Shown here: piece by piece, positions 1 through 64,000 of the stretch
Layout: every line of letters begins with the position of its first letter
How positions within the stretch are numbered: position 1 is the first letter of the stretch
Source of the DNA: Candidatus Melainabacteria bacterium 17Bon1m
GTDB taxonomy: Bacteria; Cyanobacteriota; Vampirovibrionia; Obscuribacterales; Obscuribacteraceae
Length of the DNA stretch: 64,000 nt
NCBI GenBank assembly: GCA_032128875.1
Contig: JAVLKG010000001.1
Coordinates: 128,001 to 192,000, forward strand
Reading direction: 5' to 3'
The notes under the pieces: generated by a model
The model's database searches: none
What the model was told of the DNA's origin: nothing
Seen by the model: the letters and a program-made list of their open reading frames with translations, nothing else
Program-made: the position numbers and the translations under genes

Positions 1-2484
1 AACAGTGTTGTCGAACTCCAGACGCACCTTGAACTCTTCGTTTAACACTAGGCGCGCATTGTAGGTTCCATTGCCCGATTTCTTCTTAAAGCCCTGGATT
101 ACTTCAGTGGTGCCCTTTTTTATTATCGATTTGATTTCTTCTTCGGAAAGTTCTTTGCCAAATGCTTCTTTCCAGATGGTGAATTTGCAGCCTTCTCTCC
201 ATCTGCTGCAGCCGGCAGCTTTCTGATTTAGACGGACGGTGCCTTCTTTGCACTGCGGGCATGTTCCCAAACCGCCGCCGCCACCATTTTCGCCAGGTGT
301 ACCTGCCATTATTTCTAGCCTGACCTTGAAGTCTTCGGTCAACACCAGGCGTGAATCATATTTGCCGCTGCCGTCTTTCTTCTTGAATCCTTTAATTTCC
401 TTCGTGATTCGTTTTTCAACCAACTCTTTGATGTGAGTGTCTGTAATTTCCTTTCCGTAAATGTCACGCCAAATCGTGAAATTGCAACCGTCTTTCCATC
501 GGTTGCAGCCGGCGCCTTTGGGGGTTTGTTTTACGAAACCGACTTTGCATTGTGGGCAAGTGCCGAAGCTCACTTCTCCTTCGCGCGGAACAGAAGGAAT
601 CGACGCACTTTGACTTGCAACGTCAGGAAGCAGCCGTGACACAAATCCTGCAATATCACTCTCAAAAGAGTTGAGTTGCATTTTTCCGTCCTGCATATCT
701 GCAAGACCTTGTTCCCAAGTCGCAGTTAGCGCCACGTCTTTCAAATCTTGGTGCACTTGCTGAATAAGTGCACGTCCCTTTTCGGTCGGCATCAAATATT
801 TTTTCTGGCGCTCAATATAATTCGATTTCAAAAGGCGCTCGATAATTGCCGCGCGCGTAGCGGGAGTCCCCAAGCCCTTTTGCTTCATGTAAGACGCAAG
901 ATCTTCGTCGTCAATTTCTTGTCCGGCGTTTTTCATCGCTGTTAGTAGGGTTCCATCATCGTAAGGTTTTGGAGCGCTAGTTTTGCCCTTCTTCAATTCC
1001 TCTTTCTGTTTTTCGACTTGCTGACCTTTATCGAGGGGCGGCAGTTGTTGCGCGTCTTCAGAGTTGTCTTTATCTCCGTCCGCTTTCTTCTTGCCTTTAC
1101 CTTTTCCACCTTCTTCGTCTTTTTCTTTCTTTGGTTCTAGCGCAGTCCAACCGGCTTCCTTGATGACAAAACCTTTGGCGCGGAATGAATGTTCGCCGAT
1201 GGTGAGAATAACGGTAGTCTCATCACGAACTTCCGCAGGCATGAAAATGCTTAAGAAGCGCAGTGCAACTAGCGAATAGATGTTGCGCTGCCGCTCAGGC
1301 AAGTTGGCTGACGGTGTGTTGTACGTTGGAATGATTGCGTGGTGATCGGTGAGTTTTGCATCGTCAACGTAGGCTTTGCTCAATTTGGGTTTGATCAGCG
1401 CGGTTGTGATTTTGCCCGGCACAATGCCCTCTTTTTCCATTGCGTCTTTAGCAACTTGAGAGGTCGTTGGCGATTTCAAAACCGTCGAGAGCACGCGCGG
1501 TAATTCTGCCACCATGTCTGTCGACAAGTGACGCGATTCTGTACGCGGATAAGATATGAGCTTATGCTCCTCATACAAGTTTTGTGCGATATCCAGTGTT
1601 TCTTGCGCTGTGTACCCAAATCTCTTGTTCGCTTCCTTTTGAAGTGTCAGCAAATCATAGAGAGCCGGTGGTTTGTTTTTCTTTTCTGTTGTGACAACAG
1701 ATTGAACAAGACCGTGTTTTTCCGGTTTGATGGTATCGACGATTTGTTGTGCTGCAGCTTGGTCGTGAAGCCTGGTTTGCGGCTCTTCCGTGGGGGTAAT
1801 GTAGCGAGCTAAAAATCCTGGTGCGAAACTAACGACAATCTCGAAGAATTGTTTTTCTTTGAAGCTCTCGATTGAAATTTGACGATCGACAATCAAGGCA
1901 AGCGTCGGAGTCTGAACCCGACCAATCGTGCACAACTGCCTGTTCATTGCAGTGTATGCTCGCGTGAAATTCAGCCCAACGACCCAATCCGCATGTGCGC
2001 GGGCAGTTGCAGAATGAGCGAGGTTGTCGAATTCGTCTGACGATTTTAAATTTGCAAGTCCGTCTTTAATCGCATCTGCGGTCAACGAACTTATCCAAAG
2101 GCGCTCCACTGGTTTGTTGCTGCCGGATAGTTTGTAAATCAAGCGGAAGATGTGTTCACCTTCACGCCCGGCGTCTGTTGCGCAAATGATTGAAGTGACC
2201 TTCGGATCTAAAAATAGATTTTTGATGGTGTTGAATTGCGAAACTGTTTTTTCGACGACCTTGTACTTCCACTGGTCGGGAATCATTGGCAATTGCGCCA
2301 TACGCCAAGGACCGCCCCAGGCTGGATTCATATCTTCCGGTTCGGCGATTGTGACCAGGTGCCCGTATGCGTAAGTGACGGCGTAGTCGTTGCCTTCGAA
2401 ATACCCATTTTTCTTTGTGTTGGCGCCCACGACGTTGGCAATGTCGCGCGCAACCGATGGTTTTTCAGCCAGTACGACCTTCAT
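1..2484 (-). CDS. topB: DNA topoisomerase III (type IA); the 3' end runs off the window start
   Basis: Absent from the ORF track because the stop is outside the window. Manual translation from ATG 2484 gives MKVVLAEKPSVARDIA, CATDAGREGE, GRVQTPTL, LYEEHKLISYPRTES, DHHAIIPT, GLGTPATRAAIIE and C-terminal Cys-rich zinc-ribbon repeats. Confidence 0.93.
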   Translation of the reverse strand, partial: MKVVLAEKPSVARDIANVVGANTKKNGYFEGNDYAVTYAYGHLVTIAEPEDMNPAWGGPWRMAQLPMIPDQWKYKVVEKTVSQFNTIKNLFLDPKVTSIICATDAGREGEHIFRLIYKLSGSNKPVERLWISSLTADAIKDGLANLKSSDEFDNLAHSATARAHADWVVGLNFTRAYTAMNRQLCTIGRVQTPTLALIVDRQISIESFKEKQFFEIVVSFAPGFLARYITPTEEPQTRLHDQAAAQQIVDTIKPEKHGLVQSVVTTEKKNKPPALYDLLTLQKEANKRFGYTAQETLDIAQNLYEEHKLISYPRTESRHLSTDMVAELPRVLSTVLKSPTTSQVAKDAMEKEGIVPGKITTALIKPKLSKAYVDDAKLTDHHAIIPTYNTPSANLPERQRNIYSLVALRFLSIFMPAEVRDETTVILTIGEHSFRAKGFVIKEAGWTALEPKKEKDEEGGKGKGKKKADGDKDNSEDAQQLPPLDKGQQVEKQKEELKKGKTSAPKPYDDGTLLTAMKNAGQEIDDEDLASYMKQKGLGTPATRAAIIERLLKSNYIERQKKYLMPTEKGRALIQQVHQDLKDVALTATWEQGLADMQDGKMQLNSFESDIAGFVSRLLPDVASQSASIPSVPREGEVSFGTCPQCKVGFVKQTPKGAGCNRWKDGCNFTIWRDIYGKEITDTHIKELVEKRITKEIKGFKKKDGSGKYDSRLVLTEDFKVRLEIMAGTPGENGGGGGLGTCPQCKEGTVRLNQKAAGCSRWREGCKFTIWKEAFGKELSEEEIKSIIKKGTTEVIQGFKKKSGNGTYNARLVLNEEFKVRLEFDNTV

Positions 2485-2723
2485 GATGCTTATCCTGCAA
2501 TGTTTGCGCCAGTCGCAAATCTTCAGTAGCTATTCTTAAACAAAACCGCGAAAAGGTAAACAATTCCGCGGACTTCTCTGTTTTAAATTTTGATCGGATG
2601 TATCTGCTCTTGCTCTTTGGGATATCTTGGCTGTATGGATGTGGAAACCGATTCCGTTTGAATGAGTTGCGTCTCAACAACGGCACCGGTTTGACACATC
2701 ATCAAAAGCGGGAAATCCTGAGC

Positions 2724-5042
2724 TTATTTAGCAGCTGTTTTACTGTCTATGCTTTCGAGCGTCCTTTTCGCTGAAGAAGCTACGAACATATTGTCGTCCT
2801 CGGACAGGACGGTTAACAGGCGCAGGGGGATGGCTGAATTTGTTGAGAGCGCAAGACGCACGTCGTCGCTTGAGTCTTTGGAGAGGAGCTCAAGGATTTC
2901 ATCTGGTGCGTTTGGATTTTCTCCTATGCTTGTCCGCACGTCGATACTGGAATCTGTTACCAGCTTGAGAAAAATCTCCAGCGGAAGGTTGGCATTCTCT
3001 GCGACGCGGCTGCGTACACGCTCACTGGGATCGTCGGAAAGTTTTTTCAGCGCAACCTCGGAAGTGTGTGGATTTCCCGCTAAAACAAGGCGGATATGCA
3101 ATTCTTCATTTGAACGAGGTTTGTTTTCCGTGCTCTCGTTTTTTTGCAGTTCGTGAATTGCATTTATAAGAGTCGACAGCTTTTCACCAGTAACAGGTTT
3201 TGCGATGTAATAGTTCATTTTGGATCGCAGTGCATCAAGAATATCTTCTTGTCTTTCCGACACAGTTAAGAGCACGACAGGAATACCTTTGAGAGTCGCA
3301 TCTTTGCTAAGCTCTGTCAGGACCTCGTGCCCATTCATGCGAGGCATATTTAAGTCCAGCAACATGATGTCCGGAAGTTTTGAGCCTGAACTCTTCAGTT
3401 CTCTTAAATACTCGAGTGCTTCGACACCATCATTTTTAACCGTGAGACTATATTGAAAATTTGAGTGTTTTAGTGCTTCTTGTGTCAGTCTTACATCCGA
3501 TGGCGTGTCTTCCACTAATAGAATTTCTATTGAATTTAGCATTTTCATTTTTCTGTTTCCCGCCTTTTTTGTTGCGGGCAAAGTAAACAAGAAAATTGCT
3601 CCTTGCCCAAGTTTTGAATCAACCCAAATGTTTCCACCGTGTGTGGTTACGATTTTTTTGCAGATTGCCAGCCCGACGCCTGCACCCGGATACTTTACCT
3701 TTCCGTTTAGGCGGGAGAACATATTGAAGATCTCGTCCGAATATTTGGGATCAATGCCAATGCCGTTGTCTTCAATTGAGAAGAGCCACTTGTTTGCAGA
3801 GGATTCCGCCCTAATGGAAATCTGAAGCGGTTCAACACCGCGATATTTGATAGAGTTACTCAAAAGATTTTGAAACAGTTGAATAACTTGCGTTCGCTCT
3901 ACTGCAACGTTTGGCAATGTTCCTACTTCAATATTCGCACAGGACTCAGCGAAAGACGCGCTGAGATTCTGCATTACCTCATCCAGAATCACATTGCAGT
4001 CCGAATCTGCATTTTGAATTGCATCTGTAGGAATTTGGGAATGAGCAAGCACTGACTTAATCAGAACTTGCATGCGTTTTACTCCATCCAAAATGTAGTC
4101 GATGAATTCTCTGCCGTCGTCATCTAATTTCCCGCTGCTATTGTCTCCAAGTAGTTGTGCAAAACCCTGTATTGTTCTTAGCGGCTCTTGCAAGTCATGA
4201 GCGGCAATCTTTGCAAATTGGTGCAGCTCCTCATTTCTTATAAGGAGTTTTCGAGTGCGTTCTTCAATCAGCGCTTCTAGAGCCTGACTCGACCTTTTCT
4301 GCTCTGAGATGTCCCGCACGAATGTGCATAGAATGAAGTGTGCATCTTCTTTGACTCGAAACATCGTAAGTTCAATTGGAAATTCCTTCCCATCTTTGTG
4401 TGTAGCAATAAGTTCCTTGCTGATTTTGAGAAGTTTTCCTTCGTGATTGGCGAGGAATGCTTCTATGTCTCGCAAATATTTTCGCCGCAAATGCTGAGGA
4501 AGAATGAATGAAAGGTTTTGCCCAAGTGCTTCTCTCTTGCCCCATCCAAATGTTTTTTCCGCCTGTGCATTCCAGTCCGTAATCAATCTTTTGGCGTCCA
4601 TTGATATAAAAGCATCATACGAATTTTCCAAAATAACCCTCAGTCGCTCTTCGCCATTGCGCAAAGCGACTTCATTTCTATTTCTCTCGACGGCGTATTG
4701 CAGACATCGAACAATGGAGTCGTCACTTGCAACACCTTTGAGAAGGCAATCCTGTGCCCCGTCTCTGACGAACTTGAGAGCTAATTCGTGATCTGCATCT
4801 GTAGTGAAAACAACTATCGGAATTCCCAAAGCATTTGCTTGGATGCGATAGAAGGACTCAACCCCGCATCCCTTATTTTCAGTAAATACGCTTAAGAGAA
4901 TCGCATCGACTCGTGTCTTGGCGAGCGCTAACAGCGCTTCTTCGACCGTTGGTGCCACGCTTACTTCAAAGTCATACATTTGCAGCATCGTGCAAAGCGC
5001 GCGCGCTTCTTCGAAGAGATCTTCCACTATGAGAATGTTCAT
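2724..5042 (-). CDS. Hybrid sensor histidine kinase: REC-PAS-HisKA-HATPase-REC plus C-terminal LRV/HEAT-like repeats
   Basis: N-terminal ILIVED receiver, PAS (DWNAQAEKTFGW), AHDLQEPL H-box, QNLLSNSIKY, DNGIGI and GAGVGLAIC boxes, second receiver (ILLVED...LLDLNMPRMNG), and D..VR...A.N repeats. Confidence 0.92.
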   Translation of the reverse strand: MNILIVEDLFEEARALCTMLQMYDFEVSVAPTVEEALLALAKTRVDAILLSVFTENKGCGVESFYRIQANALGIPIVVFTTDADHELALKFVRDGAQDCLLKGVASDDSIVRCLQYAVERNRNEVALRNGEERLRVILENSYDAFISMDAKRLITDWNAQAEKTFGWGKREALGQNLSFILPQHLRRKYLRDIEAFLANHEGKLLKISKELIATHKDGKEFPIELTMFRVKEDAHFILCTFVRDISEQKRSSQALEALIEERTRKLLIRNEELHQFAKIAAHDLQEPLRTIQGFAQLLGDNSSGKLDDDGREFIDYILDGVKRMQVLIKSVLAHSQIPTDAIQNADSDCNVILDEVMQNLSASFAESCANIEVGTLPNVAVERTQVIQLFQNLLSNSIKYRGVEPLQISIRAESSANKWLFSIEDNGIGIDPKYSDEIFNMFSRLNGKVKYPGAGVGLAICKKIVTTHGGNIWVDSKLGQGAIFLFTLPATKKAGNRKMKMLNSIEILLVEDTPSDVRLTQEALKHSNFQYSLTVKNDGVEALEYLRELKSSGSKLPDIMLLDLNMPRMNGHEVLTELSKDATLKGIPVVLLTVSERQEDILDALRSKMNYYIAKPVTGEKLSTLINAIHELQKNESTENKPRSNEELHIRLVLAGNPHTSEVALKKLSDDPSERVRSRVAENANLPLEIFLKLVTDSSIDVRTSIGENPNAPDEILELLSKDSSDDVRLALSTNSAIPLRLLTVLSEDDNMFVASSAKRTLESIDSKTAAK

Positions 5043-5264
5043 TTCCTGGCCCTAACTGACGCAGGCGCTTTCGGCTGGGATAGATACCAGTGAATCGTCC
5101 GAATTCTTGCGCACCAACCAAAAATGGTCAGCAGCAAACAAAGCTCGGGTACCCTATCGCTTCCTCTAAGCACCGAGGATCAAGGATTTCTAACCAGCGA
5201 GCATTCCTGACTGTGCGGCTGTAAAAGAATGTCGGCGGCAAATCCGAAGCCGCACGCATATCTT

Positions 5265-5295
5265 CATTGTGACACAAATCTACAACCTTGCCCAG
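5265..5295. promoter_or_regulatory. Motif CATTGTGACACA-N10-CTTGCCCAG, copy 1
   Basis: The same bipartite motif with identical spacing recurs at 6833-6863. Here TGTGACAC (5268-5275) also forms an inverted repeat with GTGTCACA (5296-5303). Confidence 0.55.
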
Positions 5296-5538
5296 GTGTC
5301 ACAGGCTCAAGTGTCCGATTGAAAACCTTTGCCAGTTGTTCGTTTCAGCCAGGCCGTTCGGTGTGGCGTTGACTGCCAGTCTGTGCTATTGTAGTTGTAT
5401 GACTACAAATTGTAATCGGTGGGCTGCATGGGCGTCCGGGTTTGGAAACACTGCCTGGCGAGCCGATTTCAGGTTTTGATTTTCGTCTGTGGCTGAAATC
5501 CAGCCTCCATCATCTATTTCATAAAGGCAGACGCGAGA

Positions 5539-6357
5539 ATGTTCGAGTTCCTGGCACTGTTTGTGCTCTTTTATATTTGGCACACGTTTGGTGTCACCAT
5601 TGGTTTGCATCGACTTCTTTCGCATCGTTCCTTTGCTTGCTCAAAGCCAGTTGAGTATTTTTTCGTTTTATCCGGATATCTGGCATTCGAAGGATCACCT
5701 ATGTGGTGGGCGACCATCCATCGTGCGCATCACAGGCATGATGATACAGAACTTGACCCACATTCACCGAAGTACGGTCTATTCAATGCTCACTTAGGTT
5801 GGTTGATGCGGCGTGGCTATCAGAGTCACATCGATCCGGCAGTGCATGCGAAAGACCTGATTAATGACCCTGTTTATCGTTTCCTCGAGCAAGGCGGCTC
5901 GTGGCACCGCGCGCATCTGCTCACAGTGGCAATCTGTTTGGGTTTTCGTCTTTTGATCCTTTTATTTTTTGGCTGGGTACCTGCACTGGCTAGTTTGCTT
6001 GCGGGTTTTGCTGTCTTTCAAGTTCCGCTTATGCTCAATGTTTTGTGCCATATTCCAAAGCTTGGATATAAAACATTTGCCACCAGGGATGATAGCGTCA
6101 ATATTTGGTGGGTTGCAGTACTCGCGTTGGGAGAGGGATGGCACAACAATCATCACGCCAGTCCGGGTTCGGCAAAGACTGGTTTGCTCTTACATGAGTT
6201 CGACCCGTCATGGCTTGTAATCTTGCTTATGAAGAAACTTGCACTAGTCAATCGAGTGAATGTCATAACTTCAGAGAAGCTGCGCCTAAAAATGCCCGTG
6301 CTCGCTTATGCCACTACCAGAAGTGGCAAGCGGCTTGTGCAAAATGTGTCGGAATAA
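5539..6357 (+). CDS. Delta-9-type acyl-lipid/acyl-CoA fatty acid desaturase
   Basis: His boxes HRLLSH, HRAHH and GEGWHNNHH, plus DPHSP and hydrophobic segments. Confidence 0.93.
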   Translation: MFEFLALFVLFYIWHTFGVTIGLHRLLSHRSFACSKPVEYFFVLSGYLAFEGSPMWWATIHRAHHRHDDTELDPHSPKYGLFNAHLGWLMRRGYQSHIDPAVHAKDLINDPVYRFLEQGGSWHRAHLLTVAICLGFRLLILLFFGWVPALASLLAGFAVFQVPLMLNVLCHIPKLGYKTFATRDDSVNIWWVAVLALGEGWHNNHHASPGSAKTGLLLHEFDPSWLVILLMKKLALVNRVNVITSEKLRLKMPVLAYATTRSGKRLVQNVSE

Positions 6358-6365
6358 ACTGCGAA

Positions 6366-6791
6366 TTATTTCGTGTCTGATTTGGCTTCGATTTCTTCAA
6401 GCGTTTTCTTTGCGGCACCGGCGACATACATGTTGTCGTCTTCAGCCAAAGCCTTCAACAGATGAAGCGGAATTGTTGATACGGCCGCAATCGCCAGGCG
6501 CACATCTTCGCTTTCGTCTTTTGCCAACTGTTCGAGAATGTCATCCGGAGCGCTGGGGTTTTCGCAAAGACTTTCGCGAACTTCAACGCTTTCATCTTTC
6601 GCCAGTCTTTTAAAAACGTCTTCCGGCAACCGGGGGTTGGCAGCCAGTCGGCTGCGCACCTTTTCACTCGGGTCGTCCGCCAGCTTCGCAAAAGCGGCAG
6701 GCGTTGTGTGCGGGTTGCCAGCCAATACTATTCTGACGTGAACTTCGTCAGTTGAGCGGACAGCGTCGTTCGCCGACTCCTTGTTATCCAA
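6366..6791 (-). CDS. Stand-alone LRV/HEAT-like repeat protein, paralogous to the kinase C-terminus
   Basis: VHVRIVLAGNPHT...DDPSEKVRSRLAANP aligns with LHIRLVLAGNPHT...DDPSERVRSRVAENA of the 2724-5042 protein. Confidence 0.85.
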   Translation of the reverse strand: MDNKESANDAVRSTDEVHVRIVLAGNPHTTPAAFAKLADDPSEKVRSRLAANPRLPEDVFKRLAKDESVEVRESLCENPSAPDDILEQLAKDESEDVRLAIAAVSTIPLHLLKALAEDDNMYVAGAAKKTLEEIEAKSDTK

Positions 6792-6832
6792 GCCTCAAAC
6801 CCTCCAATATACGCAACTTTGCGGAATATATC

Positions 6833-6863
6833 CATTGTGACACACTGTGGAAATCTTGCCCAG
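6833..6863. promoter_or_regulatory. Motif CATTGTGACACA-N10-CTTGCCCAG, copy 2
   Basis: Matches 5265-5295 and lies upstream of the minus-strand LRV gene. Confidence 0.55.
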
Positions 6864-6936
6864 TTGAGCCTACCGCGGGTTGGTAAGATAGTACCTATAT
6901 ATGGCGGTATGGCTTGACAAATGATTGATTAACTCG

Positions 6937-8928
6937 ATGGCGGAACTGGACAAAAAGTACTGCCCTTCTTGCTACCGGCAATTTGACGAGGATATTGTCA
7001 AATGCCCGTATGATCGCGCCGAACTGCGCGGGCGCCATAATGATCCGTTAATCGGCAATCTATTCGCCGAACGATACTTAATTGAGTCCGTATTGGGACT
7101 TGGCGGCATGAGCATTGTCTACAAAGCTCAGCATAGTCTGATGAATCGCACAGTCGCCATCAAAATGCTGCATCAAAAACTGAAAGACGATAGCATGGCG
7201 CTCGAACGCTTTAGACTCGAAGCGCAAGCAGCGAGTTCTTTAAACCATCAAAATGTAATAACTGTCTATGACTTTGGTATTTCTCCAACAGGCGAACCAT
7301 TTTTTGTGATGGACTGTCTGAATGGAGAGAGTCTGGAGAATATTATCGACAGAGACGGTCGCATCGAATTCCGGCGCGCGATCAACATATTCAAGCAAGT
7401 CTGCGATGGTCTCGAAGAAGCACACAGAAAGGGCATTGTGCATCGTGATTTGAAGCCTGCGAATGTAATTCTTATGCGTCGCGATGATGGCGGCGATCTC
7501 GTCAAGCTGGTGGATTTTGGAATTGCAAAACTGCTTCCACAAACAGGAAAGGTGCAGCAGCAGCTAACTCGTACCGGTGAAGTATTTGGCAGTCCGATTT
7601 ACATGAGCCCTGAGCAATGCCTTGGGCGTGAATTGGATACGCGCTCTGATATTTATGCACTCGGTTGCCTGATGTACGAAGCCGTTGCTGGTGAGCCGCC
7701 CTTTATTGGCGACAGCTTTTTAGAAACCATGAACATGCACGTGGACAACCATCCGAAACTCATCAGTGAAAAGGCGCCTGATTCTGAAGTGCCCGCTGAG
7801 TTGGAAGCAGCAATTCTTTGCTGCTTGCAGAAAGACCCAGATATTCGCTTTCAAACTGCCGGCGAGCTTAAGGAGGTTCTTTCCAGTGTTGCTTCAGCAT
7901 TAGGTGATGGAAGCACTGCAGCTGGTGGCACTGCCTCTAGGTCTGAAACGCACCCATATGGAAAAGGGAAGCAGAAGCGCGCTCCGGTTGAGATGATTGT
8001 TGTATCAATGGTGGCAAGCGTATTGCTGGTTATGGTTGCATTTGTGGCATTATGGCCTGGTGCTGCGGACGACAGAGGCGCACCACTCGATAAATTGCTC
8101 TGGTCAATTTACTTGTCTGAAGCAGAGGATGACGTTAAGAAGGGCAAGTACGAGAGTGCTGAAAGCAATTTTGCCAAGTCGGAGGAACGCTGCAAGAGGT
8201 TTGGAGATCGCAATCAGCGACTTCAAACAACTTTGCGGTCGAAAACAGTTCTATATGAAAAATGGGAAGGTCATGCTGAGGACTTGGAGAAGGTAAATAA
8301 TCAGATCGCAGCGATTGATACCGAACGCGTCAAGCAAGAGTATTTTGAGCTGATGAAGCTTATGGATACGTTCGAATCGAAGGAGCACTCGGCAGTCTCG
8401 CAAAGCAGCAAAATGCTGAAAGCTGAAGCGGAGATACCGAAATTTGTTTCTGTTTCGTCCAAACTTTACAGTAAAGGTTTGTGGTTGGAGCAAGAGGAAT
8501 TGCTCAAGCGATGTCTCGCGATTGAGAGAAAGCTTGTTGGCGACGACAATCTGATTATCGCGAAACTGGAGACTCGGTTGGCTGAGTGTTTCGTTGCGCA
8601 ACGAAAGTTTTTGCAAGTACGTCAGTTGTTATCGCACGCCCTAAGCGTCTTTGAAAAGCATAGTGGAGACGACCCGAGTTCTGCAGTCGCTGCTCTCAAC
8701 AAGCTTGGACAATTCGACCTGGATCGCAATGATTTCAAGCGCGCTGAGCCTGAGTTGGCTAGTGCTCTCAAGCGCGCCCGCAGATTGTCTAAAAAGGACA
8801 ATGTTCTTCTGCTGTGCCTGCGGAGCTACGCTGATCTATTACAGCTGACCGATCGTGTCCCAGCTGGCGATGTACTCGACAGAGAAGCAGATCTCTTAGA
8901 GAAGAAAATGCCAGTCGACGTACCGTAG
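6937..8928 (+). CDS. Hanks-type Ser/Thr protein kinase with N-terminal zinc ribbon, one TM helix and TPR-like C-terminus
   Basis: CPSC...CPYD, LGLGGMSIVY, VAIK, HRDLKPAN, DFG, YMSPEQ and DIYALG motifs. The ATG at 6937 is preferred over the track start at 6925. Confidence 0.93.
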   Translation: MAELDKKYCPSCYRQFDEDIVKCPYDRAELRGRHNDPLIGNLFAERYLIESVLGLGGMSIVYKAQHSLMNRTVAIKMLHQKLKDDSMALERFRLEAQAASSLNHQNVITVYDFGISPTGEPFFVMDCLNGESLENIIDRDGRIEFRRAINIFKQVCDGLEEAHRKGIVHRDLKPANVILMRRDDGGDLVKLVDFGIAKLLPQTGKVQQQLTRTGEVFGSPIYMSPEQCLGRELDTRSDIYALGCLMYEAVAGEPPFIGDSFLETMNMHVDNHPKLISEKAPDSEVPAELEAAILCCLQKDPDIRFQTAGELKEVLSSVASALGDGSTAAGGTASRSETHPYGKGKQKRAPVEMIVVSMVASVLLVMVAFVALWPGAADDRGAPLDKLLWSIYLSEAEDDVKKGKYESAESNFAKSEERCKRFGDRNQRLQTTLRSKTVLYEKWEGHAEDLEKVNNQIAAIDTERVKQEYFELMKLMDTFESKEHSAVSQSSKMLKAEAEIPKFVSVSSKLYSKGLWLEQEELLKRCLAIERKLVGDDNLIIAKLETRLAECFVAQRKFLQVRQLLSHALSVFEKHSGDDPSSAVAALNKLGQFDLDRNDFKRAEPELASALKRARRLSKKDNVLLLCLRSYADLLQLTDRVPAGDVLDREADLLEKKMPVDVP

Positions 8929-8954
8929 CAGAGGTTTTTAATGTGACTTCCAGA

Positions 8955-9803
8955 ATGACAGAAAGAAAGTTCGGCTGCACCGGAAGAGATGTTGCCGTAG
9001 TTGGCCAGGGTACTTGGGAAATTGAAAGATCCGAACGAAAAGAGGCTGTAAAAGCCTTGCGCCAAGGGTTGGATCTTGGAATGACTCATATTGATACCGC
9101 GGAAATGTATGGTGCCGGAGAGTCGGAAGAAATCGTAAGCGAAGCAATTGCTGGGCGCCGCGATGAAGTTTTCCTGGTTTCCAAGGTTTTACCTAGCAAT
9201 GCATCGCGCAAAGGCACTATTGCAGCTTGTGAAAAGTCTTTAGCGCGTCTGAAAACAGACCGGCTTGACTGCTATCTTCTGCACTGGCGCGGACACTACA
9301 AGCTGGGCGACACCATCGAAGCATTCGAAGAATTGAAGCAAGCCGGAAAAATTCTTTCCTGGGGTGTCAGCAACTTCGATGAAGATGATTTGGACGAAGC
9401 TTTGGAAATTGCCGGTGAAGGAAAGATAGCGTGCAATCAAGTTCTTTATCACCTGAAAGAGCGCGCAATCGAACATGCTGTAATTCCATGGTGCGAAAAA
9501 CATAACGTAGCTGTCGTTGGTTATAGCCCGTTTGGTAGCAGGGGCGGATTTCCTGCCGCCAATTCTGCCGGGTTTAAAGCATTGACTGAAGTGGCGGAGG
9601 CGCGCTCTGCATCGGTACATCAGATTGCACTGGCATATCTCACCAGGCGACCGTCACTGTTCTCCATTCCAAAGGCCGCAAAAGCAGAACATTCTGCAGA
9701 CAATTCTGTCGCTGGAAATTTGAAGCTGACAAAAGAAGAAATCGATAAAATTGAAACGGCATTTCCGCTCGGCAAGCGTCCCAGTTCGCTGCCGATGATT
9801 TGA
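8955..9803 (+). CDS. Aldo/keto reductase
   Basis: GQGTW, IDTAEMYG, LVSKV, YLLHW, GVSNF, NQVLY and IPKA motifs. Confidence 0.93.
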   Translation: MTERKFGCTGRDVAVVGQGTWEIERSERKEAVKALRQGLDLGMTHIDTAEMYGAGESEEIVSEAIAGRRDEVFLVSKVLPSNASRKGTIAACEKSLARLKTDRLDCYLLHWRGHYKLGDTIEAFEELKQAGKILSWGVSNFDEDDLDEALEIAGEGKIACNQVLYHLKERAIEHAVIPWCEKHNVAVVGYSPFGSRGGFPAANSAGFKALTEVAEARSASVHQIALAYLTRRPSLFSIPKAAKAEHSADNSVAGNLKLTKEEIDKIETAFPLGKRPSSLPMI

Positions 9804-9824
9804 AGCAATACAAAGGAAAACACC

Positions 9825-10814
9825 TTGGGCGTATTTGAATCTGTAGCTGACGCAATCGGCAACACTCCTATCGTAAAAATGAAGCGATTTGGCGCACAGC
9901 AAAATCACAATCACAATCTGTGGGCCAAGCTGGAATATCTCAATCCAGGCGGTTCCGTAAAAGATCGAATTGCGAAAAACATGATCGAGCAAGCGGAGCG
10001 CAAAGGTAAGCTGAAGCCCGGTGGTACCATTATCGAGGCTACAGCCGGCAACACTGGTATCGGTTTAGCAATGCTCGCCGCAATGCGCGGATACAAGCTC
10101 ATCACGATTGTTTCGCAGAAGGTGAGCCAGGATAAAGTAAAACTGTTGAGAACGCTCGGTGCGGAAATTGTAATTACTCCAACCGGCAAGAAGATGGGCG
10201 ATCCGGATCATTTTTTGAGTATCGCCAGGAGATTGACGGAGGAGCATGATGGTTGGTTCGTCGATCAATTCTACAATCCAGACAATGCGCAGGTTCATTA
10301 CGATGTGACTGGTCCTGAAATTTGGGAACAAACTGAGGGTGCGGTCGACGTGATTGTTGCAGGTGCAGGAACCGGCGGCACCTTATCTGGTGCCGGTCGA
10401 TTTTTGAAGGAGAAAAAACCTTCGGTCAAAGTCATTCTCGCCGATCCGGTGGGAAGTATTCTTGCGGATTTATACGATGAAGAGAAAACGACGCCAGCGC
10501 AATACATTGTTGAAGGAATTGGGCAGGATTTTTTGCCGGGCAATTTCCATAAAGCCGTTATTGATTTTGCGATTCGTGTCACTGACGAACAATCAGTTCA
10601 AGCGGCTTATGACTTGATGAAGTTTGAAGGGCTCTTTGGTGGAAGCTCATCTGGATGCATCGCAGCGGCTGCTGCAGCTTGCTGTGTGGATCTTGAAGGC
10701 ACTGGTAAAAATGTACTTGCGATTTTGCCAGATGGTGGAAGAGGTTATATGAGCACCATATATGATGACTCGTGGATCAAAGAGAAATTTCCGAACAAAA
10801 CGTTCGAGCGATAG
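9825..10814 (+). CDS. PLP-dependent cysteine synthase / cystathionine beta-synthase family protein
   Basis: IGNTP, KLEYLNPGGSVKDR, EATAGNTG, GAGTGGT and EGIG motifs. Confidence 0.93.
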   Translation: MGVFESVADAIGNTPIVKMKRFGAQQNHNHNLWAKLEYLNPGGSVKDRIAKNMIEQAERKGKLKPGGTIIEATAGNTGIGLAMLAAMRGYKLITIVSQKVSQDKVKLLRTLGAEIVITPTGKKMGDPDHFLSIARRLTEEHDGWFVDQFYNPDNAQVHYDVTGPEIWEQTEGAVDVIVAGAGTGGTLSGAGRFLKEKKPSVKVILADPVGSILADLYDEEKTTPAQYIVEGIGQDFLPGNFHKAVIDFAIRVTDEQSVQAAYDLMKFEGLFGGSSSGCIAAAAAACCVDLEGTGKNVLAILPDGGRGYMSTIYDDSWIKEKFPNKTFER

Positions 10815-10970
10815 TACGAGCGAAACATCTTTTTCTGCGCTTTTGATTTTGGACAAAGCACAATCTTTGCTTTAACTCCTTATATAGGGTGGCGGCAGCT
10901 TAAGCTCTATGACCGATATATGTGATTGGTCCCGTCTGGATATCTGATCGCCGCGACTTTAGTCTGGACA

Positions 10971-11320
10971 GTTGATCCGGCGCTTGTTAACAGAAAGTGC
11001 TTTGCGATCTCTATGTCTGAAGCGCATCTCTATAATGCCAAGAATGTGATCGTTAAATGATCTATGGGGTAGTTGATCGTATGCGCTGACGCGATAAACT
11101 AATTGCATAACCGGTGAGCACGTCACTTAAATGTTGAGTGCTTTGAGCCGAGGGGCATTTGTGGAAACTTCAGATCGGCGTCGATCGGAAACCGTAGCAA
11201 AAAGCCCGCACCACGTGAAGGACTGACTGAAGCGTGATGAAATACTGAGCTCTAATGCAAAGAGCAGTCAGGCAGTAGTAAGAATACCAGCGCAGAGCAA
11301 TCTGGCTGGTATTTTTATTT
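10971..11320 (+). ncRNA. Multicopy ~350-bp element, copy 1: upstream box, TATAAT (11031-11036), ~275-nt structured RNA candidate and terminator
   Basis: Near-identical to 12663-13011, 14301-14649 and 24079-24427. Stems show compensatory changes between copies and no reading frame is conserved in all four. Confidence 0.75.
11283..11320 (+). terminator. Intrinsic terminator of element copy 1
   Basis: AATACCAGC-GCAGAGCAATCTG-GCTGGTATT followed by a T-tract. Confidence 0.85.
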
Positions 11321-11367
11321 GCGCCCAACGGACGGCGCGCAGCCTTCAGACTCCATTTCGAAATCGG

Positions 11368-11515
11368 CCGCAGCGCCGGACTCCAGACGGCTTTTTCTGG
11401 GAGCGCCAGCTTCCAGCCGGCTTTTCTGGGAGCGCCAGCTTCCAGCCGGCTTTTTCTGGGACCGTCGGCTTCCAGCCGGCTTTTCCTGGGAGCGCCGGCG
11501 GCTCGCCGGCTTTTC
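11368..11515 (+). repeat. Tandem REP-like 29-30 bp units (TGGGAGCGCCRGCTTCCAGCCGGCTTTT), 4 clear and 1 degenerate
   Basis: Units start at about 11368, 11398, 11427, 11457 and 11487, each with an imperfect GCCGGC palindrome and no unique spacers. Confidence 0.85.
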
Positions 11516-11564
11516 TATAATGGAGAAGGAAACGCCTCTTTATTAGGCTGCCGGTCCACAATCT

Positions 11565-12599
11565 ATGTCGCTTCTCCTTCAGATTTCACTAGCGTTCGTT
11601 TTTCTTCTTTGGATACTTCCAATAATCCGAGGAGTTGAAATCTGTTTTCGCTCCATAACTCGTTTGTTAGGCGACTCCGCCGATCCCGATAGAGGTGCTC
11701 CTGCGCTCCTTGTCCCAAAGGAAGTTGAGCGCGATGTGCTTCGCCCTATCCCCTTCACTGATCATCGCTACCAGGAGCTCAGGAATGATGTGATTCGAGC
11801 TCGTGCATTGCTTAATCGTTCGCTGGATACTCAACTCGAACTTGAAGAACAGATTCGCGAACTGGAAGAAATCCCTCAGCATCAGGAAGCCGCAGTTACA
11901 GCAGATGCCATTGCAAGACTTCGGAAGGAAATCGATGAGCTTGCTCCACAGCACGACGCTCTGCGCGCTGAGCTGGCTGATAAGGAAAGCGCACTGCAGA
12001 AGGCTTATCCATTGAGACCGATGAGAGGCGCTGCTACAAAAACTGCATCTGCCGTCAAGAAAGAAAACCAAGCCCGTATTGCTAAGGCTGTTCAAACCAA
12101 AATTGACTTTGATGTCAAAAGACGCGAAGAATTTGCGAAAGAAACAAGGCATCGTGCTCAGATTCTTGCGCACATGCGCCTTGTCATTGACGCAGTTGAG
12201 AAACATGCAGTTGGTAAGAGGCGCATCGAAGAGTTGAAAGTCACGATGGAGACTTCGCACCGAGAGATTGAGACAATTAACGCTGTTCTCGCCGAGTGGG
12301 AGTCGAATGAAGATTTCCTATCAGAGAAGTTGGCGACCTTTGAAACCGGCAATGAAGCATTGCAGCGGAGAGTTGAAGAAGCCGCTCAGCGAGACGATCT
12401 CGAGGCTTTGGATGAGGCAGAGATGTTGCTGCTTGAACGTCAGGTTCAAGCCAGTAAGTTCAAGCTTTTGCTGGAAGACTCAATAAAGCAGGGGACCGAG
12501 TTGAAGGAATTGGGCAATAGATTCGAGAAAGTTCGCATTGCTATTTTGAAGAAGATTGTGGCAATTGAACCTAACTATCTCGATTTTAGGGTTGATTGA
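11565..12599 (+). CDS. Membrane-anchored coiled-coil protein, PspA/IM30-like (paralog 1)
   Basis: N-terminal hydrophobic helix and heptad-rich body. Shares the Y..L....IR.RALL.R and LR.EL..KE.....AY motifs with 13154-14236. Confidence 0.7.
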   Translation: MSLLLQISLAFVFLLWILPIIRGVEICFRSITRLLGDSADPDRGAPALLVPKEVERDVLRPIPFTDHRYQELRNDVIRARALLNRSLDTQLELEEQIRELEEIPQHQEAAVTADAIARLRKEIDELAPQHDALRAELADKESALQKAYPLRPMRGAATKTASAVKKENQARIAKAVQTKIDFDVKRREEFAKETRHRAQILAHMRLVIDAVEKHAVGKRRIEELKVTMETSHREIETINAVLAEWESNEDFLSEKLATFETGNEALQRRVEEAAQRDDLEALDEAEMLLLERQVQASKFKLLLEDSIKQGTELKELGNRFEKVRIAILKKIVAIEPNYLDFRVD

Positions 12600-12662
12600 T
12601 ATCGTTGGACTGGTCACGATGCTGTGTTTTTATATCCGATCGCCGTGGCGGTAGCTGCGCTT

Positions 12663-13011
12663 GTTGATCCGGCGCTTGTTAACAGAATTCGAATTGCGAT
12701 CACTATGTCTAAAGCGCATCTCCAAAATGCCAAGAATGGGATCGTTAAATGTACTGTGGGGTAGTTGAACGTATTTGCAAACGCGATAAACTAATTGCAT
12801 GAACGGTGAGCACGTCACTTAAATGTTGAGTGCTTTGAGCCGAGGGGCTTTGCGGAAACACTAGATCGGCGTCGATCGGAAGCAGTAGCAAGAAGCCCGC
12901 ACCACGTGAAGGACTGACTGAAGCGTGATGAAATACTGAGCTCGGATGCAACGAGCAGTCAGACAGTAGTAAAAATACCAGCGCAGAGCAATCTGGCTGG
13001 TATTTTTGTTT
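12663..13011 (+). ncRNA. Multicopy structured element, copy 2
   Basis: Begins GTTGATCCGGCGCTTGTTAACA, has -10-like CAAAAT, and ends in the terminator AAAAATACCAGC...GCTGGTATTTTT. Confidence 0.75.
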
Positions 13012-13049
13012 TTGCTGATTTGCGCGGATGCGCTGCCCGAGAGAGTGGC

Positions 13050-13107
13050 CGGAGCGTCAGCTTCCAGCCGGCTTTTGCCTGGGAGCGCCGGCGGCTCGCC
13101 GGCTTTT
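13050..13107 (+). repeat. Two REP-like units of the same family as 11368-11515
   Basis: GGAGCGTCAGCTTCCAGCCGGCTTTT and TGGGAGCGCCGGCGGCTCGCCGGCTTTT, followed by TATAATGGAG as in the first cluster. Confidence 0.85.
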
Positions 13108-13153
13108 ATAATGGAGTCAGGAACGCCATTGTGAAGGTTGTCGGAGCCTCTGT

Positions 13154-14236
13154 ATGTCGCCACTCCTGGGAATCTCACTAGCGATAATTGTTTTGCTCTG
13201 GGTGATTCCGCTTGCTTGGGCGGTTTCAACTGGCATACGCGCACTACCTCGTTTGGTCGGGGAGTTGATTGATTTCTTCAGAGACTTTTCCAAGCTCAGG
13301 AAAATGTCTGAAGGCGAAAGACACCTCTTGCGCAAAGAGTTACAGCTGGAAGCCGACTATCAGAATCTTCAGGATGAACTGATCCGTATCCGAGCTCTTC
13401 TTGCACGTACAATCGCTTTCAAAAAAGAGCTACTTACAAATATTCAGTCATTGACCAACGAAATATTGGAGAGCGATGCAATTCGAAAGTGCTCAGACAA
13501 TGAGCACCTTTCTGCCCGTGAACGACTTAAAGCGCTTGAACGAGAAGCTGCTGAAGTTGAATTTAAGATTGCTTCTCTTCGTTTTGAGCTGGAAGAGAAA
13601 GAGCTAGGAGTAATGCGAGCTTATTCTAGAAAACAAGTTGTGATTGCCAAAGACAAAGCTGACAATGCTACCGAGAAGGCGCGCAAAATTCTCGACCTTG
13701 TGGAAGCACAACATGCTGAAAATCCGTTACTTAAAATGGAGTTGAAGGTTCGGGCTCGGGAGGCTTCGGCTGATGCAGGTCTTGGTTCTGCAGTTTCTCA
13801 ACAGGCTCTTTCAACCTTTGTTGAGGCAGTTTTTCGCTTGCACATTGAATCTATGCCCTTGGAAAACCTCCAGAAGCTGATTCAACCAATCAATGATGTT
13901 GTAGGAGAGGTCACATCACTTGTGCTGTACCGAGAAGCTATCGAAGAGGTTTTGTCAATGCAGATGAGGTCTTCGGAAGCCGATCTACAGTCTTGGAAGC
14001 ATAAGGCAGCTGAAGCTGCCGCAGAAGATAGACAGTTGCTCATTAAGCAAGCAGAGGTCAATCAGCTTGAGTGCGAAGTTCAGATCGCAAAACAAATCCG
14101 TCAGCTCAAAGAGGAAAGAAACAAATTGGCTGATCTCAGACTCCTTGAAATGAAACTCGCAAAACGAAAAGACGAGATTCTGATGAAGATCGCCGACCTT
14201 CAGGGTGGAGATATGGACTTTTCGCCTGGCGAATAG
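13154..14236 (+). CDS. Membrane-anchored coiled-coil protein, PspA/IM30-like (paralog 2)
   Basis: TM anchor, then LQDELIRIRALLARTIA, KMELKVRAREA and WKHKAAEAAAEDRQLLIKQA, which resemble PspA/Vipp1 helices. Confidence 0.72.
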   Translation: MSPLLGISLAIIVLLWVIPLAWAVSTGIRALPRLVGELIDFFRDFSKLRKMSEGERHLLRKELQLEADYQNLQDELIRIRALLARTIAFKKELLTNIQSLTNEILESDAIRKCSDNEHLSARERLKALEREAAEVEFKIASLRFELEEKELGVMRAYSRKQVVIAKDKADNATEKARKILDLVEAQHAENPLLKMELKVRAREASADAGLGSAVSQQALSTFVEAVFRLHIESMPLENLQKLIQPINDVVGEVTSLVLYREAIEEVLSMQMRSSEADLQSWKHKAAEAAAEDRQLLIKQAEVNQLECEVQIAKQIRQLKEERNKLADLRLLEMKLAKRKDEILMKIADLQGGDMDFSPGE

Positions 14237-14300
14237 TGGTTGTGCACATGTGTGTTTCCCCTGTTCTAATAGTCTGATCGTTGTAGTGTTAGCTGTGTCT

Positions 14301-14649
14301 GTTGATCCGGCGCTTGTTAACAGAATTCGTTTCGCTATCGCTATGTCCGAAGCACATCTCGATAATGCCAAGAATGAGATCGTTAAATCATCTCTGGGGT
14401 AGTTGAACGTATTCGCAAAGGCGATAAACTAATTGCATAACCGGTGAGCACGTCACTTAAGTGTTGAGTGCTTTGAGCCGAGGGGCTTTGCGGAAACACT
14501 AGATCGGCGTCGATCGGAAACCGTAGCAAGAAGTCCGCAACACGTGAAGGACTGACTGAAGCGTGATGAAATACTGAGCTCGAATGCAACGAGCAGTCAG
14601 GCAGTAGTAAGAATACCAGCGCAGAGCAATCTGGCTGGTATTTTTGTTT
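14301..14649 (+). ncRNA. Multicopy structured element, copy 3
   Basis: Same boundaries and stems as the other copies, -10-like GATAAT, terminator at 14612-14649. Confidence 0.75.
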
Positions 14650-14785
14650 GCTGTGGTCGCCTTAAGAAGAGTATACTCACGGCAATCAAGCAGTCTGCCT
14701 CTCACTTGACTTTGTTGGTGAATGGTTCAGCAATGTTTTCTCATTTTTTTGTCTTGCAGGGAACATTGGCGCGTCCATCGGCTCT

Positions 14786-17700
14786 TTGATTGAGGAAACT
14801 CTCTTCACTGACCGGTGGTGGATGAAGCAGGTATCGCTTCCAATTTTTGCTCTCTTAGAAGGTGGAAACAGGCAGGAATTCTCTGCTGAAGAGCTGCCTT
14901 TGCGGGCTGAGCTGTTCAGCGCCGACCAGATGGAGCAGCATGGCAGGACCCTTGCCGGACTTCATAAGGTTGAATTTGGGCGAGCGCCAGATCAGCTGTT
15001 GGCTCGCCTGGCAGAAAACGAGCAGGTTTTGACTTATGCCTGCAATATGCTCACAGAAGCCGTCAATGACAACAGACGCATTACCTCTGCCGGTGAATGG
15101 CTTCTAGACAATTTCTACCTGATCGAAGAGCAGATAAGAACAGCCAAGAGGCACTTACCGAAGGGCTATAGCCGGGAATTACCTCACCTGATCAGTGGTG
15201 TGTCAGTGGGATTTCCTCGGGTCTATGACATCGCGCTGACCAATGTTTCGCATGGCGATGGAAAGTTGGACCCGGATAGCCTCGATCGTTTCGTGGCTTC
15301 TTACCAGACTGTCACAGAGTTGAAGATTGGCGAACTGTGGGCTATCCCGATTATGTTGCGGTTGGCTCTCATTGAAAACTTGAGAAGAGTCGCAGTGCGA
15401 ATGGTTATTCATATGAATGAGCATTTGCAGGCTGGTATCTGGGCCGACAAAATGATCGATGTAGCGACCAGTGATCCCAAAAGTTTGATTCTCGTGATCG
15501 CAGATATGGCGCGCTCCAATCCACCGATGGTAAGCGCTTTCGTCTCGGAGTTAGCTCGAAAGCTGCAAGGGCAAAGTTCGTCTCTGGCTTTAGGGCTGAC
15601 ATGGATGGAACAGCGTTTGGCAGAAGCCAGCACCTCCATTGAACAAATGGTACAGGCTGAAGCGCAAATTCAAGCTGCTGACCAAGTTTCGATCAGCAAC
15701 AGCATTGGCTCGCTTCGCTTTCTGGGAGCCATGGACTGGCGGAAGTTTGTTGAAGGGCAAAGCGTCGTTGAAAAAACTCTTCTTGAAGATCCGTCTGGTG
15801 ACTACGGCAAGATGGATTTTTCCACTCGTGACGATTACCGACACGTTGTTGAAAAGCTGTCAAAGAAATGTCGGTTGTCCGAAAAAGAGATTGCGCTTGC
15901 TGCGGTACAACTGGCGAAGAGCAATAAAAATGGTGATGCGAGAAGTAAGCACGTCGGTTTCTATCTGATTGATAAGGGACTGCCGGAACTTGAGAAAACG
16001 GTCGCAGTCAGATTTTCTCTCTGGGATTTGTGCAGACAGTTTGGACGCAGATATTCGCTCATCTCCTATCTGGCTCCAATATTTCTTATTACTTTTGCAG
16101 TCACCGCTGCACTTGCATACGCTGCACATGCGCATGGTGAATCCAAACAGTTTGTCGCAATTACCGCCGTAGTTACATTCGTCAGTGCCAGTCAGTTAGC
16201 CGTATCCCTGGTGAATTGGCTGGCGACCCTTCTGATTCCATCCAAACCGCTTCCGAAGCTTGATTACTCCAAAGGAATTCCTCGCGAGGAACGAACTTTA
16301 GTAATCGTCCCCACGATGATCTCGAGCGTTAGCAATATTGAAGATCTCGTAGAAGCCCTCGAAGTTCGCTTTCTTGCCAACCGAGACGAGAACTTGAGCT
16401 ATGCCTTGCTGACGGACTTTCTCGATGCTGACTCCGAATCGTTACCGCAAGACGAACTCTTGGTGAAAACGATAACCAGCAAGATCAATGAATTGAATCA
16501 GAATTACAAGTCCGGTCCGCGCGATATCTTCTTTCTCTTTCATCGGCCTCGTTTATTCAATCCAGCCTCAAATGTTTGGATGGGCTATGAACGCAAGCGG
16601 GGAAAATTGTCCGCGCTGAATAGTGTTCTTCGTGGAGGCAGTGCAGATTGCTTTTCAACTATTGTCGGCGACTACAAGTCGCTGGTTGGCACCAAGTTTG
16701 TAATCACGTTAGACACCGATACACAGCTTCCGCGTGATGCCGCCCGGCAATTTGTCGGCGCGATGATGCATCCTCTGAATAGAGCGCATTTCGATGAAAA
16801 CAGAAAATTGGTAACCAGTGGATATGGGATTCTTCAACCTCGCGTTGGAGTTTGCCTGCCCGGCACAAGTCTGTCTCGCTATGCGGCTCTGCAGGGAAAT
16901 GATCCTGGTATAGATCCTTATACTCGGGCTGTTTCTGATGTATACCAGGATGTGTTCTATGAGGGCTCATTCATCGGTAAAGGTATTTACGATGTTGAGA
17001 TTTTTGAAAAAACGCTAAGTGATCGTTTCCCTGAAAACTGCATCCTAAGCCACGATTTGCTCGAAGGCTGTTACGTGCGTTCTGGACTTTTAAGCGACGT
17101 CCAACTTTACGAAGAGTATCCCTCCGGTTACAGTGCAGACGTCGCCAGGCGTCATCGCTGGATTCGTGGTGACTGGCAGATCATTTCATGGTTAGGCGGG
17201 GATGTTCCTGTTTTAGGAAAGAGAAGGCAAAAAAATCCAGTTTCCTTTCTATCGCAGTGGAAGATCTTTGACAATTTACGCCGAAGCCTTGTACCTTCAT
17301 CGCTAGTTACAATGTTGATTGTGGGCTGGGTTTCACCGTCACCATCTTGGATTTGGACTGCATCAGCCTTGGCGATCCTTTTCATTCCTTCAATCGTCTC
17401 TTCTTTGTTGGAGTTAGTACGTAAGCCTGAAGACGTTCTCTGGAATCAGCATATTGCAAGCGCTCTGAGTTCTTCTGCGCGCAATTTGGGGCAAGCGATG
17501 TTCAATCTCGCGTGTCTTCCGTACGAAGCAACATACAGTCTTGATGCCATCTTTCGAACTCTGTTTCGCATGACTGTGACGAAAAAACATTTACTGGCTT
17601 GGTATCCGTCGAGTGAAGCCAATCGCAAACAACGTCGAGATTTCGTGGGCATTTATTCCCAAATGTGTAGCGCACCCACAATTGCATTAGGTGTTCTTGC

Positions 17701-20700
17701 TTATGTGATTGCGCAAAAGCCATTAGATATTGTTGCTGTTGGACCGATAGTCTTGCTCTGGATGTTTTCGCCGGCGATTGCCTGGTGGTTGAGTCGTCCG
17801 CTAGCAGTTAGTGGTTCCAATCTGACTGACGAACAACGTATTTTTCTTCGCAAAATTGCTCGTAGGACATGGGCTTTTTTCGAGACATTTGTAACGGCTG
17901 AAGACCATTGGCTGCCACCTGATAACATGCAAGAGTTGCCTATACATGTGGTTGCACATCGCACGTCGCCAACCAACATGGGAATGTCTTTATTGGCCAA
18001 CCTCGCGGCTTACGATTTTGGCTTTATTCAGTCGGGCGAATTGGTTGAGCGCACGTACAGCACCCTGGTGACAATGCGTGCTCTAGATAGTTATAGAGGG
18101 CATCTCTATAACTGGTATGACACTATAACGCTTAAACCGCTCAAGCCCTTGTACGTGTCCACTGTAGACAGCGGCAATCTCGCTGGACACCTTATCACAC
18201 TGAAAGCTGGACTCTTGGAGCTGTTTGATGAGCCAGTAATCTCCGTGCAGGTCTTTTCTGGACTACAAGATACGCTTGACGTGCTCAAACAGACTGTCGG
18301 GGAGAAGATTGTTATCCCTGAATTAACCACATTTGATGACCTTCTCAAGACAGCGAAACTTGACCCTCCTACCACAGTCACTGGTCTTCATGAATGGTTC
18401 GAGCAACTTCAGAAATGCGCTGAAGAAATAACCATTCGCGTTGGCGAAACACCGGGCACGGAGATAAAGCATTGGGTGCAGGCTCTTAAACGTCAGGTGT
18501 CTGCTGCGTTGATGGAGCTGACTTTGTTGATTCCGTGGACGGCGTTGCCGGGCTTGAATACTGTGTCTGAGAGGATCCCGCAGATTGAACAGACTCCTAC
18601 TTTGCGAGAACTGTCAACAATATACGACAGCCTGTCTCCGATCATTCAGAAGAGTTGTACGTCTGACCGTCCAATGCAAGAGCTAAAATGCTTCGCCGAA
18701 TTGTTGGCGCTCCTTTCCGAAGCCAGTCGTCGCGCAAAGGAGCGCATCGGCATTATTAGTCAACTTGTGATGCATGTCGAAGAACTAGCCCAAATGGAAT
18801 ATGACTTTCTTTATGACAAAAGCAAAAGGTTGCTGGCGATCGGTTATAACGCCGATGAGAAAAGAGTGGATGCCAGCTACTACGATTTGCTCGCGTCCGA
18901 AGCGCGTTTGTGTAATTTCGTCGCGATCGCACAGGGGCAGTTGCCGCAGGAAAGCTGGTTTGCTCTGGGACGGTCGTTAACAACGGCGGGTGGCAAGCCC
19001 GTGTTGTTCTCCTGGTCTGGCTCCATGTTTGAATATTTAATGCCATTGCTGGTAATGCCAAACTATAAAAATACTCTGCTAGATCAAACATACCATGCGT
19101 CAATTGAGAGACAAATTGAATACGGTAATCAGCGAAATGTGCCATGGGGAATTTCCGAGTCAGGGTATTTCGCGGTTGATGCGCATCTCAACTACCAGTA
19201 TCGTGCCTTTGGTGTTCCCGGGTTAGGCTTAAAACGTGGATTGGCGCAAGATCTGGTTATTGCGCCATATGCGACGGTGCTGGCATTAATGGTGGTGCCT
19301 GATGAGGCCTGCGAAAATTTGGAGAGGTTGACGTCTGAAGGTTTCGCAGGATCATACGGATTTTATGAGGCTGTTGACTATACTGCCGCGCGAATTCCGC
19401 GCGGACACAGCAGAGCAATTATTCAATCGTATATGGCGCACCATCAGGGCATGAGCTTTCTCTCCCTTGCTTACACTCTGCTCGATCAACCTATGCAACG
19501 GCGCTTTGTGAGCGATCCATCATTTCAATCTACTCTACTTTTGCTGCAAGAGAGAATACCTAAGGCGACGGCGTTCCACTCGCAAACGGCAGAAACCGCA
19601 GAGGTGCGCTTCGGGTCCGCGGCTGATGAAGCGCCGGTCCGTTTCTTTAGCAGTCCTAATACGACAGTTCCCGAAATACAGCTACTATCCAACGGTCGAT
19701 ATCATGTGATGATGACGAACGCGGGCGGCGGCTACAGCCGCTGGAAAGACCTGGCTATAACCAGATGGCGTGAAGATACAACGCGCGACAACTGGGGAAC
19801 GTTTTGTTTTATTCGGGACGTATCAACCGGTGAATTCTGGTCGACAGCATATCAGCCAACTCTCAAGCAACCCGATAGATACGAAGCAATTTTCTCTGAG
19901 GCACGTGTCGAGTTCCGCAGGCGCGACTTTGATTTCGACACACATACCGAAATCGTCGTTTCTTCAGAGGACGATATTGAGTTGCGAAGAGTACGCATAA
20001 CAAATCGCTCCCGGTCACGCAAGACGATTGATGTGACGAGCTATGCTGAAGTTGTGCTTGCAAATCCTAATCATGATAATGCGCACCCTGCATTTAGTAA
20101 TTTATTTGTGCAAACGGAGCTTATCGATCAGGGTCATGCAATTCTCTGCAACCGCCGACCGCGATCTGCGAATGAGCATCAGCCGTGGATGTTCCATTTG
20201 ATGTCTGTTCATGGTGCCACCACAGGAGATGTGTCACGAGAGACAGATCGTGCGAAGTTTATTGGCCGTGGAAATTCACTCTCTAACCCTTCTGCTATGA
20301 ACACTCCGGGACTGCTATCGAATACCCAAGGTTCTGTACTTGATCCTGTCGTTTCGGTTCGTTATCAAATAGTTCTTGACCCTGAAAAGTCCGCGATAGT
20401 AGACATAGTTACCGGTGTTGCCGACACCAGAGAAACTTGCATTAGCTTGGTCGAGAAATATCAGGATAGAGGGCTTGCTGATCGTGTTTTTGATTTGGCC
20501 TGGACACACAGTCAGGTTGTGTTGCGTCAGTTGAACGCTAATGAAGCGGACGGTCAACTTTATGCTCGCTTGGCGAATTTAGTGGTCTATGCAAGCAGTA
20601 CACTGCGCGCCGACGCTTCCGTGATAATCAAAAATCGGCGTGGTCAGTCCGATTTGTGGGGATATGCAATATCCGGCGATTTGCCGATTGTTTTGCTGCA

Positions 20701-23533
20701 GATCCGTGACCCTAATAACATTGACCTTGTCAGACAAGTTGTACAAGCGCATGCGTACTGGCGTCTCAAGGGGCTTGCCGTTGATCTCGTTATTTGGAAT
20801 GAAGATAAAGCGGGATATCGACAGCTGATTCAAGACCAGATCATGGGCTTGATCGCTGGTGGCGTTGAGGCTAGTCTGATAGACAGGCCCGGTGGAATAT
20901 TTGTCCGTCAAATTGAACAAATTTCGATTGAAGATCGTATTTTGTTGCAAACGGTCGCCCGCGCAATTATCAAAGACAGCAATGGAACTCTCCCTGAGCA
21001 GCTTAATCGGCGCAGTGTGCGGGAAGTTCGGATGCCGGCTCTAACTCCTGTGCGCACGCATCAGGCTGAAAGCAAATCTAGTGTTGTTCCGCAAAGAAGT
21101 GATTTGATATTTTTCAATGGTTTGGGAGGCTTTACTTCTGACGGTCGAGAATATGTAATTAGCACTGCGCACGGTCACGTGACTCCGTTGCCTTGGGTAA
21201 ATGTGCTGGCTAATCAGTTCTTCGGCTCCGTTGTCTCCGAGAACGGACTTTCTTATACCTGGCTTGAAAATGCCCATGAATTCCGACTCACTCCTTGGCA
21301 CAACGATCCAATCACAGATGAGTCAGGAGAAGCATTTTATGTCCGCGACGAAGAGACCGGTCACTTCTGGTCACCAACCCCGATGCCTGTGCGCGGTGCT
21401 ACTCCGTACACAACACGTCACGGTTTCGGGTACAGTGTATTCGAGCACACCGAGGGCGGTATCACAACGGAATTGTGTGTGTTCGTTGTCCTTGATGCGC
21501 CAGTGAAGATATCTGCACTTAAGGTCCGCAACAATTCGGGGCGTGCAAGAAAATTGTCTGCAACAGCCTATTTCGAATGGGTATTCGGTGATCTGCAACC
21601 TAAGACCGTCATGCATGTTAGCACCGAGATTGATACAAAGACTGGAGCCCTGTTCGCGCGTAATCCATATAACAGAGAATTCGGAGACCGGATCGCTTTT
21701 GTAGACGTCGACGACATCATGCGTTCTGTAACCGGGGATCGAGCGGAATTTCTTGGGCGCAACGGAAGTTTGCGCAATCCCGCAGCAATGAGTAAGCAAA
21801 AACTGTCGGGTCGAGTTGGCGCTGCACTTGACCCTTGTGGTGCTGTGCAGGTTGCATTCGATCTTCAAGACGGTGAAGAGAGAGAGATTATTTTCCGGCT
21901 TGGTATCGGACGCGACGAAAGCGATGCCAATAATTTGATCAATCGCTTTCGCGGCAGCAAAGCCAGAAACGATTCATACGAAGCGCTTTGCCAGTATTGG
22001 AAACACACTCTGGGCGCACTCAACGTGCAGACACCCGATCCTGCATTAAACATGCTGGCAAATGGCTGGTTGCTATACCAGACGATTGCCTGCCGCCTGT
22101 GGGCTCGAAGCGGCTACTATCAGTCCGGTGGTGCTTTTGGTTTTAGAGATCAGCTTCAAGATGCTATGGCACTAGTGCACACAGAACCATTGCTTTTGCG
22201 AAAGCAATTGCTCTTATGCGCTTCGCGCCAGTTCGTGGAAGGCGATGTTCAGCACTGGTGGCACCCTCCAACAGGACGTGGTGTTCGTACGCGTATTTCG
22301 GACGATTACCTCTGGCTGCCCCTGGCTGCTTGTCGCTATGTAATGATGACCGGTGACACAGGTGTTCTCGACGAGCAAACGCATTTTCTTACCGGCCGCC
22401 CAGTCAATCCTCAAGACGATTCCTATTATGATTTGCCGGGGCGTTCGCAAGAAACAGCGAGCCTTTATGAACACTGCCAGAAAGCCATCCTGAATGGCTT
22501 GAAGTTTGGTGTTCATGGTTTGCCGTTGATGGGAACAGGCGATTGGAACGACGGTATGAATCTCGTCGGCGAACACGGGGAGGGCGAGAGTGTTTGGTTA
22601 GGTTTCTTCCTTCATGAGGTTTTGCGAAGATTTGTTCAATTGGCACGTCTTCGGAAAGACGAAGCATTTGCGAGTCGCTGTGAAGCGGAAGCCGCGCAGT
22701 TGAGGCAACACATTGCAAAAAGTGGATGGGATGGGGAATGGTATCGTCGCGCCTATTTTGATGACGGAACACCACTAGGTTCTTCCACAAACCCTGAATG
22801 CAAAATCGATTCTATTTCGCAAAGCTGGTCAATCCTGTCCGGCGCTGGAGAAATTGAACGTTCTAAGAAGGGCATGCAATCTGCGTATCAGCATCTAGTT
22901 CGCCACGAAAGTTCTTTGATTCAACTTCTTGATCCACCCTTTGATAAATCTGAGTTGAATCCTGGCTACATCAAAGGCTATGTTCCTGGTGTTAGAGAAA
23001 ACGGCGGACAGTACACCCATGCAGCAATTTGGTTGACAATGGCGTTTGCTGCACTTGGAGATAGCAAACGAGCCTGGCAGCTGTTCTCGATGATAAATCC
23101 GGTAAACCATGCGCTCGATCCCAACAGTATGCAGACCTACAAAGTAGAACCATATGTGGTGGCGGCGGACGTCTATGCTGTTTCGCCGCATACTGGGCGA
23201 GGTGGGTGGACTTGGTACACAGGTTCAGCAAGCTGGATGTATCGCCTGATTATCGAATCAATCTTAGGTATCCGCCTGCAAGTTGACCAGCTTCGCTTTC
23301 AACCCTGTTTGCCGGAAGAATGGCCTGAATTTAAAATCCACTACCGCTATCGCGAGACTGTTTATCACATAACAGTGATTCATAGAGCTGACAACGAAAA
23401 GCATCAGACGGTTACACTGAATGATGTAGTCCAACCTGATGGCGCGATAAAACTGGTCGACGATCGACGCGAGCATCTTGTTGTCGTGAGTGTTGGTCGC
23501 AGCTCGGAACGTACTTTTTCACCAACAGCCTGA
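14786..23533 (+). CDS. ndvB: Cyclic beta-1,2-glucan synthase (Cgs/NdvB/ChvB type: GT84, glucoamylase-like and GH94 phosphorylase domains)
   Basis: 2915 aa with WMGYERKRGKL, TLDTDT, SHDLLEG, RHRWIRGDWQ, YDLLASEARL, QSGGAFGFRDQLQD, DWNDG and RENGGQYTHAA. Exact start uncertain. Confidence 0.95.
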   Translation: MIEETLFTDRWWMKQVSLPIFALLEGGNRQEFSAEELPLRAELFSADQMEQHGRTLAGLHKVEFGRAPDQLLARLAENEQVLTYACNMLTEAVNDNRRITSAGEWLLDNFYLIEEQIRTAKRHLPKGYSRELPHLISGVSVGFPRVYDIALTNVSHGDGKLDPDSLDRFVASYQTVTELKIGELWAIPIMLRLALIENLRRVAVRMVIHMNEHLQAGIWADKMIDVATSDPKSLILVIADMARSNPPMVSAFVSELARKLQGQSSSLALGLTWMEQRLAEASTSIEQMVQAEAQIQAADQVSISNSIGSLRFLGAMDWRKFVEGQSVVEKTLLEDPSGDYGKMDFSTRDDYRHVVEKLSKKCRLSEKEIALAAVQLAKSNKNGDARSKHVGFYLIDKGLPELEKTVAVRFSLWDLCRQFGRRYSLISYLAPIFLITFAVTAALAYAAHAHGESKQFVAITAVVTFVSASQLAVSLVNWLATLLIPSKPLPKLDYSKGIPREERTLVIVPTMISSVSNIEDLVEALEVRFLANRDENLSYALLTDFLDADSESLPQDELLVKTITSKINELNQNYKSGPRDIFFLFHRPRLFNPASNVWMGYERKRGKLSALNSVLRGGSADCFSTIVGDYKSLVGTKFVITLDTDTQLPRDAARQFVGAMMHPLNRAHFDENRKLVTSGYGILQPRVGVCLPGTSLSRYAALQGNDPGIDPYTRAVSDVYQDVFYEGSFIGKGIYDVEIFEKTLSDRFPENCILSHDLLEGCYVRSGLLSDVQLYEEYPSGYSADVARRHRWIRGDWQIISWLGGDVPVLGKRRQKNPVSFLSQWKIFDNLRRSLVPSSLVTMLIVGWVSPSPSWIWTASALAILFIPSIVSSLLELVRKPEDVLWNQHIASALSSSARNLGQAMFNLACLPYEATYSLDAIFRTLFRMTVTKKHLLAWYPSSEANRKQRRDFVGIYSQMCSAPTIALGVLAYVIAQKPLDIVAVGPIVLLWMFSPAIAWWLSRPLAVSGSNLTDEQRIFLRKIARRTWAFFETFVTAEDHWLPPDNMQELPIHVVAHRTSPTNMGMSLLANLAAYDFGFIQSGELVERTYSTLVTMRALDSYRGHLYNWYDTITLKPLKPLYVSTVDSGNLAGHLITLKAGLLELFDEPVISVQVFSGLQDTLDVLKQTVGEKIVIPELTTFDDLLKTAKLDPPTTVTGLHEWFEQLQKCAEEITIRVGETPGTEIKHWVQALKRQVSAALMELTLLIPWTALPGLNTVSERIPQIEQTPTLRELSTIYDSLSPIIQKSCTSDRPMQELKCFAELLALLSEASRRAKERIGIISQLVMHVEELAQMEYDFLYDKSKRLLAIGYNADEKRVDASYYDLLASEARLCNFVAIAQGQLPQESWFALGRSLTTAGGKPVLFSWSGSMFEYLMPLLVMPNYKNTLLDQTYHASIERQIEYGNQRNVPWGISESGYFAVDAHLNYQYRAFGVPGLGLKRGLAQDLVIAPYATVLALMVVPDEACENLERLTSEGFAGSYGFYEAVDYTAARIPRGHSRAIIQSYMAHHQGMSFLSLAYTLLDQPMQRRFVSDPSFQSTLLLLQERIPKATAFHSQTAETAEVRFGSAADEAPVRFFSSPNTTVPEIQLLSNGRYHVMMTNAGGGYSRWKDLAITRWREDTTRDNWGTFCFIRDVSTGEFWSTAYQPTLKQPDRYEAIFSEARVEFRRRDFDFDTHTEIVVSSEDDIELRRVRITNRSRSRKTIDVTSYAEVVLANPNHDNAHPAFSNLFVQTELIDQGHAILCNRRPRSANEHQPWMFHLMSVHGATTGDVSRETDRAKFIGRGNSLSNPSAMNTPGLLSNTQGSVLDPVVSVRYQIVLDPEKSAIVDIVTGVADTRETCISLVEKYQDRGLADRVFDLAWTHSQVVLRQLNANEADGQLYARLANLVVYASSTLRADASVIIKNRRGQSDLWGYAISGDLPIVLLQIRDPNNIDLVRQVVQAHAYWRLKGLAVDLVIWNEDKAGYRQLIQDQIMGLIAGGVEASLIDRPGGIFVRQIEQISIEDRILLQTVARAIIKDSNGTLPEQLNRRSVREVRMPALTPVRTHQAESKSSVVPQRSDLIFFNGLGGFTSDGREYVISTAHGHVTPLPWVNVLANQFFGSVVSENGLSYTWLENAHEFRLTPWHNDPITDESGEAFYVRDEETGHFWSPTPMPVRGATPYTTRHGFGYSVFEHTEGGITTELCVFVVLDAPVKISALKVRNNSGRARKLSATAYFEWVFGDLQPKTVMHVSTEIDTKTGALFARNPYNREFGDRIAFVDVDDIMRSVTGDRAEFLGRNGSLRNPAAMSKQKLSGRVGAALDPCGAVQVAFDLQDGEEREIIFRLGIGRDESDANNLINRFRGSKARNDSYEALCQYWKHTLGALNVQTPDPALNMLANGWLLYQTIACRLWARSGYYQSGGAFGFRDQLQDAMALVHTEPLLLRKQLLLCASRQFVEGDVQHWWHPPTGRGVRTRISDDYLWLPLAACRYVMMTGDTGVLDEQTHFLTGRPVNPQDDSYYDLPGRSQETASLYEHCQKAILNGLKFGVHGLPLMGTGDWNDGMNLVGEHGEGESVWLGFFLHEVLRRFVQLARLRKDEAFASRCEAEAAQLRQHIAKSGWDGEWYRRAYFDDGTPLGSSTNPECKIDSISQSWSILSGAGEIERSKKGMQSAYQHLVRHESSLIQLLDPPFDKSELNPGYIKGYVPGVRENGGQYTHAAIWLTMAFAALGDSKRAWQLFSMINPVNHALDPNSMQTYKVEPYVVAADVYAVSPHTGRGGWTWYTGSASWMYRLIIESILGIRLQVDQLRFQPCLPEEWPEFKIHYRYRETVYHITVIHRADNEKHQTVTLNDVVQPDGAIKLVDDRREHLVVVSVGRSSERTFSPTA

Positions 23534-23623
23534 TTTCACTGGTTGTTGCTGCCGTAGATCCGATTGAATCCGCTGTCGTTGGAGTTTCTTAGCATTCGCC
23601 GGACCTAGCTAGTAAGCGTAGAT

Positions 23624-23659
23624 GAATACCGGCGCAGAGTACTCCGGCCGGTATTTTTG
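23624..23659 (+). terminator. Terminator hairpin related to the 3' end of the multicopy element
   Basis: GAATACCGGC-GCAGAGTACTCCG-GCCGGTATTTTTG, with a G-C pair where the element has A-T. Confidence 0.75.
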
Positions 23660-23804
23660 ATCTAGCGTTCAATTCGGACTGCTTTGGCGCAGGCGCGCAC
23701 GGTCAGTCGCAAAACGATAAATGTAGGAAATGGATTTTTCGGCGTAAGAAAGGCCTCAGTGCAGCTGCAATAACGCTCTTTCTAGTGGCTTCGGATTGTC
23801 CAGA

Positions 23805-23888
23805 TTAATGCAAGAAGCCGAACAACCACAGAAGGGCAATAATGCCGGTCGGAACGCCGCAAATCCACAAAATGAATGCCTTACCCAT
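23805..23888 (-). CDS. 27-aa small membrane protein MGKAFILWICGVPTGIIALLWLFGFLH
   Basis: Below the ORF-track cutoff. ATG preceded by GGAGTAAATAGGA, almost entirely hydrophobic, with a W..GVP motif. Confidence 0.7.
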   Translation of the reverse strand: MGKAFILWICGVPTGIIALLWLFGFLH

Positions 23889-24078
23889 GATCCTATTTAC
23901 TCCAATTTTGTCAGTGATTTTCCGTACACCAGCGAGACTGGGCGCCTGTGGGAAAAGTTCCTTCTGAAAACCGGGAACCCTGGGAAGTCAGGATGGGCGG
24001 GGTATAGCGGTATCAGTAGCGGGGTATATCTAATCGATCTCGCGAACGTATACGATCGGCGCTTTTGCTGACTCGCCT

Positions 24079-24427
24079 GTTGATCCGGCGCTTGTTAACA
24101 CAACACGTGCTGCGATCGCTATGTCCAAAGCGCATCTCGATAATGCCAAGAATGGGATCGTTAAATCATCTATGGGGTAGTTGAACGTATTCGCAAACGC
24201 GATAAACTAATTGCATAACCGGTGAGCACATCACTTAAGTGTTGAGTGCTTTGAGCCGAGGGGCTTTGCGGAAACACTAGATCGGCGTCGATCGGAAACC
24301 GTAGCAAGAAGCCCGCACCACGTGAAGGACTGACTGAAGCGTGATGAAATACTGAGCTCATTTGCAATGAGCAGTCAGGCAGTAGTAAGAATGTCACCGC
24401 AGAGCAATCTGGGTGGCATTTTTGTTT
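24079..24427 (+). ncRNA. Multicopy structured element, copy 4
   Basis: Same boundaries as the other copies. The terminator stem is changed to AATGTCACC/GGTGGCATT but still pairs. Confidence 0.75.
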
Positions 24428-24447
24428 GTTTGCTTTTGGGAGGCGTC

Positions 24448-25362
24448 ATGGAAGTTGGTGTAATCGGGCTCGGCAGTATGGGTTTCGCGATAGCTTCGCA
24501 CATTCTGGTGGCAGGGCACGAAGTTACTGTCTACAACCGCACCGAGGAGAAAGCACATCCTTTAATGGAAGATGGCGCAATGTTCTCGCATGATCCTGCC
24601 GGTGCTGCGCAGGGAGACGTGGTCATCACGATGCTATCCGACGATCACGCTGTCGAGAGTGTGGTGTTTGGAACAACAGACGCTTCAGGTGGCACTCAGA
24701 ATGAAGCGGTCGACGGATTGCTAATGCATCAAGCTCCGGATTGTATACATGTTTCGATGAGCACCATCGGCGTTCAGCTGGTGAAACGGCTCGAGCGTGA
24801 GTACGCTGCTAAAGGAAAGCAATTTATTTCCGCGCCTGTGATGGGGCGTCCAGATGTCGCTGAGCGCGGAGAATTAGTTGTTATGGCATCTGGAAGCAAA
24901 GCTGCAATTGAGAAGTGTCAACCTGTGTTTGATGTAATTGGCAGAATTACTCACGTGGTTGGTGACAGCCCTGTGCAAGCTGCAACGATAAAGCTTGCAG
25001 CAAATTTTATGCTTAGCTCGATGATAGAGACACTCGGCGAGGCTTTCGCACTCGTGCGTAAGAATGGAGCGGACCATCACAAGTTCTTAGACATCATGGC
25101 GAAGGATTTTTTCAAATCACCCATATATGAAAAATACGGAGCAATTATTGCGCACGAAAAATTTGGTGGTGGTGCGTTCACCGTGAAGTTGCAAGAAAAG
25201 GATACGCGTTTAGCAGTTGCTGCGGCGATTGAATCGCAAGTTCCGATGCCGCTGTTATTTGCAATTGAAAACGCTTTTCTCAGTTCTATCGGACAAGGTA
25301 AAGGCGATATGGACCCTTGTGCTATTGCGCAACTTGCCGCCGAGAATGCCGGTTTGCGTTGA
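24448..25362 (+). CDS. NAD(P)-dependent beta-hydroxyacid dehydrogenase (3-hydroxyisobutyrate/6PGDH-like)
   Basis: GVIGLGSMG, YNRT, SMSTI, APVMG and KLAAN motifs. GGAGG precedes ATG 24448; the track start at 24367 lies inside the element. Confidence 0.92.
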   Translation: MEVGVIGLGSMGFAIASHILVAGHEVTVYNRTEEKAHPLMEDGAMFSHDPAGAAQGDVVITMLSDDHAVESVVFGTTDASGGTQNEAVDGLLMHQAPDCIHVSMSTIGVQLVKRLEREYAAKGKQFISAPVMGRPDVAERGELVVMASGSKAAIEKCQPVFDVIGRITHVVGDSPVQAATIKLAANFMLSSMIETLGEAFALVRKNGADHHKFLDIMAKDFFKSPIYEKYGAIIAHEKFGGGAFTVKLQEKDTRLAVAAAIESQVPMPLLFAIENAFLSSIGQGKGDMDPCAIAQLAAENAGLR

Positions 25363-25412
25363 TTGTTTTCTTTGAATGCCTTTGATGTTTTTCTTTCAAG
25401 TAAAATCGATTT

Positions 25413-25793
25413 ATGCCCGGACCTAAAACAATCACGTTGTACAGACCTGTTGGCGCTAAAGAGTTAGAGCTCATCGCTGAAGCTAAATATTTGGCGTTTC
25501 CTCCTCGTCTCTTCTTCCAGCCTATTTTTTATCCTGTAATGAATGAAGAGTATGCGACGCAAATCGCGCGCGACTGGAACACCAAAGATGAGGCGTCTGG
25601 ATACGTTGGTTATGTGACCAAGTTCGAAGTTAGCAGCGAATACCTATCCAAATTCGAAGTTCAAGTCGTTGGTGCCGCGGATGTGCACCAAGAATATTGG
25701 ATTCCAGCCGAAGACTTGGAGAGTTTCAACAAAAATATTGTCGGCAAAATCGAAGTGATTTCGACGTTTGTTGGAGATAAAGCTAAGCAGTAA
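25413..25793 (+). CDS. Conserved protein of the family often labelled 'ADP-ribosylation/crystallin J1'
   Basis: LYRPVG.KEL, FPPRL..QPIFYPV, YA.QIARDWN and EYWIPAE motifs. Confidence 0.75.
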   Translation: MPGPKTITLYRPVGAKELELIAEAKYLAFPPRLFFQPIFYPVMNEEYATQIARDWNTKDEASGYVGYVTKFEVSSEYLSKFEVQVVGAADVHQEYWIPAEDLESFNKNIVGKIEVISTFVGDKAKQ

Positions 25794-25799
25794 TGATGT

Positions 25800-27578
25800 T
25801 TATTTTGCTGCCTTTTGCTCAAAATAAGGATTGGGAAGAATAGGTGCTTTCTCTGTATTCTTATCAGCCTTTTGTGTGTCCATTTCTTTGACGAGCACTG
25901 ATGGTGCGACGATACTAAGCGCATCTCCTTGTGAAGCTGTAGGCAAAAGGATCGGATATGCAGTTGCATTATCGCCAACTGCAACGATGTCGCGCAGAGT
26001 ATTCAAACCTACCCCGTTAAACGGCGTAATACGCGCAAGTGTTTCTGCGCCGGTTTCGACATCGACTTGATATACCAACGAAGCCGGAAGTAAATTAAAG
26101 CCTGCGTGTTTGCGCATTGAGCCCATCATGCCCATGATGATCGATTTGGGATCAAGTACTGAGGTAAAAAGGTTTTGCACACGTCTCACAACGAGCACTG
26201 ATTTGAGACCTTCCTGTTTCCCGAGTTCGCGCAGTTTTTTGTACAAGTCATCTTTGCTCAATGTGGTTTCAGACGTTACAAACAAATTTGTAGTGGTTGC
26301 ATTCCCATAGCGGGAGTGACCGTTGCTTTCCTTCACGTATCGACTGGGCGTTCTTGTTGAGCAGAATGTTTTGAGAATGCCTTTGTCAATAAGTGTGAGC
26401 TTTTGAGGCTTTACACCTTCGTGATCTATATTCATGCCACCAAAAAGTTTTGTACCTTTAAATTCGGTCGCTGCCGGATCGTCTATCACAGACATAAATG
26501 TTGGCAAAACACGCTGCCCCACCTTCTCTTTGAGAGGATTTGTGCTGCCCATCATTGCTGCTATGCCGCCGCCCAGTGGTTCGGTGGGATTGCCAAAGTT
26601 TTGTCCAATTGTCTGAGAGAAGAAGTCTCCTGCCGCTTCGTTCTCAAAGAGAATAGGACCTTCGTAGTCTTCGAGAAGTGGTGCCTTAATAGAATCTGTC
26701 AGCCGATTCCCCATTGCGCGAAGCTTCTTTTCCATCTCGGCAACGCTTGGCAAATCTTCTTCTGTACGACCTACGAAAACTTCGCTGTCGCAAACCACCG
26801 TGCCATCGTCGGCGCGAGCTGATGCTGTAACCATCAGGACATACTCTGGTCTTGCCGAGAATGTCTTTGTTCCTTCGCTATTGACGAACCAGCGATTGAG
26901 GGTGTCCAATCCGAACATAACAAATGACTGATCAATTTTCGGGTAGTCCTTATACACAGCAGAGAGCTGCCTTACGATGTTGCTCCATTTTGCCTCGTCG
27001 CACTGCACACGGACTGGAGATTCGAATAATGTAGTTGATTTTTCCTTGGAGAAATCCGCAGGACGATCCTTCACATTATTCTGCTGTAAGAACGCTTTCT
27101 TTGCTTCCAGCTTCTCAATTGCGCCTTTGTATGCGTCATCTGTTTCACTCCAAATTGATTGACGCAAAACCTTATAGTCATCGTCGACGGTAATTTCCTC
27201 ACCGTGCGATAACCTGCCGCCCATCAGCATTCCAAACAGACCGCCGTCTGAAAATCTTGTGTTGTCCAGGTCGTAATCGCCTACCCTCAGTTCGACGTTC
27301 AGGTCTCTGTCATGCTCAATATTTTTTGTATCGATTGCTCCAAATGAGCCTGCAATTCTCACGAGATCTTTGTCTTTTACTGTGTATGAAATGAAATATG
27401 GTGCTTCGTGCCCCTTTATCTTGAGCTCTTTCATGGAGCGGTCCATTTCGTCTTTCATCGCTTTGAAAATGACGTCGTCCTGTGCCAGCGCGCTATTCGA
27501 AGGCGCAGAGCTCATATAGGTCGAAAGCAATATCGACAGGATTGTGACTGGAACAGTTTTTCTTTTGAAGTTTTTCAT
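25800..27578 (-). CDS. TldE/PmbA-like protein with signal peptide
   Basis: AMKDEMDRS, PYFISY, Y.GPILF and DHEGV motifs. No HExxxH. N-terminal signal-like ...ALA-QDD. Confidence 0.8.
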   Translation of the reverse strand: MKNFKRKTVPVTILSILLSTYMSSAPSNSALAQDDVIFKAMKDEMDRSMKELKIKGHEAPYFISYTVKDKDLVRIAGSFGAIDTKNIEHDRDLNVELRVGDYDLDNTRFSDGGLFGMLMGGRLSHGEEITVDDDYKVLRQSIWSETDDAYKGAIEKLEAKKAFLQQNNVKDRPADFSKEKSTTLFESPVRVQCDEAKWSNIVRQLSAVYKDYPKIDQSFVMFGLDTLNRWFVNSEGTKTFSARPEYVLMVTASARADDGTVVCDSEVFVGRTEEDLPSVAEMEKKLRAMGNRLTDSIKAPLLEDYEGPILFENEAAGDFFSQTIGQNFGNPTEPLGGGIAAMMGSTNPLKEKVGQRVLPTFMSVIDDPAATEFKGTKLFGGMNIDHEGVKPQKLTLIDKGILKTFCSTRTPSRYVKESNGHSRYGNATTTNLFVTSETTLSKDDLYKKLRELGKQEGLKSVLVVRRVQNLFTSVLDPKSIIMGMMGSMRKHAGFNLLPASLVYQVDVETGAETLARITPFNGVGLNTLRDIVAVGDNATAYPILLPTASQGDALSIVAPSVLVKEMDTQKADKNTEKAPILPNPYFEQKAAK

Positions 27579-29497
27579 TTCGCTGTTCCTTTCTCTGAAG
27601 TTTCGGCCTTGCTGTTATGATCGGGCTCTGACATCGGAGACGGCAGCAGCGGCGGCTTGTCCTGAGCTTTGTGCTGGCGCTCTACTTCTATTGTTCCAAC
27701 CAACAAGCTCGGCGATGTTGCCGATACCGGAACCCATCCAGACTCAGCTCCGCAAGTTCCGTTGAAGGTGTCGTCATCATCGGCACCACACATGATGCGT
27801 TCTAGAGATGCTAGAGGTGTTCCTACCAGATCTGCGCCGCGCATTAGCTGATCGGGTTTTCCATCAGGAAACACTTTCCAGACTCGCAATGGCAGGAGTT
27901 TATAAACTTGCGGCAAGACAGACTGAGTCATTGTGAAACCCCCGGCGATCTCATCGAAAATCAATCCGTAAGGCTTGCCTTGTTTTTTCACTTCTTCAAT
28001 TAGCATTTCGCGCAATTTTGGATATGGCACGCGTTTTGCACTGTCAATGATGAGATTGGCTTGCCGAGCTACTGGATCGCGACCTGGCGAGCAGCGACCG
28101 TGTCCATTGGATGTGGTGAAATCTTTAATTGGCGAACGTCCCATCAGAAAAGTTTTCAAAACGCCTTTATCAACTAAAGTAACTTTGGTGCCAGGAACGC
28201 CTTCGTCGTCAAACTTGTAATGACCGTTCAGCGCTTTGGCACCAAATCGAACACGTGTCGGGTCGTCGCTCACAGTGACGAATTCCGGCATGATTTGCTG
28301 CCCGACTTTCTTTGCAAATGTTCTGCCTTCATCTTCGCTCTTTTGTCTATGTCCTTCAATGCGATGTCCGAATGTTTCATGGAAGAAAACGCCTGATGCT
28401 TTTGCTTTCAAAATTGCTGGACCAACATATGGTTCTGCTACGGGTGCCGTGCGCAGCGCCACTAAATCTTTCGCCACATCACTCACGAGTTTTTCAAGAT
28501 GAGCTTCGTCAGGTACGTCAGCCAAGGTTGGTGCTTCAATGCCATCATAGAGCGCAAGCCGCATTCCGTCTGCAGCTACGGTCTTCGCAGTCGTGAAAAC
28601 TCGATACTGAATGCGCTCATCTTGTATCTCCGTGCCTTCGCTTGTGACAAGATAGCGTGTTGTTTTGGTGGCAGTGAACTCAACGTTTGCGTCTTCGATG
28701 CCTGGATATGATCGATAGATTTTCGATAAACGCCGGATACGATCTTCCCAGGTTTTTTTATCAACGTTGAGCGACTCACTCATTTTGAATTCTTTCTGCG
28801 GAGTTTCCAGCGAGAAGTCAGCAGAATTGTCTTCTTCCTCAACCTTCACGTCCTTGTTTGCGAGCACCATCATGTATTTCTTTTGAGCGGACTTGAACTC
28901 AGTATCTGTGAGGGCCCAAAGTGCCACGCGCAGAGCATCTTCGTTATCTTCCATCGGCGTAAATTTGAACATCGATCCGCCGCCGGAAAACATGCTACCG
29001 ATATCAAAGCCGCCGCCGCGAACGGGGTGGCTGCTATCACGCTCTGGCGAGCCGACGCGCAAGTCAATGTCTACTACTCGAGTCTTTTGAGGTCTGTTTG
29101 TACCAAGCAATCCTCCGAACGTGCCCTTGATATCAAGGGTTTCGGTGTCATAAATTCTGTAGGCTAGAAAGTAAAGGGGGGCGTTGCCGGCATTCTTCAG
29201 TTTGCTGAATGAACGGTCCAGCTCTTTGCGCATTGCGCGGAGAACGACACGGTTGTCAGCTTTGCCACCTGTCGAATGCGAATTTGAGGCCTTGAAATTC
29301 GTAGATTTGGCTTTCTGCGCCTTCTCTTGCGGCGCCTTGGCGGTCGGTTGCTTTTCTGCGGGCTGCTTGTCCGTCGCTTGTGAGTTTGGTTGCTTTGTTT
29401 GTTTTTGGGGGGCCCCGTAAGCTGCCAAACTCAACGAAATAGCTAATGTTGCTAGCGTCAAAGATAGGCTAGTGCGCGCGCGAAAGGTTCCGTTCAT
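27575..29497 (-). CDS. tldD: TldD-family metalloprotease with signal peptide
   Basis: FFHETFGHRIEG, DDP, FDDEGV, SNGHGR and CGAESGWVPVS motifs. Overlaps the downstream partner gene by 4 bp. Confidence 0.88.
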   Translation of the reverse strand: MNGTFRARTSLSLTLATLAISLSLAAYGAPQKQTKQPNSQATDKQPAEKQPTAKAPQEKAQKAKSTNFKASNSHSTGGKADNRVVLRAMRKELDRSFSKLKNAGNAPLYFLAYRIYDTETLDIKGTFGGLLGTNRPQKTRVVDIDLRVGSPERDSSHPVRGGGFDIGSMFSGGGSMFKFTPMEDNEDALRVALWALTDTEFKSAQKKYMMVLANKDVKVEEEDNSADFSLETPQKEFKMSESLNVDKKTWEDRIRRLSKIYRSYPGIEDANVEFTATKTTRYLVTSEGTEIQDERIQYRVFTTAKTVAADGMRLALYDGIEAPTLADVPDEAHLEKLVSDVAKDLVALRTAPVAEPYVGPAILKAKASGVFFHETFGHRIEGHRQKSEDEGRTFAKKVGQQIMPEFVTVSDDPTRVRFGAKALNGHYKFDDEGVPGTKVTLVDKGVLKTFLMGRSPIKDFTTSNGHGRCSPGRDPVARQANLIIDSAKRVPYPKLREMLIEEVKKQGKPYGLIFDEIAGGFTMTQSVLPQVYKLLPLRVWKVFPDGKPDQLMRGADLVGTPLASLERIMCGADDDDTFNGTCGAESGWVPVSATSPSLLVGTIEVERQHKAQDKPPLLPSPMSEPDHNSKAETSEKGTAK

Positions 29498-29622
29498 TTA
29501 CGCCTCGGGTAGGTTCTATAAATGGTTACTACCACTAAAGACATAACGAAAAACCCTACTTGAATCTCTTTTCTCATGGTAGAAATGATGCGGAGTAGCT
29601 CTTGAGACAGTGGATTAGGGTA

Positions 29623-30768
29623 ATGGCGAGGACCGCAATAGTAATTGGCGCAGGTTTGGGCGGGCTTTCTGCGGCAATCGCACTAACTCAAGTCGGCTAC
29701 AAAGTCGATGTATACGAGCGATCGCAAGAATTGAAAGAGGTCGGCGCCGGCATCGTTCTCTACCCTAATGCGATAAATGCGCTTCGGAAGCTAGGAGTGT
29801 ACGACGCTGTTGCGGCAGCGGGTAGTTTTGGAAGGCACGGAAAGTATATGACCTCCAAAGGGGAAACCCTTGTGGAGATTGACTTGATGGATGTTGGATT
29901 GGACAAAGAATCAATTGCAATCCACCGCGCTGACTTACAACACGCTTTAGCTGACAAGTTTGGTCGCGAGAAAATCCATCTCGGTATGCCTTTGACGAGT
30001 TTTGAAGACAATGGAAGAGTTACGGCGCACTTTCCTAACGGATCATTTGCAACCGCTGACTTGCTTGTTGGCGCGGATGGACTGCATTCAGTTGTTCGTC
30101 GCCAGTATCTCAAAGACGGTGATCCGCAATATGCAAACTGTTTTGCGTGGCGCGGCGTGGTGACTGGTGAATTCGAAGGACTTCCCGACGAGAGTGGGTT
30201 GCTGATCTTTGGTGCTGGATTGCAGTTTGGTGCCATGCGCATTGGTCAAGGGCGCGTGTATTGGTTCGGCGCTGTTGCCGACAAGAAGGGCGCGCAGGGC
30301 AGAACGAGTAAGAAAGACGTACTCGAGCGATTTCAAAATTGGACCGCACCAGTCCCGCAGTTAATCAATGCGACTGCTCAAGAAGCGTTGCTTACTCACG
30401 ACCTCTACGATCGAAAGCCAACCTACAATTGGGGACATGGTGCGATTACATTACTCGGAGATGCCGCGCATCCGATGGTGCCTTACATGGGTCAGGGTGG
30501 CTGTCAGGCATTGGAGGATAGTATCGCCCTTGGTGCGTCTCTGAAAGAACCGCCTTCAATAGCGGCCGGTTTGCGCAAATACGAAAATCTTCGCAAACAG
30601 CGAACAGCGAATTTCGTTATTCAATCTCGCAGATCGATGAATGCTTCGATGACTAAGAATCCGGTCATCATCGCATTTCGCGATTTTATCTTCAGCAAAA
30701 TGCCAAGCAAAGTTCTACTGCAAAACCTGCACACTCTCAGCAGTTACGACCAGCTGGATTTAGATTAG
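29623..30768 (+). CDS. FAD-dependent monooxygenase (aromatic hydroxylase family)
   Basis: IVIGAGLGGL, VGADGLHSVVR and LLGDAAHPM.P..GQG motifs. Confidence 0.92.
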   Translation: MARTAIVIGAGLGGLSAAIALTQVGYKVDVYERSQELKEVGAGIVLYPNAINALRKLGVYDAVAAAGSFGRHGKYMTSKGETLVEIDLMDVGLDKESIAIHRADLQHALADKFGREKIHLGMPLTSFEDNGRVTAHFPNGSFATADLLVGADGLHSVVRRQYLKDGDPQYANCFAWRGVVTGEFEGLPDESGLLIFGAGLQFGAMRIGQGRVYWFGAVADKKGAQGRTSKKDVLERFQNWTAPVPQLINATAQEALLTHDLYDRKPTYNWGHGAITLLGDAAHPMVPYMGQGGCQALEDSIALGASLKEPPSIAAGLRKYENLRKQRTANFVIQSRRSMNASMTKNPVIIAFRDFIFSKMPSKVLLQNLHTLSSYDQLDLD

Positions 30769-32366
30769 GATTCAGCTAGAAATTTGCAAATATCAGCATA
30801 AACCTTCTTGCCGCCCCAGGTTGGGGGAGTCTTCACCCACTCACGTGCAGCACTCCGCACCTCTTCATTGTTAGGTAATTTTTGCAATAGGGTGAACATA
30901 AGGGTGCCGACTTCTAAATATTGTGTGTGCCACTTCCGGTAAAGCCGCTTTGTTTTGACAATTGTTAGTGCATTCGAAATGAGTTCTGGATCTGTTAGAT
31001 TGCTTAGTTGTGAAAGCGACCAAGCTATGTTCGATACATCCGAATGTTTTAGCGCTGTTTTGACTCTATTCAGGTCTTCTAACTTTTGCGTCATTTGGTA
31101 GATTTCAGTTGCAACAACTAATGCACCATTTCTAGTTGGCGTTTGGTCAAGCCAAAATCTCGTGATCTGCAACCATTGATCGTCGAAATCCATGTGCTCT
31201 ATTCCAATTAGTCTTGCAGTCTGCTCTGATAAATGAGAAACACCAGAAGCTTCTAAGGCAACTACTTTTGTGTGCCGTTTCCCGCTTCGTACTCCGAGTG
31301 ATTTTTCTTCAGTACGTTCGAAAGCCTTGATTACGCGATTTCTAATTTTGTGTTTTGGATGACTCTGCAACCAACTCTCTACCAGCTCCCTAGAAGACTC
31401 GGGAAGCGGATACCTGCTGGTTTCAAACAAGCGAATAAAAATTTCAAATCTTTGTTCTGTAATTTCTTTGGATTTCAACCAGTCCCACAGGTTGCCAGCG
31501 ACGTCATCGTTAACGAAAAACTTTCTGGTGTTTAAAAACAATTCCTTAGCGAGAGGAGTGTTGAAGTTGATTTCCATCCAATCGCAGATTATTTCGACGC
31601 CTCTAGGATACTGCTCAAGGAGCTCTTGCATAAATTCCAGTGGTCTTGCGTCTTTTGGGGCCTCGCTGAAGAACGCGTGGATTGAATCGATACTTCCTTC
31701 CAAATCTACTTGAGCAAGTGCTTCCAAAATAAAGCGTTTTTCCCAATCTCTTAGTGCCGAAGTCAGTTTCTGTTTGCCGACTGAAATTAATTGTTGGTCT
31801 GATGTATGTTCAATTAATGACTTCAGAAGAAAAACATTGAAATTAAGTTCGAGCGATTGTTTTGCATTCGCAATCAAGTCTGTCGTTTGGTCTATCTCTA
31901 GTAAAGCACTGATTGCTTGCTGCGAATCATAGTCGCTCAAGTCGCACTGTTCTACCCATTCCCTAGCATTCGGTATTAGCAATTCGTGTCTAAAGTCGCG
32001 TAATACTTCAGTCCAAAGTTCAGCAGCAGCCGGATTTGTTGGATTGTTGATTAGCAGTCTGAGTATGTACTCGAATCTTCGAAGCGAGACATTACGCCAG
32101 TCTTGCAAATATGCAAAAGCAAAGCTCCATGAGTTGGTCTTTGCCCATTCACTAAGCCAATCTAGTTCATTTACCATCGCAGAATGACTAAAGACTTTTT
32201 CCAGTATCTTATTTGTGGCTTTGTTGGTAGGTTTTTGTTTTTTCAACCATGCAATTGCAGTCGCGACGTTTTCGTCGCTGAAATCATCTTCTAAAAGAGT
32301 GAGCAGTGTTTTGGCGTTCATGTACAGAGCCTGGAAAATCTCAACAGCGGCACAAAGTAAGAGCAT
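30765..32366 (-). CDS. Hypothetical alpha-helical repeat-like protein
   Basis: 533-aa ORF with recurring W-L helices and no recognisable motif. The start may be ATG 32321. Confidence 0.7.
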   Translation of the reverse strand: MLLLCAAVEIFQALYMNAKTLLTLLEDDFSDENVATAIAWLKKQKPTNKATNKILEKVFSHSAMVNELDWLSEWAKTNSWSFAFAYLQDWRNVSLRRFEYILRLLINNPTNPAAAELWTEVLRDFRHELLIPNAREWVEQCDLSDYDSQQAISALLEIDQTTDLIANAKQSLELNFNVFLLKSLIEHTSDQQLISVGKQKLTSALRDWEKRFILEALAQVDLEGSIDSIHAFFSEAPKDARPLEFMQELLEQYPRGVEIICDWMEINFNTPLAKELFLNTRKFFVNDDVAGNLWDWLKSKEITEQRFEIFIRLFETSRYPLPESSRELVESWLQSHPKHKIRNRVIKAFERTEEKSLGVRSGKRHTKVVALEASGVSHLSEQTARLIGIEHMDFDDQWLQITRFWLDQTPTRNGALVVATEIYQMTQKLEDLNRVKTALKHSDVSNIAWSLSQLSNLTDPELISNALTIVKTKRLYRKWHTQYLEVGTLMFTLLQKLPNNEEVRSAAREWVKTPPTWGGKKVYADICKFLAES

Positions 32367-32470
32367 CCTTAATGTGCTGACTGTCGTTGCGCCCGTTTGA
32401 CAATGAGGTTTGGTAAACTCTTAGCTACTTGCCAGTATAAAGCAAGTGACAGGGTTTTACAGGTAGTCAA

Positions 32471-34174
32471 TTGGTAGCGGGAGCATTAATCATGTCGGTT
32501 TCATCGAATTGGTGGAGCGGGAGAAAACTGTCAGTGGCCGCGGTTGCAGCCATGATTTCCATGCAGTGCGTTCCTGTTCTAGCAGAAGGCGAGAGCGCGA
32601 GCGCGAGCGCCTCCCCTGAGATGCCGTCCGAGAAGCCACCCGTGGAATTCGACGCCGTCTACAAACCTGCGATCACTGGCGCTAAGAAAGCATTGAAAGA
32701 AAAGCTCGATAAGCTCACGAAGACTGACGCAGATGCGGCGTCGGAGGCTGCATCAAAATTGGCCGCGTGTGAATTTGCGGAAGAAGATTTCAAATCTGCA
32801 GCTCTGCATCTCAATCAAGCGCTAAAGCTATTGTCGGACAAGGGTCCCGATCACAATGCAAGACTTGTTGGACTGCACAAGCACCTAGGAGACTGCGAAA
32901 TCATCGAGGGGCGCGTTGCACCAGCAATCCAACACTACGAGACTGCAGCGAAATTCTTGCCTACACTCGAGCCCAGATCTCCCCTGCGAAAGAAGGTTTT
33001 GCGTGGGTTGGGCGATGCCTACTTGCGCGAGAAGAATTACGCAAAAGCTGTTGATACGTTTAAGTCGCTCTATGACTATCAAAAGGAAACAAACGACCCT
33101 TCGATAGGTTGGACCGCTGTAAGTTTGCGCGATGCTTACGAACAGATGGGACAGAAGAAGGAAGCAGATCGATACTTTGAAATTTCCTCTGATGCATTTC
33201 GACCACTCGTAAAGAATGCGGGATTTCACAAACAGGATCACAATGTCTCGCAAGTGCCTCTGGATTTGTGGGAAGCCTTGGAGGTAGAGCCAGAGTCTGC
33301 GCCGGCGATTTCTTGGGAACCGCCGGACGGAAAGAAGCCGTGGGCAGTGTTGTTATGCATTCATGGAATGGGGCTGCATAAATCAGCGTATGAAGCGTTT
33401 GGCAAAGCGATGTCGCGCCGCGGTGTAACAGTGTTTGCGCTGGATGTTCGCGGTTTTGGTTCTTGGTGCAAGTTAGACCGGCCGAAAGTGAATTTCGAAT
33501 TGGCTGAGTCGGACATTTCACACGTCGCTGCGATGTTGAAAGGTGGTTTGCCTGATGTTCCGATTTTCCTGCTTGGAGAATCGATGGGTGGTGCTATCGC
33601 TCTGCAATCTGCAATTAGCTGCAAGGATGCTGTCGGCGTCATATCTTCTGTTCCGGCAGCTGATAGATACAATGGTACGAAGACCAAAATGAAAGTTGCC
33701 TGGAAAGTCATCGTTGGTTCGAAAAATGACTACGACATAACAAAGGATGTGATCGAGAAAGTCAGTCACGATGAGCGACTCGTCGATGAGTGGAAGAGAG
33801 ATCGAGAAGCCCGCTTTAAGCTGGGCACTGACGAATTGATAAAGTTTGATGCGTTTATGAAGAACACAAAAGAGAAGTGTCAGAAGCTCGACAAACCTGT
33901 ATTGATTGTACAGGGCGGGGCAGACCCATTGGTAAAACCTGCAAGTACAATCGAGCTATATGATGCGATTAAGACCAAGGACAAAACTCTTATCATCATG
34001 GGCTTCAAAGAACATTTGATTTTCGAGAACGAACAGTTCTTTCCGATGATGCTAGAAGGTGTGACGAATTGGTTGCGTGCTCATAGCGGCTTGGATAGCG
34101 CACCGCCGTGGATGCAAAAGGAGTTGCCTGCGAAAATTCAGAGTCCCGTTGAGAACACGAATTCAGCTAACTAA
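32471..34174 (+). CDS. Exported TPR plus alpha/beta hydrolase (lysophospholipase/monoglyceride lipase-like)
   Basis: Signal-like N-terminus, TPR helices, HGMG, DVRGFG, GESMGG, QGGADPLV and a C-terminal His. Confidence 0.88.
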   Translation: MVAGALIMSVSSNWWSGRKLSVAAVAAMISMQCVPVLAEGESASASASPEMPSEKPPVEFDAVYKPAITGAKKALKEKLDKLTKTDADAASEAASKLAACEFAEEDFKSAALHLNQALKLLSDKGPDHNARLVGLHKHLGDCEIIEGRVAPAIQHYETAAKFLPTLEPRSPLRKKVLRGLGDAYLREKNYAKAVDTFKSLYDYQKETNDPSIGWTAVSLRDAYEQMGQKKEADRYFEISSDAFRPLVKNAGFHKQDHNVSQVPLDLWEALEVEPESAPAISWEPPDGKKPWAVLLCIHGMGLHKSAYEAFGKAMSRRGVTVFALDVRGFGSWCKLDRPKVNFELAESDISHVAAMLKGGLPDVPIFLLGESMGGAIALQSAISCKDAVGVISSVPAADRYNGTKTKMKVAWKVIVGSKNDYDITKDVIEKVSHDERLVDEWKRDREARFKLGTDELIKFDAFMKNTKEKCQKLDKPVLIVQGGADPLVKPASTIELYDAIKTKDKTLIIMGFKEHLIFENEQFFPMMLEGVTNWLRAHSGLDSAPPWMQKELPAKIQSPVENTNSAN

Positions 34175-35805
34175 CTCTTCCGTTTCTCGGCAAGCATGTG
34201 AGATATCGGCGGCGGGCCATCTCCGAGGTGAAACTCGTTAGCGCGTTTTTCAGCGTTGTTGTCGTCTACGGTTCCGCGCTGCATGTGCCTCCTGTATTCG
34301 CCCCAGTTTTCGACAAAGAAGGTCTCGACATATCTTCCTGCTTTTCCAAGATCTCCGAATAGATACCACTGGTAGGCACCATTTCGTCGTCGTAAGATTT
34401 CGAGCCCTGCCATTGTCTGACGAAATTCGGACATCCGCTCCGGATCGATCAAATACTCAACAGTGACGAGCACCGGACCATGATCCGGGTGCGGGTCTTT
34501 GATGATGTTTGGCTCTGGTGCGCGGGGTGTACGAAGGTCGGTGTTTTCCGAAGATATGACTTTGAACGGCGCAGAGCAGACTGTGCCGATGGCGAGAAGC
34601 GCAGCTGCAGTAAGCAGTGTCATCGGCATGCTTGTGTATGATGCGAATGTCCCCCACACCAAGCTGCCTCCAGCGAGACAACCTTGGAATGTGAATAGGA
34701 AGACAGCAATTGCTCGCGCACGCACCCACGCCGGAACAGAAGTAAGAACTCCGGCGTTTAGCGCAGCATTGACCATGATCCAAACAAGTCCGGCGAAGAA
34801 CATTGCCACGCAAGCAAGGACAAAACTATGAATGAAAGGGAGCGCGCCCATTGTACATGCGAAAATCAGAGCACTCACCATGAACAATAAGTCCATTGAA
34901 AGATGCTTTCGTGCTAAGGGGATTATCGTCGCACCTAGCAAATTACCGATGCCAAACAGACTTAGAACTATCCCGTATTGAGCTGCATTGAGTCCATATT
35001 GCTGTTTTGCCATTAGCGGCAAGAAAGACCAAACAGCGCTTGCACATGCGACGAAAACAATTGTCTTGATTATTACTGCGCGCAGCGCTTCTGAGTGGCG
35101 AACATATCGCATACCCGCCTTCATTGCACCTACAACGCGTTCTGCCGGCAGGTAGTTGTCCTTCGGTGCAGGTTTCCACCAGAGAAGTGCGGCAAGCATC
35201 GCTATCATTGTTGCCGCATTTATAAGTATCGCAGAGCCTGGTCCGGAGCCGCTGACGACTGCGCCACCTAATGCTGCTCCTATGCCGCGGCAGAAATTAA
35301 AACTTGCTGCATTAAGTGCTATCGCATTTTCAAGTTCTTCTCGTGGTACCAATTCTGGTGCCAGCGCATTCCAGGCTGGCGAATACATCGCCCAGCCTAA
35401 GCCGACGAGGAAAAGCAGAAGCAGCAGCATCCAAGAGGTCATGACACCATTGATTGTAAGTAGTCCGAGAATTATTACGCCCACAAAAACCCATACTTGT
35501 GCACACAGAAGTACTGTGCGGCGATTGAAAATGTCTGCGATTGCACCGGCAGGCAACGAAAGCAAAACGAACGGCAAGTAGATAGCAGTCTGTAATAGTG
35601 CCACCATCATCGGTTCTGGCGCAAGCGAGGTCATCAGCCAGGCTACCGCAATGTCTTGCATCCAGCCGCCTAGCAAAATTGCAATGTTGCCCATCATGAG
35701 GATGCGAAACGCCGGATGTTTCAACGGCGCCCATACAGATTTTGTTGGTGCCTTGCCGCTATCAGGTATTGATGCTGCGTCGGGACTAGTCACGATGTTT
35801 TCCAT
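34171..35805 (-). CDS. MFS transporter with C-terminal soluble alpha/beta domain
   Basis: About 12 TM segments, AGAIADIFNRR motif, C-terminal GPVLVTVEY...RRRNGA. Confidence 0.92.
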   Translation of the reverse strand: MENIVTSPDAASIPDSGKAPTKSVWAPLKHPAFRILMMGNIAILLGGWMQDIAVAWLMTSLAPEPMMVALLQTAIYLPFVLLSLPAGAIADIFNRRTVLLCAQVWVFVGVIILGLLTINGVMTSWMLLLLLFLVGLGWAMYSPAWNALAPELVPREELENAIALNAASFNFCRGIGAALGGAVVSGSGPGSAILINAATMIAMLAALLWWKPAPKDNYLPAERVVGAMKAGMRYVRHSEALRAVIIKTIVFVACASAVWSFLPLMAKQQYGLNAAQYGIVLSLFGIGNLLGATIIPLARKHLSMDLLFMVSALIFACTMGALPFIHSFVLACVAMFFAGLVWIMVNAALNAGVLTSVPAWVRARAIAVFLFTFQGCLAGGSLVWGTFASYTSMPMTLLTAAALLAIGTVCSAPFKVISSENTDLRTPRAPEPNIIKDPHPDHGPVLVTVEYLIDPERMSEFRQTMAGLEILRRRNGAYQWYLFGDLGKAGRYVETFFVENWGEYRRHMQRGTVDDNNAEKRANEFHLGDGPPPISHMLAEKRKS

Positions 35806-37678
35806 TTTGTGGCTGGCCTACTTGCAGATTGTAAGGCTTGAACTTAAGCCTATACAGTTCGAAGTCAGCATTCGGGTCCGCGAATACGCAAACGAATATC
35901 GGGCGGTGCTGGTAGTGTTCTGCGCAGAAGTCTGCAAAGAGCTGATTTGTTTTCTGGTCACTCACGAAATAGACGTTTTGTGATTTGCAGGCATCGAGTA
36001 GGCTGCTAATGCCGTGGTTTTCCAGCATGTCGTAGCCATTTGGAAGTATTCCCCACAGCCCGGTTCTGTAAATATCAAATCTAGAAAAATAGTTGCGAAG
36101 GTTTTGAAACGGCCGCATGTATTGATATGGTGCCGCTGTGCCGAGCACAATGTATAGATGACCGGGCTGCGGATTTAGTCTTCGAATAGCCTTAGTTATG
36201 CGTGCTAACTTATCGTTGTAATAAGCTACATCAGAGTGCAATGTACCAACAGTCAAATAAGTAAACCAGCCTGCAGCGACGCACAAACCAGCGATGATCG
36301 CAATCTTCTTTGGTTTTTCCAGCTGATGTGCTTTTGCGATAATGCACTTCATCTTTTGCCTGTCAATGAAGACAAATAGCGTGGTCATGGCGCAAGTCAT
36401 AAGTGTTAGATGCAGTCGCGGCGGAAGCTTCATCCAGAATGATAGGTAAAAGATTAGCGATGAAACACCGACAAACCATACCAGTAATCTTGGTTTGCTC
36501 ATAATTTGAACATCCAGTAATGGCATCAAAAGCAGGCACAGAAGCGAAAGTGGAAGAATGTGTGTCTTCAGAGTTGATTGAAGTTTTGCGCCTGTGAATG
36601 GTAATTGTGCTTTCTCCTCTGCTTGTGAAAGCATCTCAGTAGTGAAAATTTGGCGGTCCGCTACAAAATACTGTTTCACCAGAGCGAAATCGTTTTCGCT
36701 GAGTTTTATACCGCTCTGGTACGCCCGATCCGAGTCTGCAATGTTACTAAATGGTTTGAAAAATTCGCGAACACCAGTGAAGACGGGCTGCGTATCGTAA
36801 TAGAGGTTGTTGGCGATTTTAAGACCGCCTCCGATCGACGCCGCTATAGCAAAGCATATGAGCGGTTTTGAATTGCGTTTTAGAATTTGGGTGTTCCATG
36901 GTGCAATTGCAATTGCCGTGATCACGCAAAAGAATATGACGAGCATGAAAGTTTCGAAGCGCAACATCGATGCAGAGATTATTGCTATCGCGGCTGCGAC
37001 GAGAGCTCTCTGTGGAAAGTTTTTTGCCGAAAACCTTCCTGTCAAAGGAAGGCAGCATGCCATAAGAAAGCCGGCCTGCGTCAGTAGTGCTGCGACGCTC
37101 GTGTATTGAAGCCCATTAACAATGAAGACGCCAAAGAGTATGTAGTATGTGAGAAAGAGTGCGGCTCCCACCGCTCTGTTGAAACGTAGCATTAGGACAG
37201 TGGCGAAAATTGAAAAAGCAAATATCAGCGCGCCGAAAAGATAGATTGAATACCAAGGAACATTGGGCAGAATTTTGAACATCCACATCAGCGGATAGGT
37301 TATTAGAACGTTGGAAAACCACGTCAAATAGGTTGGCGAATGCGTCAGCCCAACTCCGGAAAGAAGAAGCGTGAAATTTATATCGTCGACTGTTTCGAAG
37401 TGCGAGGGGAAGATGAGCTGAGTAATGACAGTGCAAGACGCCGCCAGTAGAGTCGCGTGAGTAAGGACTGTGCGAATCGATTGCTTCTTAATATCAGGGA
37501 TTTTGTAGTGTATTCGTGCCGGTTTTTGTCCGGCTGAATTCGACTCGCTCATGAGCGATAATGCTCCAACGAACCGCAAACCGGGAGTATCTGGGATTCT
37601 CGCATGCTCGATTTTAGCACTCTGAACAGGCGGATTCATATAGCGAAAGGTATATTTTTCTCTCGAATTTTGGGGCAA
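35786..37678 (-). CDS. Polytopic membrane protein, possibly a GT-C fold glycosyltransferase
   Basis: FETVDD acidic motif after the first TM helix, many further TM helices and a soluble C-terminus. Start uncertain. Confidence 0.65.
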   Translation of the reverse strand: MPQNSREKYTFRYMNPPVQSAKIEHARIPDTPGLRFVGALSLMSESNSAGQKPARIHYKIPDIKKQSIRTVLTHATLLAASCTVITQLIFPSHFETVDDINFTLLLSGVGLTHSPTYLTWFSNVLITYPLMWMFKILPNVPWYSIYLFGALIFAFSIFATVLMLRFNRAVGAALFLTYYILFGVFIVNGLQYTSVAALLTQAGFLMACCLPLTGRFSAKNFPQRALVAAAIAIISASMLRFETFMLVIFFCVITAIAIAPWNTQILKRNSKPLICFAIAASIGGGLKIANNLYYDTQPVFTGVREFFKPFSNIADSDRAYQSGIKLSENDFALVKQYFVADRQIFTTEMLSQAEEKAQLPFTGAKLQSTLKTHILPLSLLCLLLMPLLDVQIMSKPRLLVWFVGVSSLIFYLSFWMKLPPRLHLTLMTCAMTTLFVFIDRQKMKCIIAKAHQLEKPKKIAIIAGLCVAAGWFTYLTVGTLHSDVAYYNDKLARITKAIRRLNPQPGHLYIVLGTAAPYQYMRPFQNLRNYFSRFDIYRTGLWGILPNGYDMLENHGISSLLDACKSQNVYFVSDQKTNQLFADFCAEHYQHRPIFVCVFADPNADFELYRLKFKPYNLQVGQPQNGKHRD

Positions 37679-37785
37679 CTTCTCGTATCATGTAGGTGTT
37701 CCTGCATTTCTCTGAAGTGAGTCGCTTTGAGCGATTCTGAAATGTCCGATGATGCCCAGCCCAAAATGGATTTCTCTGTTCGATT

Positions 37786-40200
37786 ATGACGGCACTTAAA
37801 CTCGGAAGAAGGGAATGGCTGGCGTCGGCGTTCTTGGCTATTCTTGCGTTTTTGTCTTTCAGCCCGACTCTTTTCGCTGGTTTTATCAGTGACGACGGGC
37901 AGCAATACACTTACATCTACAATTATCTGCATAGTACGCCATGGATGCTTCTGCAAAATTTCACTAGTTGTTGGATGCAAGATCCTCTCTGGGGACTGCA
38001 TTATCGTCCGATGATGTTGTTTCCTTTAGTGTTTGATGTGTTGGTCTGGAATCAAAACACAATCGGCTGGCATATTACATGTTTGTTGATCCACTGCTCG
38101 TGCACAGTTTTGACATTCCTGTTGGCACGTAAGTTGCTGACTAATCTGGCAGACTATGATGGTCTTTCTATTCCCTTACTTTCAGCGGCGGTTTTCGCGA
38201 CGCATCCGCTGCATGCTGAGTCAGTGGCATGGATCTGCGGAAGGGTCGATAGCGTCTGTACGTTTTTCTATTTGACTGCGTTTGTTTCGTTCTTGCATTC
38301 TTTAGATTCGGAAAGTGAAGGTGGCAAAGTTGCGCGTGTTTTGAGCTTGTGCGCATTTGTTGCGGCGTTGCTGTCTAAAGAAGTAGGCGTAACTATTCCT
38401 GCTGTTCTGGTTTGGTACACAATCTGTTCGAGGCTGAAGGTGCTTCCCTGGGCGAAAGCGATTCTTCTTTCTTTAAAAGAAACTCGAATCTATTGGCTTG
38501 TATTGGGTATTTACATCGTTGTGCGTTCGATTGCGCTTGGTACCTTATATGGTGGCTACCACGGATTTTCTTCTATGGTGCTTGACTCAGTTTGGTTGAC
38601 CGGGTTATTGAGTCCGCGTCTGTTGCAGGGAGTTTTTCTTCCTATTTCATCCGCCCAGTCTGTAGAGCTCGACCCTGTTTTTAGAACTCTCGTGGGGTTG
38701 TATGTTGCACTGTTACTGGCTGCTGTAGCACGTTTTGCAATAGTTCGCGATTGGAAGATTTGGCGTCCTGTGCTCTTTCTTTCTGGGTGGTTGTTAATGG
38801 CGTTTGCCATTGTGGCCAGGGTTTGGTACGCAGCAGGAGATCTGCCCGGTGGGCGTCACTTCTATCTAGTTAGTGTTCCCCTCTGCATTCTTGCGACTCT
38901 CTTGCTTGTTCCAACGTTGTCGAACAACTTAGCAGAGAAAAAACTTCAGAAGTGTGCAATTGGAATCGTATCCGTATTTTGTGTCCTTCTCTTGTCACTC
39001 TCTTTCAAATCTTCAGAACTTTGGGTTGACGCAAGCAGATACGAAGATGCTCTAGGAAAGGGAATAGCAGAGCTAGCTGGAAAACATCCAACAGCGGATC
39101 GATTGGTGTTTCTAAATCCGGCTTCTACGTTTGAGCATCTTCCCTTGTACCCGACATTTGCTAATTTGCAGGGTTGCTTGATGCCACCATTGTTTCCCCC
39201 GGATCTTCACAACAAAATAGCGACGCTACGATCAAATATTTTCAATTTGGATCTGGTGAACAAAAGTGCTTTGGAGGTAAATCTACAAAGTCCTAAGACT
39301 CTCGCATTTGGTTTTGATGGGGATAATCGAGAAGTTTGCGTAGTGCCATCCGATTATTTTTCTAGTGTTGATCAAGATCAATTACGTCTGTCTACGGATG
39401 TGAAGTTGCAACCTGAGACAAAGACGGCTGACGTCGTGGTGTTTTCTTTGAAGCCTGCAGAGGCTGTTAAAAGAGGGTCTATCGACTGTGTTGAAGTTGT
39501 CGCATCATGTGTAATTACCAACAAAAATAGTGCAAAAGAGCCATCATTGTCTTTGACGTGGATAGGAAATGCCGAAGAACGGAAGAGTGGTGTTTTGAGC
39601 GAGTATCGAACACAAGATGGTGCTCGTTCGCTTTGGCGTGTTGATGATACTGATGCATTGGCGAGTTCGCTGGGCTGCTACATAGAAGCTGATGGTAAGC
39701 CGCATAAATATAGATTTCATTTATCCGAAATTTCAAGTTGGGTTTTGTTCGGCAGGTTGTCAGATTTGCAATTGACGGTTTCGCCTGCTAATACTGAGAT
39801 CACATCGGTAAAGCTTTTGAACCTGGAAAATGAAATTCCTAAATTGCATGCTTCGCCTGACAAATGGAATAGGCGACAGAATGGCACTCTGGTTCCCAAA
39901 TCAAACGATTCTCTCGTGCTGAACTTTGATGCAAGCAAAATTGTCGGTGCGAGTCACGTGATGGCAGAGATCTCGCATCCGTTTGAATACTACGAATACT
40001 TCAACTCTACGTACAGGCAAGATGCGCTGTCCCCGCGTAGTTTGAAAAAATATGCGCTTGATGGTTTGAAGGGCGAGATGGAGTTGTGGCGAGAAGACTT
40101 CAAAGTTGCTGGTGAGTATGACGTGCGCGTTGCCGCAGTGGATAAAGACGGTAAGGTGATCGGTTACGTCAGCGACCCGGTGACACTGTCGATTCGATAG
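37786..40200 (+). CDS. GT-C glycosyltransferase (TMTC/PMT-like) with large extracytoplasmic C-terminus
   Basis: FISDD, YRP, HPLHAESVAWICGR and LLSKE motifs. Confidence 0.85.
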   Translation: MTALKLGRREWLASAFLAILAFLSFSPTLFAGFISDDGQQYTYIYNYLHSTPWMLLQNFTSCWMQDPLWGLHYRPMMLFPLVFDVLVWNQNTIGWHITCLLIHCSCTVLTFLLARKLLTNLADYDGLSIPLLSAAVFATHPLHAESVAWICGRVDSVCTFFYLTAFVSFLHSLDSESEGGKVARVLSLCAFVAALLSKEVGVTIPAVLVWYTICSRLKVLPWAKAILLSLKETRIYWLVLGIYIVVRSIALGTLYGGYHGFSSMVLDSVWLTGLLSPRLLQGVFLPISSAQSVELDPVFRTLVGLYVALLLAAVARFAIVRDWKIWRPVLFLSGWLLMAFAIVARVWYAAGDLPGGRHFYLVSVPLCILATLLLVPTLSNNLAEKKLQKCAIGIVSVFCVLLLSLSFKSSELWVDASRYEDALGKGIAELAGKHPTADRLVFLNPASTFEHLPLYPTFANLQGCLMPPLFPPDLHNKIATLRSNIFNLDLVNKSALEVNLQSPKTLAFGFDGDNREVCVVPSDYFSSVDQDQLRLSTDVKLQPETKTADVVVFSLKPAEAVKRGSIDCVEVVASCVITNKNSAKEPSLSLTWIGNAEERKSGVLSEYRTQDGARSLWRVDDTDALASSLGCYIEADGKPHKYRFHLSEISSWVLFGRLSDLQLTVSPANTEITSVKLLNLENEIPKLHASPDKWNRRQNGTLVPKSNDSLVLNFDASKIVGASHVMAEISHPFEYYEYFNSTYRQDALSPRSLKKYALDGLKGEMELWREDFKVAGEYDVRVAAVDKDGKVIGYVSDPVTLSIR

Positions 40201-40344
40201 GATATTCGGGTTTTGCGTATTTGGATTGCATATATAAAGAATGTGTTTTGGGTCTGGGTGTGAGATCCGTTTTTGTGCTGAATTTTCCTCGTATGTATTA
40301 GTGGGTATAGCTTTTGGGGTTTTCGTCCCTGGGGGCGGGCGAGG

Positions 40345-40402
40345 TTGACGCGCGTATCAGAAAGTGGTAATTTACCATCAGGTTAATTAACCGACTGGTG
40401 AA
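40345..40402 (+). promoter_or_regulatory. Sigma70-type promoter and palindromic operator of the ArsR-SRPBCC operon
   Basis: TTGACG-17-TAATTT overlapping the inverted repeat TTTACCA-tca-GGTTAA/TTAACC-gac-TGGTGAA. Confidence 0.7.
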
Positions 40403-40407
40403 ATACG

Positions 40408-40803
40408 ATGAATTCCCAAGATCAATTGAGCACTACATTTGCAGCGCTCGCAGATCCTACACGAAGAGCCATCCTGGCGCGATTGGCTGCGGGCGAGTCC
40501 TCTGTGACAGACCTTGCTGAGCCCTTCGATATGAGCCTTCCGGCCATTACAAAGCACTTGAAGGTTCTTGAGCGTGCAGGGTTGATTTCGCGCACTCGCG
40601 AAGCCCAATGGCGTCCATGTCGGCTGGAGGCAAAACCGCTGCAGCAGGCCGCTGATTGGGTCGAGCAATATAGAAAGTTTTGGGAAGACAGTCTCGATCG
40701 GCTTGAGGAATATATCTCCGAATTGCAAGCGCGTGAGAATCAAGAAGATATACAGAAAGATAACGACAAAGACAAAAGAGGAAAACGAGATGGCAAACAG
40801 TAA
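40408..40803 (+). CDS. ArsR/SmtB-family transcriptional regulator
   Basis: FAALADPTRRAIL and SLPAITKHLKVLERAGLI. Confidence 0.93.
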   Translation: MNSQDQLSTTFAALADPTRRAILARLAAGESSVTDLAEPFDMSLPAITKHLKVLERAGLISRTREAQWRPCRLEAKPLQQAADWVEQYRKFWEDSLDRLEEYISELQARENQEDIQKDNDKDKRGKRDGKQ

Positions 40804-41317
40804 AGAACAATCTTCTACCGTTGAGGGAAAAACTTTCGTTTATACGCGTGTTATAAACGCGCCAAGAGAGCTGGTTTTCCAATGCACCTCCGAGCGTAAG
40901 CACTTGGAGCAATGGTGGGGACCGAAAGGATTTGATCTGACGATCAAAGAGTTCGACTTCAAGGTCGGCGGAACTTTTCTTTATAGAATGGCAGCGCCAA
41001 ATGGTTTTGAAATGTGGGGTAAGTGGGTGATTCGTGAAATCTCCCCTCCTGACAGAATCGTGATTGTCAGCTCGTTTTCCGATCCTGAAGGTGGTGCAGG
41101 CAAGCACCCGATGGCTCCTGATTGGCCGCAAGATACTCTTTGCACTTATACATTTGAAGCGCAGGGTGATAAAACGAAGTTGACTCTTGAGGCTGTGCCA
41201 ATCAACGCAAGCGAGCTAGAGCGCAAGACCTTCGAAGATGGCTTCGAATCAATGAATGGCGGATACGCGGCTACGCTCGATAAGCTCGACGAATATCTGT
41301 TGACGTTGAATAAGTAA
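40790..41317 (+). CDS. SRPBCC/AHSA1 ligand-binding domain protein
   Basis: RVINAPRELVF, WWGP, DFKVGG and PPDRIV. ATG 40790 follows GAGG and overlaps the ArsR stop region. Confidence 0.9.
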   Translation: MANSKEQSSTVEGKTFVYTRVINAPRELVFQCTSERKHLEQWWGPKGFDLTIKEFDFKVGGTFLYRMAAPNGFEMWGKWVIREISPPDRIVIVSSFSDPEGGAGKHPMAPDWPQDTLCTYTFEAQGDKTKLTLEAVPINASELERKTFEDGFESMNGGYAATLDKLDEYLLTLNK

Positions 41318-41339
41318 TCCGGTTAATTGTTCAGCGACC

Positions 41340-42125
41340 CTAGTCAATCCGCATTTGCGGATCCAGCCCCCAGCCTGTGAGAATTTCTCTCTCCTCGCTG
41401 GGGGATTTGGCTTTTTTGAATTTTGCTCCAGATTGCCCTTTAACGCGGCGTTCGCACTCAGCCCATGTTTTGTGGCGCTGTAGAACTCCGTTATGATAGC
41501 TCAAGTAGGTTGTAGGTCCGCCACCGCCGCCGCCGCCTTTGCTGCCCGAGCTGGTATTACTGCTGGTGCCTGAAGGTTTCTTATTCTCAGGTACCGGTTC
41601 GGCATCAGGTAATTCGCTCAAGTCGATAAAGTATCCAGCACGCGGACCAACATAAAGTTGTTCAGGTTTGTTCTTTGCGAACGACACTGCGATTTCGTCG
41701 CAGCGCTCATTGCCCGCATAACCCGAATGCCCGCGCACGTATCGCCACTCAACATTTGATGGCTTCAGCCTTGTAACTTGTCTCAATAGCTCTTCCCAGA
41801 GCTCTCTATTCGCGACGTCTTTTCCATCAGCACTCTTCCATCCGCGTGAGCGCCAGCCCCAGATCCACTGCGTTATCCCTTTGATTACGTATGAGGAGTC
41901 TGTGTAGAGAACAATCGGCGTTGCTTCTTTGGGCTCAAGCATCGCTAGAGCGCGAATTGCCGCAGCCATTTCCATGCGATTGTTGGTCGTTTCTTTGACG
42001 CCGCCGCCTAGCTCGTGCACCGCGCCGTCCGGCAGTGAAACTATGCATGCCCAGCCGCCTGGTCCGGGATTTCCGGTGCAGGCTCCATCCGTGTATATAA
42101 GAATTGATGATGGTGATAATGTCAT
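41340..42125 (-). CDS. rnhA: Ribonuclease HI with C-terminal hybrid-binding (caulimovirus viroplasmin-like) domain
   Basis: IYTDGAC.GNPGPGG, TNNRME, TDSSY and VRGHSG..GNE.CD. C-terminal TWAECERRVKG.SGAKFKK. Confidence 0.93.
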   Translation of the reverse strand: MTLSPSSILIYTDGACTGNPGPGGWACIVSLPDGAVHELGGGVKETTNNRMEMAAAIRALAMLEPKEATPIVLYTDSSYVIKGITQWIWGWRSRGWKSADGKDVANRELWEELLRQVTRLKPSNVEWRYVRGHSGYAGNERCDEIAVSFAKNKPEQLYVGPRAGYFIDLSELPDAEPVPENKKPSGTSSNTSSGSKGGGGGGGPTTYLSYHNGVLQRHKTWAECERRVKGQSGAKFKKAKSPSEEREILTGWGLDPQMRID

Positions 42126-42249
42126 GTCGGCTAGGAATTATCGCACACGATTGCGAGCGGGCGAAACATCTCGCCCGAACAGTATGCCTACGCGGTTCGC
42201 CAACGCAGTCTGCCAACGCGGCCTGTCAAAACAGCTTCCGGCGCCGTGG

Positions 42250-42293
42250 TTGACAAACCTGTGGCGGATGCGCATACTTAAGTATATGCTTAA
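42250..42293 (+). promoter_or_regulatory. Promoter and operator of the second ArsR gene, likely leaderless
   Basis: TTGACA-17-CATACT placed 7 nt before ATG 42286. The palindrome TTAAGT-ATAT-GCTTAA spans the start codon. Confidence 0.65.
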
Positions 42294-42615
42294 CCAATCT
42301 GATTCGCTTGACCTAGTATTTCAGGCGCTGGCTGATCCCACGCGAAGGGTCATGGTTGAACGCTTGACTCGAGGACCTGCTTCCGTCAGCGAACTTGCGC
42401 GGCCGCTCGATATGTCATTACCCGCTGTTGTTCAGCATCTGCAGGTACTTGAAGCGAGTGGGCTTGTCAAAACCGCAAAAGTTGGACGCGTGCGGACCTG
42501 CACGATTGATTCAAAGACGCTCACGCTTGCTGAGAAGTGGATAAACGACCGGCGCACGCTATGGGAGCGTCGCTTGGATCGCTTGGGTAATCTTCTTGAT
42601 GAAGATCAGGACTAA
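42286..42615 (+). CDS. ArsR/SmtB-family transcriptional regulator
   Basis: MLNQ...FQALADPTRR...SLPAVVQHLQVLEASGLV. The track start at 41929 is over-extended. Confidence 0.92.
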   Translation: MLNQSDSLDLVFQALADPTRRVMVERLTRGPASVSELARPLDMSLPAVVQHLQVLEASGLVKTAKVGRVRTCTIDSKTLTLAEKWINDRRTLWERRLDRLGNLLDEDQD

Positions 42616-43490
42616 GACTTCGTTCCCTTTTTCAATTTCTTGATTGCTTCTTCTGCCAGATCGCTGTCGGGATAGTTTTTCTCTAGCTCAGGAGCAAGTG
42701 TTTCTGCCAGCCACTTTTCGGCGCCTTTGATATCTGCCCAGAGGTAGCCACAGTCCATAACATATGCTTCAGCTTCCCGCTCGTCACCGAATCCGATTGT
42801 GCTTGGTGCGCTCTCCGGGAGCGGTAAAACTTCAGCGAGATAAATCGGCACGTGCATGTTGACGTTGAATGCTTTGATCAAGAACTGATTTGTTTTGTCG
42901 GACGAGCCGTATTTTCTAAAGAGGTGAAGTGCTTTGGTGTAGCTCAGTACAGCGCTTGCCTCATCTTCATATTTTGCAAGCAAACGTTCGAGCTCTTCTC
43001 CGCGGTTTGCCTCGAGCAAGCAAGCGGCAAATTGATAATGGACGCCCTGGTGATCAGTTGGATTCCACTCCATCAATTTGCGATATATATCCAATGCCTC
43101 ATCGATTTGATCTTCCCACTGGAGATCAATCGCGAGCATTGCCATGGAATGCATTAGCGGGCGAGTTTCGCTGGAGAGCCAAAAGCTTCCTTTGTAACGG
43201 CGTTCCCACTCGTTGCCGAGCATCTTCTCCGCCGCTTCGATTGCCTTTCTGTAGTGCTTCATTCGAGCCGAGCGTTCGGATGTTTCTTCCGCGATAAGGG
43301 TGTGAGCTTCAGCGCAACCTGGGAAAATCGAGAGTGCTTCCTTCGCAAGCTCAAGACGCTTTTTGCCTTCTTCTGCGCGTGCTTGGGAAACCTTCTTCTG
43401 CGCCAAGCGTAGTTCTTCTGGTGCTTTCGGTGCGCCTGGCACTTCGCGACGAATCAGGAAGACGTTAGATTTAGTGGTGCGCTTTGTCAC
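42612..43490 (-). CDS. TPR-like hypothetical protein
   Basis: [17 protein letters not shown]...ETRP.M, NP.D.QG and A...N.HVP.YL helical motifs. Confidence 0.8.
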
Positions 43491-43557
43491 GGTTTGAAGA
43501 CCTCGGCGAATTCACGGCTTACAAAACCATGATTTTATCAGAGGTTCCAAGAGTTTT

Positions 43558-46080
43558 CTATCGCAATGTTTCAAGCTTCTTCGCAAGGTATGGTGCGGTC
43601 CGGCTGGAAGTAGATTTTGCAACCTTCTCAGGAGTTCCTTTTGCAACTACCTTTCCACCTAAATCACCAGCACCTGGACCCAGGTCAATAACCCAATCCG
43701 CTGATGCAACAACATCCATGTCGTGCTCAACGACAATCACAGTGTTTCCTCCGTCCACGAGTGCGTGCATCAACATCATTAGCTTTTCTACATCAGCAGG
43801 GTGAAGACCTGTTGTTGGTTCATCCAGCAGGTAAACCGTGTTGCCTGTTTGAACTCGCTGCAACTCGGTAGCAAGCTTGATGCGTTGCGCTTCTCCACCG
43901 GACAACTCTGTCGCCGGTTGTCCGAGTTTTAAGTAACCCAAGCCAACTTCACGCAGTGTTTTGAGAGCGCGTTCAACTGCCGGAATTTCAGTGAAAAACT
44001 CGCTTGCAGCATCAACGGTCATGTCCAATACATCAGCGATGTTGTGATCGCGATACTTGATTGCAAGAGTTTCTTCGTTATAGCGTGTTCCGCCACACGC
44101 TGCGCAAGGGCTGTAAACGCTCGGGAGAAAGAGGAGTTCAACCGAGACGAAACCTTCGCCTTCACATGTGGTGCAGCGCCCGCCGTCTACGTTGAATGAA
44201 AAACGTCCGGCGTTATATCCGCGCGCTTTTGCTTCTGGAGTCGCTGCGAATTTCTTTCGAATGAAGTCGAACAGTCCAGTGTATGTCGCAAGGTTGGAAC
44301 GCGGAGTTCTGCCGATCGGTTTTTGATCGACGCACACCAGGCGTTTGATGTTTTCCAGTCCTTCAATCTTTGCTGGACGTTGTTCGTCTATTTCTTCTTC
44401 GATTTCTTCTGCATCTTCCTCTGACTCTTCTTCTGTTTTCTGGCTTCCTAAAGCGGAATTCAATGTGTCCGCCAAAACCTGGCTTATCAGCGTTGACTTG
44501 CCACTGCCGGAGATTCCAGTTACTACAGTGAGAACAGATAAGGGCAACTCTATTTCAAGATCTTTGAGATTGTGCCTGTTGATAGCACTTAGTTTCATCC
44601 AGCCCGACGGTGCAATAGGTTTTCTAATGCTTTGTGATTGCTCGTTGAAAACATACTTCTTCGTAAGAGACTCGCTCGCTTTTGATAGCCCTTCGATCGG
44701 GCCGCTATAGAGTAGCTTGCCACCCTTGTCACCGGCATGCGGACCGACATCCACTATCCAATCTGCAGCTCGCACAAGATCCATCTCGTGCTCCACTACG
44801 AAAAGCGAATTGCCGTCTTCCTTCAATTGAGAGAGTGTCTTAAGCAGTGCTTCTGTATCGGCTGGGTGCAGCCCGGCAGATGGTTCGTCCAAGACATAAA
44901 CCACACCGAATAGCCCAGAGCGTAACTGAGTGGTGAGGCGGAGTCTTTGTAATTCACCAGCTGAAAGTGTAGGAGTGGATCGATCCAATGAAAGGTAGTC
45001 TAACCCCAGTTCACTCAGCAGTGCGATTCGATCTATCAGATCCGTGACGATTAGTTTTGCAACTTCTTCGTTCGCTGCAGTCGCATCAATGCCTTTAGTT
45101 GAAGGCGACTTTGACGAGAGTTCTTTTTTCAGAACTGCGGCGAGCTCTGCCAGAGACATTTGCGAAAGTTGCGCGATATCGAAGCCGCCAAATTTTACGG
45201 CGAGAGCCTCTGCTCTCAACCGCTTTCCACCACATGCGGTGCACGGCGCTTTTTCCATAAATCGTGCAACACGCTTTCTCAAAGTGGGGCTCTGTGTGGT
45301 AGCAAAAGTATGGCGAACATACACTGCTGCGCTCATATAGGTCCCTTGATACGGACGCTGAATTCGATGCGCCTCACGCTCTGCATGCACTGTGACGACC
45401 GGCTTTTCTTCCGTAAATAAGATCCAGTCGCGGTCCTTTTTCTTTAGTTCTTTCCACGGTTTGTTTACGTCATAGCCAAGAACGTTCAAAATGTCGCGAT
45501 AGTTCTTTCCTTGCCATGCACCGGGCCAAGCCGCAACTGCACCTTCTTTGATACTCAAACTGTCATCCGGAACCAACGATGCTTCGCTGACCGTATGAAG
45601 AATTCCAATGCCGTGGCAATCTGGGCAAGCGCCCGTGTGGGTGTTTGGGGAGAATGCGTCAGAGTCGAGTCGTTCTTTCGCGTTTTTCGGATAAGTGCCA
45701 GCGCGAGAGAAGAGCATCCTCAGCGAATTCGATAAATTGGTTATTGTTCCGACTGAAGAACGTGCAGTTGGCTCGCCGCGTCTTTGCTGCAACGCGACTG
45801 CCGGCGGTAAGCCTCGTATTTCAGTAACTTTTGGCGCCGGCAGCTGTGCGATCAAGCGGCGCGCATATGGTGCAATTGAATCGAAATAACGGCGTTGTGC
45901 TTCCGCAAAAATTGTGCCAAACGCAATTGATGATTTGCCTGATCCAGAAACCCCGGTGAAAACAACAAATGCATTTCGCGGTATGTCGATATCGATACCG
46001 CACAAATTGTTTTGTCGGGCTCCACGAACTTCAACAAATCCATCTTTATGTGCTGTGTTTTTGGAGAGCGTCGTTTTCAT
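43558..46080 (-). CDS. uvrA: UvrA-family ABC ATPase (short class II / DrrC-like)
   Basis: Two GxSGSGKS Walker A motifs, LSAGELQR and LSGGEAQR signatures, zinc fingers. At 840 aa it lacks part of the canonical UvrA insertion. Confidence 0.88.
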
Positions 46081-46316
46081 CTAAGGCTTCAGTTTCTGCG
46101 CGAAACACCATTTGCCGCGCGAGACATCATTAAATCACACTGGAAATGCCGCAAAGCGGGGCACACGGATTGCGTTGCTGGATCTGGGGTTGCAAATAGG
46201 ATTGGTTTTCAAGAAACGTGCTGTTACTTTTGGCTGCTTTTCCCTGCCCTGTACGAGGTTTAAGGGTAAAATAGCTTTTCTTAAAGCATATTTCTTGCAT
46301 CACAGGGGACCAAACC

Positions 46317-48029
46317 GTGAGCTCTTCCGCACCCGCGAAAACTACTGATTTCATCAGAGAAATCATTAACGACGACCTGCAAGCCAAGCGCCACACCAAG
46401 GTGCTGACTCGCTTTCCTCCAGAGCCGAATGGTTTTTTGCACATCGGACATGCCAAGTCCATCTGCTTGAATTTCGGTATTGGTGTTGAATACGCCGAGA
46501 AGTTGCCGGGCACTGGAAGCGGTTGCAATTTGCGCTTCGACGACACCGATCCTGCGAAGGAAGACACTCTGTTTGAAGAGGGCATTCAAGACGACGTCCG
46601 CTGGCTTGGCTTCCAGTGGGATGGTTTCTTCCATGCAAGTGATTACTTCGAAAAGATGTATGAGTATGCGGAACATCTCATTGAAGCGGGAAAAGCTTAC
46701 GTCTGCAGTTTGAGCGATGCTGAGACAAAACAATATCGTGGTGATGTAAAAACACCTGGCACAAACAGTCCATATCGCGAGCGCACAGTTGAAGAGAGTT
46801 TGGACTTGTTCCGTCGTATGCGTAAGGGCGAGTTCAAAGATGGTGAACACGTCCTGCGTGCGAAGATCGACATGGCTAACGCCAATATGAAGATGCGCGA
46901 TCCGATGCTTTATCGCATTCGCCACACTGCGCACCACATGACCGGTGATAAGTGGTGCATTTATCCAATGTACGACTATGCGCATCCAATTTCTGATGCG
47001 CTGGAAGGAATAACACATAGTATTTGCACTCTCGAGTTCGAAAACAATCGTGAGTTATATGACTGGGTTATCGACAATTTGATTGATTACGCAAAGTTTC
47101 CCAGTCGTCCAAGGCAGTACGAATTTGCAAGGTTGAACTTGAATTACACCGTGATGAGCAAACGGCGTTTGCTTGAACTCGTGGAAGGCAAGCACGTTGA
47201 TGGTTGGGATGATCCCAGACTTCCTACGATTGCTGGAATGAGACGTCGTGGTATCACACCAGAAGCTATTCGCAATTTTTGTACAACTGTAGGTGTTGCT
47301 AAAGCTAACAGTACAGTCGACATGGCTCAACTCGAATTTTGTATTAGGGATGACCTCAACCAAAAGGCACCACGGGTGATGGCTGTTTTGAAACCACTTA
47401 AGGTGGTGATTGAAGGCTATCCGGATGACAAAGTTGAAGAGCTCGATGCCTCATATTGGCCGCATGATGTTCCCAAAGAAGGCTCGCGCAAGGTGCCATT
47501 CTGCAAAGAGATTTACATTGAACAAGACGATTTCATGCTCGAACCGCCTAAGGATTATTTCCGTTTGGCACCTGGGCAAGAAGTTCGTCTGCGCTATGCG
47601 TATTGCATCAAGTGCACCGATGTCGTGAAGGATTCGAACGGCAATGTAACTGAAGTTCGTTGCACTTATGATCCTGATACTCTCGGCAATAATCCTGTTG
47701 GTCGCAAGGTCAAAGGAACGATTCACTGGGTTAGCGCTCGTCATTCAGTTGATGCAGAAGTTCGTCTCTACGACCGACTGCTTTCCGAAGAAGCTCCGCC
47801 GACCGGCAAGGACAGCGAATTCCTCAATGCAATCAATCCTAATGCACTTCAGGTTTTGAAGGGCTGCAAATTGGAAAGAAGCCTGGGCGAAGCTGCCTCT
47901 GGTGATCGCTTTCAATTCGAGCGTCAAGGATATTTTGTCGTTGATACGAAGGACGCCAAGCCTGGTGCTCTCGTTTTCAATCGCATCGTAACTTTGAAAG
48001 ACTCGTGGGCAAAAGCTCAGAAGAAGTAG
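46317..48029 (+). CDS. glnS: Glutamine--tRNA ligase
   Basis: [38 protein letters not shown] and FQFERQGYF. Confidence 0.96.
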
Positions 48030-48059
48030 AGTAAGCACTACAGCCATAGAGGTTCAGCA

Positions 48060-48953
48060 ATGAATAATTTCAGCGTTTGCTTTTGGATGGACGGTGAGGC
48101 AGCGAATGCTTTCGCCTTCTATCAAACGGTCTTCAAAAACGTGAAGAAGCTGTCGTCTTTGAATTACAGTGATGCAAACAGCGGACATGGCGGTCTCCCT
48201 GCAGGCAGTTTGATGACTGTCGAGTTTGAACTTGAGGGACTCCAAATCCTTTTGCTGAATGGCGGGCCGATATTCAAAACTAATCCATCGATTTCTTTGC
48301 ACGTCGCGTGTGAGACTGTTGCAGAGTGCGATGAGCTGTTCAACAAGCTTGCGGATGGCGGTGAAGTTTTGATGCCACTGGACAAATATCCGTTCAGTGA
48401 AAAGTTTGGTTGGGTCAACGATAAGTTCGGCATTTCCTGGCGCGTGATTGTCGGCAAGGCTTCGCAGAAAGTGACGCCAACACTGATGTACCAAGGTGGC
48501 AGCGACAGCACCGCTGAAGCAGCGATGAATCACTATACCTCTATCTTCAAGAATTCAAAGATTCTTGCTGCGCATAAATTTGAAGAAGGTGAGGGTCCCG
48601 TCAATCTTGTGAAGTACGCCGAGTTTGAATTGAACGGCGAATTGTTTATGGCATTTGATAGCCCAATTGCTCATGCATTCAATTTCAGTGAAGGTGTTTC
48701 GCTGATCGCATATTGCAAAACTCAGGAAGAGGTCGATCACTTTTGGGACAAACTAGTAGAAGGCGGAAGACCCAGTCAATGCGGCTGGCTCGTCGACAAG
48801 TTCGGCGTGTCCTGGCAGATTATTCCTACTGTGATGATTGAGTTGATGCAATCTCAAGATGCCAAAGGATACGATAGCGTGATGCAGGCCATGCTGGAAA
48901 TGGTGAAGCTGGATATCAAAGCTTTAGAGAAAGCAGCTTACGCGCACAAGTAG
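48060..48953 (+). CDS. Tandem VOC/PhnB (3-demethylubiquinone-9 3-methyltransferase-like) protein
   Basis: Two repeats ending GWVNDKFGISW and CGWLVDKFGVSWQ. Confidence 0.9.
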   Translation: MNNFSVCFWMDGEAANAFAFYQTVFKNVKKLSSLNYSDANSGHGGLPAGSLMTVEFELEGLQILLLNGGPIFKTNPSISLHVACETVAECDELFNKLADGGEVLMPLDKYPFSEKFGWVNDKFGISWRVIVGKASQKVTPTLMYQGGSDSTAEAAMNHYTSIFKNSKILAAHKFEEGEGPVNLVKYAEFELNGELFMAFDSPIAHAFNFSEGVSLIAYCKTQEEVDHFWDKLVEGGRPSQCGWLVDKFGVSWQIIPTVMIELMQSQDAKGYDSVMQAMLEMVKLDIKALEKAAYAHK

Positions 48954-48956
48954 ACA

Positions 48957-49838
48957 TTACTTCTTGCGACCCATCGTTCCTCTGATTGTGCCGTGCGGCT
49001 CGCTTGTGTTGACGAAAACCTCATTTTTGTTTTCCAGTCCCAGCGGTTCCAGATTGAATGGAATGCGATGCAAGTTAGGCATTGTCAGCGAGATTTCATC
49101 AATGTCCGAAACCTTTGAAATAACTGCATCGCCCATTGCGAACAATGTCTGCTGCGCTGAAAGGCTGTGGTGTTGCGCAAAAGTCTCAAGCATGATTTGG
49201 CGGGCCTTTTCATAGCCGGCATTAAAGTCGGCCTTTTCATTTTTCCAAATCCATCGTGCTTCTACTTTCGTGCCGAAGATTCTGTCATGCGTATCTTTCA
49301 AAGTTGTGTAAGCATCCTTGATGTGACCGGCAAATTCAGAGCCAGTAATCTTCGCAACGATCAAATTGTCGATACCGGAAGTGATTTTTGTTTCCTTCCT
49401 CGTCATGTAGATGTGCGTGTAGCGCACGTCGCTTTGTGCTTTGACGAATGAAGTCGGATGTACGCCGCCTTCAATCAAAATATTCGACCAGATGTCTTCG
49501 CTAATTCTGATGTTCACTTCGTCGACGTGTTTGTAGTCATCGAGGAAGTGTTTTGCCAGGGCAATCCCGTATTCCTCGATGCTGTTGAGATCGTTTCTCG
49601 CACCGTAAACATAGACAGTATTTTTCATCGAGTCAGTGGCAACAATTTTGGAGTTGTCGCCTTCGTAGTAGCATCCGCTAAATTCGGGACCTGCGAGTTC
49701 TACTTCTACCGTTATCTCTTTCCAAGTAGGAACCTTGCCAGAACGATTGATCTTGGTGAGGCGGACCAAGCTTTTTCCATAGGAGTCCTTGACAAGAGTG
49801 CTGGCAAAAGCCGTCTCTTTAGTCGGGGTTACGCTCAT
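48957..49838 (-). CDS. pucL: Urate oxidase (uricase)
   Basis: YGK, GDNSKIVATDSMKNTVY, HSLSAQQTL, MPNLH and EPHGTI. Confidence 0.93.
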   Translation of the reverse strand: MSVTPTKETAFASTLVKDSYGKSLVRLTKINRSGKVPTWKEITVEVELAGPEFSGCYYEGDNSKIVATDSMKNTVYVYGARNDLNSIEEYGIALAKHFLDDYKHVDEVNIRISEDIWSNILIEGGVHPTSFVKAQSDVRYTHIYMTRKETKITSGIDNLIVAKITGSEFAGHIKDAYTTLKDTHDRIFGTKVEARWIWKNEKADFNAGYEKARQIMLETFAQHHSLSAQQTLFAMGDAVISKVSDIDEISLTMPNLHRIPFNLEPLGLENKNEVFVNTSEPHGTIRGTMGRKK

Positions 49839-50004
49839 GAGATTGCCCTCCCCAGGACAGTTGAATGCAATGATCTAACGGACCTTTGCCGCTGTTGCTT
49901 ACTGTCGCAAGCGAAGAACGGCACAATTACGTTTTAATAGCGCCAATCTTCCCGCTCTGCCTGATGTTGTGTCAAGCGCAAGTGCGGTTAAATTCCCGAT
50001 TTAA

Positions 50005-52176
50005 TCAAGGACGCTCTCTTCGTTGTTTGAGCGCCTTGGATTGCATAGGCTCGGCCGGAACGATTGGCGCGGCTGCTTCCGGGAGATCGAGTGCAGGATT
50101 ACGTTTGAAAAACGCTTCCGGCATGATCTTGAATCCCATGCTCGTTGAAGGCATTACTGGCCAATCTTCAACGCGAGGAGCGTGAGTAATGCCAACTGTG
50201 TACCAGCAAACAAGATCTTCGTTATCGATGGAATCGGCGCTTATCCACTCAGGCAGTCCTTCTCCTCCGACGCTCGAGGTGGGGTAGTCGCCGCCTGCAA
50301 ACATCTCATCATGCTTGTACTTTGTCGTCCAAAAGTGGTGACGTAAAAAGCCTGCTCTCTTTCTGTTGTAAGAGTCAGGATGACTGTACGGATAAGCGTT
50401 GGTGCCAGGCTGAATCAAATAGCCCGGTGGATGTCCAAGGTAACTTGATACATTTTTGTTGACTACTTTCCAGCATCGACTTTGCACTTCGTTGAGATCT
50501 CTTGCCGCATCTTCTTCCCGACGCAGGAGATTACGCTCCAGTACAAAAGTATTTTGCTCTAAATGTCCACGACTTTCGTTGATGGGTCTTACGTTTAACT
50601 CGTAAACGTTATTCTTAACACCGTCCACGTCGAAGTCCATGCGGAAGCAAAAGAAGTGCTGGTGATTTATGCCGACGATGTTAGGTGCCATTAAGGTTCC
50701 GTATCGCTCTACACCTTTAGGAATGATATTTCCTTCCTCATCAGGGTCTTGCGAGCAAACTTCGCATTCTTTCAGTTTGACGCCTTGCGCTAAAACATCG
50801 CCGTTAAGAGTGACTTTTACATCTATCGAGCCATCTTGATTGAAAAAGTATTGGCTGAAGTAGTCGTAATTTCCCAGGGTAAACATGTGTGCAATGACGA
50901 GTTGTCGACCGCGTCTGGTGAGCGTTTTGTCTGCGTCATCGTCGTGATGTTCCCAGAGGATGCCACCATCTTGTTCCCAAATCGCTAACCCTGCCGGCTT
51001 GATTTTTATTGTGCCGACGCTGTTTGCGTATGGAACATCAATGGTTTTTGCGTGATTTGGAATCTCGTGACCTGGGCGCAAGGTGGTCGTCAATCTGCCA
51101 AGCCCGTATTCTCCTTCGTCGATAGGCGAGCGCCATACCCAGTCAAACCCAGGTGCGCCATAGGGAACAGAAACTTCCGAAACCCCAAGGCGATGCAATA
51201 CTGGTCGAACTTTGCCTTCATCCTCGTAGCCTATGCAGTGAAGAACTAAGCCCTCGCGTGAATCCAATTCGTATCGAAAACGCCATTTTTGCCACCGCAC
51301 TTCGTGCCCATCTAAAGTGAAAGATGGACCTTCCGGTTGTGTAGTCAGCAACGGTTTGCAGGGGGCACGCAACTTCCCAACGTTGGTCTGATCAAAGTAG
51401 TTGGAAGACACTCCGGCTAAAGGAATTATGTCCTTGCTATCTCGAACATCGCATGTCTTTTTCGTCAGATTAACGACCGCAGACAATCCTTCAATTGGTT
51501 CTCCAAAAGAATTATGTCCGACCACTCTGTAGTACGGATATCCTCTCAATAGCCTGTCATTTTCGGGATTATTGATATTCACTGGACTGCCTACGACAAA
51601 CATCTCCATGTGAACATTTTCCATATCCTTGATTCCGCGGCGTTCTAGTCCCTTCATCCAAGCTTGGTTGTTCTTGAGTATTTCAATTCCGAGTGGAGTA
51701 TCTTCTTCGAGCTGCATAGGTTGCACGCGTTTGCGCAGCACATCGGAAATCACCTGTTTATTATTTAGATCAGTTATGACCTCGTGTGTTTCATTGGTGT
51801 CGATACCATAAAGAACTGCAATCGACTTTCGCTGGATTGGATCGCCTGGCTTGTAGTTTAAGGTCACCTCTTTTTCCGGCTCGAGTAGTGTCAGTGAGAC
51901 CAGAGATACATTCGCGCCGAATTTCCCTGACTCCTTAAGAATGCGAACATTGTCCGCAAGTTCTAATTTGGTTAGCGGATCCAGCGGATGCAAAATTGGC
52001 TCAGGCGCAACCGCTGTAGCTGTGCTGTCACTTTTCGAATCGACGCTACTTGCCGACGATGAAGCTTTGCCAACTGAGTCTGCTAACGCAGGAAGCACAT
52101 TACCGCCGAATGCGGTGCTCAGCATCAGTAAAGACAGTGAAATGCTTGTGAAAGGGTGCCGCTTTTTGCGCATCAA
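50005..52176 (-). CDS. tynA: Copper-containing primary amine oxidase with signal peptide
   Basis: HPLDPL, TPQ motif TLGNYDY, Cu ligands HQH and H(APRVEDWPVMP). Confidence 0.93.
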   Translation of the reverse strand: MMRKKRHPFTSISLSLLMLSTAFGGNVLPALADSVGKASSSASSVDSKSDSTATAVAPEPILHPLDPLTKLELADNVRILKESGKFGANVSLVSLTLLEPEKEVTLNYKPGDPIQRKSIAVLYGIDTNETHEVITDLNNKQVISDVLRKRVQPMQLEEDTPLGIEILKNNQAWMKGLERRGIKDMENVHMEMFVVGSPVNINNPENDRLLRGYPYYRVVGHNSFGEPIEGLSAVVNLTKKTCDVRDSKDIIPLAGVSSNYFDQTNVGKLRAPCKPLLTTQPEGPSFTLDGHEVRWQKWRFRYELDSREGLVLHCIGYEDEGKVRPVLHRLGVSEVSVPYGAPGFDWVWRSPIDEGEYGLGRLTTTLRPGHEIPNHAKTIDVPYANSVGTIKIKPAGLAIWEQDGGILWEHHDDDADKTLTRRGRQLVIAHMFTLGNYDYFSQYFFNQDGSIDVKVTLNGDVLAQGVKLKECEVCSQDPDEEGNIIPKGVERYGTLMAPNIVGINHQHFFCFRMDFDVDGVKNNVYELNVRPINESRGHLEQNTFVLERNLLRREEDAARDLNEVQSRCWKVVNKNVSSYLGHPPGYLIQPGTNAYPYSHPDSYNRKRAGFLRHHFWTTKYKHDEMFAGGDYPTSSVGGEGLPEWISADSIDNEDLVCWYTVGITHAPRVEDWPVMPSTSMGFKIMPEAFFKRNPALDLPEAAAPIVPAEPMQSKALKQRRERP

Positions 52177-52305
52177 ATTAATCCCTGCATACTAGGGCGA
52201 AAACGGTTTTCGGTTCCCAAGTGTCAAGGATTGGAAAGCGAAAAATCAAGATATCACATGTGCGCGAAAACATGAGGCTGGCCAGCCGCTGAGATTTGTC
52301 GAGTC

Positions 52306-53022
52306 CTATGGCGCGACAATTGATTCATAATATTGAATTCGCTTTGTGTATTCTTCCGACTCCTTATTCACGTGCATTTTTGTCAGCCTGATGCCACGAT
52401 GTGCTGCTTCTACTGCGCTTTCCCTGTCTTTTGCCGCTAGCGCCACCTCTATGACTGCGTCGTTCAAGGAAATCTTCTCGGTGGATGAGGTGTTGTTTTC
52501 GATCATCTGAAAGGCTTGCCAGGCCATCTCGTCAGCCTCTTGAATCCTCCCCATCTCTTCTAGTTTTAAGCAAAGCCCAGACATCTGAATTGCTGCTTCC
52601 TTGCTTTGCACGCCGTATGCCTCCTGCGCTGCAACTATTGATGTTCTCAGTGTCTGTACGCAATCTGGGTGAGCGATCTCAAACTGAAATCGCGACATCA
52701 GCGAAAGCGTTCTTGCTCTTGCCGTGAGATCTTGCATCTCCTGCGCAATTGCAAGTGCTTTTGAAGCATGAGATTCGAATTGAAGGTATATCTTCTTGCG
52801 CCTCCTGCTCCTTGAATAATAGAGATCCTCCGCCTTTTGAAAATGCAGCTGCCACGTTGGTTTGCCGAAGCGCAACTCATTTTGTTTTACCCTGGAGTTG
52901 TCCAGCGTTTTAAATGGAAATGGAAACAGGTTTTTCATACTCTTGTTCATGACAATAACCTCTCTGTATGACGTCTTATAAGCAAGTACGTAGTTGTCGA
53001 ACAAAAAGTTCAATGACCCCAC
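52306..53022 (-). CDS. Hypothetical TPR-like protein
   Basis: Helical ORF. The true start is probably ATG 52950, after AGAGAGG. Confidence 0.65.
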   Translation of the reverse strand: MGSLNFLFDNYVLAYKTSYREVIVMNKSMKNLFPFPFKTLDNSRVKQNELRFGKPTWQLHFQKAEDLYYSRSRRRKKIYLQFESHASKALAIAQEMQDLTARARTLSLMSRFQFEIAHPDCVQTLRTSIVAAQEAYGVQSKEAAIQMSGLCLKLEEMGRIQEADEMAWQAFQMIENNTSSTEKISLNDAVIEVALAAKDRESAVEAAHRGIRLTKMHVNKESEEYTKRIQYYESIVAP

Positions 53023-53036
53023 ATTAAAGTTGGGTC

Positions 53037-53065
53037 TTGACAGGGTGTTGATACGTATTTACACT
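53037..53065 (+). promoter_or_regulatory. Near-consensus sigma70 promoter
   Basis: TTGACA-17-TACACT, followed by GGAGG at 53075-53079. Confidence 0.75.
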
Positions 53066-53087
53066 TGAAATTACGGAGGTATGAGCT

Positions 53088-53417
53088 ATTTCTACAGACA
53101 AACGTTCAATCACTTTTTACGCAGACAAAGAGATCGAGACATGGTACGAGTCACTTCCAACTAGCGTGCGAAGCCGAACCATCAATGACTTACTAAAGAA
53201 AGCAATTTCAAATTCTGGAAAGAAGGATCTATCCTTACACAAAATAGACAAGCACGACTCGGTACTTCGCGAGTTGGTGGCGCTCGTTTCAATTCTCTCG
53301 CAAGAGCAAATTGCCGCATGCGACAGCAGACATAAAGATGCTTCTGCCAAAGCATTGAAAAAACGAATCAAGCACTCCCTTAGTGAACTTGATCAGGTAG
53401 CTTCAGCGGGCTATTAG
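53088..53417 (+). CDS. Putative ribbon-helix-helix DNA-binding protein, probably with an ATT start
   Basis: The frame of track ORF 53166-53417 is open back to 53085 and reads ISTDKRSITFYADKEIETWYESLPTSVRSRTINDLLKKAI, a beta-alpha-alpha pattern. Confidence 0.55.
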   Translation: MSTDKRSITFYADKEIETWYESLPTSVRSRTINDLLKKAISNSGKKDLSLHKIDKHDSVLRELVALVSILSQEQIAACDSRHKDASAKALKKRIKHSLSELDQVASAGY

Positions 53418-53439
53418 TCCGCCTAGAAAGTCCATTTAG

Positions 53440-53889
53440 ATGAAAACGCTACTCATCAGTCTTGCACTGGTTGTTTCTGTGCATGATGGTGATACCTTGA
53501 AACTTTCCGATGGACGGACTGTTCGATTGGAAGGTATTGACGCGCCTGAAATTACACAACCTTATGGAGTGCAGTCGCGAGAGCTTCTTGCAAAACTCAC
53601 ACGCAAGAAGAAAGTGCGACTCGAGTCGCACGGAAAAGACAGATACGGAAGAACGGTCGCGAAGATTTACGTTGGGAAGCGATCCGTCAATCAATCGATG
53701 GTAAGCCGTGGAGCGGCTTGGTGGTTTCGCTCATTCGCTCCGACAGACAATCAGCTTCGCCGGGCCGAGCAAGATGCAAGGAAACACAGGGTCGGTCTCT
53801 GGAAAGCCTCGTACGTAATTGCGCCTTGGGATTGGCGCAAATCTAATGATCGGCACGCCAAAATTGCAAGTAATTTGAAAGGAAATTAG
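53440..53889 (+). CDS. Thermonuclease (SNase) family protein
   Basis: VHDGDT, VRLEGIDAPE, DRYGR and GLW...PWDWR. Confidence 0.92.
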   Translation: MKTLLISLALVVSVHDGDTLKLSDGRTVRLEGIDAPEITQPYGVQSRELLAKLTRKKKVRLESHGKDRYGRTVAKIYVGKRSVNQSMVSRGAAWWFRSFAPTDNQLRRAEQDARKHRVGLWKASYVIAPWDWRKSNDRHAKIASNLKGN

Positions 53890-54091
53890 CAGGTATTCTT
53901 TGGCAAGAGCGTGAACTGGTTGGGGTTTTGGGCGCTTTTCCCGGATTCGCGAGCTGGAATCCGCACTCAGTCTCGTTAATTTGAAGGTTACTCGAAACAA
54001 AAAGCCCCCTTTCGTCGTCAGTTAGGGTCTTCACAGATTCCTCACAGATGCCTGTCATCTTGGAACTGTAGGGAGTAGAGGAGACCCAGCT

Positions 54092-54325
54092 ATGAGAATC
54101 GAGAAATACAAGATGTTGCTTTCTGCGGCGCAGAATGCCGCGCCTGAGCAGCAACAGATTTTATATCAGCGGGCTTATAGCACAGCCGAAGCGTCATATG
54201 GGAAGCACAGTCCCGAGGTTTATGCTGTTCTTTCAGCATTAACAAGCCATCTAGAGAACAAAGGTATTTACGGTGATGCATTTGCTTGTCGGGAGCAAGC
54301 AAAATGCATGTTTCGAGGTTCATAG
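54092..54325 (+). CDS. Small TPR-like hypothetical protein
   Basis: LYQRAYSTAEASYGKHSPEV resembles a kinesin-light-chain-type TPR. GAGGAG ribosome-binding site. Confidence 0.6.
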   Translation: MRIEKYKMLLSAAQNAAPEQQQILYQRAYSTAEASYGKHSPEVYAVLSALTSHLENKGIYGDAFACREQAKCMFRGS

Positions 54326-54385
54326 GATTTTTCCGCGCTGATATTTTGCGTATACTAGTGCTCCCCAAAAGTTGGAGCTTTCGCA

Positions 54386-55174
54386 ATGTCAAAACGCTGG
54401 ACACTTGATGGCAAAGTTGCCTTGATTACTGGCGCATCAAAAGGAATCGGAAGAGCTTGTGCGCTGGAATTTCTCGAATTAGGTGCAGAAGTTGTGATGG
54501 TTGCGCGAGGGCTCGAAGAGCTTGAAAAGGCTTCTGCGGGAAGCCGGCACAAGGACAATGTCCATTTAGTTGCCGCCGATGTAACTACACTCGACGGTCG
54601 CGAAAGGATTTTTAAGACCGTTGCCGAGATAGGACGCCTCGATGTCCTGGTGAATAATGTCGGGACAAACATTCGCAAGAAGTTTATGCAGGTTTCGAGC
54701 GAAGAACTCAATCTTCTGCTCGACACAAATTTAAATTCGTCTCTTGCGATGTGCCGCGATGCGCATCCATGGCTGCTCAAGGGTAGCGATGCGAATGTTG
54801 TTTTCATAACATCGATTGCAGGAATCGGCACGGTTGGATCAGGATTGATGTATGGCGTCACTAAAGCTGCGCTGAATCAGGCGACTCGGGCTCTGGCGCA
54901 GGAGTGGGCTCCGGATAAAATTCGCGTCAACGCGATTGCACCGGGCTATATCGAGACGCCTCTGACCGAGGGCATTTTGAAGAGCCCCGAGTTTCGCGCC
55001 GCCGTTGAAAATGTCGCAATGCTCAAGAGAATTGGAAAGCCTGAAGAGGTTTCCGCCGCAGTTGCATTCCTTGCAATGCCGCTCTCTTCTTTTATCACTG
55101 GTCAAGTTTTGGTTGTCGATGGTGGCACCACGGCGCAGTATTTCAACGCGCAGGAATTGCTTGCTGCGCATTGA
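54386..55174 (+). CDS. SDR oxidoreductase (tropinone reductase-like)
   Basis: [19 protein letters not shown] and VNAIAPG. Confidence 0.93.
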
Positions 55175-55210
55175 AAATTTGCAATTCATGTCGAAAAAGA
55201 CCCAGGCTGA

Positions 55211-56224
55211 TTACCTTTTCCTCAGGCGATTAGCCTTGTGTATCGCCTTCCACTTCGACTTTTCCGCTTCAGCGGCGAATCGATCTGTTTTTCGCGTTTC
55301 GTATGCAGCTTCTTTCTCCAGCTTATTCCAACTAGAGTAAGTATCTGCATCGACGCCCTCACGCACCGCGCAGCCTGGTTCGCTCTGATGTTTGCAATCT
55401 CTGAATCTGCATTCTTCAGCCAATTGCAGCACTTCGCTGAACACCGCGTGCACGCCGTCTTCGGCATCAGCTAAGGCGAACTCTCGCATTCCGGGGGTGT
55501 CAATGATTGAAGTTCCATCCGCAAGCTGAATTAGCAGGCGGCGCGTTGTTGTGTGGCGCCCCTTTTGTACCTGCGAGCTGATTGCGCTAACCGCAAGTCT
55601 TTCTTCTTGCAGCAGTACATTTATCAATGTCGATTTCCCTACGCCACTGGACCCAACGAATGCGATGGTTTTTTCTGGGCCAAGAAATGGAAATAGTTCT
55701 TCCAGACCATTTCCGCCCAGGGCGGAAAGCGCCACCACCGGATTGTTTCCCGCGACTGCCTTAGCTGCTTTGATATGTTCAGTCGCATCATCGACCAGAT
55801 CTATTTTAGTCAATGCAATTGCGCATGGCACATCAAACCCCGCTGCAGCCACCATGTAGCGCTCAAGTCTTCTGACATTGAAGTCTCGATTAAGTGCAGC
55901 TGTAATAAACAATGTGTCCAAATTTGCAGCGATTGGTTGTAATTCCACACTGCCATAAACGCCGCGCCGCGCGAATAGATTCTTGCGAGGCAACAGCTTA
56001 TGAATCATTATCGTATTGGACTGTTCGTTTTCTAGAATCGCTACATAATCTCCGACGATTGGAAAATCTGAAGCGACCTGCGCGGAGTACCTGAATGCGC
56101 CAGTTATTTCGGCGCGTGTTTCTCCGTGGTGCGTAGCGACGACATACGAACCACGATCTTGCGAGACGATTCGCCCGCATTCGAACGGCGGCTCAACGAG
56201 AGCCGCGATATTTTTTTGCAGCAT
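55211..56224 (-). CDS. rsgA: Ribosome small subunit-dependent GTPase A
   Basis: VGD, TKID, GSSGVGKS, GRHTT, DTPG and CRFRDCKHQSEPGC. Confidence 0.95.
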   Translation of the reverse strand: MLQKNIAALVEPPFECGRIVSQDRGSYVVATHHGETRAEITGAFRYSAQVASDFPIVGDYVAILENEQSNTIMIHKLLPRKNLFARRGVYGSVELQPIAANLDTLFITAALNRDFNVRRLERYMVAAAGFDVPCAIALTKIDLVDDATEHIKAAKAVAGNNPVVALSALGGNGLEELFPFLGPEKTIAFVGSSGVGKSTLINVLLQEERLAVSAISSQVQKGRHTTTRRLLIQLADGTSIIDTPGMREFALADAEDGVHAVFSEVLQLAEECRFRDCKHQSEPGCAVREGVDADTYSSWNKLEKEAAYETRKTDRFAAEAEKSKWKAIHKANRLRKR

Positions 56225-56310
56225 TGTCCTGTCCTTGTTTATTTGCTGTGCGTTTCACCAGGTGCAAATAAAGGACACGAGCGTCGATTCACAATGCGTA
56301 AAGTCGAATC

Positions 56311-56391
56311 TTAGCGATTTCCAGTGCGATGAGTTACGACGGCGCAACGGAAGACAGCATCGTATCCGTGTGTAGCAATGACATTTTCCAT
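56311..56391 (-). CDS. Putative 26-aa leader peptide of rsgA (MENVIATHGYDAVFRCAVVTHRTGNR)
   Basis: Strong AAGGAGG upstream. Followed by a hairpin (56230-56277) that overlaps the rsgA ribosome-binding region. Confidence 0.6.
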   Translation of the reverse strand: MENVIATHGYDAVFRCAVVTHRTGNR

Positions 56392-56530
56392 GTAGCGCCT
56401 CCTTCGCGGTTCGCGATTGAATCTAGAATGCCAATATATACCGGACTTTGCAATCATGTCAAGCTGGGCTTTGTCTTGCCCTCCATAAACCTTGTAAAAT
56501 AAACGCGGGAAGGTTTGTGGAATCTAAGTA

Positions 56531-57454
56531 TTGAAGATTGAATTATCGCGATTGTTTTCTCGCAGGCGTAGAAGAGTTATCGTTGCCTGCACCGCTGTTT
56601 CAATTCTCACTTCAATAATTTTGGCGCTGCCATCATTTGCTGTGAAAGATGAAGAGCGCGATTACGATTTGCCTTTGCCCGTTACTCCAAAACCGAAATT
56701 TGTAGCTGTCTATGGCGACAAGTATTTGCGAGCGATCGAAGCGCAAATATTAGTCTTCGCCAAAGAAAACAACACTGATTGGTCTGAGAAAAAAGAAGAC
56801 CGCATTCGGCAGCAAGTGAAGCAGCTTTTCGAGAAAGAAACTTCACCCCATGCTCTGGCGACGATTGCTATTTGGGCGATAATGAATCGCGAAGATGATC
56901 CCCTTGTTCGACGTCTCTACCATTACGACAAGATCATCGAAGCTGCCTTCTACCAGGCCATGTTTCGAATTACCGACATTGGCAATGAAGATTCTATTCC
57001 TGCTCTGTACCGGATCATGCATCAAGCTAACATGGACAAAGATGCCATGGAGAAATTGCGCGATTGCTTAAATGGACTCGAGCCCGATGGATTCAGAAGC
57101 ACTTCGCGCGTGAAGGTGTATTTTAGCGAGAGTCTCTTAAATGAGCGTCCTGCCCCTGAGGAAGTTGCGCAGTTTGTTGTGCCCTTACGTGAAGCGCTTT
57201 GGAGAATTTGGAAATCGCCTACTCTCATTCCATCGGAACTTTATGCAAAAGCGCAATTTACTGTAGATGAGACTTTGACTATTTCCAACATGCATGTCAC
57301 CACAGTTGTAAAAGATTGCCCGCCATCCGTGTTTTCAATGCGCAATGAATACAAGCGTGCTGCTCTAAAAGCACTGAGCAAATTGCGCATTACCCAACGT
57401 TTGCCAATGCTGACTAAAAGCACAGACGTAATTGTTGAATTTTACGGACCTTAG
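56531..57454 (+). CDS. Hypothetical exported protein
   Basis: Basic then hydrophobic N-terminus ending SFA. No recognised catalytic motif. Confidence 0.7.
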   Translation: MKIELSRLFSRRRRRVIVACTAVSILTSIILALPSFAVKDEERDYDLPLPVTPKPKFVAVYGDKYLRAIEAQILVFAKENNTDWSEKKEDRIRQQVKQLFEKETSPHALATIAIWAIMNREDDPLVRRLYHYDKIIEAAFYQAMFRITDIGNEDSIPALYRIMHQANMDKDAMEKLRDCLNGLEPDGFRSTSRVKVYFSESLLNERPAPEEVAQFVVPLREALWRIWKSPTLIPSELYAKAQFTVDETLTISNMHVTTVVKDCPPSVFSMRNEYKRAALKALSKLRITQRLPMLTKSTDVIVEFYGP

Positions 57455-57455
57455 C

Positions 57456-58016
57456 TCACACCAAATCTATTACAAAGATCAAGCTCGGACCTGTTCCAAA
57501 CGCATCACTTTTCTCTTTGACGAGTTTTCCACCGTTGTGCTCAATTAGGCGTCGCGAGGCAGAATTTGTCGGATTGCATGATACGAAAATCGATTGAATT
57601 CCGCGTTCCTTGAAATAGGGACCAGCTAGTTTCCATGCAAGTGCCGCGGCTTTGACTCCGTATCCGACATTCAAAAGCGCCGGACGGATTGCAACGCCAA
57701 TGTGTCCGCCGAACTCTTCAATGACCTCTCTATCACCAGAAAATCTAAGAGAAACAGAACCAAGATAGCGCTCTCCATCAACCAACCAGAGCAATGAATG
57801 TTCTGCAACAGTAAACTCCGAGCCATCCGGCATTGTGACTACGCGCGGCGATTCATCGCTGATTCTTCTAATGTAATCGTCAGGATCTTTGGAAATCTGC
57901 TCGGGCGAGTCATCCGCAAAATTACCGAGTGCCATGTTGCAAAAGGCGCCTTCACTGAGAGCTTCAACATAGGAGGGCAAGAATGTTTTGCTTGGTCTGA
58001 CCAATTCAATCTGCAT
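57456..58016 (-). CDS. GNAT-family N-acetyltransferase
   Basis: GGHIGVAIRP....GYG and N.ASRRLIEHNGG. Confidence 0.88.
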   Translation of the reverse strand: MQIELVRPSKTFLPSYVEALSEGAFCNMALGNFADDSPEQISKDPDDYIRRISDESPRVVTMPDGSEFTVAEHSLLWLVDGERYLGSVSLRFSGDREVIEEFGGHIGVAIRPALLNVGYGVKAAALAWKLAGPYFKERGIQSIFVSCNPTNSASRRLIEHNGGKLVKEKSDAFGTGPSLIFVIDLV

Positions 58017-58028
58017 AGTTCATTGTGA

Positions 58029-58607
58029 TCATTGTGATAATGGTTTTGCTTGATCTAAACCATCCCAATAACGCACCTTATTTTCCACTGTGGTGAACGT
58101 TGTTGAATACATTCGATCTATGTAGAGAATTCCATTCAGGTGATCGATCTCATGTTGCAAAATTCGCGCGTACCACCCTTTTGCGTTGATTGAAACTTCT
58201 TCACCCTTCTCGTTGAGAGCCTTAACGTTGACTGTTTTGTATCGCGCGACATTCGCAGCGAAGCCGGCCACACTCAAACATCCTTCAAAGAAATCCACTT
58301 TCTCATCACCAACGGGCGTGAGAATTGGGTTGATTAATACATGAAATGGGACGGGATATCTTTCGCGCAAGTTGAGTTCTTCCGAACTCATTTTTGTTTT
58401 CTCACCGGCTTCATCTTCAATTACCGTGAGTTTGATCGATTCACCAATTTGTGGTGCTGCAAGACCAACACCTGGTGCTGCGCGCATTACCTCGCGCATG
58501 ATTTCAATCAACTCTTGAATCTCTGCCGACTTGATTTCATCCACTGCTAACTCGCGCGCTTCAGCACGTAAAACAGGATGTCCGGTTTGAACTATTGGAT
58601 TGGGCAT
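58029..58607 (-). CDS. def: Peptide deformylase
   Basis: GVGLAAPQIG, EGCLS and QHEIDHL. Confidence 0.96.
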   Translation of the reverse strand: MPNPIVQTGHPVLRAEARELAVDEIKSAEIQELIEIMREVMRAAPGVGLAAPQIGESIKLTVIEDEAGEKTKMSSEELNLRERYPVPFHVLINPILTPVGDEKVDFFEGCLSVAGFAANVARYKTVNVKALNEKGEEVSINAKGWYARILQHEIDHLNGILYIDRMYSTTFTTVENKVRYWDGLDQAKPLSQ

Positions 58608-58729
58608 ATTGACCTGAATATAACTCTCTCGTAAGGCTTGCCATTGTGGTTGGCTTGAGTATAAAGTAAATTGTACATCTTACTTTCTCTTGAATTGCGC
58701 GGTGACAGTTGCCGTATTTAGGTAAACAG

Positions 58730-59626
58730 ATGGACGAAAGTACATTTTGGAAAATAATTGAAGATGCAAAGAAACGGACTTCCGGTGATGTGGAAGCTCG
58801 TATCCAAAAGATCCATCGCGCTTTGAAAAAGTGTTCCAACCAAGATTTGACGCAGTTTTATGCAATCGTGCAAGAGAAAATAGGTCGCGCTAATCGTTGG
58901 GATCTGTGGGCTGCCGCTTTCTTGGACAACGATGGCTGTGGTGATGATGCATTCGAGTATTGGCGCGCTGGACTCGTTCTAGCGGGACAGAAGGCATACG
59001 AGGCGGTGCTCGCAGAACCGGACATGCTTTCGAAATTCACTGTCGATTTTGCTGAGGAGTTATCGTACGCTCCAATAATAGTATGGGAAGAGCGAAATCC
59101 TGGCGTTGATTTCCCAGAGACTGAACTGAATGTCAAATCATTAGAACTAGAAGGCGAGCCGTTCGACGAGGAGGATAGCGAATGGTTTAAGCAAAATTTT
59201 CCCAAGCTTCTAAAGAAGACTCAAAGAAAATTTGGTTTGGAGCGGCGTCCAAAGCCCCCGCCACCGCCGAAAGAGTTTTTCTTTAAGGTTTATCTGCCGA
59301 CACTAGATTCGAGTTATGTAAGCGAGATCCAAAAGGTTATGGATAGTGTGATGCTGACTTGGGAAGGAATTTATGGAATTCCATTTATCTCTGTTGGAAA
59401 CACAGAACGCGGTGAATGCATGTGGGAAGTTTTCAGTCATAATCAAACTACACTTGAAGAATTAGAAGAGCGGGTACGCGCACTTGCTTTGCACGAGAAG
59501 ACCATTATTACTAATGACAAAACAAAAATTCTCGGAACTGGTCTTATTCGCCCCTACCACATGCGCTGTCCCCATGTGAATCCGCCATTTGAAGGACAAA
59601 TATCAAATGAATGGCCTAAACGATGA
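58730..59626 (+). CDS. DUF4240-domain protein with C-terminal extension
   Basis: MDESTFWKIIE, LWAAA.....GCGDDAFEYWR and EELSY. Confidence 0.82.
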   Translation: MDESTFWKIIEDAKKRTSGDVEARIQKIHRALKKCSNQDLTQFYAIVQEKIGRANRWDLWAAAFLDNDGCGDDAFEYWRAGLVLAGQKAYEAVLAEPDMLSKFTVDFAEELSYAPIIVWEERNPGVDFPETELNVKSLELEGEPFDEEDSEWFKQNFPKLLKKTQRKFGLERRPKPPPPPKEFFFKVYLPTLDSSYVSEIQKVMDSVMLTWEGIYGIPFISVGNTERGECMWEVFSHNQTTLEELEERVRALALHEKTIITNDKTKILGTGLIRPYHMRCPHVNPPFEGQISNEWPKR

Positions 59627-59642
59627 GTGGATTATTCTGGGC

Positions 59643-59825
59643 TTGACAATGTCGCTTCAACCGGGATAATGGAATGTATGGACATATTATTTACACCTAG
59701 TCGCGAACAAAAGATGTATGGCACCGTAAATCGGGGCTCGGAGTGACGCAGGCGTAAATAACTGATCAAAAGCATCTGTAGTCATTTAGCGAGCCCTTTC
59801 AGAAACGAGAGGGCTTTTAGTTTTA
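59643..59825 (+). promoter_or_regulatory. Promoter and attenuator leader (uORF, antiterminator, terminator) upstream of tRNA-Ser/rtcB
   Basis: TTGACA-16-GATAAT and uORF 59678-59746. GGGCTCG (59734-59740) is complementary to CGAGCCC (59790-59796) at the 5' arm of the terminator GAGCCCTTTC/GAGAGGGCTT plus T-tract. Confidence 0.7.
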
Positions 59826-59842
59826 TCTATATATGCGAATTT

Positions 59843-59929
59843 GGAGAGATGGCTGAGAGGCCTAAAGCGACGTTCTGCTAAGACGTAGATGGCTGAGTCC
59901 ATCCGTGGGTTCGAATCCCACTCTCTCCG
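59843..59929 (+). tRNA. tRNA-Ser(GCT), CCA not encoded
   Basis: Acceptor GGAGAGA/TCTCTCC with discriminator G, anticodon arm ACGTT-CTGCTAA-GACGT, long variable arm, T-arm GTGGG-TTCGAAT-CCCAC. Confidence 0.95.
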
Positions 59930-59979
59930 AGGAACAAAAAGGAACACAATAAGTGAAATAACAAACAGAGGACACGGAC

Positions 59980-61221
59980 ATGGAGATTTTTACACCAAAG
60001 GACAAAACTTACGACATCATGCGAACTGAAGGCTCTGTCCCAGTGAAGATGTGGACCCGCGGCGTGCAGCTCGAGGAAGAGGCGCGCAAGCAGTTGAGCA
60101 ATATCACAAAGATGCCGTTTGTTTTCAGGTGGGTCGCAGCCATGCCCGATTGTCACTGGGGTACCGGCGCCACCGTCGGCAGTGTCATACCCACACGTAA
60201 GGCAATTATTCCAGCTGGAGTAGGAGTCGATATTGGATGTGGTATGGTCGCTGCGCGAACAAGCTTGCGCGCATCTGATTTGCCTGACGATCTCGCGTCA
60301 GTCAGGCGTGCAATCGAAACCGCTGTTCCACATGGTCGTACCGACAACGGTGGACCTAATGATCGAGGTGCGTGGAAAGACGTGCCAAAGGCAGTTGAAG
60401 ACGCTTGGTCCGGACTTGCTGAAGGCCACAAGGCAATTGTGGATAAGCATCAAAAACTTGCGAGAAGCAATACGGTAACGCATCTTGGCTCGCTAGGTAC
60501 GGGCAACCACTTCATTGAAATCTGCCTAGATGAGGATGATGCCGTGTGGATTATGCTTCACTCTGGTTCTAGAGGAATCGGTAATGCCATCGGTAAATAC
60601 TTCATTGAAGTTGCGAAGAAAGATATGGAAAAGTGGTGCATCACTGTACCGGATCAAGATCTTGCATACTTGCCCGAAGGCACGGACAATTTCAATGAGT
60701 ATTGGAAGGCGTTGATGTGGGCGCAAAAATTCGCTCAAACAAACAGAGACGTCATGCTTAACTCAGTCATTGCCGCGCTTCGCAAGTGCAAGTTGCCTAA
60801 TTTCGAGATTACTTCCGAAGTTGTAAACTGCCATCACAACTATGCAGCTCTTGAGCATCACTACGGTGAAAACATCTATGTGACGCGTAAGGGCGCTGTG
60901 AGAGCGCAGGAAGGTGACTTGGGAATCATCCCAGGATCTATGGGTACCAGATCGTACATCGTGCGTGGAAAGGGAAATCCAGAAAGCTTCAACAGCTGCT
61001 CTCACGGAGCAGGTCGAGCAATGTCTCGTGGTGAAGCCAAAAAGAAGTTCTCCCTGGAAGATCACGCAAGAGCTACAGCTGGGGTTGAATGCCGAAAGGA
61101 CCTAGATGTTATCGACGAAACACCGATGGCATATAAGTCAATCGACTCTGTGATGGAAGCTCAAAAAGATCTGGTAGACATTGTCCACACTTTGAAGCAG
61201 GTTATCTGCGTCAAGGGATAG
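59980..61221 (+). CDS. rtcB: RNA ligase RtcB
   Basis: MPDCHWG.G, VGVDIGCG, GSLGTGNHFIE, HSGSRG, HHNY, RKGA, PGSMG and SCSHGAGR. Confidence 0.97.
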   Translation: MEIFTPKDKTYDIMRTEGSVPVKMWTRGVQLEEEARKQLSNITKMPFVFRWVAAMPDCHWGTGATVGSVIPTRKAIIPAGVGVDIGCGMVAARTSLRASDLPDDLASVRRAIETAVPHGRTDNGGPNDRGAWKDVPKAVEDAWSGLAEGHKAIVDKHQKLARSNTVTHLGSLGTGNHFIEICLDEDDAVWIMLHSGSRGIGNAIGKYFIEVAKKDMEKWCITVPDQDLAYLPEGTDNFNEYWKALMWAQKFAQTNRDVMLNSVIAALRKCKLPNFEITSEVVNCHHNYAALEHHYGENIYVTRKGAVRAQEGDLGIIPGSMGTRSYIVRGKGNPESFNSCSHGAGRAMSRGEAKKKFSLEDHARATAGVECRKDLDVIDETPMAYKSIDSVMEAQKDLVDIVHTLKQVICVKG

Positions 61222-61230
61222 AGTCAGGAA

Positions 61231-61315
61231 TCGGAAGACAGCAACTGTCGGAAGACAGCAACTGTCGGAAGACAGCAATTGTCTGAAGACAGCGATTGTC
61301 TGAAGACAGCGATTG
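61231..61315 (+). repeat. Five tandem 17-bp self-complementary repeats (TCGGAAGACAGCAACTG and variants)
   Basis: Units at 61231, 61248, 61265, 61282 and 61299, with progressive divergence. Confidence 0.92.
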
Positions 61316-61427
61316 ATCGTTGAGGCACTGAATATGGTGCCTCACGGTCTATGCTGCCGAGTTTCAGAAAAAAATTCAAATAATTCACTGCCGCATGCAT
61401 GTTCGCATGGGCAAAGGTAGGTGTGTC

Positions 61428-61604
61428 ATGAAAATCTATGTTCTTTTGCGTGACGGAGTTCCCCTTGGTTATGCGCTGGCTGCTGCCACGCACTGTACCC
61501 TTGGGCGAAAGCCATTTCTATCCAACTCTGAGAGGACCAGTTTCTCTTTCTGTTGTTCTGATTTTTGGAATATGATGTTCCAGATTTACCGCTGTGTTTC
61601 TTAG
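61428..61604 (+). pseudogene. Probable truncated peptidyl-tRNA hydrolase 2-like gene
   Basis: MKIYVLLRDGVPLGYALAAATH resembles the Pth2-like N-terminus. Resemblance ends after about 27 aa, near the end of the convergent gene. Confidence 0.45.
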
Positions 61605-62072
61605 CGGATTTAGTTCAGCGATTGTGGTAGGCGAGATTGTTTTTGCGGTTGTTTCGAATTTGGGAACGAGAGTTTTTGCCGTACCGCCAGCGCTGTCGAA
61701 GAAACTAATTCCGTTCTTTGCCAGGTGCTTCATGCCACATCTAACAAAGAATGCCGCTGCTGCAATTTCAAGTCCAATAACTAGAACGCCGGGAACGCCT
61801 TCATCCTTTTTGTCTGTGGTGCTCGCTAAATTTGCTTGTTCTGCGCCGGGTTGTACCCTTGCCTCGTCCTGATGATGAGCATTTGTCCCGACTGCAGTAA
61901 TACTGCTTTCGGCTGCACCACCTGGGGAGTGCGTGACGCCTTGAGGCATGCGATAGCGATCCCATTGATCTACGCCAGATACTTGTTCATTCGTATCGAA
62001 AAGACTTTGTTCAGCGAGTTGACCACGAATAGCCGCGGAAAGGCTCGCTCCCAAAAATTGACTCTCATTCAT
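61518..62072 (-). CDS. Hypothetical protein with one hydrophobic segment
   Basis: 184-aa ORF with AAGGA upstream of ATG. Confidence 0.6.
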   Translation of the reverse strand: MNESQFLGASLSAAIRGQLAEQSLFDTNEQVSGVDQWDRYRMPQGVTHSPGGAAESSITAVGTNAHHQDEARVQPGAEQANLASTTDKKDEGVPGVLVIGLEIAAAAFFVRCGMKHLAKNGISFFDSAGGTAKTLVPKFETTAKTISPTTIAELNPLRNTAVNLEHHIPKIRTTERETGPLRVG

Positions 62073-62486
62073 AAGCCAATTCCTTTAAGGAAGTGAGTTT
62101 TGCGCTTAAGCGCGTATGTGGGTTTCCGTAGGTGACTCCAGATTAATTCCACGATCTAACTAAAGTGTGACTAAAGTTAGTCATGGAATTCGTATAAATC
62201 CCACAGGCTAAGCTTCCATGGTGTTGCATATGCACTCGGTGCTTGGTTTTTGAGCTTTTTGGCAACGTTGGGCGACGTGGGATTGTTTCGACGATACTTC
62301 TGATTTTGGAAATTTGTAGGGAGCGAAAAATTCTATTTCTTTCATTGGAAAAACACTTTGGTGCGGGTTTTTCGAATGATATTGACTAAGGCGTGCAACT
62401 GGCGTGCAAATCCTGAAACACAATGCTGTGACAACTTCTGGGCTGTTTTTAGTTCGCGCAGGTTAGTGCCCGTGCGAGCCCAGATT

Positions 62487-63554
62487 TTAATGATTCGCTA
62501 TGGTGTCCTGCGTTCCCTCGTCAGTTGCAAGTTTGCTATTTAATAGCGCTCGAATTTGTTGAACCGCTTTGTTTGCGGCAATTTCTCCAGCCTTCATTGC
62601 ACGTACTGCATCCTCCGTTTTTTTTGAATACAGCGGCATTTGTGCAAGCGTTGGATGAATTTCCACGTCCGCATAATCGGTGTGATGTCCATCTAATTCG
62701 GACAGCATAATGCTGAGAACTCGATTTCCGTATGGTGTTGCGCGAGTGAGCTGCGCTGGAGTGAGAACCTCTAGCTTTTCATCAACATTAACTGCGATCA
62801 CTATATCTGCGCGACTTTGTCTTGCTTGTAGCGTTGGCACATTTGCTCGAAGTGCGCCGTCGACGAGGAATTTGCCTTCGATGACGATTGGTTTTACATA
62901 AAAAGGAATAGCGGAGCTTGCTTGAAGTGCTCTGCCGAGATTTCCGTATTCGAGGGTAATCGGTTTGCCGTCGAGCAGATTAGTAGCGACTGCTACAAAC
63001 GGGATTTCACTATGTTCGATTTCACGCCTGTAAGGCGAAACATGTTTGTTGACATACGATGCGACATTGTTGCTCGAATGTAGTCCGACGAGATTGGTTC
63101 GCAAACCCAAGGCAACTTTTGCCGAGCGTATAAACATTGAGGATGGAATTGTCATCAATTTCAAAGTGTCGGGAGTCGGTGTGAAAGCTTTGAAAAGTGA
63201 TCGGTCGCGAAACATTTGTTCGATTGCTTCGAGTGGAACTCCGGCTGCGTACATACCGCCAACGACAGCTCCCATACTGCTGCCTGCTATAAAATCAATT
63301 GGCAGATTCTCGCGCTCAAAAACCTTCAGCACTCCAATATGCGCGGCTCCCCTCACGCCGCCACCGCCTAATGCCAGCGCGATGGTGGGTCGAGTCTTTC
63401 TTGCTGACACTGCAGGCAGTGGCGTCGAGGGAGCATATACCGACGCGGTCGGTAGGTATGCAATTTCATTTGCCGCATGAAGCGGAGTGGTAAAAGTAAA
63501 AAATCCTAAGAGCGATAATGCTGTCGCAAGATGGTTTTTCCATGGTTTAAACAT
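62487..63554 (-). CDS. Patatin-like phospholipase with signal peptide
   Basis: ALGGGGVRGAAHIG, GSSMG and DGA motifs. Confidence 0.93.
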   Translation of the reverse strand: MFKPWKNHLATALSLLGFFTFTTPLHAANEIAYLPTASVYAPSTPLPAVSARKTRPTIALALGGGGVRGAAHIGVLKVFERENLPIDFIAGSSMGAVVGGMYAAGVPLEAIEQMFRDRSLFKAFTPTPDTLKLMTIPSSMFIRSAKVALGLRTNLVGLHSSNNVASYVNKHVSPYRREIEHSEIPFVAVATNLLDGKPITLEYGNLGRALQASSAIPFYVKPIVIEGKFLVDGALRANVPTLQARQSRADIVIAVNVDEKLEVLTPAQLTRATPYGNRVLSIMLSELDGHHTDYADVEIHPTLAQMPLYSKKTEDAVRAMKAGEIAANKAVQQIRALLNSKLATDEGTQDTIANH

Positions 63555-63686
63555 CGTCCTATCCTCTCTTCCTCTTTCAGAGGTCTCAATCGGACCAGCC
63601 AGGAGAGAGCCGGGGTGCTCTCTCTGCTGGAAGCCGACCGGGAGAACTGGAAGAACTGCAAACTATCCAATCTCTCCAAGAAGAAA

Positions 63687-63998
63687 CTACTTGGTTAGAG
63701 ACAAGAGAGCTTCTTTGACTTGATCTTTGAAGGAATCGCACTTTTGCTTACCCTCGATCATGTACGCCCACTTTTGTTGATTGGCGTTTGCAACTAATTT
63801 GGCCAGTGCGTCCAGTTTTGCACCGGAGTTCTTCTCAATTTCCTGTTTGATTTTGTCTTTCAGGACCTCTTTCCAAGCTTCGTCTGCCAGGCAAAGCAAT
63901 TTTTCAGGTGCGTTGCAGCATTCGCTGTCGCCGCTGTGATGCGCTGCTGTTTCCGAACAAGCTCCAGAACCTTGGGTTTGGTCGCATGAACTACTCAT
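63687..63998 (-). CDS. Small hypothetical protein with Cys/His-rich N-terminus
   Basis: 103-aa ORF (SC...AC...HH...ECC, then helical). Upstream context lies outside the window. Confidence 0.7.
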   Translation of the reverse strand: MSSSCDQTQGSGACSETAAHHSGDSECCNAPEKLLCLADEAWKEVLKDKIKQEIEKNSGAKLDALAKLVANANQQKWAYMIEGKQKCDSFKDQVKEALLSLTK

Positions 63999-64000
63999 TT

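Follow-up and report, generated by a model that had tools for sequence, protein, structure and literature searches.

Four repeats in an Obscuribacterales-like genome are genes for the orphan RNA poplar-1, with an extended fold and a predicted promoter region

The poplar-1 RNA motif reportedly stems from a survey by Weinberg et al. (2017) and, to our knowledge, had earlier been seen only in metagenomes from decaying poplar wood and in no classified organism. Its copies commonly lie near one another, according to the family's public description, and it is an orphan RNA, catalogued without an assigned function. Among multicopy regulatory small RNAs, RsmX/Y/Z (GacA box) and Qrr1-5 (LuxO sites) have a dedicated site for activation upstream, and the large 'ornate' structured bacterial RNAs that self-assemble, with function unknown, include OLE, ROOL and GOLLD. 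Rfam files poplar-1 (RF03041) as 'Gene; sRNA'. The main text of that survey (PMC5737381) does not mention poplar, and a literature search returned nothing joining 'Obscuribacter' with 'small RNA'.

In the window, by which we mean the whole 64-kb stretch of DNA analysed, a repeat search found four direct repeats of ~350 nt (hits at 10943-11242, 12635-12934, 14273-14572 and 24051-24350; ungapped identity to the reference copy 67-100%), spaced 1692, 1638 and 9778 nt apart, and alignment supported them. The copies all lie between ORFs and run from the start of a box to the end of a T-run (10971-11320, 12663-13013, 14301-14649 and 24079-24427), where the initial annotation had placed them. Every copy matched the Rfam model of poplar-1 over its full length (positions 1-141), without truncation, at the scores listed in Table 1 (curated gathering cut-off, 110.5 bits). 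The four repeats are genes for this known RNA: they share the whole 141-position model, helices P1-P4 and the clustering of the family, and nothing disqualifies membership. The repeats had been put forward as an undescribed class and were a strong candidate for one, but one Rfam search, with a significant full-length match in 4/4 copies, decided the question against it. Pairwise identity among the four is 90.3-93.1% (over ~349 nt). Comparison of copies 3 and 4 gave 24 differences over 349 positions rather than the ~15 first counted; 12 fall within the 136 nt upstream and the other 12 within the 213-nt RNA.

Table 1. Parts of the four poplar-1 copies in the window; promoter regions and transcripts are predicted.
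Feature	Position	Strand	Details and basis
Copy 1 promoter region, conserved, predicted non-transcribed	10971-11106	+	Alignment; blocks conserved across genera
Copy 1 blocks	22-nt box 10971-10992; TGGGGTAGTTGA 11065-11076; -10 TAAACT 11095-11100	+	
Copy 1 predicted poplar-1 transcript, ~214 nt	11107-11320	+	Rfam match 11142-11282, 143.8 bits; T-run 11312-11320
Copy 2 promoter region	12663-12798	+	Box 12663-12684; TGGGGTAGTTGA 12757-12768; -10 TAAACT 12787-12792
Copy 2 predicted poplar-1 transcript, ~215 nt	12799-13013	+	Rfam match 12834-12973, 148.7 bits
Copy 3 promoter region	14301-14436	+	Box 14301-14322; TTAAAT 14383-14388; TGGGGTAGTTGA 14395-14406; -10 TAAACT 14425-14430
Copy 3 predicted poplar-1 transcript, 213 nt	14437-14649	+	Rfam match 14472-14611, 145.7 bits; z = -2.97; RNA-run contig depths
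Copy 3 5' extension, outside Rfam model	14442-14480	+	Alignment mapping, covariation, per-position counts
Copy 3 new 5' helix	14442-14445 paired with 14477-14480	+	
Copy 3 k-turn elements	Sheared G.A/A.G 14446-14447 and 14475-14476; 3-nt bulge 14472-14474	+	
Copy 3 hairpin P0	14448-14471	+	
Copy 3 hairpin P2	14502-14515	+	Fully self-complementary 14-mer, self-complementary tetraloop GCGU; helix 5 of alignment
Copy 3 pseudoknot	14552-14600	+	P3 loop 14552-14557 with 14595-14600 within P4; covariation
Copy 3 intrinsic terminator	14614-14649	+	Stem 14614-14640, GCAA loop, T-run 14641-14649; MFE and covariation
Copy 4 promoter region	24079-24214	+	Box 24079-24100; TGGGGTAGTTGA 24173-24184; -10 TAAACT 24203-24208
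Copy 4 predicted poplar-1 transcript, 213 nt	24215-24427	+	Rfam match 24250-24389, 150.0 bits

The whole genome holds exactly eight poplar-1 copies, the window's four included, and no further degenerate copy was found below E = 1. Extending the search to related genomes brought up homologues in 34 of 36 genomes of the host's family and in 3/3 of the sister family. None was found in the genomes sampled from other families of the same class (0/21) or across the phylum (0/150, from 29 other families). Named relatives that carry the RNA are 'Cyanobacteria bacterium SZAS LIN-3' and 'Candidatus Obscuribacterales bacterium' (Obscuribacterales-like MAGs), and the host of the window is itself an Obscuribacterales-like genome, one of these non-photosynthetic relatives of cyanobacteria. 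Among the genomes sampled, poplar-1 is restricted to two families of Obscuribacterales-like bacteria, and this gives a lineage in which to study it. Other genera have tandem arrays with copies 500-900 nt apart and no gene between them, and one genome has four copies within 1.9 kb. This clustering, like that in the window, matches the close spacing described for the family.

The structure was analysed on an alignment of 71 distinct poplar-1 copies, in which 95.9% of alignment cells are paired, compared with 31-39% with slid partners. Changes on both sides were found in 43 of 53 pairs, and compensatory changes occur also among the copies within this genome; the initial view that no ORF explains the element is upheld by them. 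All helices covary, including three beyond the Rfam model. The Rfam helices P1, P1a, P2, P3 and P4 (helices 3-6, 8 and 9 of the alignment) are 82-100% paired, with both sides changed in most pairs of P1-P4, the weakest being the inner P4 stem (81.9%). A new 5' helix is 100% paired (outer pair CG in 58 copies, GC in 10 and AU in 2), and covariation was seen in 3/4 pairs of a new hairpin, P0, and in 11/11 pairs of the terminator (helix 10). The pseudoknot (helix 7) has both-sided changes in 6/6 pairs and 97.9% of its cells paired. Rfam's nested model does not score this pseudoknot.

The last ~213 nt of copy 3, its RNA body, fold stably (z = -2.97) and the first 136 nt do not (z = +0.98); of the '~275 nt of stems' described at first, only the former part stands. 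In the MFE fold the terminator, a 17-bp G+C-rich stem that includes A-U pairs and is followed by a U-run, forms together with the conserved fold, and 8-9 unpaired nt separate its stem from P4. The internal loops of the Rfam helices are invariant across the two families, and the P2 loop is self-complementary throughout (GCGY tetraloop). The whole fold comprises the 5' helix and hairpin joined through a predicted k-turn, the four Rfam helices, and a pseudoknot in which the loop of P3 pairs with P4. Cyanobacterial Yfr2 RNAs also have GGAAAC motifs, but a likeness to them found no support: when copy 3 was scanned against Rfam with E as high as 10, the matches were poplar-1 and one chance snoRNA only.

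We infer that poplar-1 RNA begins ~35 nt 5' of the Rfam model, at the predicted start. The 5' extension adds a covarying helix and a hairpin joined by a k-turn signature. A k-turn consists of a Watson-Crick helix ending in C:G, a 3-nt bulge, tandem G:A/A:G pairs and a second helix (PMC8191799, the available part of which does not mention poplar-1). Poplar-1 keeps each of these elements in 69-71 of the 71 copies: positions G2n, A1n, A2b and G3b:U3n are each conserved in 71/71 and G1b in 70/71, the bulge has 3 nt in 70/71, and -1b:-1n is C:G in 69/71. The likeness is one of sequence and covariation, from which a kinked geometry is predicted. No L7Ae-family protein was found in this genome (93% complete). 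Riboswitch k-turns fold through ions or tertiary contacts, and the k-turn of poplar-1, if it folds, would by analogy do the same without L7Ae. Constructs based on the 141 nt of the Rfam model would miss the 5' strand of the k-turn and might misfold. Beyond that model, the new elements are the ~35-nt 5' extension, the pseudoknot, the conserved terminator, a ~136-nt promoter region and the host lineage.

The first ~136 nt of the repeat read as a conserved promoter region acting at the DNA level. As RNA this part was rejected, with the positive z-score given above and 0 consensus pairs among 60 sequences. Its proposed layout is a far box, then TTAAAT and GGGGTA blocks beside a weak -35, then a TAnnnT -10. 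The -10 is present in 71/71 copies in 14 different forms; in 69/71 it lies 10-12 nt ahead of the first helix, and TGn accompanies it in 25/71. The -35 candidates are weak (TTGAAC, TTCCAT, TTTAAA), and the sister family retains the upstream blocks. In this genome, 7 of 9 occurrences of the box and 7 of 12 occurrences of GGGGTA-N21-25-TAnAnT are at poplar-1 genes. A simple sigma-70 consensus scan left the proposed promoter unflagged (8 of 12 consensus matches; threshold, 9), and a stricter pattern scan did not list the terminator. Transcription would start ~7 nt past the -10 (transcript starts in Table 1) and stop at the conserved intrinsic terminator, which predicts a ~213-nt RNA. This transcript and the region preceding it are likely the full length of the gene and its control region.

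The upstream blocks would bind a dedicated activator, although any regulatory function assigned to GGGGTA and the box is guesswork; the conserved blocks offer a handle for finding the regulator and its signal. RsmX/Y/Z and Qrr1-5 resemble poplar-1 in having several near-identical genes, own terminators and a conserved sequence at least 100 nt before the start. They are, however, far less structured, poplar-1 has no evident sigma-54-type promoter, and neither CsrA (PF02599; control genomes positive) nor Hfq (PF17209; a divergent Hfq could be missed) gave a match in this 93%-complete genome. In dyad symmetry the box barely exceeds shuffled sequence (76.0% versus 72.9%), and its reading as a palindrome was dropped for weak support. 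NtcA-, sigma-54- and sigma-B-type promoters were dropped by eye, their spacing or second half-site being unconserved. The GCGATCGC octamer is not enriched (239 seen versus ~115 expected, like other palindromes).

Hints of expression come from contigs of four RNA-Seq runs (X1-X4) of one sample; runs X5-X14 hold only small shares of words. The libraries also contain contigs >100 kb, so that DNA is possibly present, and contigs cannot show starts or levels. In X1, contig pieces unique to copy 3 have a depth of 187-573, compared with 18.5-21.3 for the flanks, and the ratios in X2-X4 are similar. A contig in X4 (depth ~980) covers 14437-14519, with 6 further letters that depart from the window, and thus breaks exactly at the predicted +1. 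The upstream stretch 14299-14420 is on a low-depth flank contig, a weak hint as contig depth is an average.

The genes downstream of poplar-1 are functionally unrelated, and no common downstream gene exists. Among the 71 copies, a crude ORF caller placed the downstream ORF in the same direction in 37 and in the opposite direction in 29, while another poplar-1 follows in 3 and the flank is too short in 2. No recurrent neighbour protein family was found, the largest real cluster spanning 6 genomes; a larger cluster was discarded as the antisense translation of the element itself. Unrelated downstream genes and near-random orientation argue for a stand-alone, trans-acting RNA. The self-contained multicopy ncRNA gene of the initial annotation is supported, each copy having a promoter region and a terminator. 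The best explanation of the whole, to which we assign a probability of roughly 0.55, is that each repeat is a stand-alone poplar-1 gene with DNA-level control sequence upstream, a transcript of ~213 nt and the fold described above. Somewhat short of even odds, we would suggest that poplar-1 acts in trans and stoichiometrically by binding a partner, and not by antisense pairing or control of a neighbour. The partner could be a protein, a small ligand or a second poplar-1 molecule contacted via the self-complementary P2 loop, and many copies under one dedicated promoter type would make much RNA quickly.

A classical base-pairing small RNA, whose conserved single strands (GGAAAC twice, GAAAUAC) would pair with distant mRNAs and alter their translation or stability, the copies being additive, would equally be a stand-alone gene with promoter and terminator, multicopy, arrayed in tandem in other genera, free of a shared neighbour and of Rfam's sRNA type. 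However, nearly the entire ~190-nt body is constrained across two families, with ten covarying helices and invariant internal loops, whereas in seed-type small RNAs mainly a short seed is conserved. The invariant stretches of poplar-1 sit in internal loops and junctions, Hfq was not found, and exact 12-mers of the RNA recur at only 1-2 other places in the genome, which by our own estimate is about chance. We regard this mode of action as rather unlikely.

Less likely again is a cis-acting leader, a riboswitch or attenuator sharing its promoter with the downstream gene, in which the fold or a ligand would set read-through of the terminator. All four window copies stand ahead of a + strand gene and 7 of the 8 genomic copies precede a co-directional one. 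Behind copy 4, a dehydrogenase gene has its apparent start at 24448, ~20 nt after the T-run (GGGAGG follows the T-run by ~10 nt), and the same join occurs in two genomes of the same genus (L016, L020). This leaves no room for a promoter of its own, so that at least there read-through must matter. A k-turn plus a pseudoknot is also common in riboswitch aptamers. Against a leader, the initial annotation's observation that a + strand gene follows each copy applies to the window and not to the family, where 29 of 66 called downstream ORFs face the other way; the C2 copy and a transporter gene converge, other genera have the gene-free arrays, and the next ORF lies at a variable distance (~0 to 424 nt). 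No function unites the downstream genes, and since the terminator stem lies clear of the conserved fold, no alternative pairing is evident. The large cis-regulatory leader that had been offered as an option is thus disfavoured.

The original proposal, a ~275-nt RNA of undescribed class transcribed from the GTTGATCC...TTAACA box and a GATAAT-like -10 with a start near 11043, now appears very improbable. All four copies do share an invariant box, and the hexamers (TATAAT/CAAAAT/GATAAT/GATAAT) lie where they were reported, but every copy is poplar-1, the position of GATAAT varies freely in other genera, and the box lies ~115-136 nt upstream of the start now predicted. From GATAAT to 14436 the sequence shows neither a conserved nor a stable fold, the low-depth contig over 14299-14420 hints weakly in the same direction, and the predicted length is now ~213 nt. 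A selfish or mobile repeat, or a protein encoded on the reverse strand, can be dismissed as hardly credible: the element is multicopy, frequently at contig ends, and has stop-free antisense frames forming a cluster across 25 genomes, but any conserved DNA yields such a 'family' when translated, the RNA helices are kept by compensatory changes even within this genome, no terminal inverted repeats or nearby transposase were seen, and plasmid and phage collections gave no match.

A bolder reading, which we consider a long shot, is that poplar-1 is no conventional regulatory small RNA but a small 'ornate' RNA machine. It would have a compact core with invariant loops, shaped by the k-turn and pseudoknot, P2 loops joining at least two copies into a defined particle (RNA-only or RNA-protein), a ligand-binding role or an Obscuribacterales-specific reaction, and burst activation by a dedicated activator through the upstream blocks. 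Like OLE, ROOL and GOLLD, poplar-1 is an orphan RNA confined to one lineage; many of its unpaired nucleotides are invariant, it has a pseudoknot, and its self-complementary loop could join copies. Unlike them, it is much smaller (~190 nt without the terminator) and multicopy.

A possible virus link was rejected. In IMG/VR, contig L151 has a poplar-1 match of 119 bits ahead of a viral RNA polymerase and coat gene, but the match breaks off inside P4, and in four other contigs of the same virus the viral sequence continues at that point without poplar-1, as expected of a chimeric contig or a one-off recombinant. Three further viral pattern hits (L150, L152 and L153) were chance matches, and the 164-kb record behind L150 returned no poplar-1 match. 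At least 120 metagenome contigs carry the poplar-1 motif, every contig listed being at least 1 kb long. In assemblies, poplar-1 is frequently at contig ends. The available part of a preprint (10.1101/2025.10.18.683149) places poplar-1 among the RNAs enriched in intracellular RNA from drinking water.

The four repeats are ordinary members of a known, functionally orphan RNA family, poplar-1 (Rfam RF03041). A repeat search of 9000–26000 revealed a single family with four direct copies, alignable with MAFFT over about 350 columns, each running from an invariant 22-nt box to the end of a T-run and with pairwise identities of 90.3–93.1%. The copies and their coordinates had been placed exactly in the initial annotation, which counted about 15 substitutions between copies 3 and 4; we counted more, 24 of 349 positions. 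Within the RNA part, several substitutions compensate one another, for example 14582 with 14590 in helix P4, and there are paired changes in the terminator stem. Using cmscan at gathering thresholds (RF03041 cut-off, 110.5 bits), all four copies matched the full-length model (1–141) with 143.8–150.0 bits. The initial annotation had seen an undescribed class here and had itself named a significant Rfam match as the result that would refute it; the observation was right and the claim of novelty wrong. A permissive Rfam scan of copy 3 returned, besides poplar-1, only a chance snoRNA match. The whole genome (93% complete; 7.55 Mb in 35 contigs) has eight copies: four lie within the window, two on contig C10 and one each on contigs C2 and C4. 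A profile search of the genome added no degenerate copies with E below 1. The added value is a better gene model for the whole family, with a predicted 5′ k-turn module, a pseudoknot, a terminator, promoter blocks and a lineage.

Poplar-1 was reportedly described at first solely from poplar-wood metagenomes and, to our knowledge, was originally known from no classified organism. Matches were obtained in 34 of 36 genomes of the host's family and, with scores just below the cut-off, in 3 of 3 of a sister family of the same order; there were none in 21 genomes from other families of the class, in 150 from 29 other families of the phylum or in 14 control genomes. By a window protein, the nearest named relatives are 'Cyanobacteria bacterium SZAS LIN-3' (60% identity) and 'Candidatus Obscuribacterales bacterium' (51% identity), and the genomes of both have poplar-1, with seven matches (four over the cut-off) and six matches, respectively. 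Given these relatives, we place the carrier, as an Obscuribacterales-like member, in the non-photosynthetic sister lineage of cyanobacteria. The core motif also occurs on at least 120 metagenome contigs, often at their ends. In genomes of other genera, four or more poplar-1 genes stand in close tandem, 500–1400 nt apart (G017:C1:2647150-2649153; G003:C4:58091-61514; several contig ends of G036). Copy numbers read from those genome assemblies (up to 12) are probably too low, since many of the copies there fall at the ends of contigs. Poplar is not mentioned in the main text of the paper that reported the family (PMC5737381).

The first 136 nt of each repeat read as control DNA rather than RNA. 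RNAalifold gave no consensus pairs in the 120 nt upstream of 60 copies, and the single upstream sequence folded no better than its shuffles (z = +0.98; 162 of 200 as good); the predicted transcript gave z = −2.97, with 1 of 200 as good. Short sequence blocks are shared among genera and in part also with the sister family: a far box (about CCrGCGCTTGTTAAy), TTAAATG, and TGGGGTAsTT adjoining a weak −35 (TTGAAC, TTCCAT, TTTAAA). After 16–17 variable nt, a TAnnnT hexamer follows in 71 of 71 copies, in 14 different forms, 10–12 nt before the first helix in 69 and preceded by TGn in 25. Its constant TAnnnT, many forms and near-fixed distance to the first helix led us to read it as a −10 element, not an RNA motif; the GATAAT-like hexamer first proposed for this role is not conserved in position outside the genus. 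In two copies, 11 bp are inserted between GGGGTA and the −10; a shift by one helical turn would suit a site for a separate factor better than an element belonging to the −35. The blocks hardly occur away from poplar-1 genes in this genome (7 of 9 occurrences of the box lie there, as do 7 of 12 of GGGGTA-N21-25-TAnAnT). Against the promoter reading stand a simple sigma-70 consensus scan, which flagged neither the proposed promoter nor the terminator, and the dyad symmetry of the far box, which is barely above that of shuffles.

The RNA was analysed in an alignment of 71 distinct copies from 33 genomes, which extends 55 nt upstream and 62 nt downstream of the model. As judged from these sequences, the poplar-1 RNA is longer than the Rfam model, with three features outside its nested helices. 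In a 4-bp helix, CGGU, which lies about 5 nt from the predicted start, pairs with GCCG in the model's unpaired 5′ tail (100% paired; the outer pair is CG in 58 copies, GC in 10 and AU in 2). Between the strands of this helix lies a hairpin, P0 (95.4% paired, covariation in three of four pairs), and a 6-bp pseudoknot links the P3 loop to the 3′ internal loop of P4 (97.9% paired, all six pairs changed on both sides, with for example AU:40 and GC:24). Of all 3746 cells, 95.9% were paired, compared with 31–39% when partners were slid by 1–3 columns, and 43 of 53 pairs showed changes on both sides. The structure was written from the alignment and its pairs counted on the same related sequences, so that shuffle figures for the pairing overstate the support; more weight belongs to the slid controls and to the variety of pair types.

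The two strands that connect the new helix with P0 have the sequences U-G-A-G and C-NNN-G-A-G, and at the sequence level the 5′ extension holds all parts of the k-turn signature. Under the definition in PMC8191799, G2n, A1n, A2b, G3b and U3n are present in 71 of 71 copies, G1b and a 3-nt bulge in 70 each, and C:G at −1b:−1n in 69; poplar-1 is not mentioned in that paper. No L7Ae-family protein was found in the 93% complete genome.

Our leading reading, at a probability of roughly 0.4, is that poplar-1 is a partner-binding RNA acting in trans. Nearly the whole body is constrained, and its invariant nucleotides (GAAAUAC, GUAG and two GGAAAC stretches around P2) occupy internal loops and junctions; together with the k-turn and the pseudoknot, such a body would take a defined three-dimensional shape to bind something. 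An antisense small RNA is an unlikely alternative, as the same three features make poplar-1 look less like a seed-type regulator; neither Hfq nor CsrA was found in this genome (93% complete). The partner-binding RNA may also join with a second copy of itself. In 51 of 71 copies the whole of P2, a 14-mer, is self-complementary, and all 71 have GCGC, GCGU, ACGU or GUAC within the central 4–5 nt of its loop; a self-complementary loop cannot pair within its own hairpin, which makes the joining of two RNAs no more than a lead.

The genes beside the copies are given in the table. The two hypothetical proteins encoded between copies 1 and 2 and between copies 2 and 3 are paralogous over their full length (27% identity, E 2e-19), each with an N-terminal hydrophobic stretch followed by a charged, repetitive remainder that looks coiled-coil-like by eye; neither has a Pfam family apart from a sub-threshold PspA/IM30 match in the second. 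Their relatives were seen only in five genomes, and a tandem duplication seems to have copied the unit of poplar-1 plus paralogue gene. The architecture of the 2,915-aa protein is like that of cyclic beta-1,2-glucan synthases, and copy spacing suggests the same layout in other genomes of the genus.

Features of the poplar-1 region and genes downstream of copies elsewhere in the genome
Feature	Coordinates	Strand	Remarks
Ser/Thr protein kinase with TPR repeats, 667 aa	6925–8928	+	just upstream of the poplar-1 cluster
poplar-1 copy 1	10971–11320	+	predicted +1, 11107
30-nt units, about five in tandem	11372–11515		downstream of copy 1
Hypothetical protein, first paralogue	11565–12599	+	downstream of copy 1; between copies 1 and 2
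poplar-1 copy 2	12663–13013	+	predicted +1, 12799
30-nt unit, single	13087–13103		downstream of copy 2
Hypothetical protein, second paralogue	13154–14236	+	downstream of copy 2; between copies 2 and 3
poplar-1 copy 3	14301–14649	+	predicted +1, 14437
2,915-aa protein	14786–23533	+	between copies 3 and 4; GT2 region, glucoamylase-like region, GH94 domains (E down to 4e-173)
poplar-1 copy 4	24079–24427	+	predicted +1, 24215
3-hydroxyisobutyrate-dehydrogenase-like enzyme	24448 (probable ATG)	+	after copy 4; GGGAGG at 24437–24442; mechanical ORF start, 24367, inside the RNA
109-aa hypothetical protein			downstream of a copy elsewhere
TauE exporter			downstream of a copy elsewhere
dUTPase			downstream of a copy elsewhere

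The copy on C2 is convergent with a POT transporter gene. By a crude ORF call, the downstream ORF was co-directional in 37 of the 71 copies and opposite in 29, three being followed by another poplar-1 and two having too little flank. No protein family recurred within 1.5 kb of poplar-1 in more than six genomes, copies in arrays of other genera lie 500–900 nt apart, and terminator and fold do not compete. The unrelated neighbours, mixed orientation, arrays and non-competing terminator favour a stand-alone RNA acting in trans, with the gene after copy 4 as a caveat: it seems to begin some 20 nt past the T-run (a join shared with two other genomes of the genus), too close for it to have its own promoter, and must therefore be fed by read-through. 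Even with that gene in its favour, a cis leader is distinctly improbable.

Hints of expression came from four RNA-Seq runs of one sample, whose assembled contigs contained 92–93% of sampled words. On 13020–14800, the first run had depths of 563, 573 and 187 on pieces 14421–14530, 14504–14570 and 14553–14620, with flanks at 21.3 and 18.5; the other three were similar, and the conserved upstream part (14299–14420) lay on a low-depth piece. As a complete string, each high-depth piece is found once in the genome, and the 31-mers within it are found 1–4 times, so copy number cannot explain the 9–27-fold excess. In the fourth run, a contig of depth ~980 covers 14437–14519 plus six letters outside the window, and the break falls at the predicted +1. 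We take these depths and the break as no more than hints: very long contigs from the same libraries mean that some DNA may be included, and contigs show neither starts nor levels.

Plasmid and phage collections gave no poplar-1 match. In an IMG/VR contig (L151, 2581 nt), positions 1–150 match poplar-1 (119 bits) and are joined to an internal point of a small RNA virus genome, ahead of two viral genes that encode an RNA-dependent RNA polymerase and an S-domain coat protein. The match begins inside P0 and ends inside P4, without the pseudoknot 3′ strand or the terminator, and in four other contigs of the same virus (polymerase 96–100% identical) viral sequence runs through the junction without poplar-1. 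L151 is thus a chimeric (metatranscriptome) assembly or a one-off defective recombinant with an abundant host RNA. Together with a drinking-water metatranscriptome preprint that names poplar-1 among RNAs enriched in the intracellular fraction (10.1101/2025.10.18.683149), this contig suggests that the RNA is abundant in nature.

Separately, the 30-nt units downstream of copies 1 and 2 each consist of a G+C-rich hairpin (GCCGGC..GCCGGC) followed by TTTT and are terminator-like. A strict pattern finds 14 of them in the genome, and the RNA runs show high summed depth with many loose ends over them, as expected of a dispersed repeat.

Follow-up and report, generated by a model that had tools for sequence, protein, structure and literature searches.

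Sequence hallmarks of a standard kink-turn in a 5' hairpin of the orphan bacterial RNA poplar-1

Among the known systems close to the element reported here are the kink-turns of riboswitches. In the part of PMC4316175 that treats them, the kink-turns of the SAM-I, c-di-GMP-II, cobalamin and T-box RNAs likewise occupy a hairpin arm within a bacterial RNA that is pseudoknotted and highly conserved, and kink-turns such as those of SAM-I, RNase P and Kt-7 fold the arm back and bring its loop onto a receptor. According to the portions of PMC4382518 that deal with folding, elements having a Watson-Crick or G:U pair at 3b:3n are poor folders in Mg2+ alone; riboswitch kink-turns mostly have 3n=G and fold in Mg2+, and the kink-turn of U4 snRNA, which is protein-dependent, is biased to 3b:3n G-C and G-U. 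Poor folders can also be stabilized by tertiary contacts, as set out in the same part of PMC4316175, and a C:G pair at -1b:-1n favors kink-turn folding in the relevant sections of PMC8191799. The last of these papers (Huang et al. 2021) lists kink-turns among the 224 RNAs of the Weinberg collection, namely those of Actinomyces-1, drum, HOLDH as well as RAGATH-18, and poplar-1 is absent from that list.

The poplar-1 RNA (RF03041; Weinberg et al. 2017, PMC5737381) is an orphan RNA, in Rfam already but uncharacterized. Its published model has the same helices P1-P4 that are supported by covariation here, but four features described below are missing from it: the non-bulged strand, the hairpin at the 5' end, the promoter-like element and the terminator. 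The words poplar, k-turn and kink do not occur in the main text of PMC5737381, although the motif drawing in its supplements may show more. A full-text literature search for poplar-1 found only a drinking-water preprint (10.1101/2025.10.18.683149), in which poplar-1 is named, by Rfam annotation, among the RNAs enriched in intracellular RNA of a drinking-water metatranscriptome. A poplar-1 kink-turn in print was found neither in that search nor in the main text of PMC5737381, the supplement drawing aside. Its absence from the list of Huang et al. 2021 is expected if one strand of the motif lies outside the published alignment.

The kink-turn of poplar-1 adds a further example to a textbook motif and enlarges an orphan RNA family that was already known; it is missing from the list of the survey devoted to kink-turns in this RNA collection (PMC8191799). 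The RNA itself gains a hairpin at its 5' end, a promoter-like element and a terminator, and a pseudoknot is shown; the extended alignment would improve the Rfam model. The gain is modest, the motif itself being textbook.

Four copies of poplar-1 and their relatives

The window, meaning the whole 64,000-nt stretch that was analyzed (positions 128,001 to 192,000 of contig JAVLKG010000001.1 of Candidatus Melainabacteria bacterium 17Bon1m), carries four copies of a repeated RNA of ~210 nt each, all of which were assigned by an Rfam scan to RF03041 with scores of 143.8-150 bits against a gathering threshold of 110.5, over model positions 1-141. All RNA features given here are on the + strand. In copy 1 the kink-turn hairpin (11112..11150, from the four-copy alignment and homolog covariation) overlaps the start of the Rfam core at 11142..11282, scoring 143.8 bits against the threshold of 110.5. 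Copy 2 has its kink-turn hairpin at 12804..12842, its Rfam core at 12834-12973 and a terminator extending to ~13011; the corresponding features of copy 3 are at 14442..14480, 14472-14611 and to ~14649, and those of copy 4 at 24220..24258 and 24250-24389, with a terminator stem that ends near 24419. It is very probable that the repeat is poplar-1, that its transcript is 5'-longer than the published model and opens with a standard kink-turn hairpin, and that the GUGAUGA...CUGA string within it is no box C/D motif.

The genome of the window has eight copies of the RNA. Matches to poplar-1 were found in 59 of 101 related genomes; it is present in 55 of 60 genomes of the window's family and in all three genomes of a sister family in the same order, and in none of 37 genomes from other families of the class. 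The Obscuribacterales are non-photosynthetic relatives of cyanobacteria. To our knowledge poplar-1 had been seen in no classified organism when it was first described, and it is now placed in this order.

A pattern for the 3' domain, run over named species genomes, gave 151 loci. Among the 80 of these that were listed, 52 carry by hand count the labels Obscuribacterales, Obscuribacteraceae, Obscuribacter or Melainabacteria, six are labeled "Cyanobacteria bacterium" and 22 have other labels, which are probably binning or labeling noise. Typical poplar-1 copies occur in records labeled Bryobacterales, Amphritea, Planktothrix, Flavobacterium psychrophilum, Actinobacteria and Alphaproteobacteria. 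The loci under odd labels include L072, L080, L081, L090, L112, L113 and L123, a pattern that suggests mislabeled or mis-binned contigs.

The 5' hairpin in the four copies and in homologs

An initial annotation of the repeat, made from the letters alone, had proposed a kink-turn with a canonical stem, a 3-nt bulge and tandem G-A pairs. The strings that it listed, for this and for the other motifs discussed below, were located by copy alignment and pattern searches in all four copies at the positions given there. In copy 1 the 5' side of the motif reads CGGT (11112-11115), GA (11116-11117) and GCAC (11118-11121), and the 3' side GTGC (11138-11141), TTT (11142-11144), GA (11145-11146) and GCCG (11147-11150). 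In kink-turn terms CGGU and GCCG (11112-15 with 11147-50) make the NC helix, G2n A1n (11116-17) and G1b A2b (11145-46) supply the letters of the sheared pairs, UUU (11142-44) is the bulge L1-L3, and in the C helix (11118-11141) GCAC/GUGC is continued by UCA/UGA and capped by a terminal loop. These letters are invariant across the four-copy alignment. The pattern GGTGAG-N14-40-GAGCC has exactly four matches in the window, at 11113, 12805, 14443 and 24221, against 0.69 expected from shuffles, of which 1 in 100 reached four. The four copies are paralogs, 89-100% identical over the stretch that holds the kink-turn and the box-like strings, and therefore give no independent proof of conservation.

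The RF03041 model starts at UUUGAGCCGAG, with the consensus UUuGAGCCGAG, all eleven positions of which are marked unpaired. The model thus includes the bulged strand, as conserved positions drawn single-stranded, and leaves out the non-bulged strand and hairpin (11112-11141). Homologous loci were gathered without use of the 5' strand, by genome searches with the Rfam model and by the 3'-domain pattern. A core-only profile (11153-11282) run on 209 loci gave 219 matches, and the dropping of seven with a core start after position 45 and of eight at a locus edge, together with the collapse of duplicates, left 162 distinct upstream fragments. The 3' strand was set in each by its distance from P1, and the 5' partner was chosen solely by standard pairs at four NC and four C positions.

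The tandem G.A/A.G, the 3-nt bulge and at least six of the eight flanking pairs are kept together in 157 of the 162 distinct homologs, many of which come from related genomes, such that the counts are not of independent events. All eight flanking pairs are formed in 126, seven in 30 and six in 6 of the homologs, and shuffled 5' regions had eight of eight in 49 of 3240 cases. Full pairing depends on the length allowed for the bulge: a length of 3 nt gives 126 of 162, and lengths of 0-2 and 4-6 nt give 0-13. With the site located from the flanking helices only, 2n1n is GA in 157 and 1b2b is GA in 159 of 162, and the conservation of the G-A positions, on which the initial proposal hung, is upheld by these figures. 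The bulge is variable, with 18 different triplets and UUU in 91 of 162. The pair -1b:-1n is C:G in 159 of 162 homologs and 4b:4n is C:G in 160; 3b:3n is G:U in 159 with no drift to A:G or to 3n=G. At 6b:6n the pair is G:C in 142, C:G in 8, U:A in 2, G.A in 8 and something else in 2. The distance from 1n to 1b, which is the span of the C arm, lies between 25 and 29 nt in 146 of 162, and this steadiness indicates that the hairpin arm holds its length while its sequence changes.

Covariation in the hairpin was counted on a MAFFT alignment of 134 distinct sequences. Of the hairpin cells 96.5% are paired, as against 83.4% in shuffled alignments and 28.5-46.9% when the partners are slid; changes on both sides are seen at 8 of 11 pairs (205 cells), and the covariation score of 0.423 against 0.175 was matched by none of 500 shuffles. 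Conservation of the motif and covariation of its helices are hereby demonstrated, every sequence-level hallmark of a kink-turn is present, and at the level that sequence comparison can reach the 5' element of poplar-1 is a kink-turn; the tight geometry of kink-turns, about 50 degrees with cross-strand A-minor hydrogen bonds, is predicted for it by the sequence rules. Five of the 162 homologs depart from the motif (L031, L135, L141, L052 and one in which the pairing search misplaced the site). L031 has 2n=A, a variant known from Kt-23 (PMC3985660), and L052 has a 4x2 loop in a copy that falls below the Rfam threshold. In the near-identical L135 and L141 both partners of the first sheared pair are altered, to 1b=A and 1n=C.

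Architecture and expression of the whole RNA

For the whole RNA 170 unique full-length sequences were thinned at 97.5% identity to 152, of which 150 were used in the alignment. Ten helices are supported, with 97.2% of the cells paired, a value as high being reached in none of 500 shuffles, and with changes on both sides at 50 of 57 pairs. Mapped onto copy 1 and seen in the covariation, P1 is 11153-56/11204-07, P1a 11160-62/11197-99, P2 11173-77/11182-86, P3 11209-16/11232-39, with both-side changes at seven of seven pairs, and P4 11243-53/11261-77. The internal loop between P1a and P2 is nearly symmetric, 10x10, its letters are almost invariant, and GGAAAC occurs on both of its strands (11163-11172 and 11187-11196).

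The strings CTGACT (11223-11228) and AGTCAG (11266-11271) are present and complementary, and the initial annotation had drawn them as a stem around the box-like letters. The pairing itself is sound, since all six of its pairs show both-side changes and 98.9% of the cells are paired. It does not form an ordinary stem: helix covariation places the 5' strand CUGACU (11223..11228) in the loop of P3 and the 3' strand AGUCAG (11266..11271) in the internal loop of P4, and the two are joined as a pseudoknot.

Copy 1 ends in an intrinsic terminator (11284..11321; MFE fold and covariation) with the sequence AUACCAGC-G-CAGA-GCAA-UCUG-GCUGGUAU, then UUUUUAUUU, which in the MFE fold gives stems of 8 bp and 4 bp separated by a bulged G, closed by a GCAA loop and followed by a U tract. 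All 12 of its 12 pairs show changes on both sides, and it begins 6-7 nt after P4 without overlap; neither the helix mapping nor the MFE fold brought up a pairing that would switch against it, a point of difference from riboswitches. A terminator scan of 10900-11600 missed it, the stem being bulged, and flagged three hairpins in the tandem repeat at 11426-11510.

Upstream of copy 1 a promoter-like region (11066..11100) is conserved to the most distant homologs in an nhmmer alignment. It consists of GGGGTA(G/C)TT at 11066-11074 and a -10-like TAAACT at 11095-11100, and upstream conservation reaches ~11053 even in the most distant genomes. Among the homologs the box TAnAnT lies 16-20 nt past GGGGTA(G/C)TT and ends 6-7 nt before a conserved CA. 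A putative transcription start near A11107 is suggested by the -10-like box and by the covariation of the NC helix. A sigma-70 promoter scan of 10900-11600 gave no site at threshold. The GGGGTA(G/C)TT element is kept across two families and is unlike a sigma-70 -35 box; it may be the site for a dedicated sigma factor or an activator.

Presence of the RNA in RNA libraries is directly demonstrated. Parts of the stretch occur in eight RNA runs, and three metatranscriptome libraries from three studies yielded one contig each, from 11118, 11122 and 11126 to 11290, with no differences from the window, such contigs giving neither ends nor levels. A fourth library has a summed depth of 1507-3322 across 11111-11255, against 37-39 in the flanks. 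The three short contigs start at 11118-11126, and the non-bulged strand at 11112-11117 is not covered by them. Their common end at 11290 falls where the paralogs diverge and may thus be an assembly break; it is not read as a 3' end.

Box-like strings, support of the kink and gene context

The stretch GTGATGA (11234-11240), AATA (11241-11244) and CTGA (11245-11248) is common to all four copies and had been matched to boxes C (RUGAUGA) and D (CUGA). That part of the initial annotation fails. The pattern TGATGA-N2-8-CTGA has seven matches in the window against 1.61 expected, three of them at unrelated places, and is unspecific. In the whole-RNA alignment RUGAUGA is kept in 36 of 150 homologs and CUGA in 140 of 150, and a nearly invariant A-(A/G)-AUACUGA comprises the junction and the start of P4. 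Helix mapping on the same 150 sequences assigns every letter of 11234..11248: GUG closes the 3' strand of P3b, the A after it is bulged, UG belongs to the P3a 3' strand, and AAAUA, which begins with the last A of the box C letters, is junction; CU is in the 5' strand of P4a and GA is in an internal loop. RUGAUGA is poorly kept because its positions form the 3' strand of the covarying helix P3. In a C/D kink-turn a terminal stem has to bring the boxes together, or else, in a K-loop, D' has to precede C'. Here box C precedes box D by 4 nt, which is the wrong order, and therefore neither a C/D kink-turn nor a K-loop can form. The supposed box C/D motif is a chance resemblance, to which two ordinary helices contribute some of their bases and a conserved junction the rest.

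A search of the genome for L7Ae-family genes, proposed along with the box C/D reading, likewise gave no partner. The L7Ae family PF01248 has no match in the genome of the window, which is 93% complete, and is absent from 12 of 12 congeners; among 39 genomes of the family there are two weak matches, inside frames of 482 aa and 697 aa. Fibrillarin (PF01269) also has no match in the 93% complete genome of the window. Controls for PF01248 and PF01269 matched in 7 and 5 of 14 reference genomes. An L7Ae partner was rejected, no gene for one having been found in the genome. What archaeal box C/D sRNAs have in common with poplar-1 is limited to RUGAUGA and CUGA, and to the poplar-1 copies of the window's genus and of close relatives; they differ in that poplar-1 is without a conserved box C, has the boxes in the wrong order and at the wrong spacing, and comes from a genome in which no L7Ae or fibrillarin gene was found. 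That poplar-1 is an RNP of the L7Ae/YbxF type with a box C/D-like module is therefore extremely unlikely and already largely refuted, although both strings do occur in all four copies and although the class of its kink-turn, with G:U at 3b:3n, usually requires protein. The initial annotation had left a choice between a compact tertiary fold and an RNP; a compact tertiary fold is plausible, an RNP of the L7Ae type is unlikely, and an RNP with some protein from outside that family is possible.

The 3b:3n pair of poplar-1 is nearly always G:U, and the kink is thus predicted to need help in order to fold. Riboswitch kink-turns differ here in that they mostly have 3n=G (in the folding portions of PMC4382518). 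The four kink-turns in the list of Huang et al. 2021 were taken from the same collection of orphan RNAs by the same motif definition and, like poplar-1, have C:G at -1b:-1n in three of four cases, whereas their 3b:3n is A:G or C:C and they are good folders, as given in that section of PMC8191799. Similar in this respect is the 5' stem-loop of U4 snRNA, which has G-C or G-U at 3b:3n and, as poplar-1, is predicted not to fold in Mg2+ alone, in the same portions of PMC4382518. U4, however, is eukaryotic and has an L7Ae-family protein, 15.5K, as its binding partner, and no such gene was found in the genome of the window. A near-invariant G:U kink-turn without L7Ae homologs would mean that the full RNA folds by tertiary contacts or that a new kind of binding protein exists. 

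The preferred reading, held with roughly even confidence, is that a tertiary contact would hold the kink. The base of the hairpin would form a standard kink-turn in which a C helix ending in C:G, a 3-nt bulge, tandem sheared G.A/A.G pairs and a 4-bp NC helix succeed one another, the NC helix pairing the 5' end of the RNA with the GCCG that stands two bases before P1. The kink would then swing the ~10-bp hairpin arm back along the axis of NC and P1, and the hairpin loop, which is mostly A-rich, may pack on the pseudoknotted core. An arm with a terminal loop able, in principle, to dock on the core is a riboswitch-like feature. Judged by eye in the 134-sequence alignment the hairpin loops are mostly A-rich, and they are too variable to align; arms of constant length with A-rich loops fit a role in docking. 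A protein from outside the L7Ae family as the holder of the kink is possible and on the unlikely side.

Two other readings of the hairpin bear on this choice. The kink-turn may be real and serve mainly as a platform for protein, poplar-1 being then an abundant stand-alone RNP with a non-L7Ae protein. This is rather unlikely, even though several features fit it: the G:U at 3b:3n in 159 of 162 homologs recalls the G:U and G-C pairs that go with protein dependence in U4, 3n=G going with riboswitches (folding portions of PMC4382518), a conserved promoter-like element and a strong terminator accompany every copy, the downstream genes are heterogeneous, and the short RNA stands far above its flanks in read depth. 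It is weakened by the 13 of 65 copies that lie within 60 nt of a same-strand ORF, leaving no room for another promoter, and by the fact that tertiary contacts can stabilize poor folders too (PMC4316175, in the part cited above). A kinked hairpin is in turn challenged by the MFE model, which pairs A1n and G2n with L1 and L2 (A-U and G.U) and leaves UGA bulged, an alternative open to the 111 of 162 sequences with a UUU or UUC bulge; the 5' loop would then be unkinked, either a plain bulged hairpin or a strand in alternative pairing that governs the terminator, the 3' arm of which resembles GGUG of the 5' strand by inspection. Such an unkinked loop is very unlikely, given that the bulge triplet varies, that 51 of 162 sequences cannot form the MFE pairs whereas 159 of 162 retain G1b A2b, that a plain bulge would not show such conservation, and that the putative complementarity to the terminator amounts to only 4-5 bp.

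Gene context bears on whether poplar-1 acts as a leader or as an independent RNA. The genes that follow the four copies in the window encode a protein of 344 aa with no Pfam match, one of 360 aa that weakly matches PspA, a glucan synthase-like protein of 2915 aa and an NAD-binding dehydrogenase. The third of these, an ORF at 14786-23533 directly downstream of copy 3, combines GT2, glucoamylase-like and GH94 domains in the architecture of a cyclic beta-1,2-glucan synthase. After copy 4 a GGGAGG (24438-24443) precedes the ATG of the NAD-binding dehydrogenase at 24448, 29 nt after the terminator stem; so near the terminator there is hardly room for a promoter of its own, from which it follows that the terminator is read through at some rate. 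With start codons picked by a simple rule, a same-strand ORF is found downstream of 52 of 65 copies and within 60 nt for 13, the latter suggesting a leader role for at least some copies. Of 53 downstream ORFs 42, from other genomes, were compared, ten of 96 aa or less and one duplicate being left out; they include Peptidase_M16 (4), NAD_binding_2 (3), TauE, dUTPase and CoaE (2 each), single cases of RuvX, TetR, TPR, DUF2141, DUF1269, M20 and YkuD, and 17 with no match. No common functional theme was found among these 42 ORFs, and in this poplar-1 is unlike the riboswitches. Such unrelated downstream families leave a metabolite riboswitch with a coherent regulon unsupported, and speak instead for poplar-1 as an independent gene or for a signal that is global.

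A stand-alone small RNA, possibly an RNP, comes close to an even prospect, and a cis-acting attenuator is quite possible while short of even; what is left of the expectation goes to both roles or to something else. A further proposal, which is rather unlikely, makes poplar-1 the sensor of a new class of attenuator or riboswitch, or has its kink-turn, being of the class that fails to fold in Mg2+, recruit a bacterial kink-turn-binding protein of a new family. As a sensor it might read a global signal, for example a signaling nucleotide, by means of the pseudoknotted core and of the internal loop with its two copies of GGAAAC; the 5' kink-turn would build the binding pocket, as in c-di-GMP-II or SAM-I, and binding would set the read-through of the terminator into many unrelated genes.

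Upstream of the poplar-1 array an ORF at 6925-8928 encodes a Ser/Thr protein kinase with C-terminal TPR repeats, and it is followed by an aldo/keto reductase and a PLP-dependent enzyme. Between the terminator of copy 1 and the next ORF lies a tandem array (11372-11514) of 4.8 units of 30 nt with the consensus AGCGCCGGCTTCCAGCCGGCTTTTTCTGGG, in which each unit folds into a GC-rich hairpin with a T run behind it and TATAAT stands after the last unit; similar units occur after copy 2 at 13040-13105.

Follow-up and report, generated by a model that had tools for sequence, protein, structure and literature searches.

The window analysed here, 64,000 nt of one contig of Candidatus Melainabacteria bacterium 17Bon1m, contains four direct repeats of ~357 nt each, all on the + strand, and positions 11223-11320 form the 3' portion of repeat copy 1. 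These repeats raise the question of whether the base changes among them reflect selection on pairing in a functional structured nucleic acid, as the preliminary description had claimed, or are those of a neutral duplication, and further what the molecule is, how it is expressed, where it occurs and by what mode it may act.

Family membership of the four repeats

When the whole window was scanned with Rfam 15, all four copies matched RF03041 (poplar-1 RNA) on the + strand. Each match was full length (model positions 1-141 of 141), and scores ranged from 143.8 to 150 bits against a gathering score of 110.5 bits. Aside from poplar-1, the sole Rfam match in the window was a tRNA. Altogether, eight poplar-1 genes were found in the source genome (7.55 Mb, 93% complete), four of them in the window. 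The repeats and their matches were placed as follows:

10965..11322, + strand: copy 1 conserved block (upstream region, RNA gene and terminator), from the alignment of the four window copies
11142..11282, + strand: copy 1 RF03041 match, 143.8 bits, model positions 1-141
12657..13013, + strand: copy 2 conserved block, with the putative upstream box at 12745-12766 and the -10 hexamer at 12787-12792
12834..12973, + strand: copy 2 RF03041 match (Rfam scan), 148.7 bits, with the predicted terminator at 12973-13005
14295..14651, + strand: copy 3 conserved block, with the putative upstream box at 14383-14404 and the -10 hexamer at 14425-14430
14472..14611, + strand: copy 3 RF03041 match (Rfam scan), 145.7 bits, with the predicted terminator at 14611-14643
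24073..24429, + strand: copy 4 conserved block, with the putative upstream box at 24161-24182 and the -10 hexamer at 24203-24208
24250..24389, + strand: copy 4 RF03041 match (Rfam scan), 150 bits, with the predicted terminator at 24389-24421

Full-length, above-threshold membership in a curated family bears out the earlier claim, which favoured a functional structured nucleic acid over neutral duplication. Rfam classes RF03041 as 'Gene; sRNA'. The family was reportedly first reported by Weinberg et al. in 2017 and is said to have been first described from environmental DNA of poplar wood; the main text of that paper (PMC5737381) does not use the word 'poplar'. The window copies shared the helices of the model as well as its conserved blocks (UUUGAGCCGAGGGGC, GGAAAC twice, GAAGGACUGACUG, GAAAUACUGAGC and AGUAGC, present in all four copies in the 96-copy alignment described below), and nothing spoke against membership.

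Two other identities were considered and rejected. With permissive settings, poplar-1 was the sole Rfam family to reach its threshold in 10900-11560, the other rows having E-values of at least 0.24. Rows for a second RNA family in the same DNA, two C/D-box snoRNA rows among them, thus all fell far below threshold; the snoRNA rows probably reflect a UGAUGA...CUGA arrangement of copy 1 that is not conserved among the copies. A small protein-coding ORF was rejected on the grounds that indels of 1 and 2 nt occur inside the element among the copies and that the changes track base pairing rather than codons. The four repeats are, with high probability, four paralogous, separately transcribed poplar-1 RNA genes.

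Fold and covariation

Across the RNA region (~240 columns), 26 columns varied among the four copies: 16 were unpaired and 10 were paired, the latter making up seven pairs, all seven of which remained standard in every copy. The individual changes reported in the preliminary description were recovered. The GCUCN/NGAGC hairpin (11249-11253 with 11261-11265 in copy 1) closes with an innermost pair (11253/11261) that differs among the copies, being T-A (copy 1), G-C (copies 2 and 3) or A-T (copy 4), with TGCAA in every loop. The terminator arms, ATACCAGC (11284-11291) and GCTGGTAT (11305-11312) in copies 1-3, are replaced by ATGTCACC and GGTGGCAT in copy 4 with pairing kept; the five positions changed comprise two full compensatory changes (A-U to G-C and G-C to C-G) and a single wobble (C-G to U-G). 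The GGGC/GCCC stem reads GTCC in copy 3, giving one G-U pair. A fourth stem, CGC/GCG (11084-11086 with 11091-11093), is present and varies in its loop as described, but it lies upstream of the likely transcription start. Placed between the upstream box and the -10 hexamer, it probably belongs to the promoter DNA rather than to the RNA.

By themselves, four copies carry little statistical power, and enlarged alignments settle the question. The first (A2) comprised 96 distinct copies, obtained as matches to the Rfam model in the source genome and its relatives and as sequence-pattern matches in the genomes of 185,579 species; the pattern fixes most of the P2 loop, so that variation there is censored in A2. 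The second (A3) comprised 53 copies found by the covariance model only, from the source genome and the genomes of 28 relatives, among which distant genera and a second family are represented. The structure tested, 61 pairs in all, was compared with 500 shuffles and with versions whose partners were shifted (slid) by 1-3 columns. Relatedness among the copies is not accounted for in the shuffles; it affects neither the slid controls nor the count of distinct pair types.

In A2, 98.1% of cells were standard pairs (88.7% in shuffles), and both-sided changes occurred in 42 of the 61 pairs (25.6 in shuffles, with 0 of 500 shuffles as high). Slid partners were paired in 32-41% of cells. The corresponding values in A3 were 95.0% paired (81.6% in shuffles) and both-sided changes in 50 of the 61 pairs, again with 0 of 500 shuffles as high, and 33-41% for slid partners. 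Thus, with more sequences, no shuffle of either alignment reached the observed pairing or covariation, and every helix that the preliminary description had named within the RNA was backed by covariation in the 96 and 53 copies. Gene conversion between copies could add to likeness within one genome; the covariation spans genera and therefore cannot be explained by concerted evolution. A2 had 47 invariant columns, many at unpaired positions. Copy 1 had a folding energy of -75 kcal/mol; its z-score was -4.38, and none of 200 shuffles was as low. Near-invariant U-G pairs (24-63 and 134-164 in A2) together with the T run identify the + strand as the transcribed strand.

The helices of copy 1 were located as follows:

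11112-15/11147-50, + strand: H1, clamping P0 (covariation)
11118-26/11133-41, + strand: P0, 5' hairpin (covariation)
11153-56/11204-07, + strand: P1 of the three-helix arm
11160-62/11197-99, + strand: P1a of the three-helix arm
11173-77/11182-86, + strand: P1b of the three-helix arm
11209-16/11232-39, + strand: P2, 3' hairpin
11243-47/11273-77, + strand: P3, 3' hairpin
11249-53/11261-65, + strand: P3a
11223-28/11266-71, + strand: pseudoknot, 6 bp

All helices of the poplar-1 model (P1, P1a, P1b, P2, P3 and P3a) form and covary, each being 91-100% paired with double-sided changes; the exception is the innermost P3a pair, which was 64.9% paired among the 53 copies of A3. The three-helix arm contains a symmetric internal loop with GGAAAC on each strand. 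H1, the P0 hairpin, the terminator and the promoter box are not covered by the 141 positions of the model, while the pseudoknot was found inside it. H1 joins CGGU of the invariant CGGUGAG to GCCG within UUUGAGCCGAG, a block left unpaired in the model; this helix was 100% paired in A3, with C-G replaced by G-C in four copies and one G-C to A-U change. H1 encloses P0, in which all eight pairs showed both-sided changes in A3.

The pseudoknot joins CUGACU of the P2 loop to the complementary AGUCAG on the 3' strand of the P3 internal loop and so ties P2 and P3 together. It was 94.3% paired in A3, with both-sided changes in five of its six pairs. Variants in A3 included CUAGCUG/CAGCUAG (four copies), UUAACAG/UUGUUAA (two copies) and, in the second family, UUUGGCU/AGCCAAA. 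The pairing of 178-180 with 203-205 that was preferred by RNAalifold had no pair with both-sided changes and was rejected. The Rfam register of P3 was kept because it covaries, and it adds one pair, 180-207. In a mutual-information search the top pairs were those of the structure; the remainder track subfamilies and do not pair.

Transcription unit, genomic setting and distribution

The upstream region of copy 1 and its predicted transcript comprised the following elements:

11035..11042, + strand: motif (A/T)TGCCAAG, which recurs upstream of many copies elsewhere (by eye, in sampled rows)
11053..11074, + strand: putative upstream box TTAAAT-N8-GGGGTAGTT (motif alignment)
11084..11093, + strand: palindrome CGC-TGAC-GCG in the promoter spacer, probably not transcribed
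11095..11100, + strand: -10-like hexamer TAAACT (TAnnnT), 23 nt after GGGGTA and 11 nt before CGGTGAG
11107..11320, + strand: predicted poplar-1 transcript, ~210 nt (covariation and folding)
11282..11320, + strand: predicted intrinsic terminator, with its stem at 11282-11296/11301-11314 and a T run at 11312-11316 followed by ATTT

The same order of motifs (TGCCAAG, TTAAAT, 8 nt, GGGGTA(G/C)TT) was shared upstream of 99 distinct copies. The box read GGGGTA in 89 of the 99, GGGGGA at the same place in nine, and was divergent in one. A TAnnnT hexamer, most commonly TAAACT, followed GGGGTA in 81 of the 99 copies, at a distance of 23 nt (72 copies) or 24 nt (nine copies), and in 69 of those 81 it ended 11 nt before CGGTGAG. 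In the whole 7.55 Mb of the source genome the box pattern matched eight times, and all eight matches were at poplar-1 genes. Shared upstream motifs and a box exclusive to poplar-1 genes in the genome favour reading each copy as its own transcription unit. The box is probably a binding site for a regulator.

A few copies carried 11 extra nucleotides between box and hexamer, giving a spacing of 34 nt instead of 23 (contig C10 of the source genome, 81692-81760, and loci L081, L091 and L107). As 11 nt is one helical turn, this variation would fit a protein site facing the polymerase better than a fixed -35 element. A simple sigma-70 scan left the poplar-1 promoters unflagged (TTGATC-16-TAAACT scored 8 of 12, with a cut of 9), and the terminators of poplar-1 genes were likewise unflagged in the same scan. 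The spacer at 11079-11094 held a GC palindrome of 3-4 bp that read CGC..GCG, CCGA..TCGG or GCC..GGC in different copies with its symmetry kept. This palindrome is explained by neither a simple operator nor the proposed start, and because its symmetry is kept despite the varying sequence, transcription could begin further upstream.

Judged from the sequence, the RNA of copy 1 would start at ~11106-11108 and would end at the predicted terminator, in which 12 of 14 stem pairs covary and the hairpin is followed by a U run. The transcript is thus probably ~70 nt longer than the Rfam model. Assembled contigs with poplar-1 sequence were found in four RNA-seq runs from four studies. The soil, activated sludge and wastewater runs gave stand-alone contigs of 178, 173 and 165 nt without flanks, identical to the body of copy 1 where aligned (from 11122, 11118 and 11126, respectively, to 11290); the 178-nt contig had nine further 5' letters that did not fit. 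In the plankton run, nearly the whole of a 661-nt stretch was covered. The contig ends coincide with sites where the copies differ and so may be assembly breaks, and one RNA library had very long, genome-like contigs, so that DNA may be present. These contigs are a weak hint that the RNA is made and are silent on its ends or amounts. In one preprint, poplar-1 is named among the small RNAs enriched in intracellular RNA in a drinking-water metatranscriptome (10.1101/2025.10.18.683149).

The genes beside the eight copies of the source genome were mutually unrelated: a PLP-dependent enzyme, two coiled-coil membrane proteins, a 2915-residue cyclic glucan synthase-like protein, a dehydrogenase, a TauE exporter, a POT transporter, UbiD, and dut-dapB-asd. 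The copy on contig C2 was tail to tail with the POT transporter gene. A constant position upstream of one gene class was not found at the eight loci, and this variation of neighbours from copy to copy favours action in trans. Some copies in relatives lay just ~500-730 nt apart. Clustering of ORFs at 33 loci, in the search for a conserved neighbour encoding a partner, gave only genus-level synteny and dut-dapB-asd. The dut-dapB-asd locus was common to the source genome and three other genera and hence may be ancestral.

Copies 1-3 form a tandem duplication with a unit of ~1.65 kb (RNA gene and coiled-coil gene). The paralogous proteins between the copies were 27% identical (E = 2e-19), whereas the RNA genes and their upstream regions were 85-91% identical. 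This disparity is independent evidence of constraint on the RNA genes, to which gene conversion may contribute.

Several observations were made on the sequences flanking the window copies. The two paralogous genes (11565-12599 and 13154-14236) encode, by eye, a hydrophobic N-terminal stretch resembling a membrane helix and a charged, coiled-coil-like region. Neither had a Pfam match above cut-off, and the second had a weak match to PspA/IM30 (E = 7.8e-4). In other genomes of the genus, relatives of both likewise separate copies of poplar-1; a weak third paralogue was found on contig C4. Copies 3 and 4 flank the gene for the 2915-residue protein (14786-23533), which has glycosyltransferase 2, glucoamylase-like and GH94 domains and is cyclic beta-1,2-glucan synthase-like; two genomes of the genus with copies ~9.4-10.5 kb apart suggest the same arrangement. 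The ribosome-binding site and ATG of a 6-phosphogluconate-dehydrogenase-like gene (24422-24460) fall within ~25 nt of the copy 4 terminator, and similarly close spacing occurred in two relatives of the genus. Just past copy 1, at 11372-11514, a 30-nt unit is repeated 4.8 times. Several units carry a GC-rich hairpin (GCCGGC..GCCGGC) and a T run, and the units resemble a row of terminators. The same hairpin, GCCGGCGGCTCGCCGGC followed by TTTT, also precedes the second coiled-coil gene, at 13087-13103. Contigs of one RNA library at 11475-11520 end in many different sequences, which suggests that the hairpin is repeated elsewhere.

In the genomes searched, poplar-1 was restricted to one order of non-photosynthetic cyanobacterial relatives, in which it was near-universal and multi-copy. 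The host order (Candidatus Obscuribacterales by its record titles) was represented by 107 genomes, of which 101 contained poplar-1 at 1-14 copies each, 98 with matches above threshold. Completeness of the six genomes without a match was 65-97%. An even sample of the rest of the phylum (150 genomes from 29 families) gave no match. In a first sample, all 24 genomes of the source family contained poplar-1, all three genomes of the sister family had matches just below threshold (96-109 bits), and none was found in 13 genomes from six other families of the class. The pattern scan of 185,579 species' genomes returned 82 stretches, nearly all in records titled Candidatus Obscuribacterales, Obscuribacteraceae, Melainabacteria or 'Cyanobacteria bacterium'; a few bore other names, and the title of one isolate was simply 'bacterium'. 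Four records (L052, L053, L109 and L115) titled as a proteobacterium or photosynthetic cyanobacteria had 4-8 poplar-1 genes each. Their matches were at the same contig coordinates as those of genomes of the source family (G018, G052, G094 and G110), so the titles are probably wrong.

Candidate modes of action and related systems

Protein binding is tentatively put forward as the most likely mode of action. The rigid fold would present invariant unpaired nucleotides (GGAAAC twice, GAAGGA, UUUGA and GCAA) as a surface, the displayed surface would bind or titrate a protein, and the several gene copies at different places would set the dose. Protein binding is favoured by the combination of a compact, pseudoknotted fold with many invariant unpaired nucleotides, as well as by the symmetric GGAAAC internal loop and the lack of a long conserved single strand. 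Searches for a CsrA gene (PF02599) gave no match in the source genome (93% complete), while the controls (E. coli, B. subtilis and T. maritima) were positive. The best-known kind of GGA-binding partner thus appears to be missing, which counts against protein binding, and a CsrA sponge of the Csr/Rsm type is unlikely because no CsrA gene was found in the genome.

A base-pairing regulatory RNA is possible, though we lean away from it. Unpaired stretches (the P2 loop, GGAAAC or the 5' end) would pair with mRNAs or an sRNA, as in Qrr and Yfr2. Such a mode suits a multi-copy, stand-alone gene with its own terminator, and Yfr2 of cyanobacteria is reported to be likewise multi-copy, at unconserved loci, and to act by pairing (PMC6778093). 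However, most of the conserved nucleotides of poplar-1 are inside the compact fold, the longest conserved unpaired runs are ~6 nt, and the P2 loop is taken up by the internal pseudoknot. Additionally, a crude genome-wide count of complementary 11-mers revealed no hot spot; the highest count was 17, where ~3.6 would be expected, and counts for the P2 loop were 3-7.

A ligand-binding or catalytic RNA, in which the pseudoknotted core and its invariant nucleotides would form a pocket or active site, is unlikely. The pseudoknot, the 47 invariant columns, many unpaired, and the strict order-wide conservation are all in keeping with such an RNA, but there was no sign of cleavage, and the other Rfam matches were far below threshold, as given above. 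The loci had no consistent downstream gene and the fold no pairing that competes with the terminator, and the element is therefore not a riboswitch.

Control of neighbouring genes by a cis-acting leader or 3' element is very improbable. The end of copy 4 lies ~25 nt before the start of the next gene, and copies 1 and 2 precede the paralogous coiled-coil genes, as might be expected of such an element; against it are the different neighbours at the eight loci, the tail-to-tail placement of the contig C2 copy, the strong terminator with a covarying stem on every copy, and tandem copies without room for an intervening gene. Finally, a selfish or neutral repeat without RNA function (a mobile element, or a duplication homogenized through gene conversion) would account for copies that are many, in part tandem and very alike within one genome, yet it can be practically dismissed given the compensatory changes across genera and families, the near-universal presence in the order, the dut-dapB-asd locus common to several genera, the free divergence of adjacent coding DNA, and terminal repeats or a transposase not having been seen.

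Returning to protein binding, poplar-1 could be a signature riboregulator of the Obscuribacterales, abundant, encoded by up to 14 genes under one private promoter box, and capturing a protein; this fuller proposal is held with considerable reserve. If true, poplar-1 and its protein would make up a new regulatory system analogous to Csr/Rsm or 6S, and would do so in a lineage without CsrA. Since poplar-1 is already catalogued in Rfam, the element itself is not new, and the host, the pseudoknot or the clustering may already appear in its original description. No study of poplar-1 function was found in the literature searched. The present analysis adds the host order, the near-universal multi-copy state, a probably longer transcript, the covarying pseudoknot, the 5' clamp and the private upstream box. 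These offer experimental handles: the box for the putative regulator, the invariant loops for the partner, and public metatranscriptomes for the conditions of expression.

Three known systems are closest. Like poplar-1, Qrr-type sibling sRNAs are encoded by several nearly identical genes, each under the same special promoter. The Qrr RNAs are ~100 nt long, work with Hfq and have a long single-stranded seed, whereas no long conserved single strand was seen in poplar-1. The protein-sponge RNAs CsrB and RsmX-Y-Z are, like poplar-1, multi-copy and stand-alone, with GGA motifs exposed in loops. The CsrB/Rsm-type RNAs likewise have a conserved upstream activating site at every gene. In comparison, poplar-1 has just three GGA motifs and a compact pseudoknotted fold instead of a string of hairpins. 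Yfr2 is unlike poplar-1 in size and fold. The family is reported to be driven by a dedicated regulator (PMC6778093; PMC6191309), and, by analogy only, it shares with poplar-1 the character of a clade-conserved small RNA with several copies per genome, unconserved loci and, putatively in the case of poplar-1, a regulator of its own.
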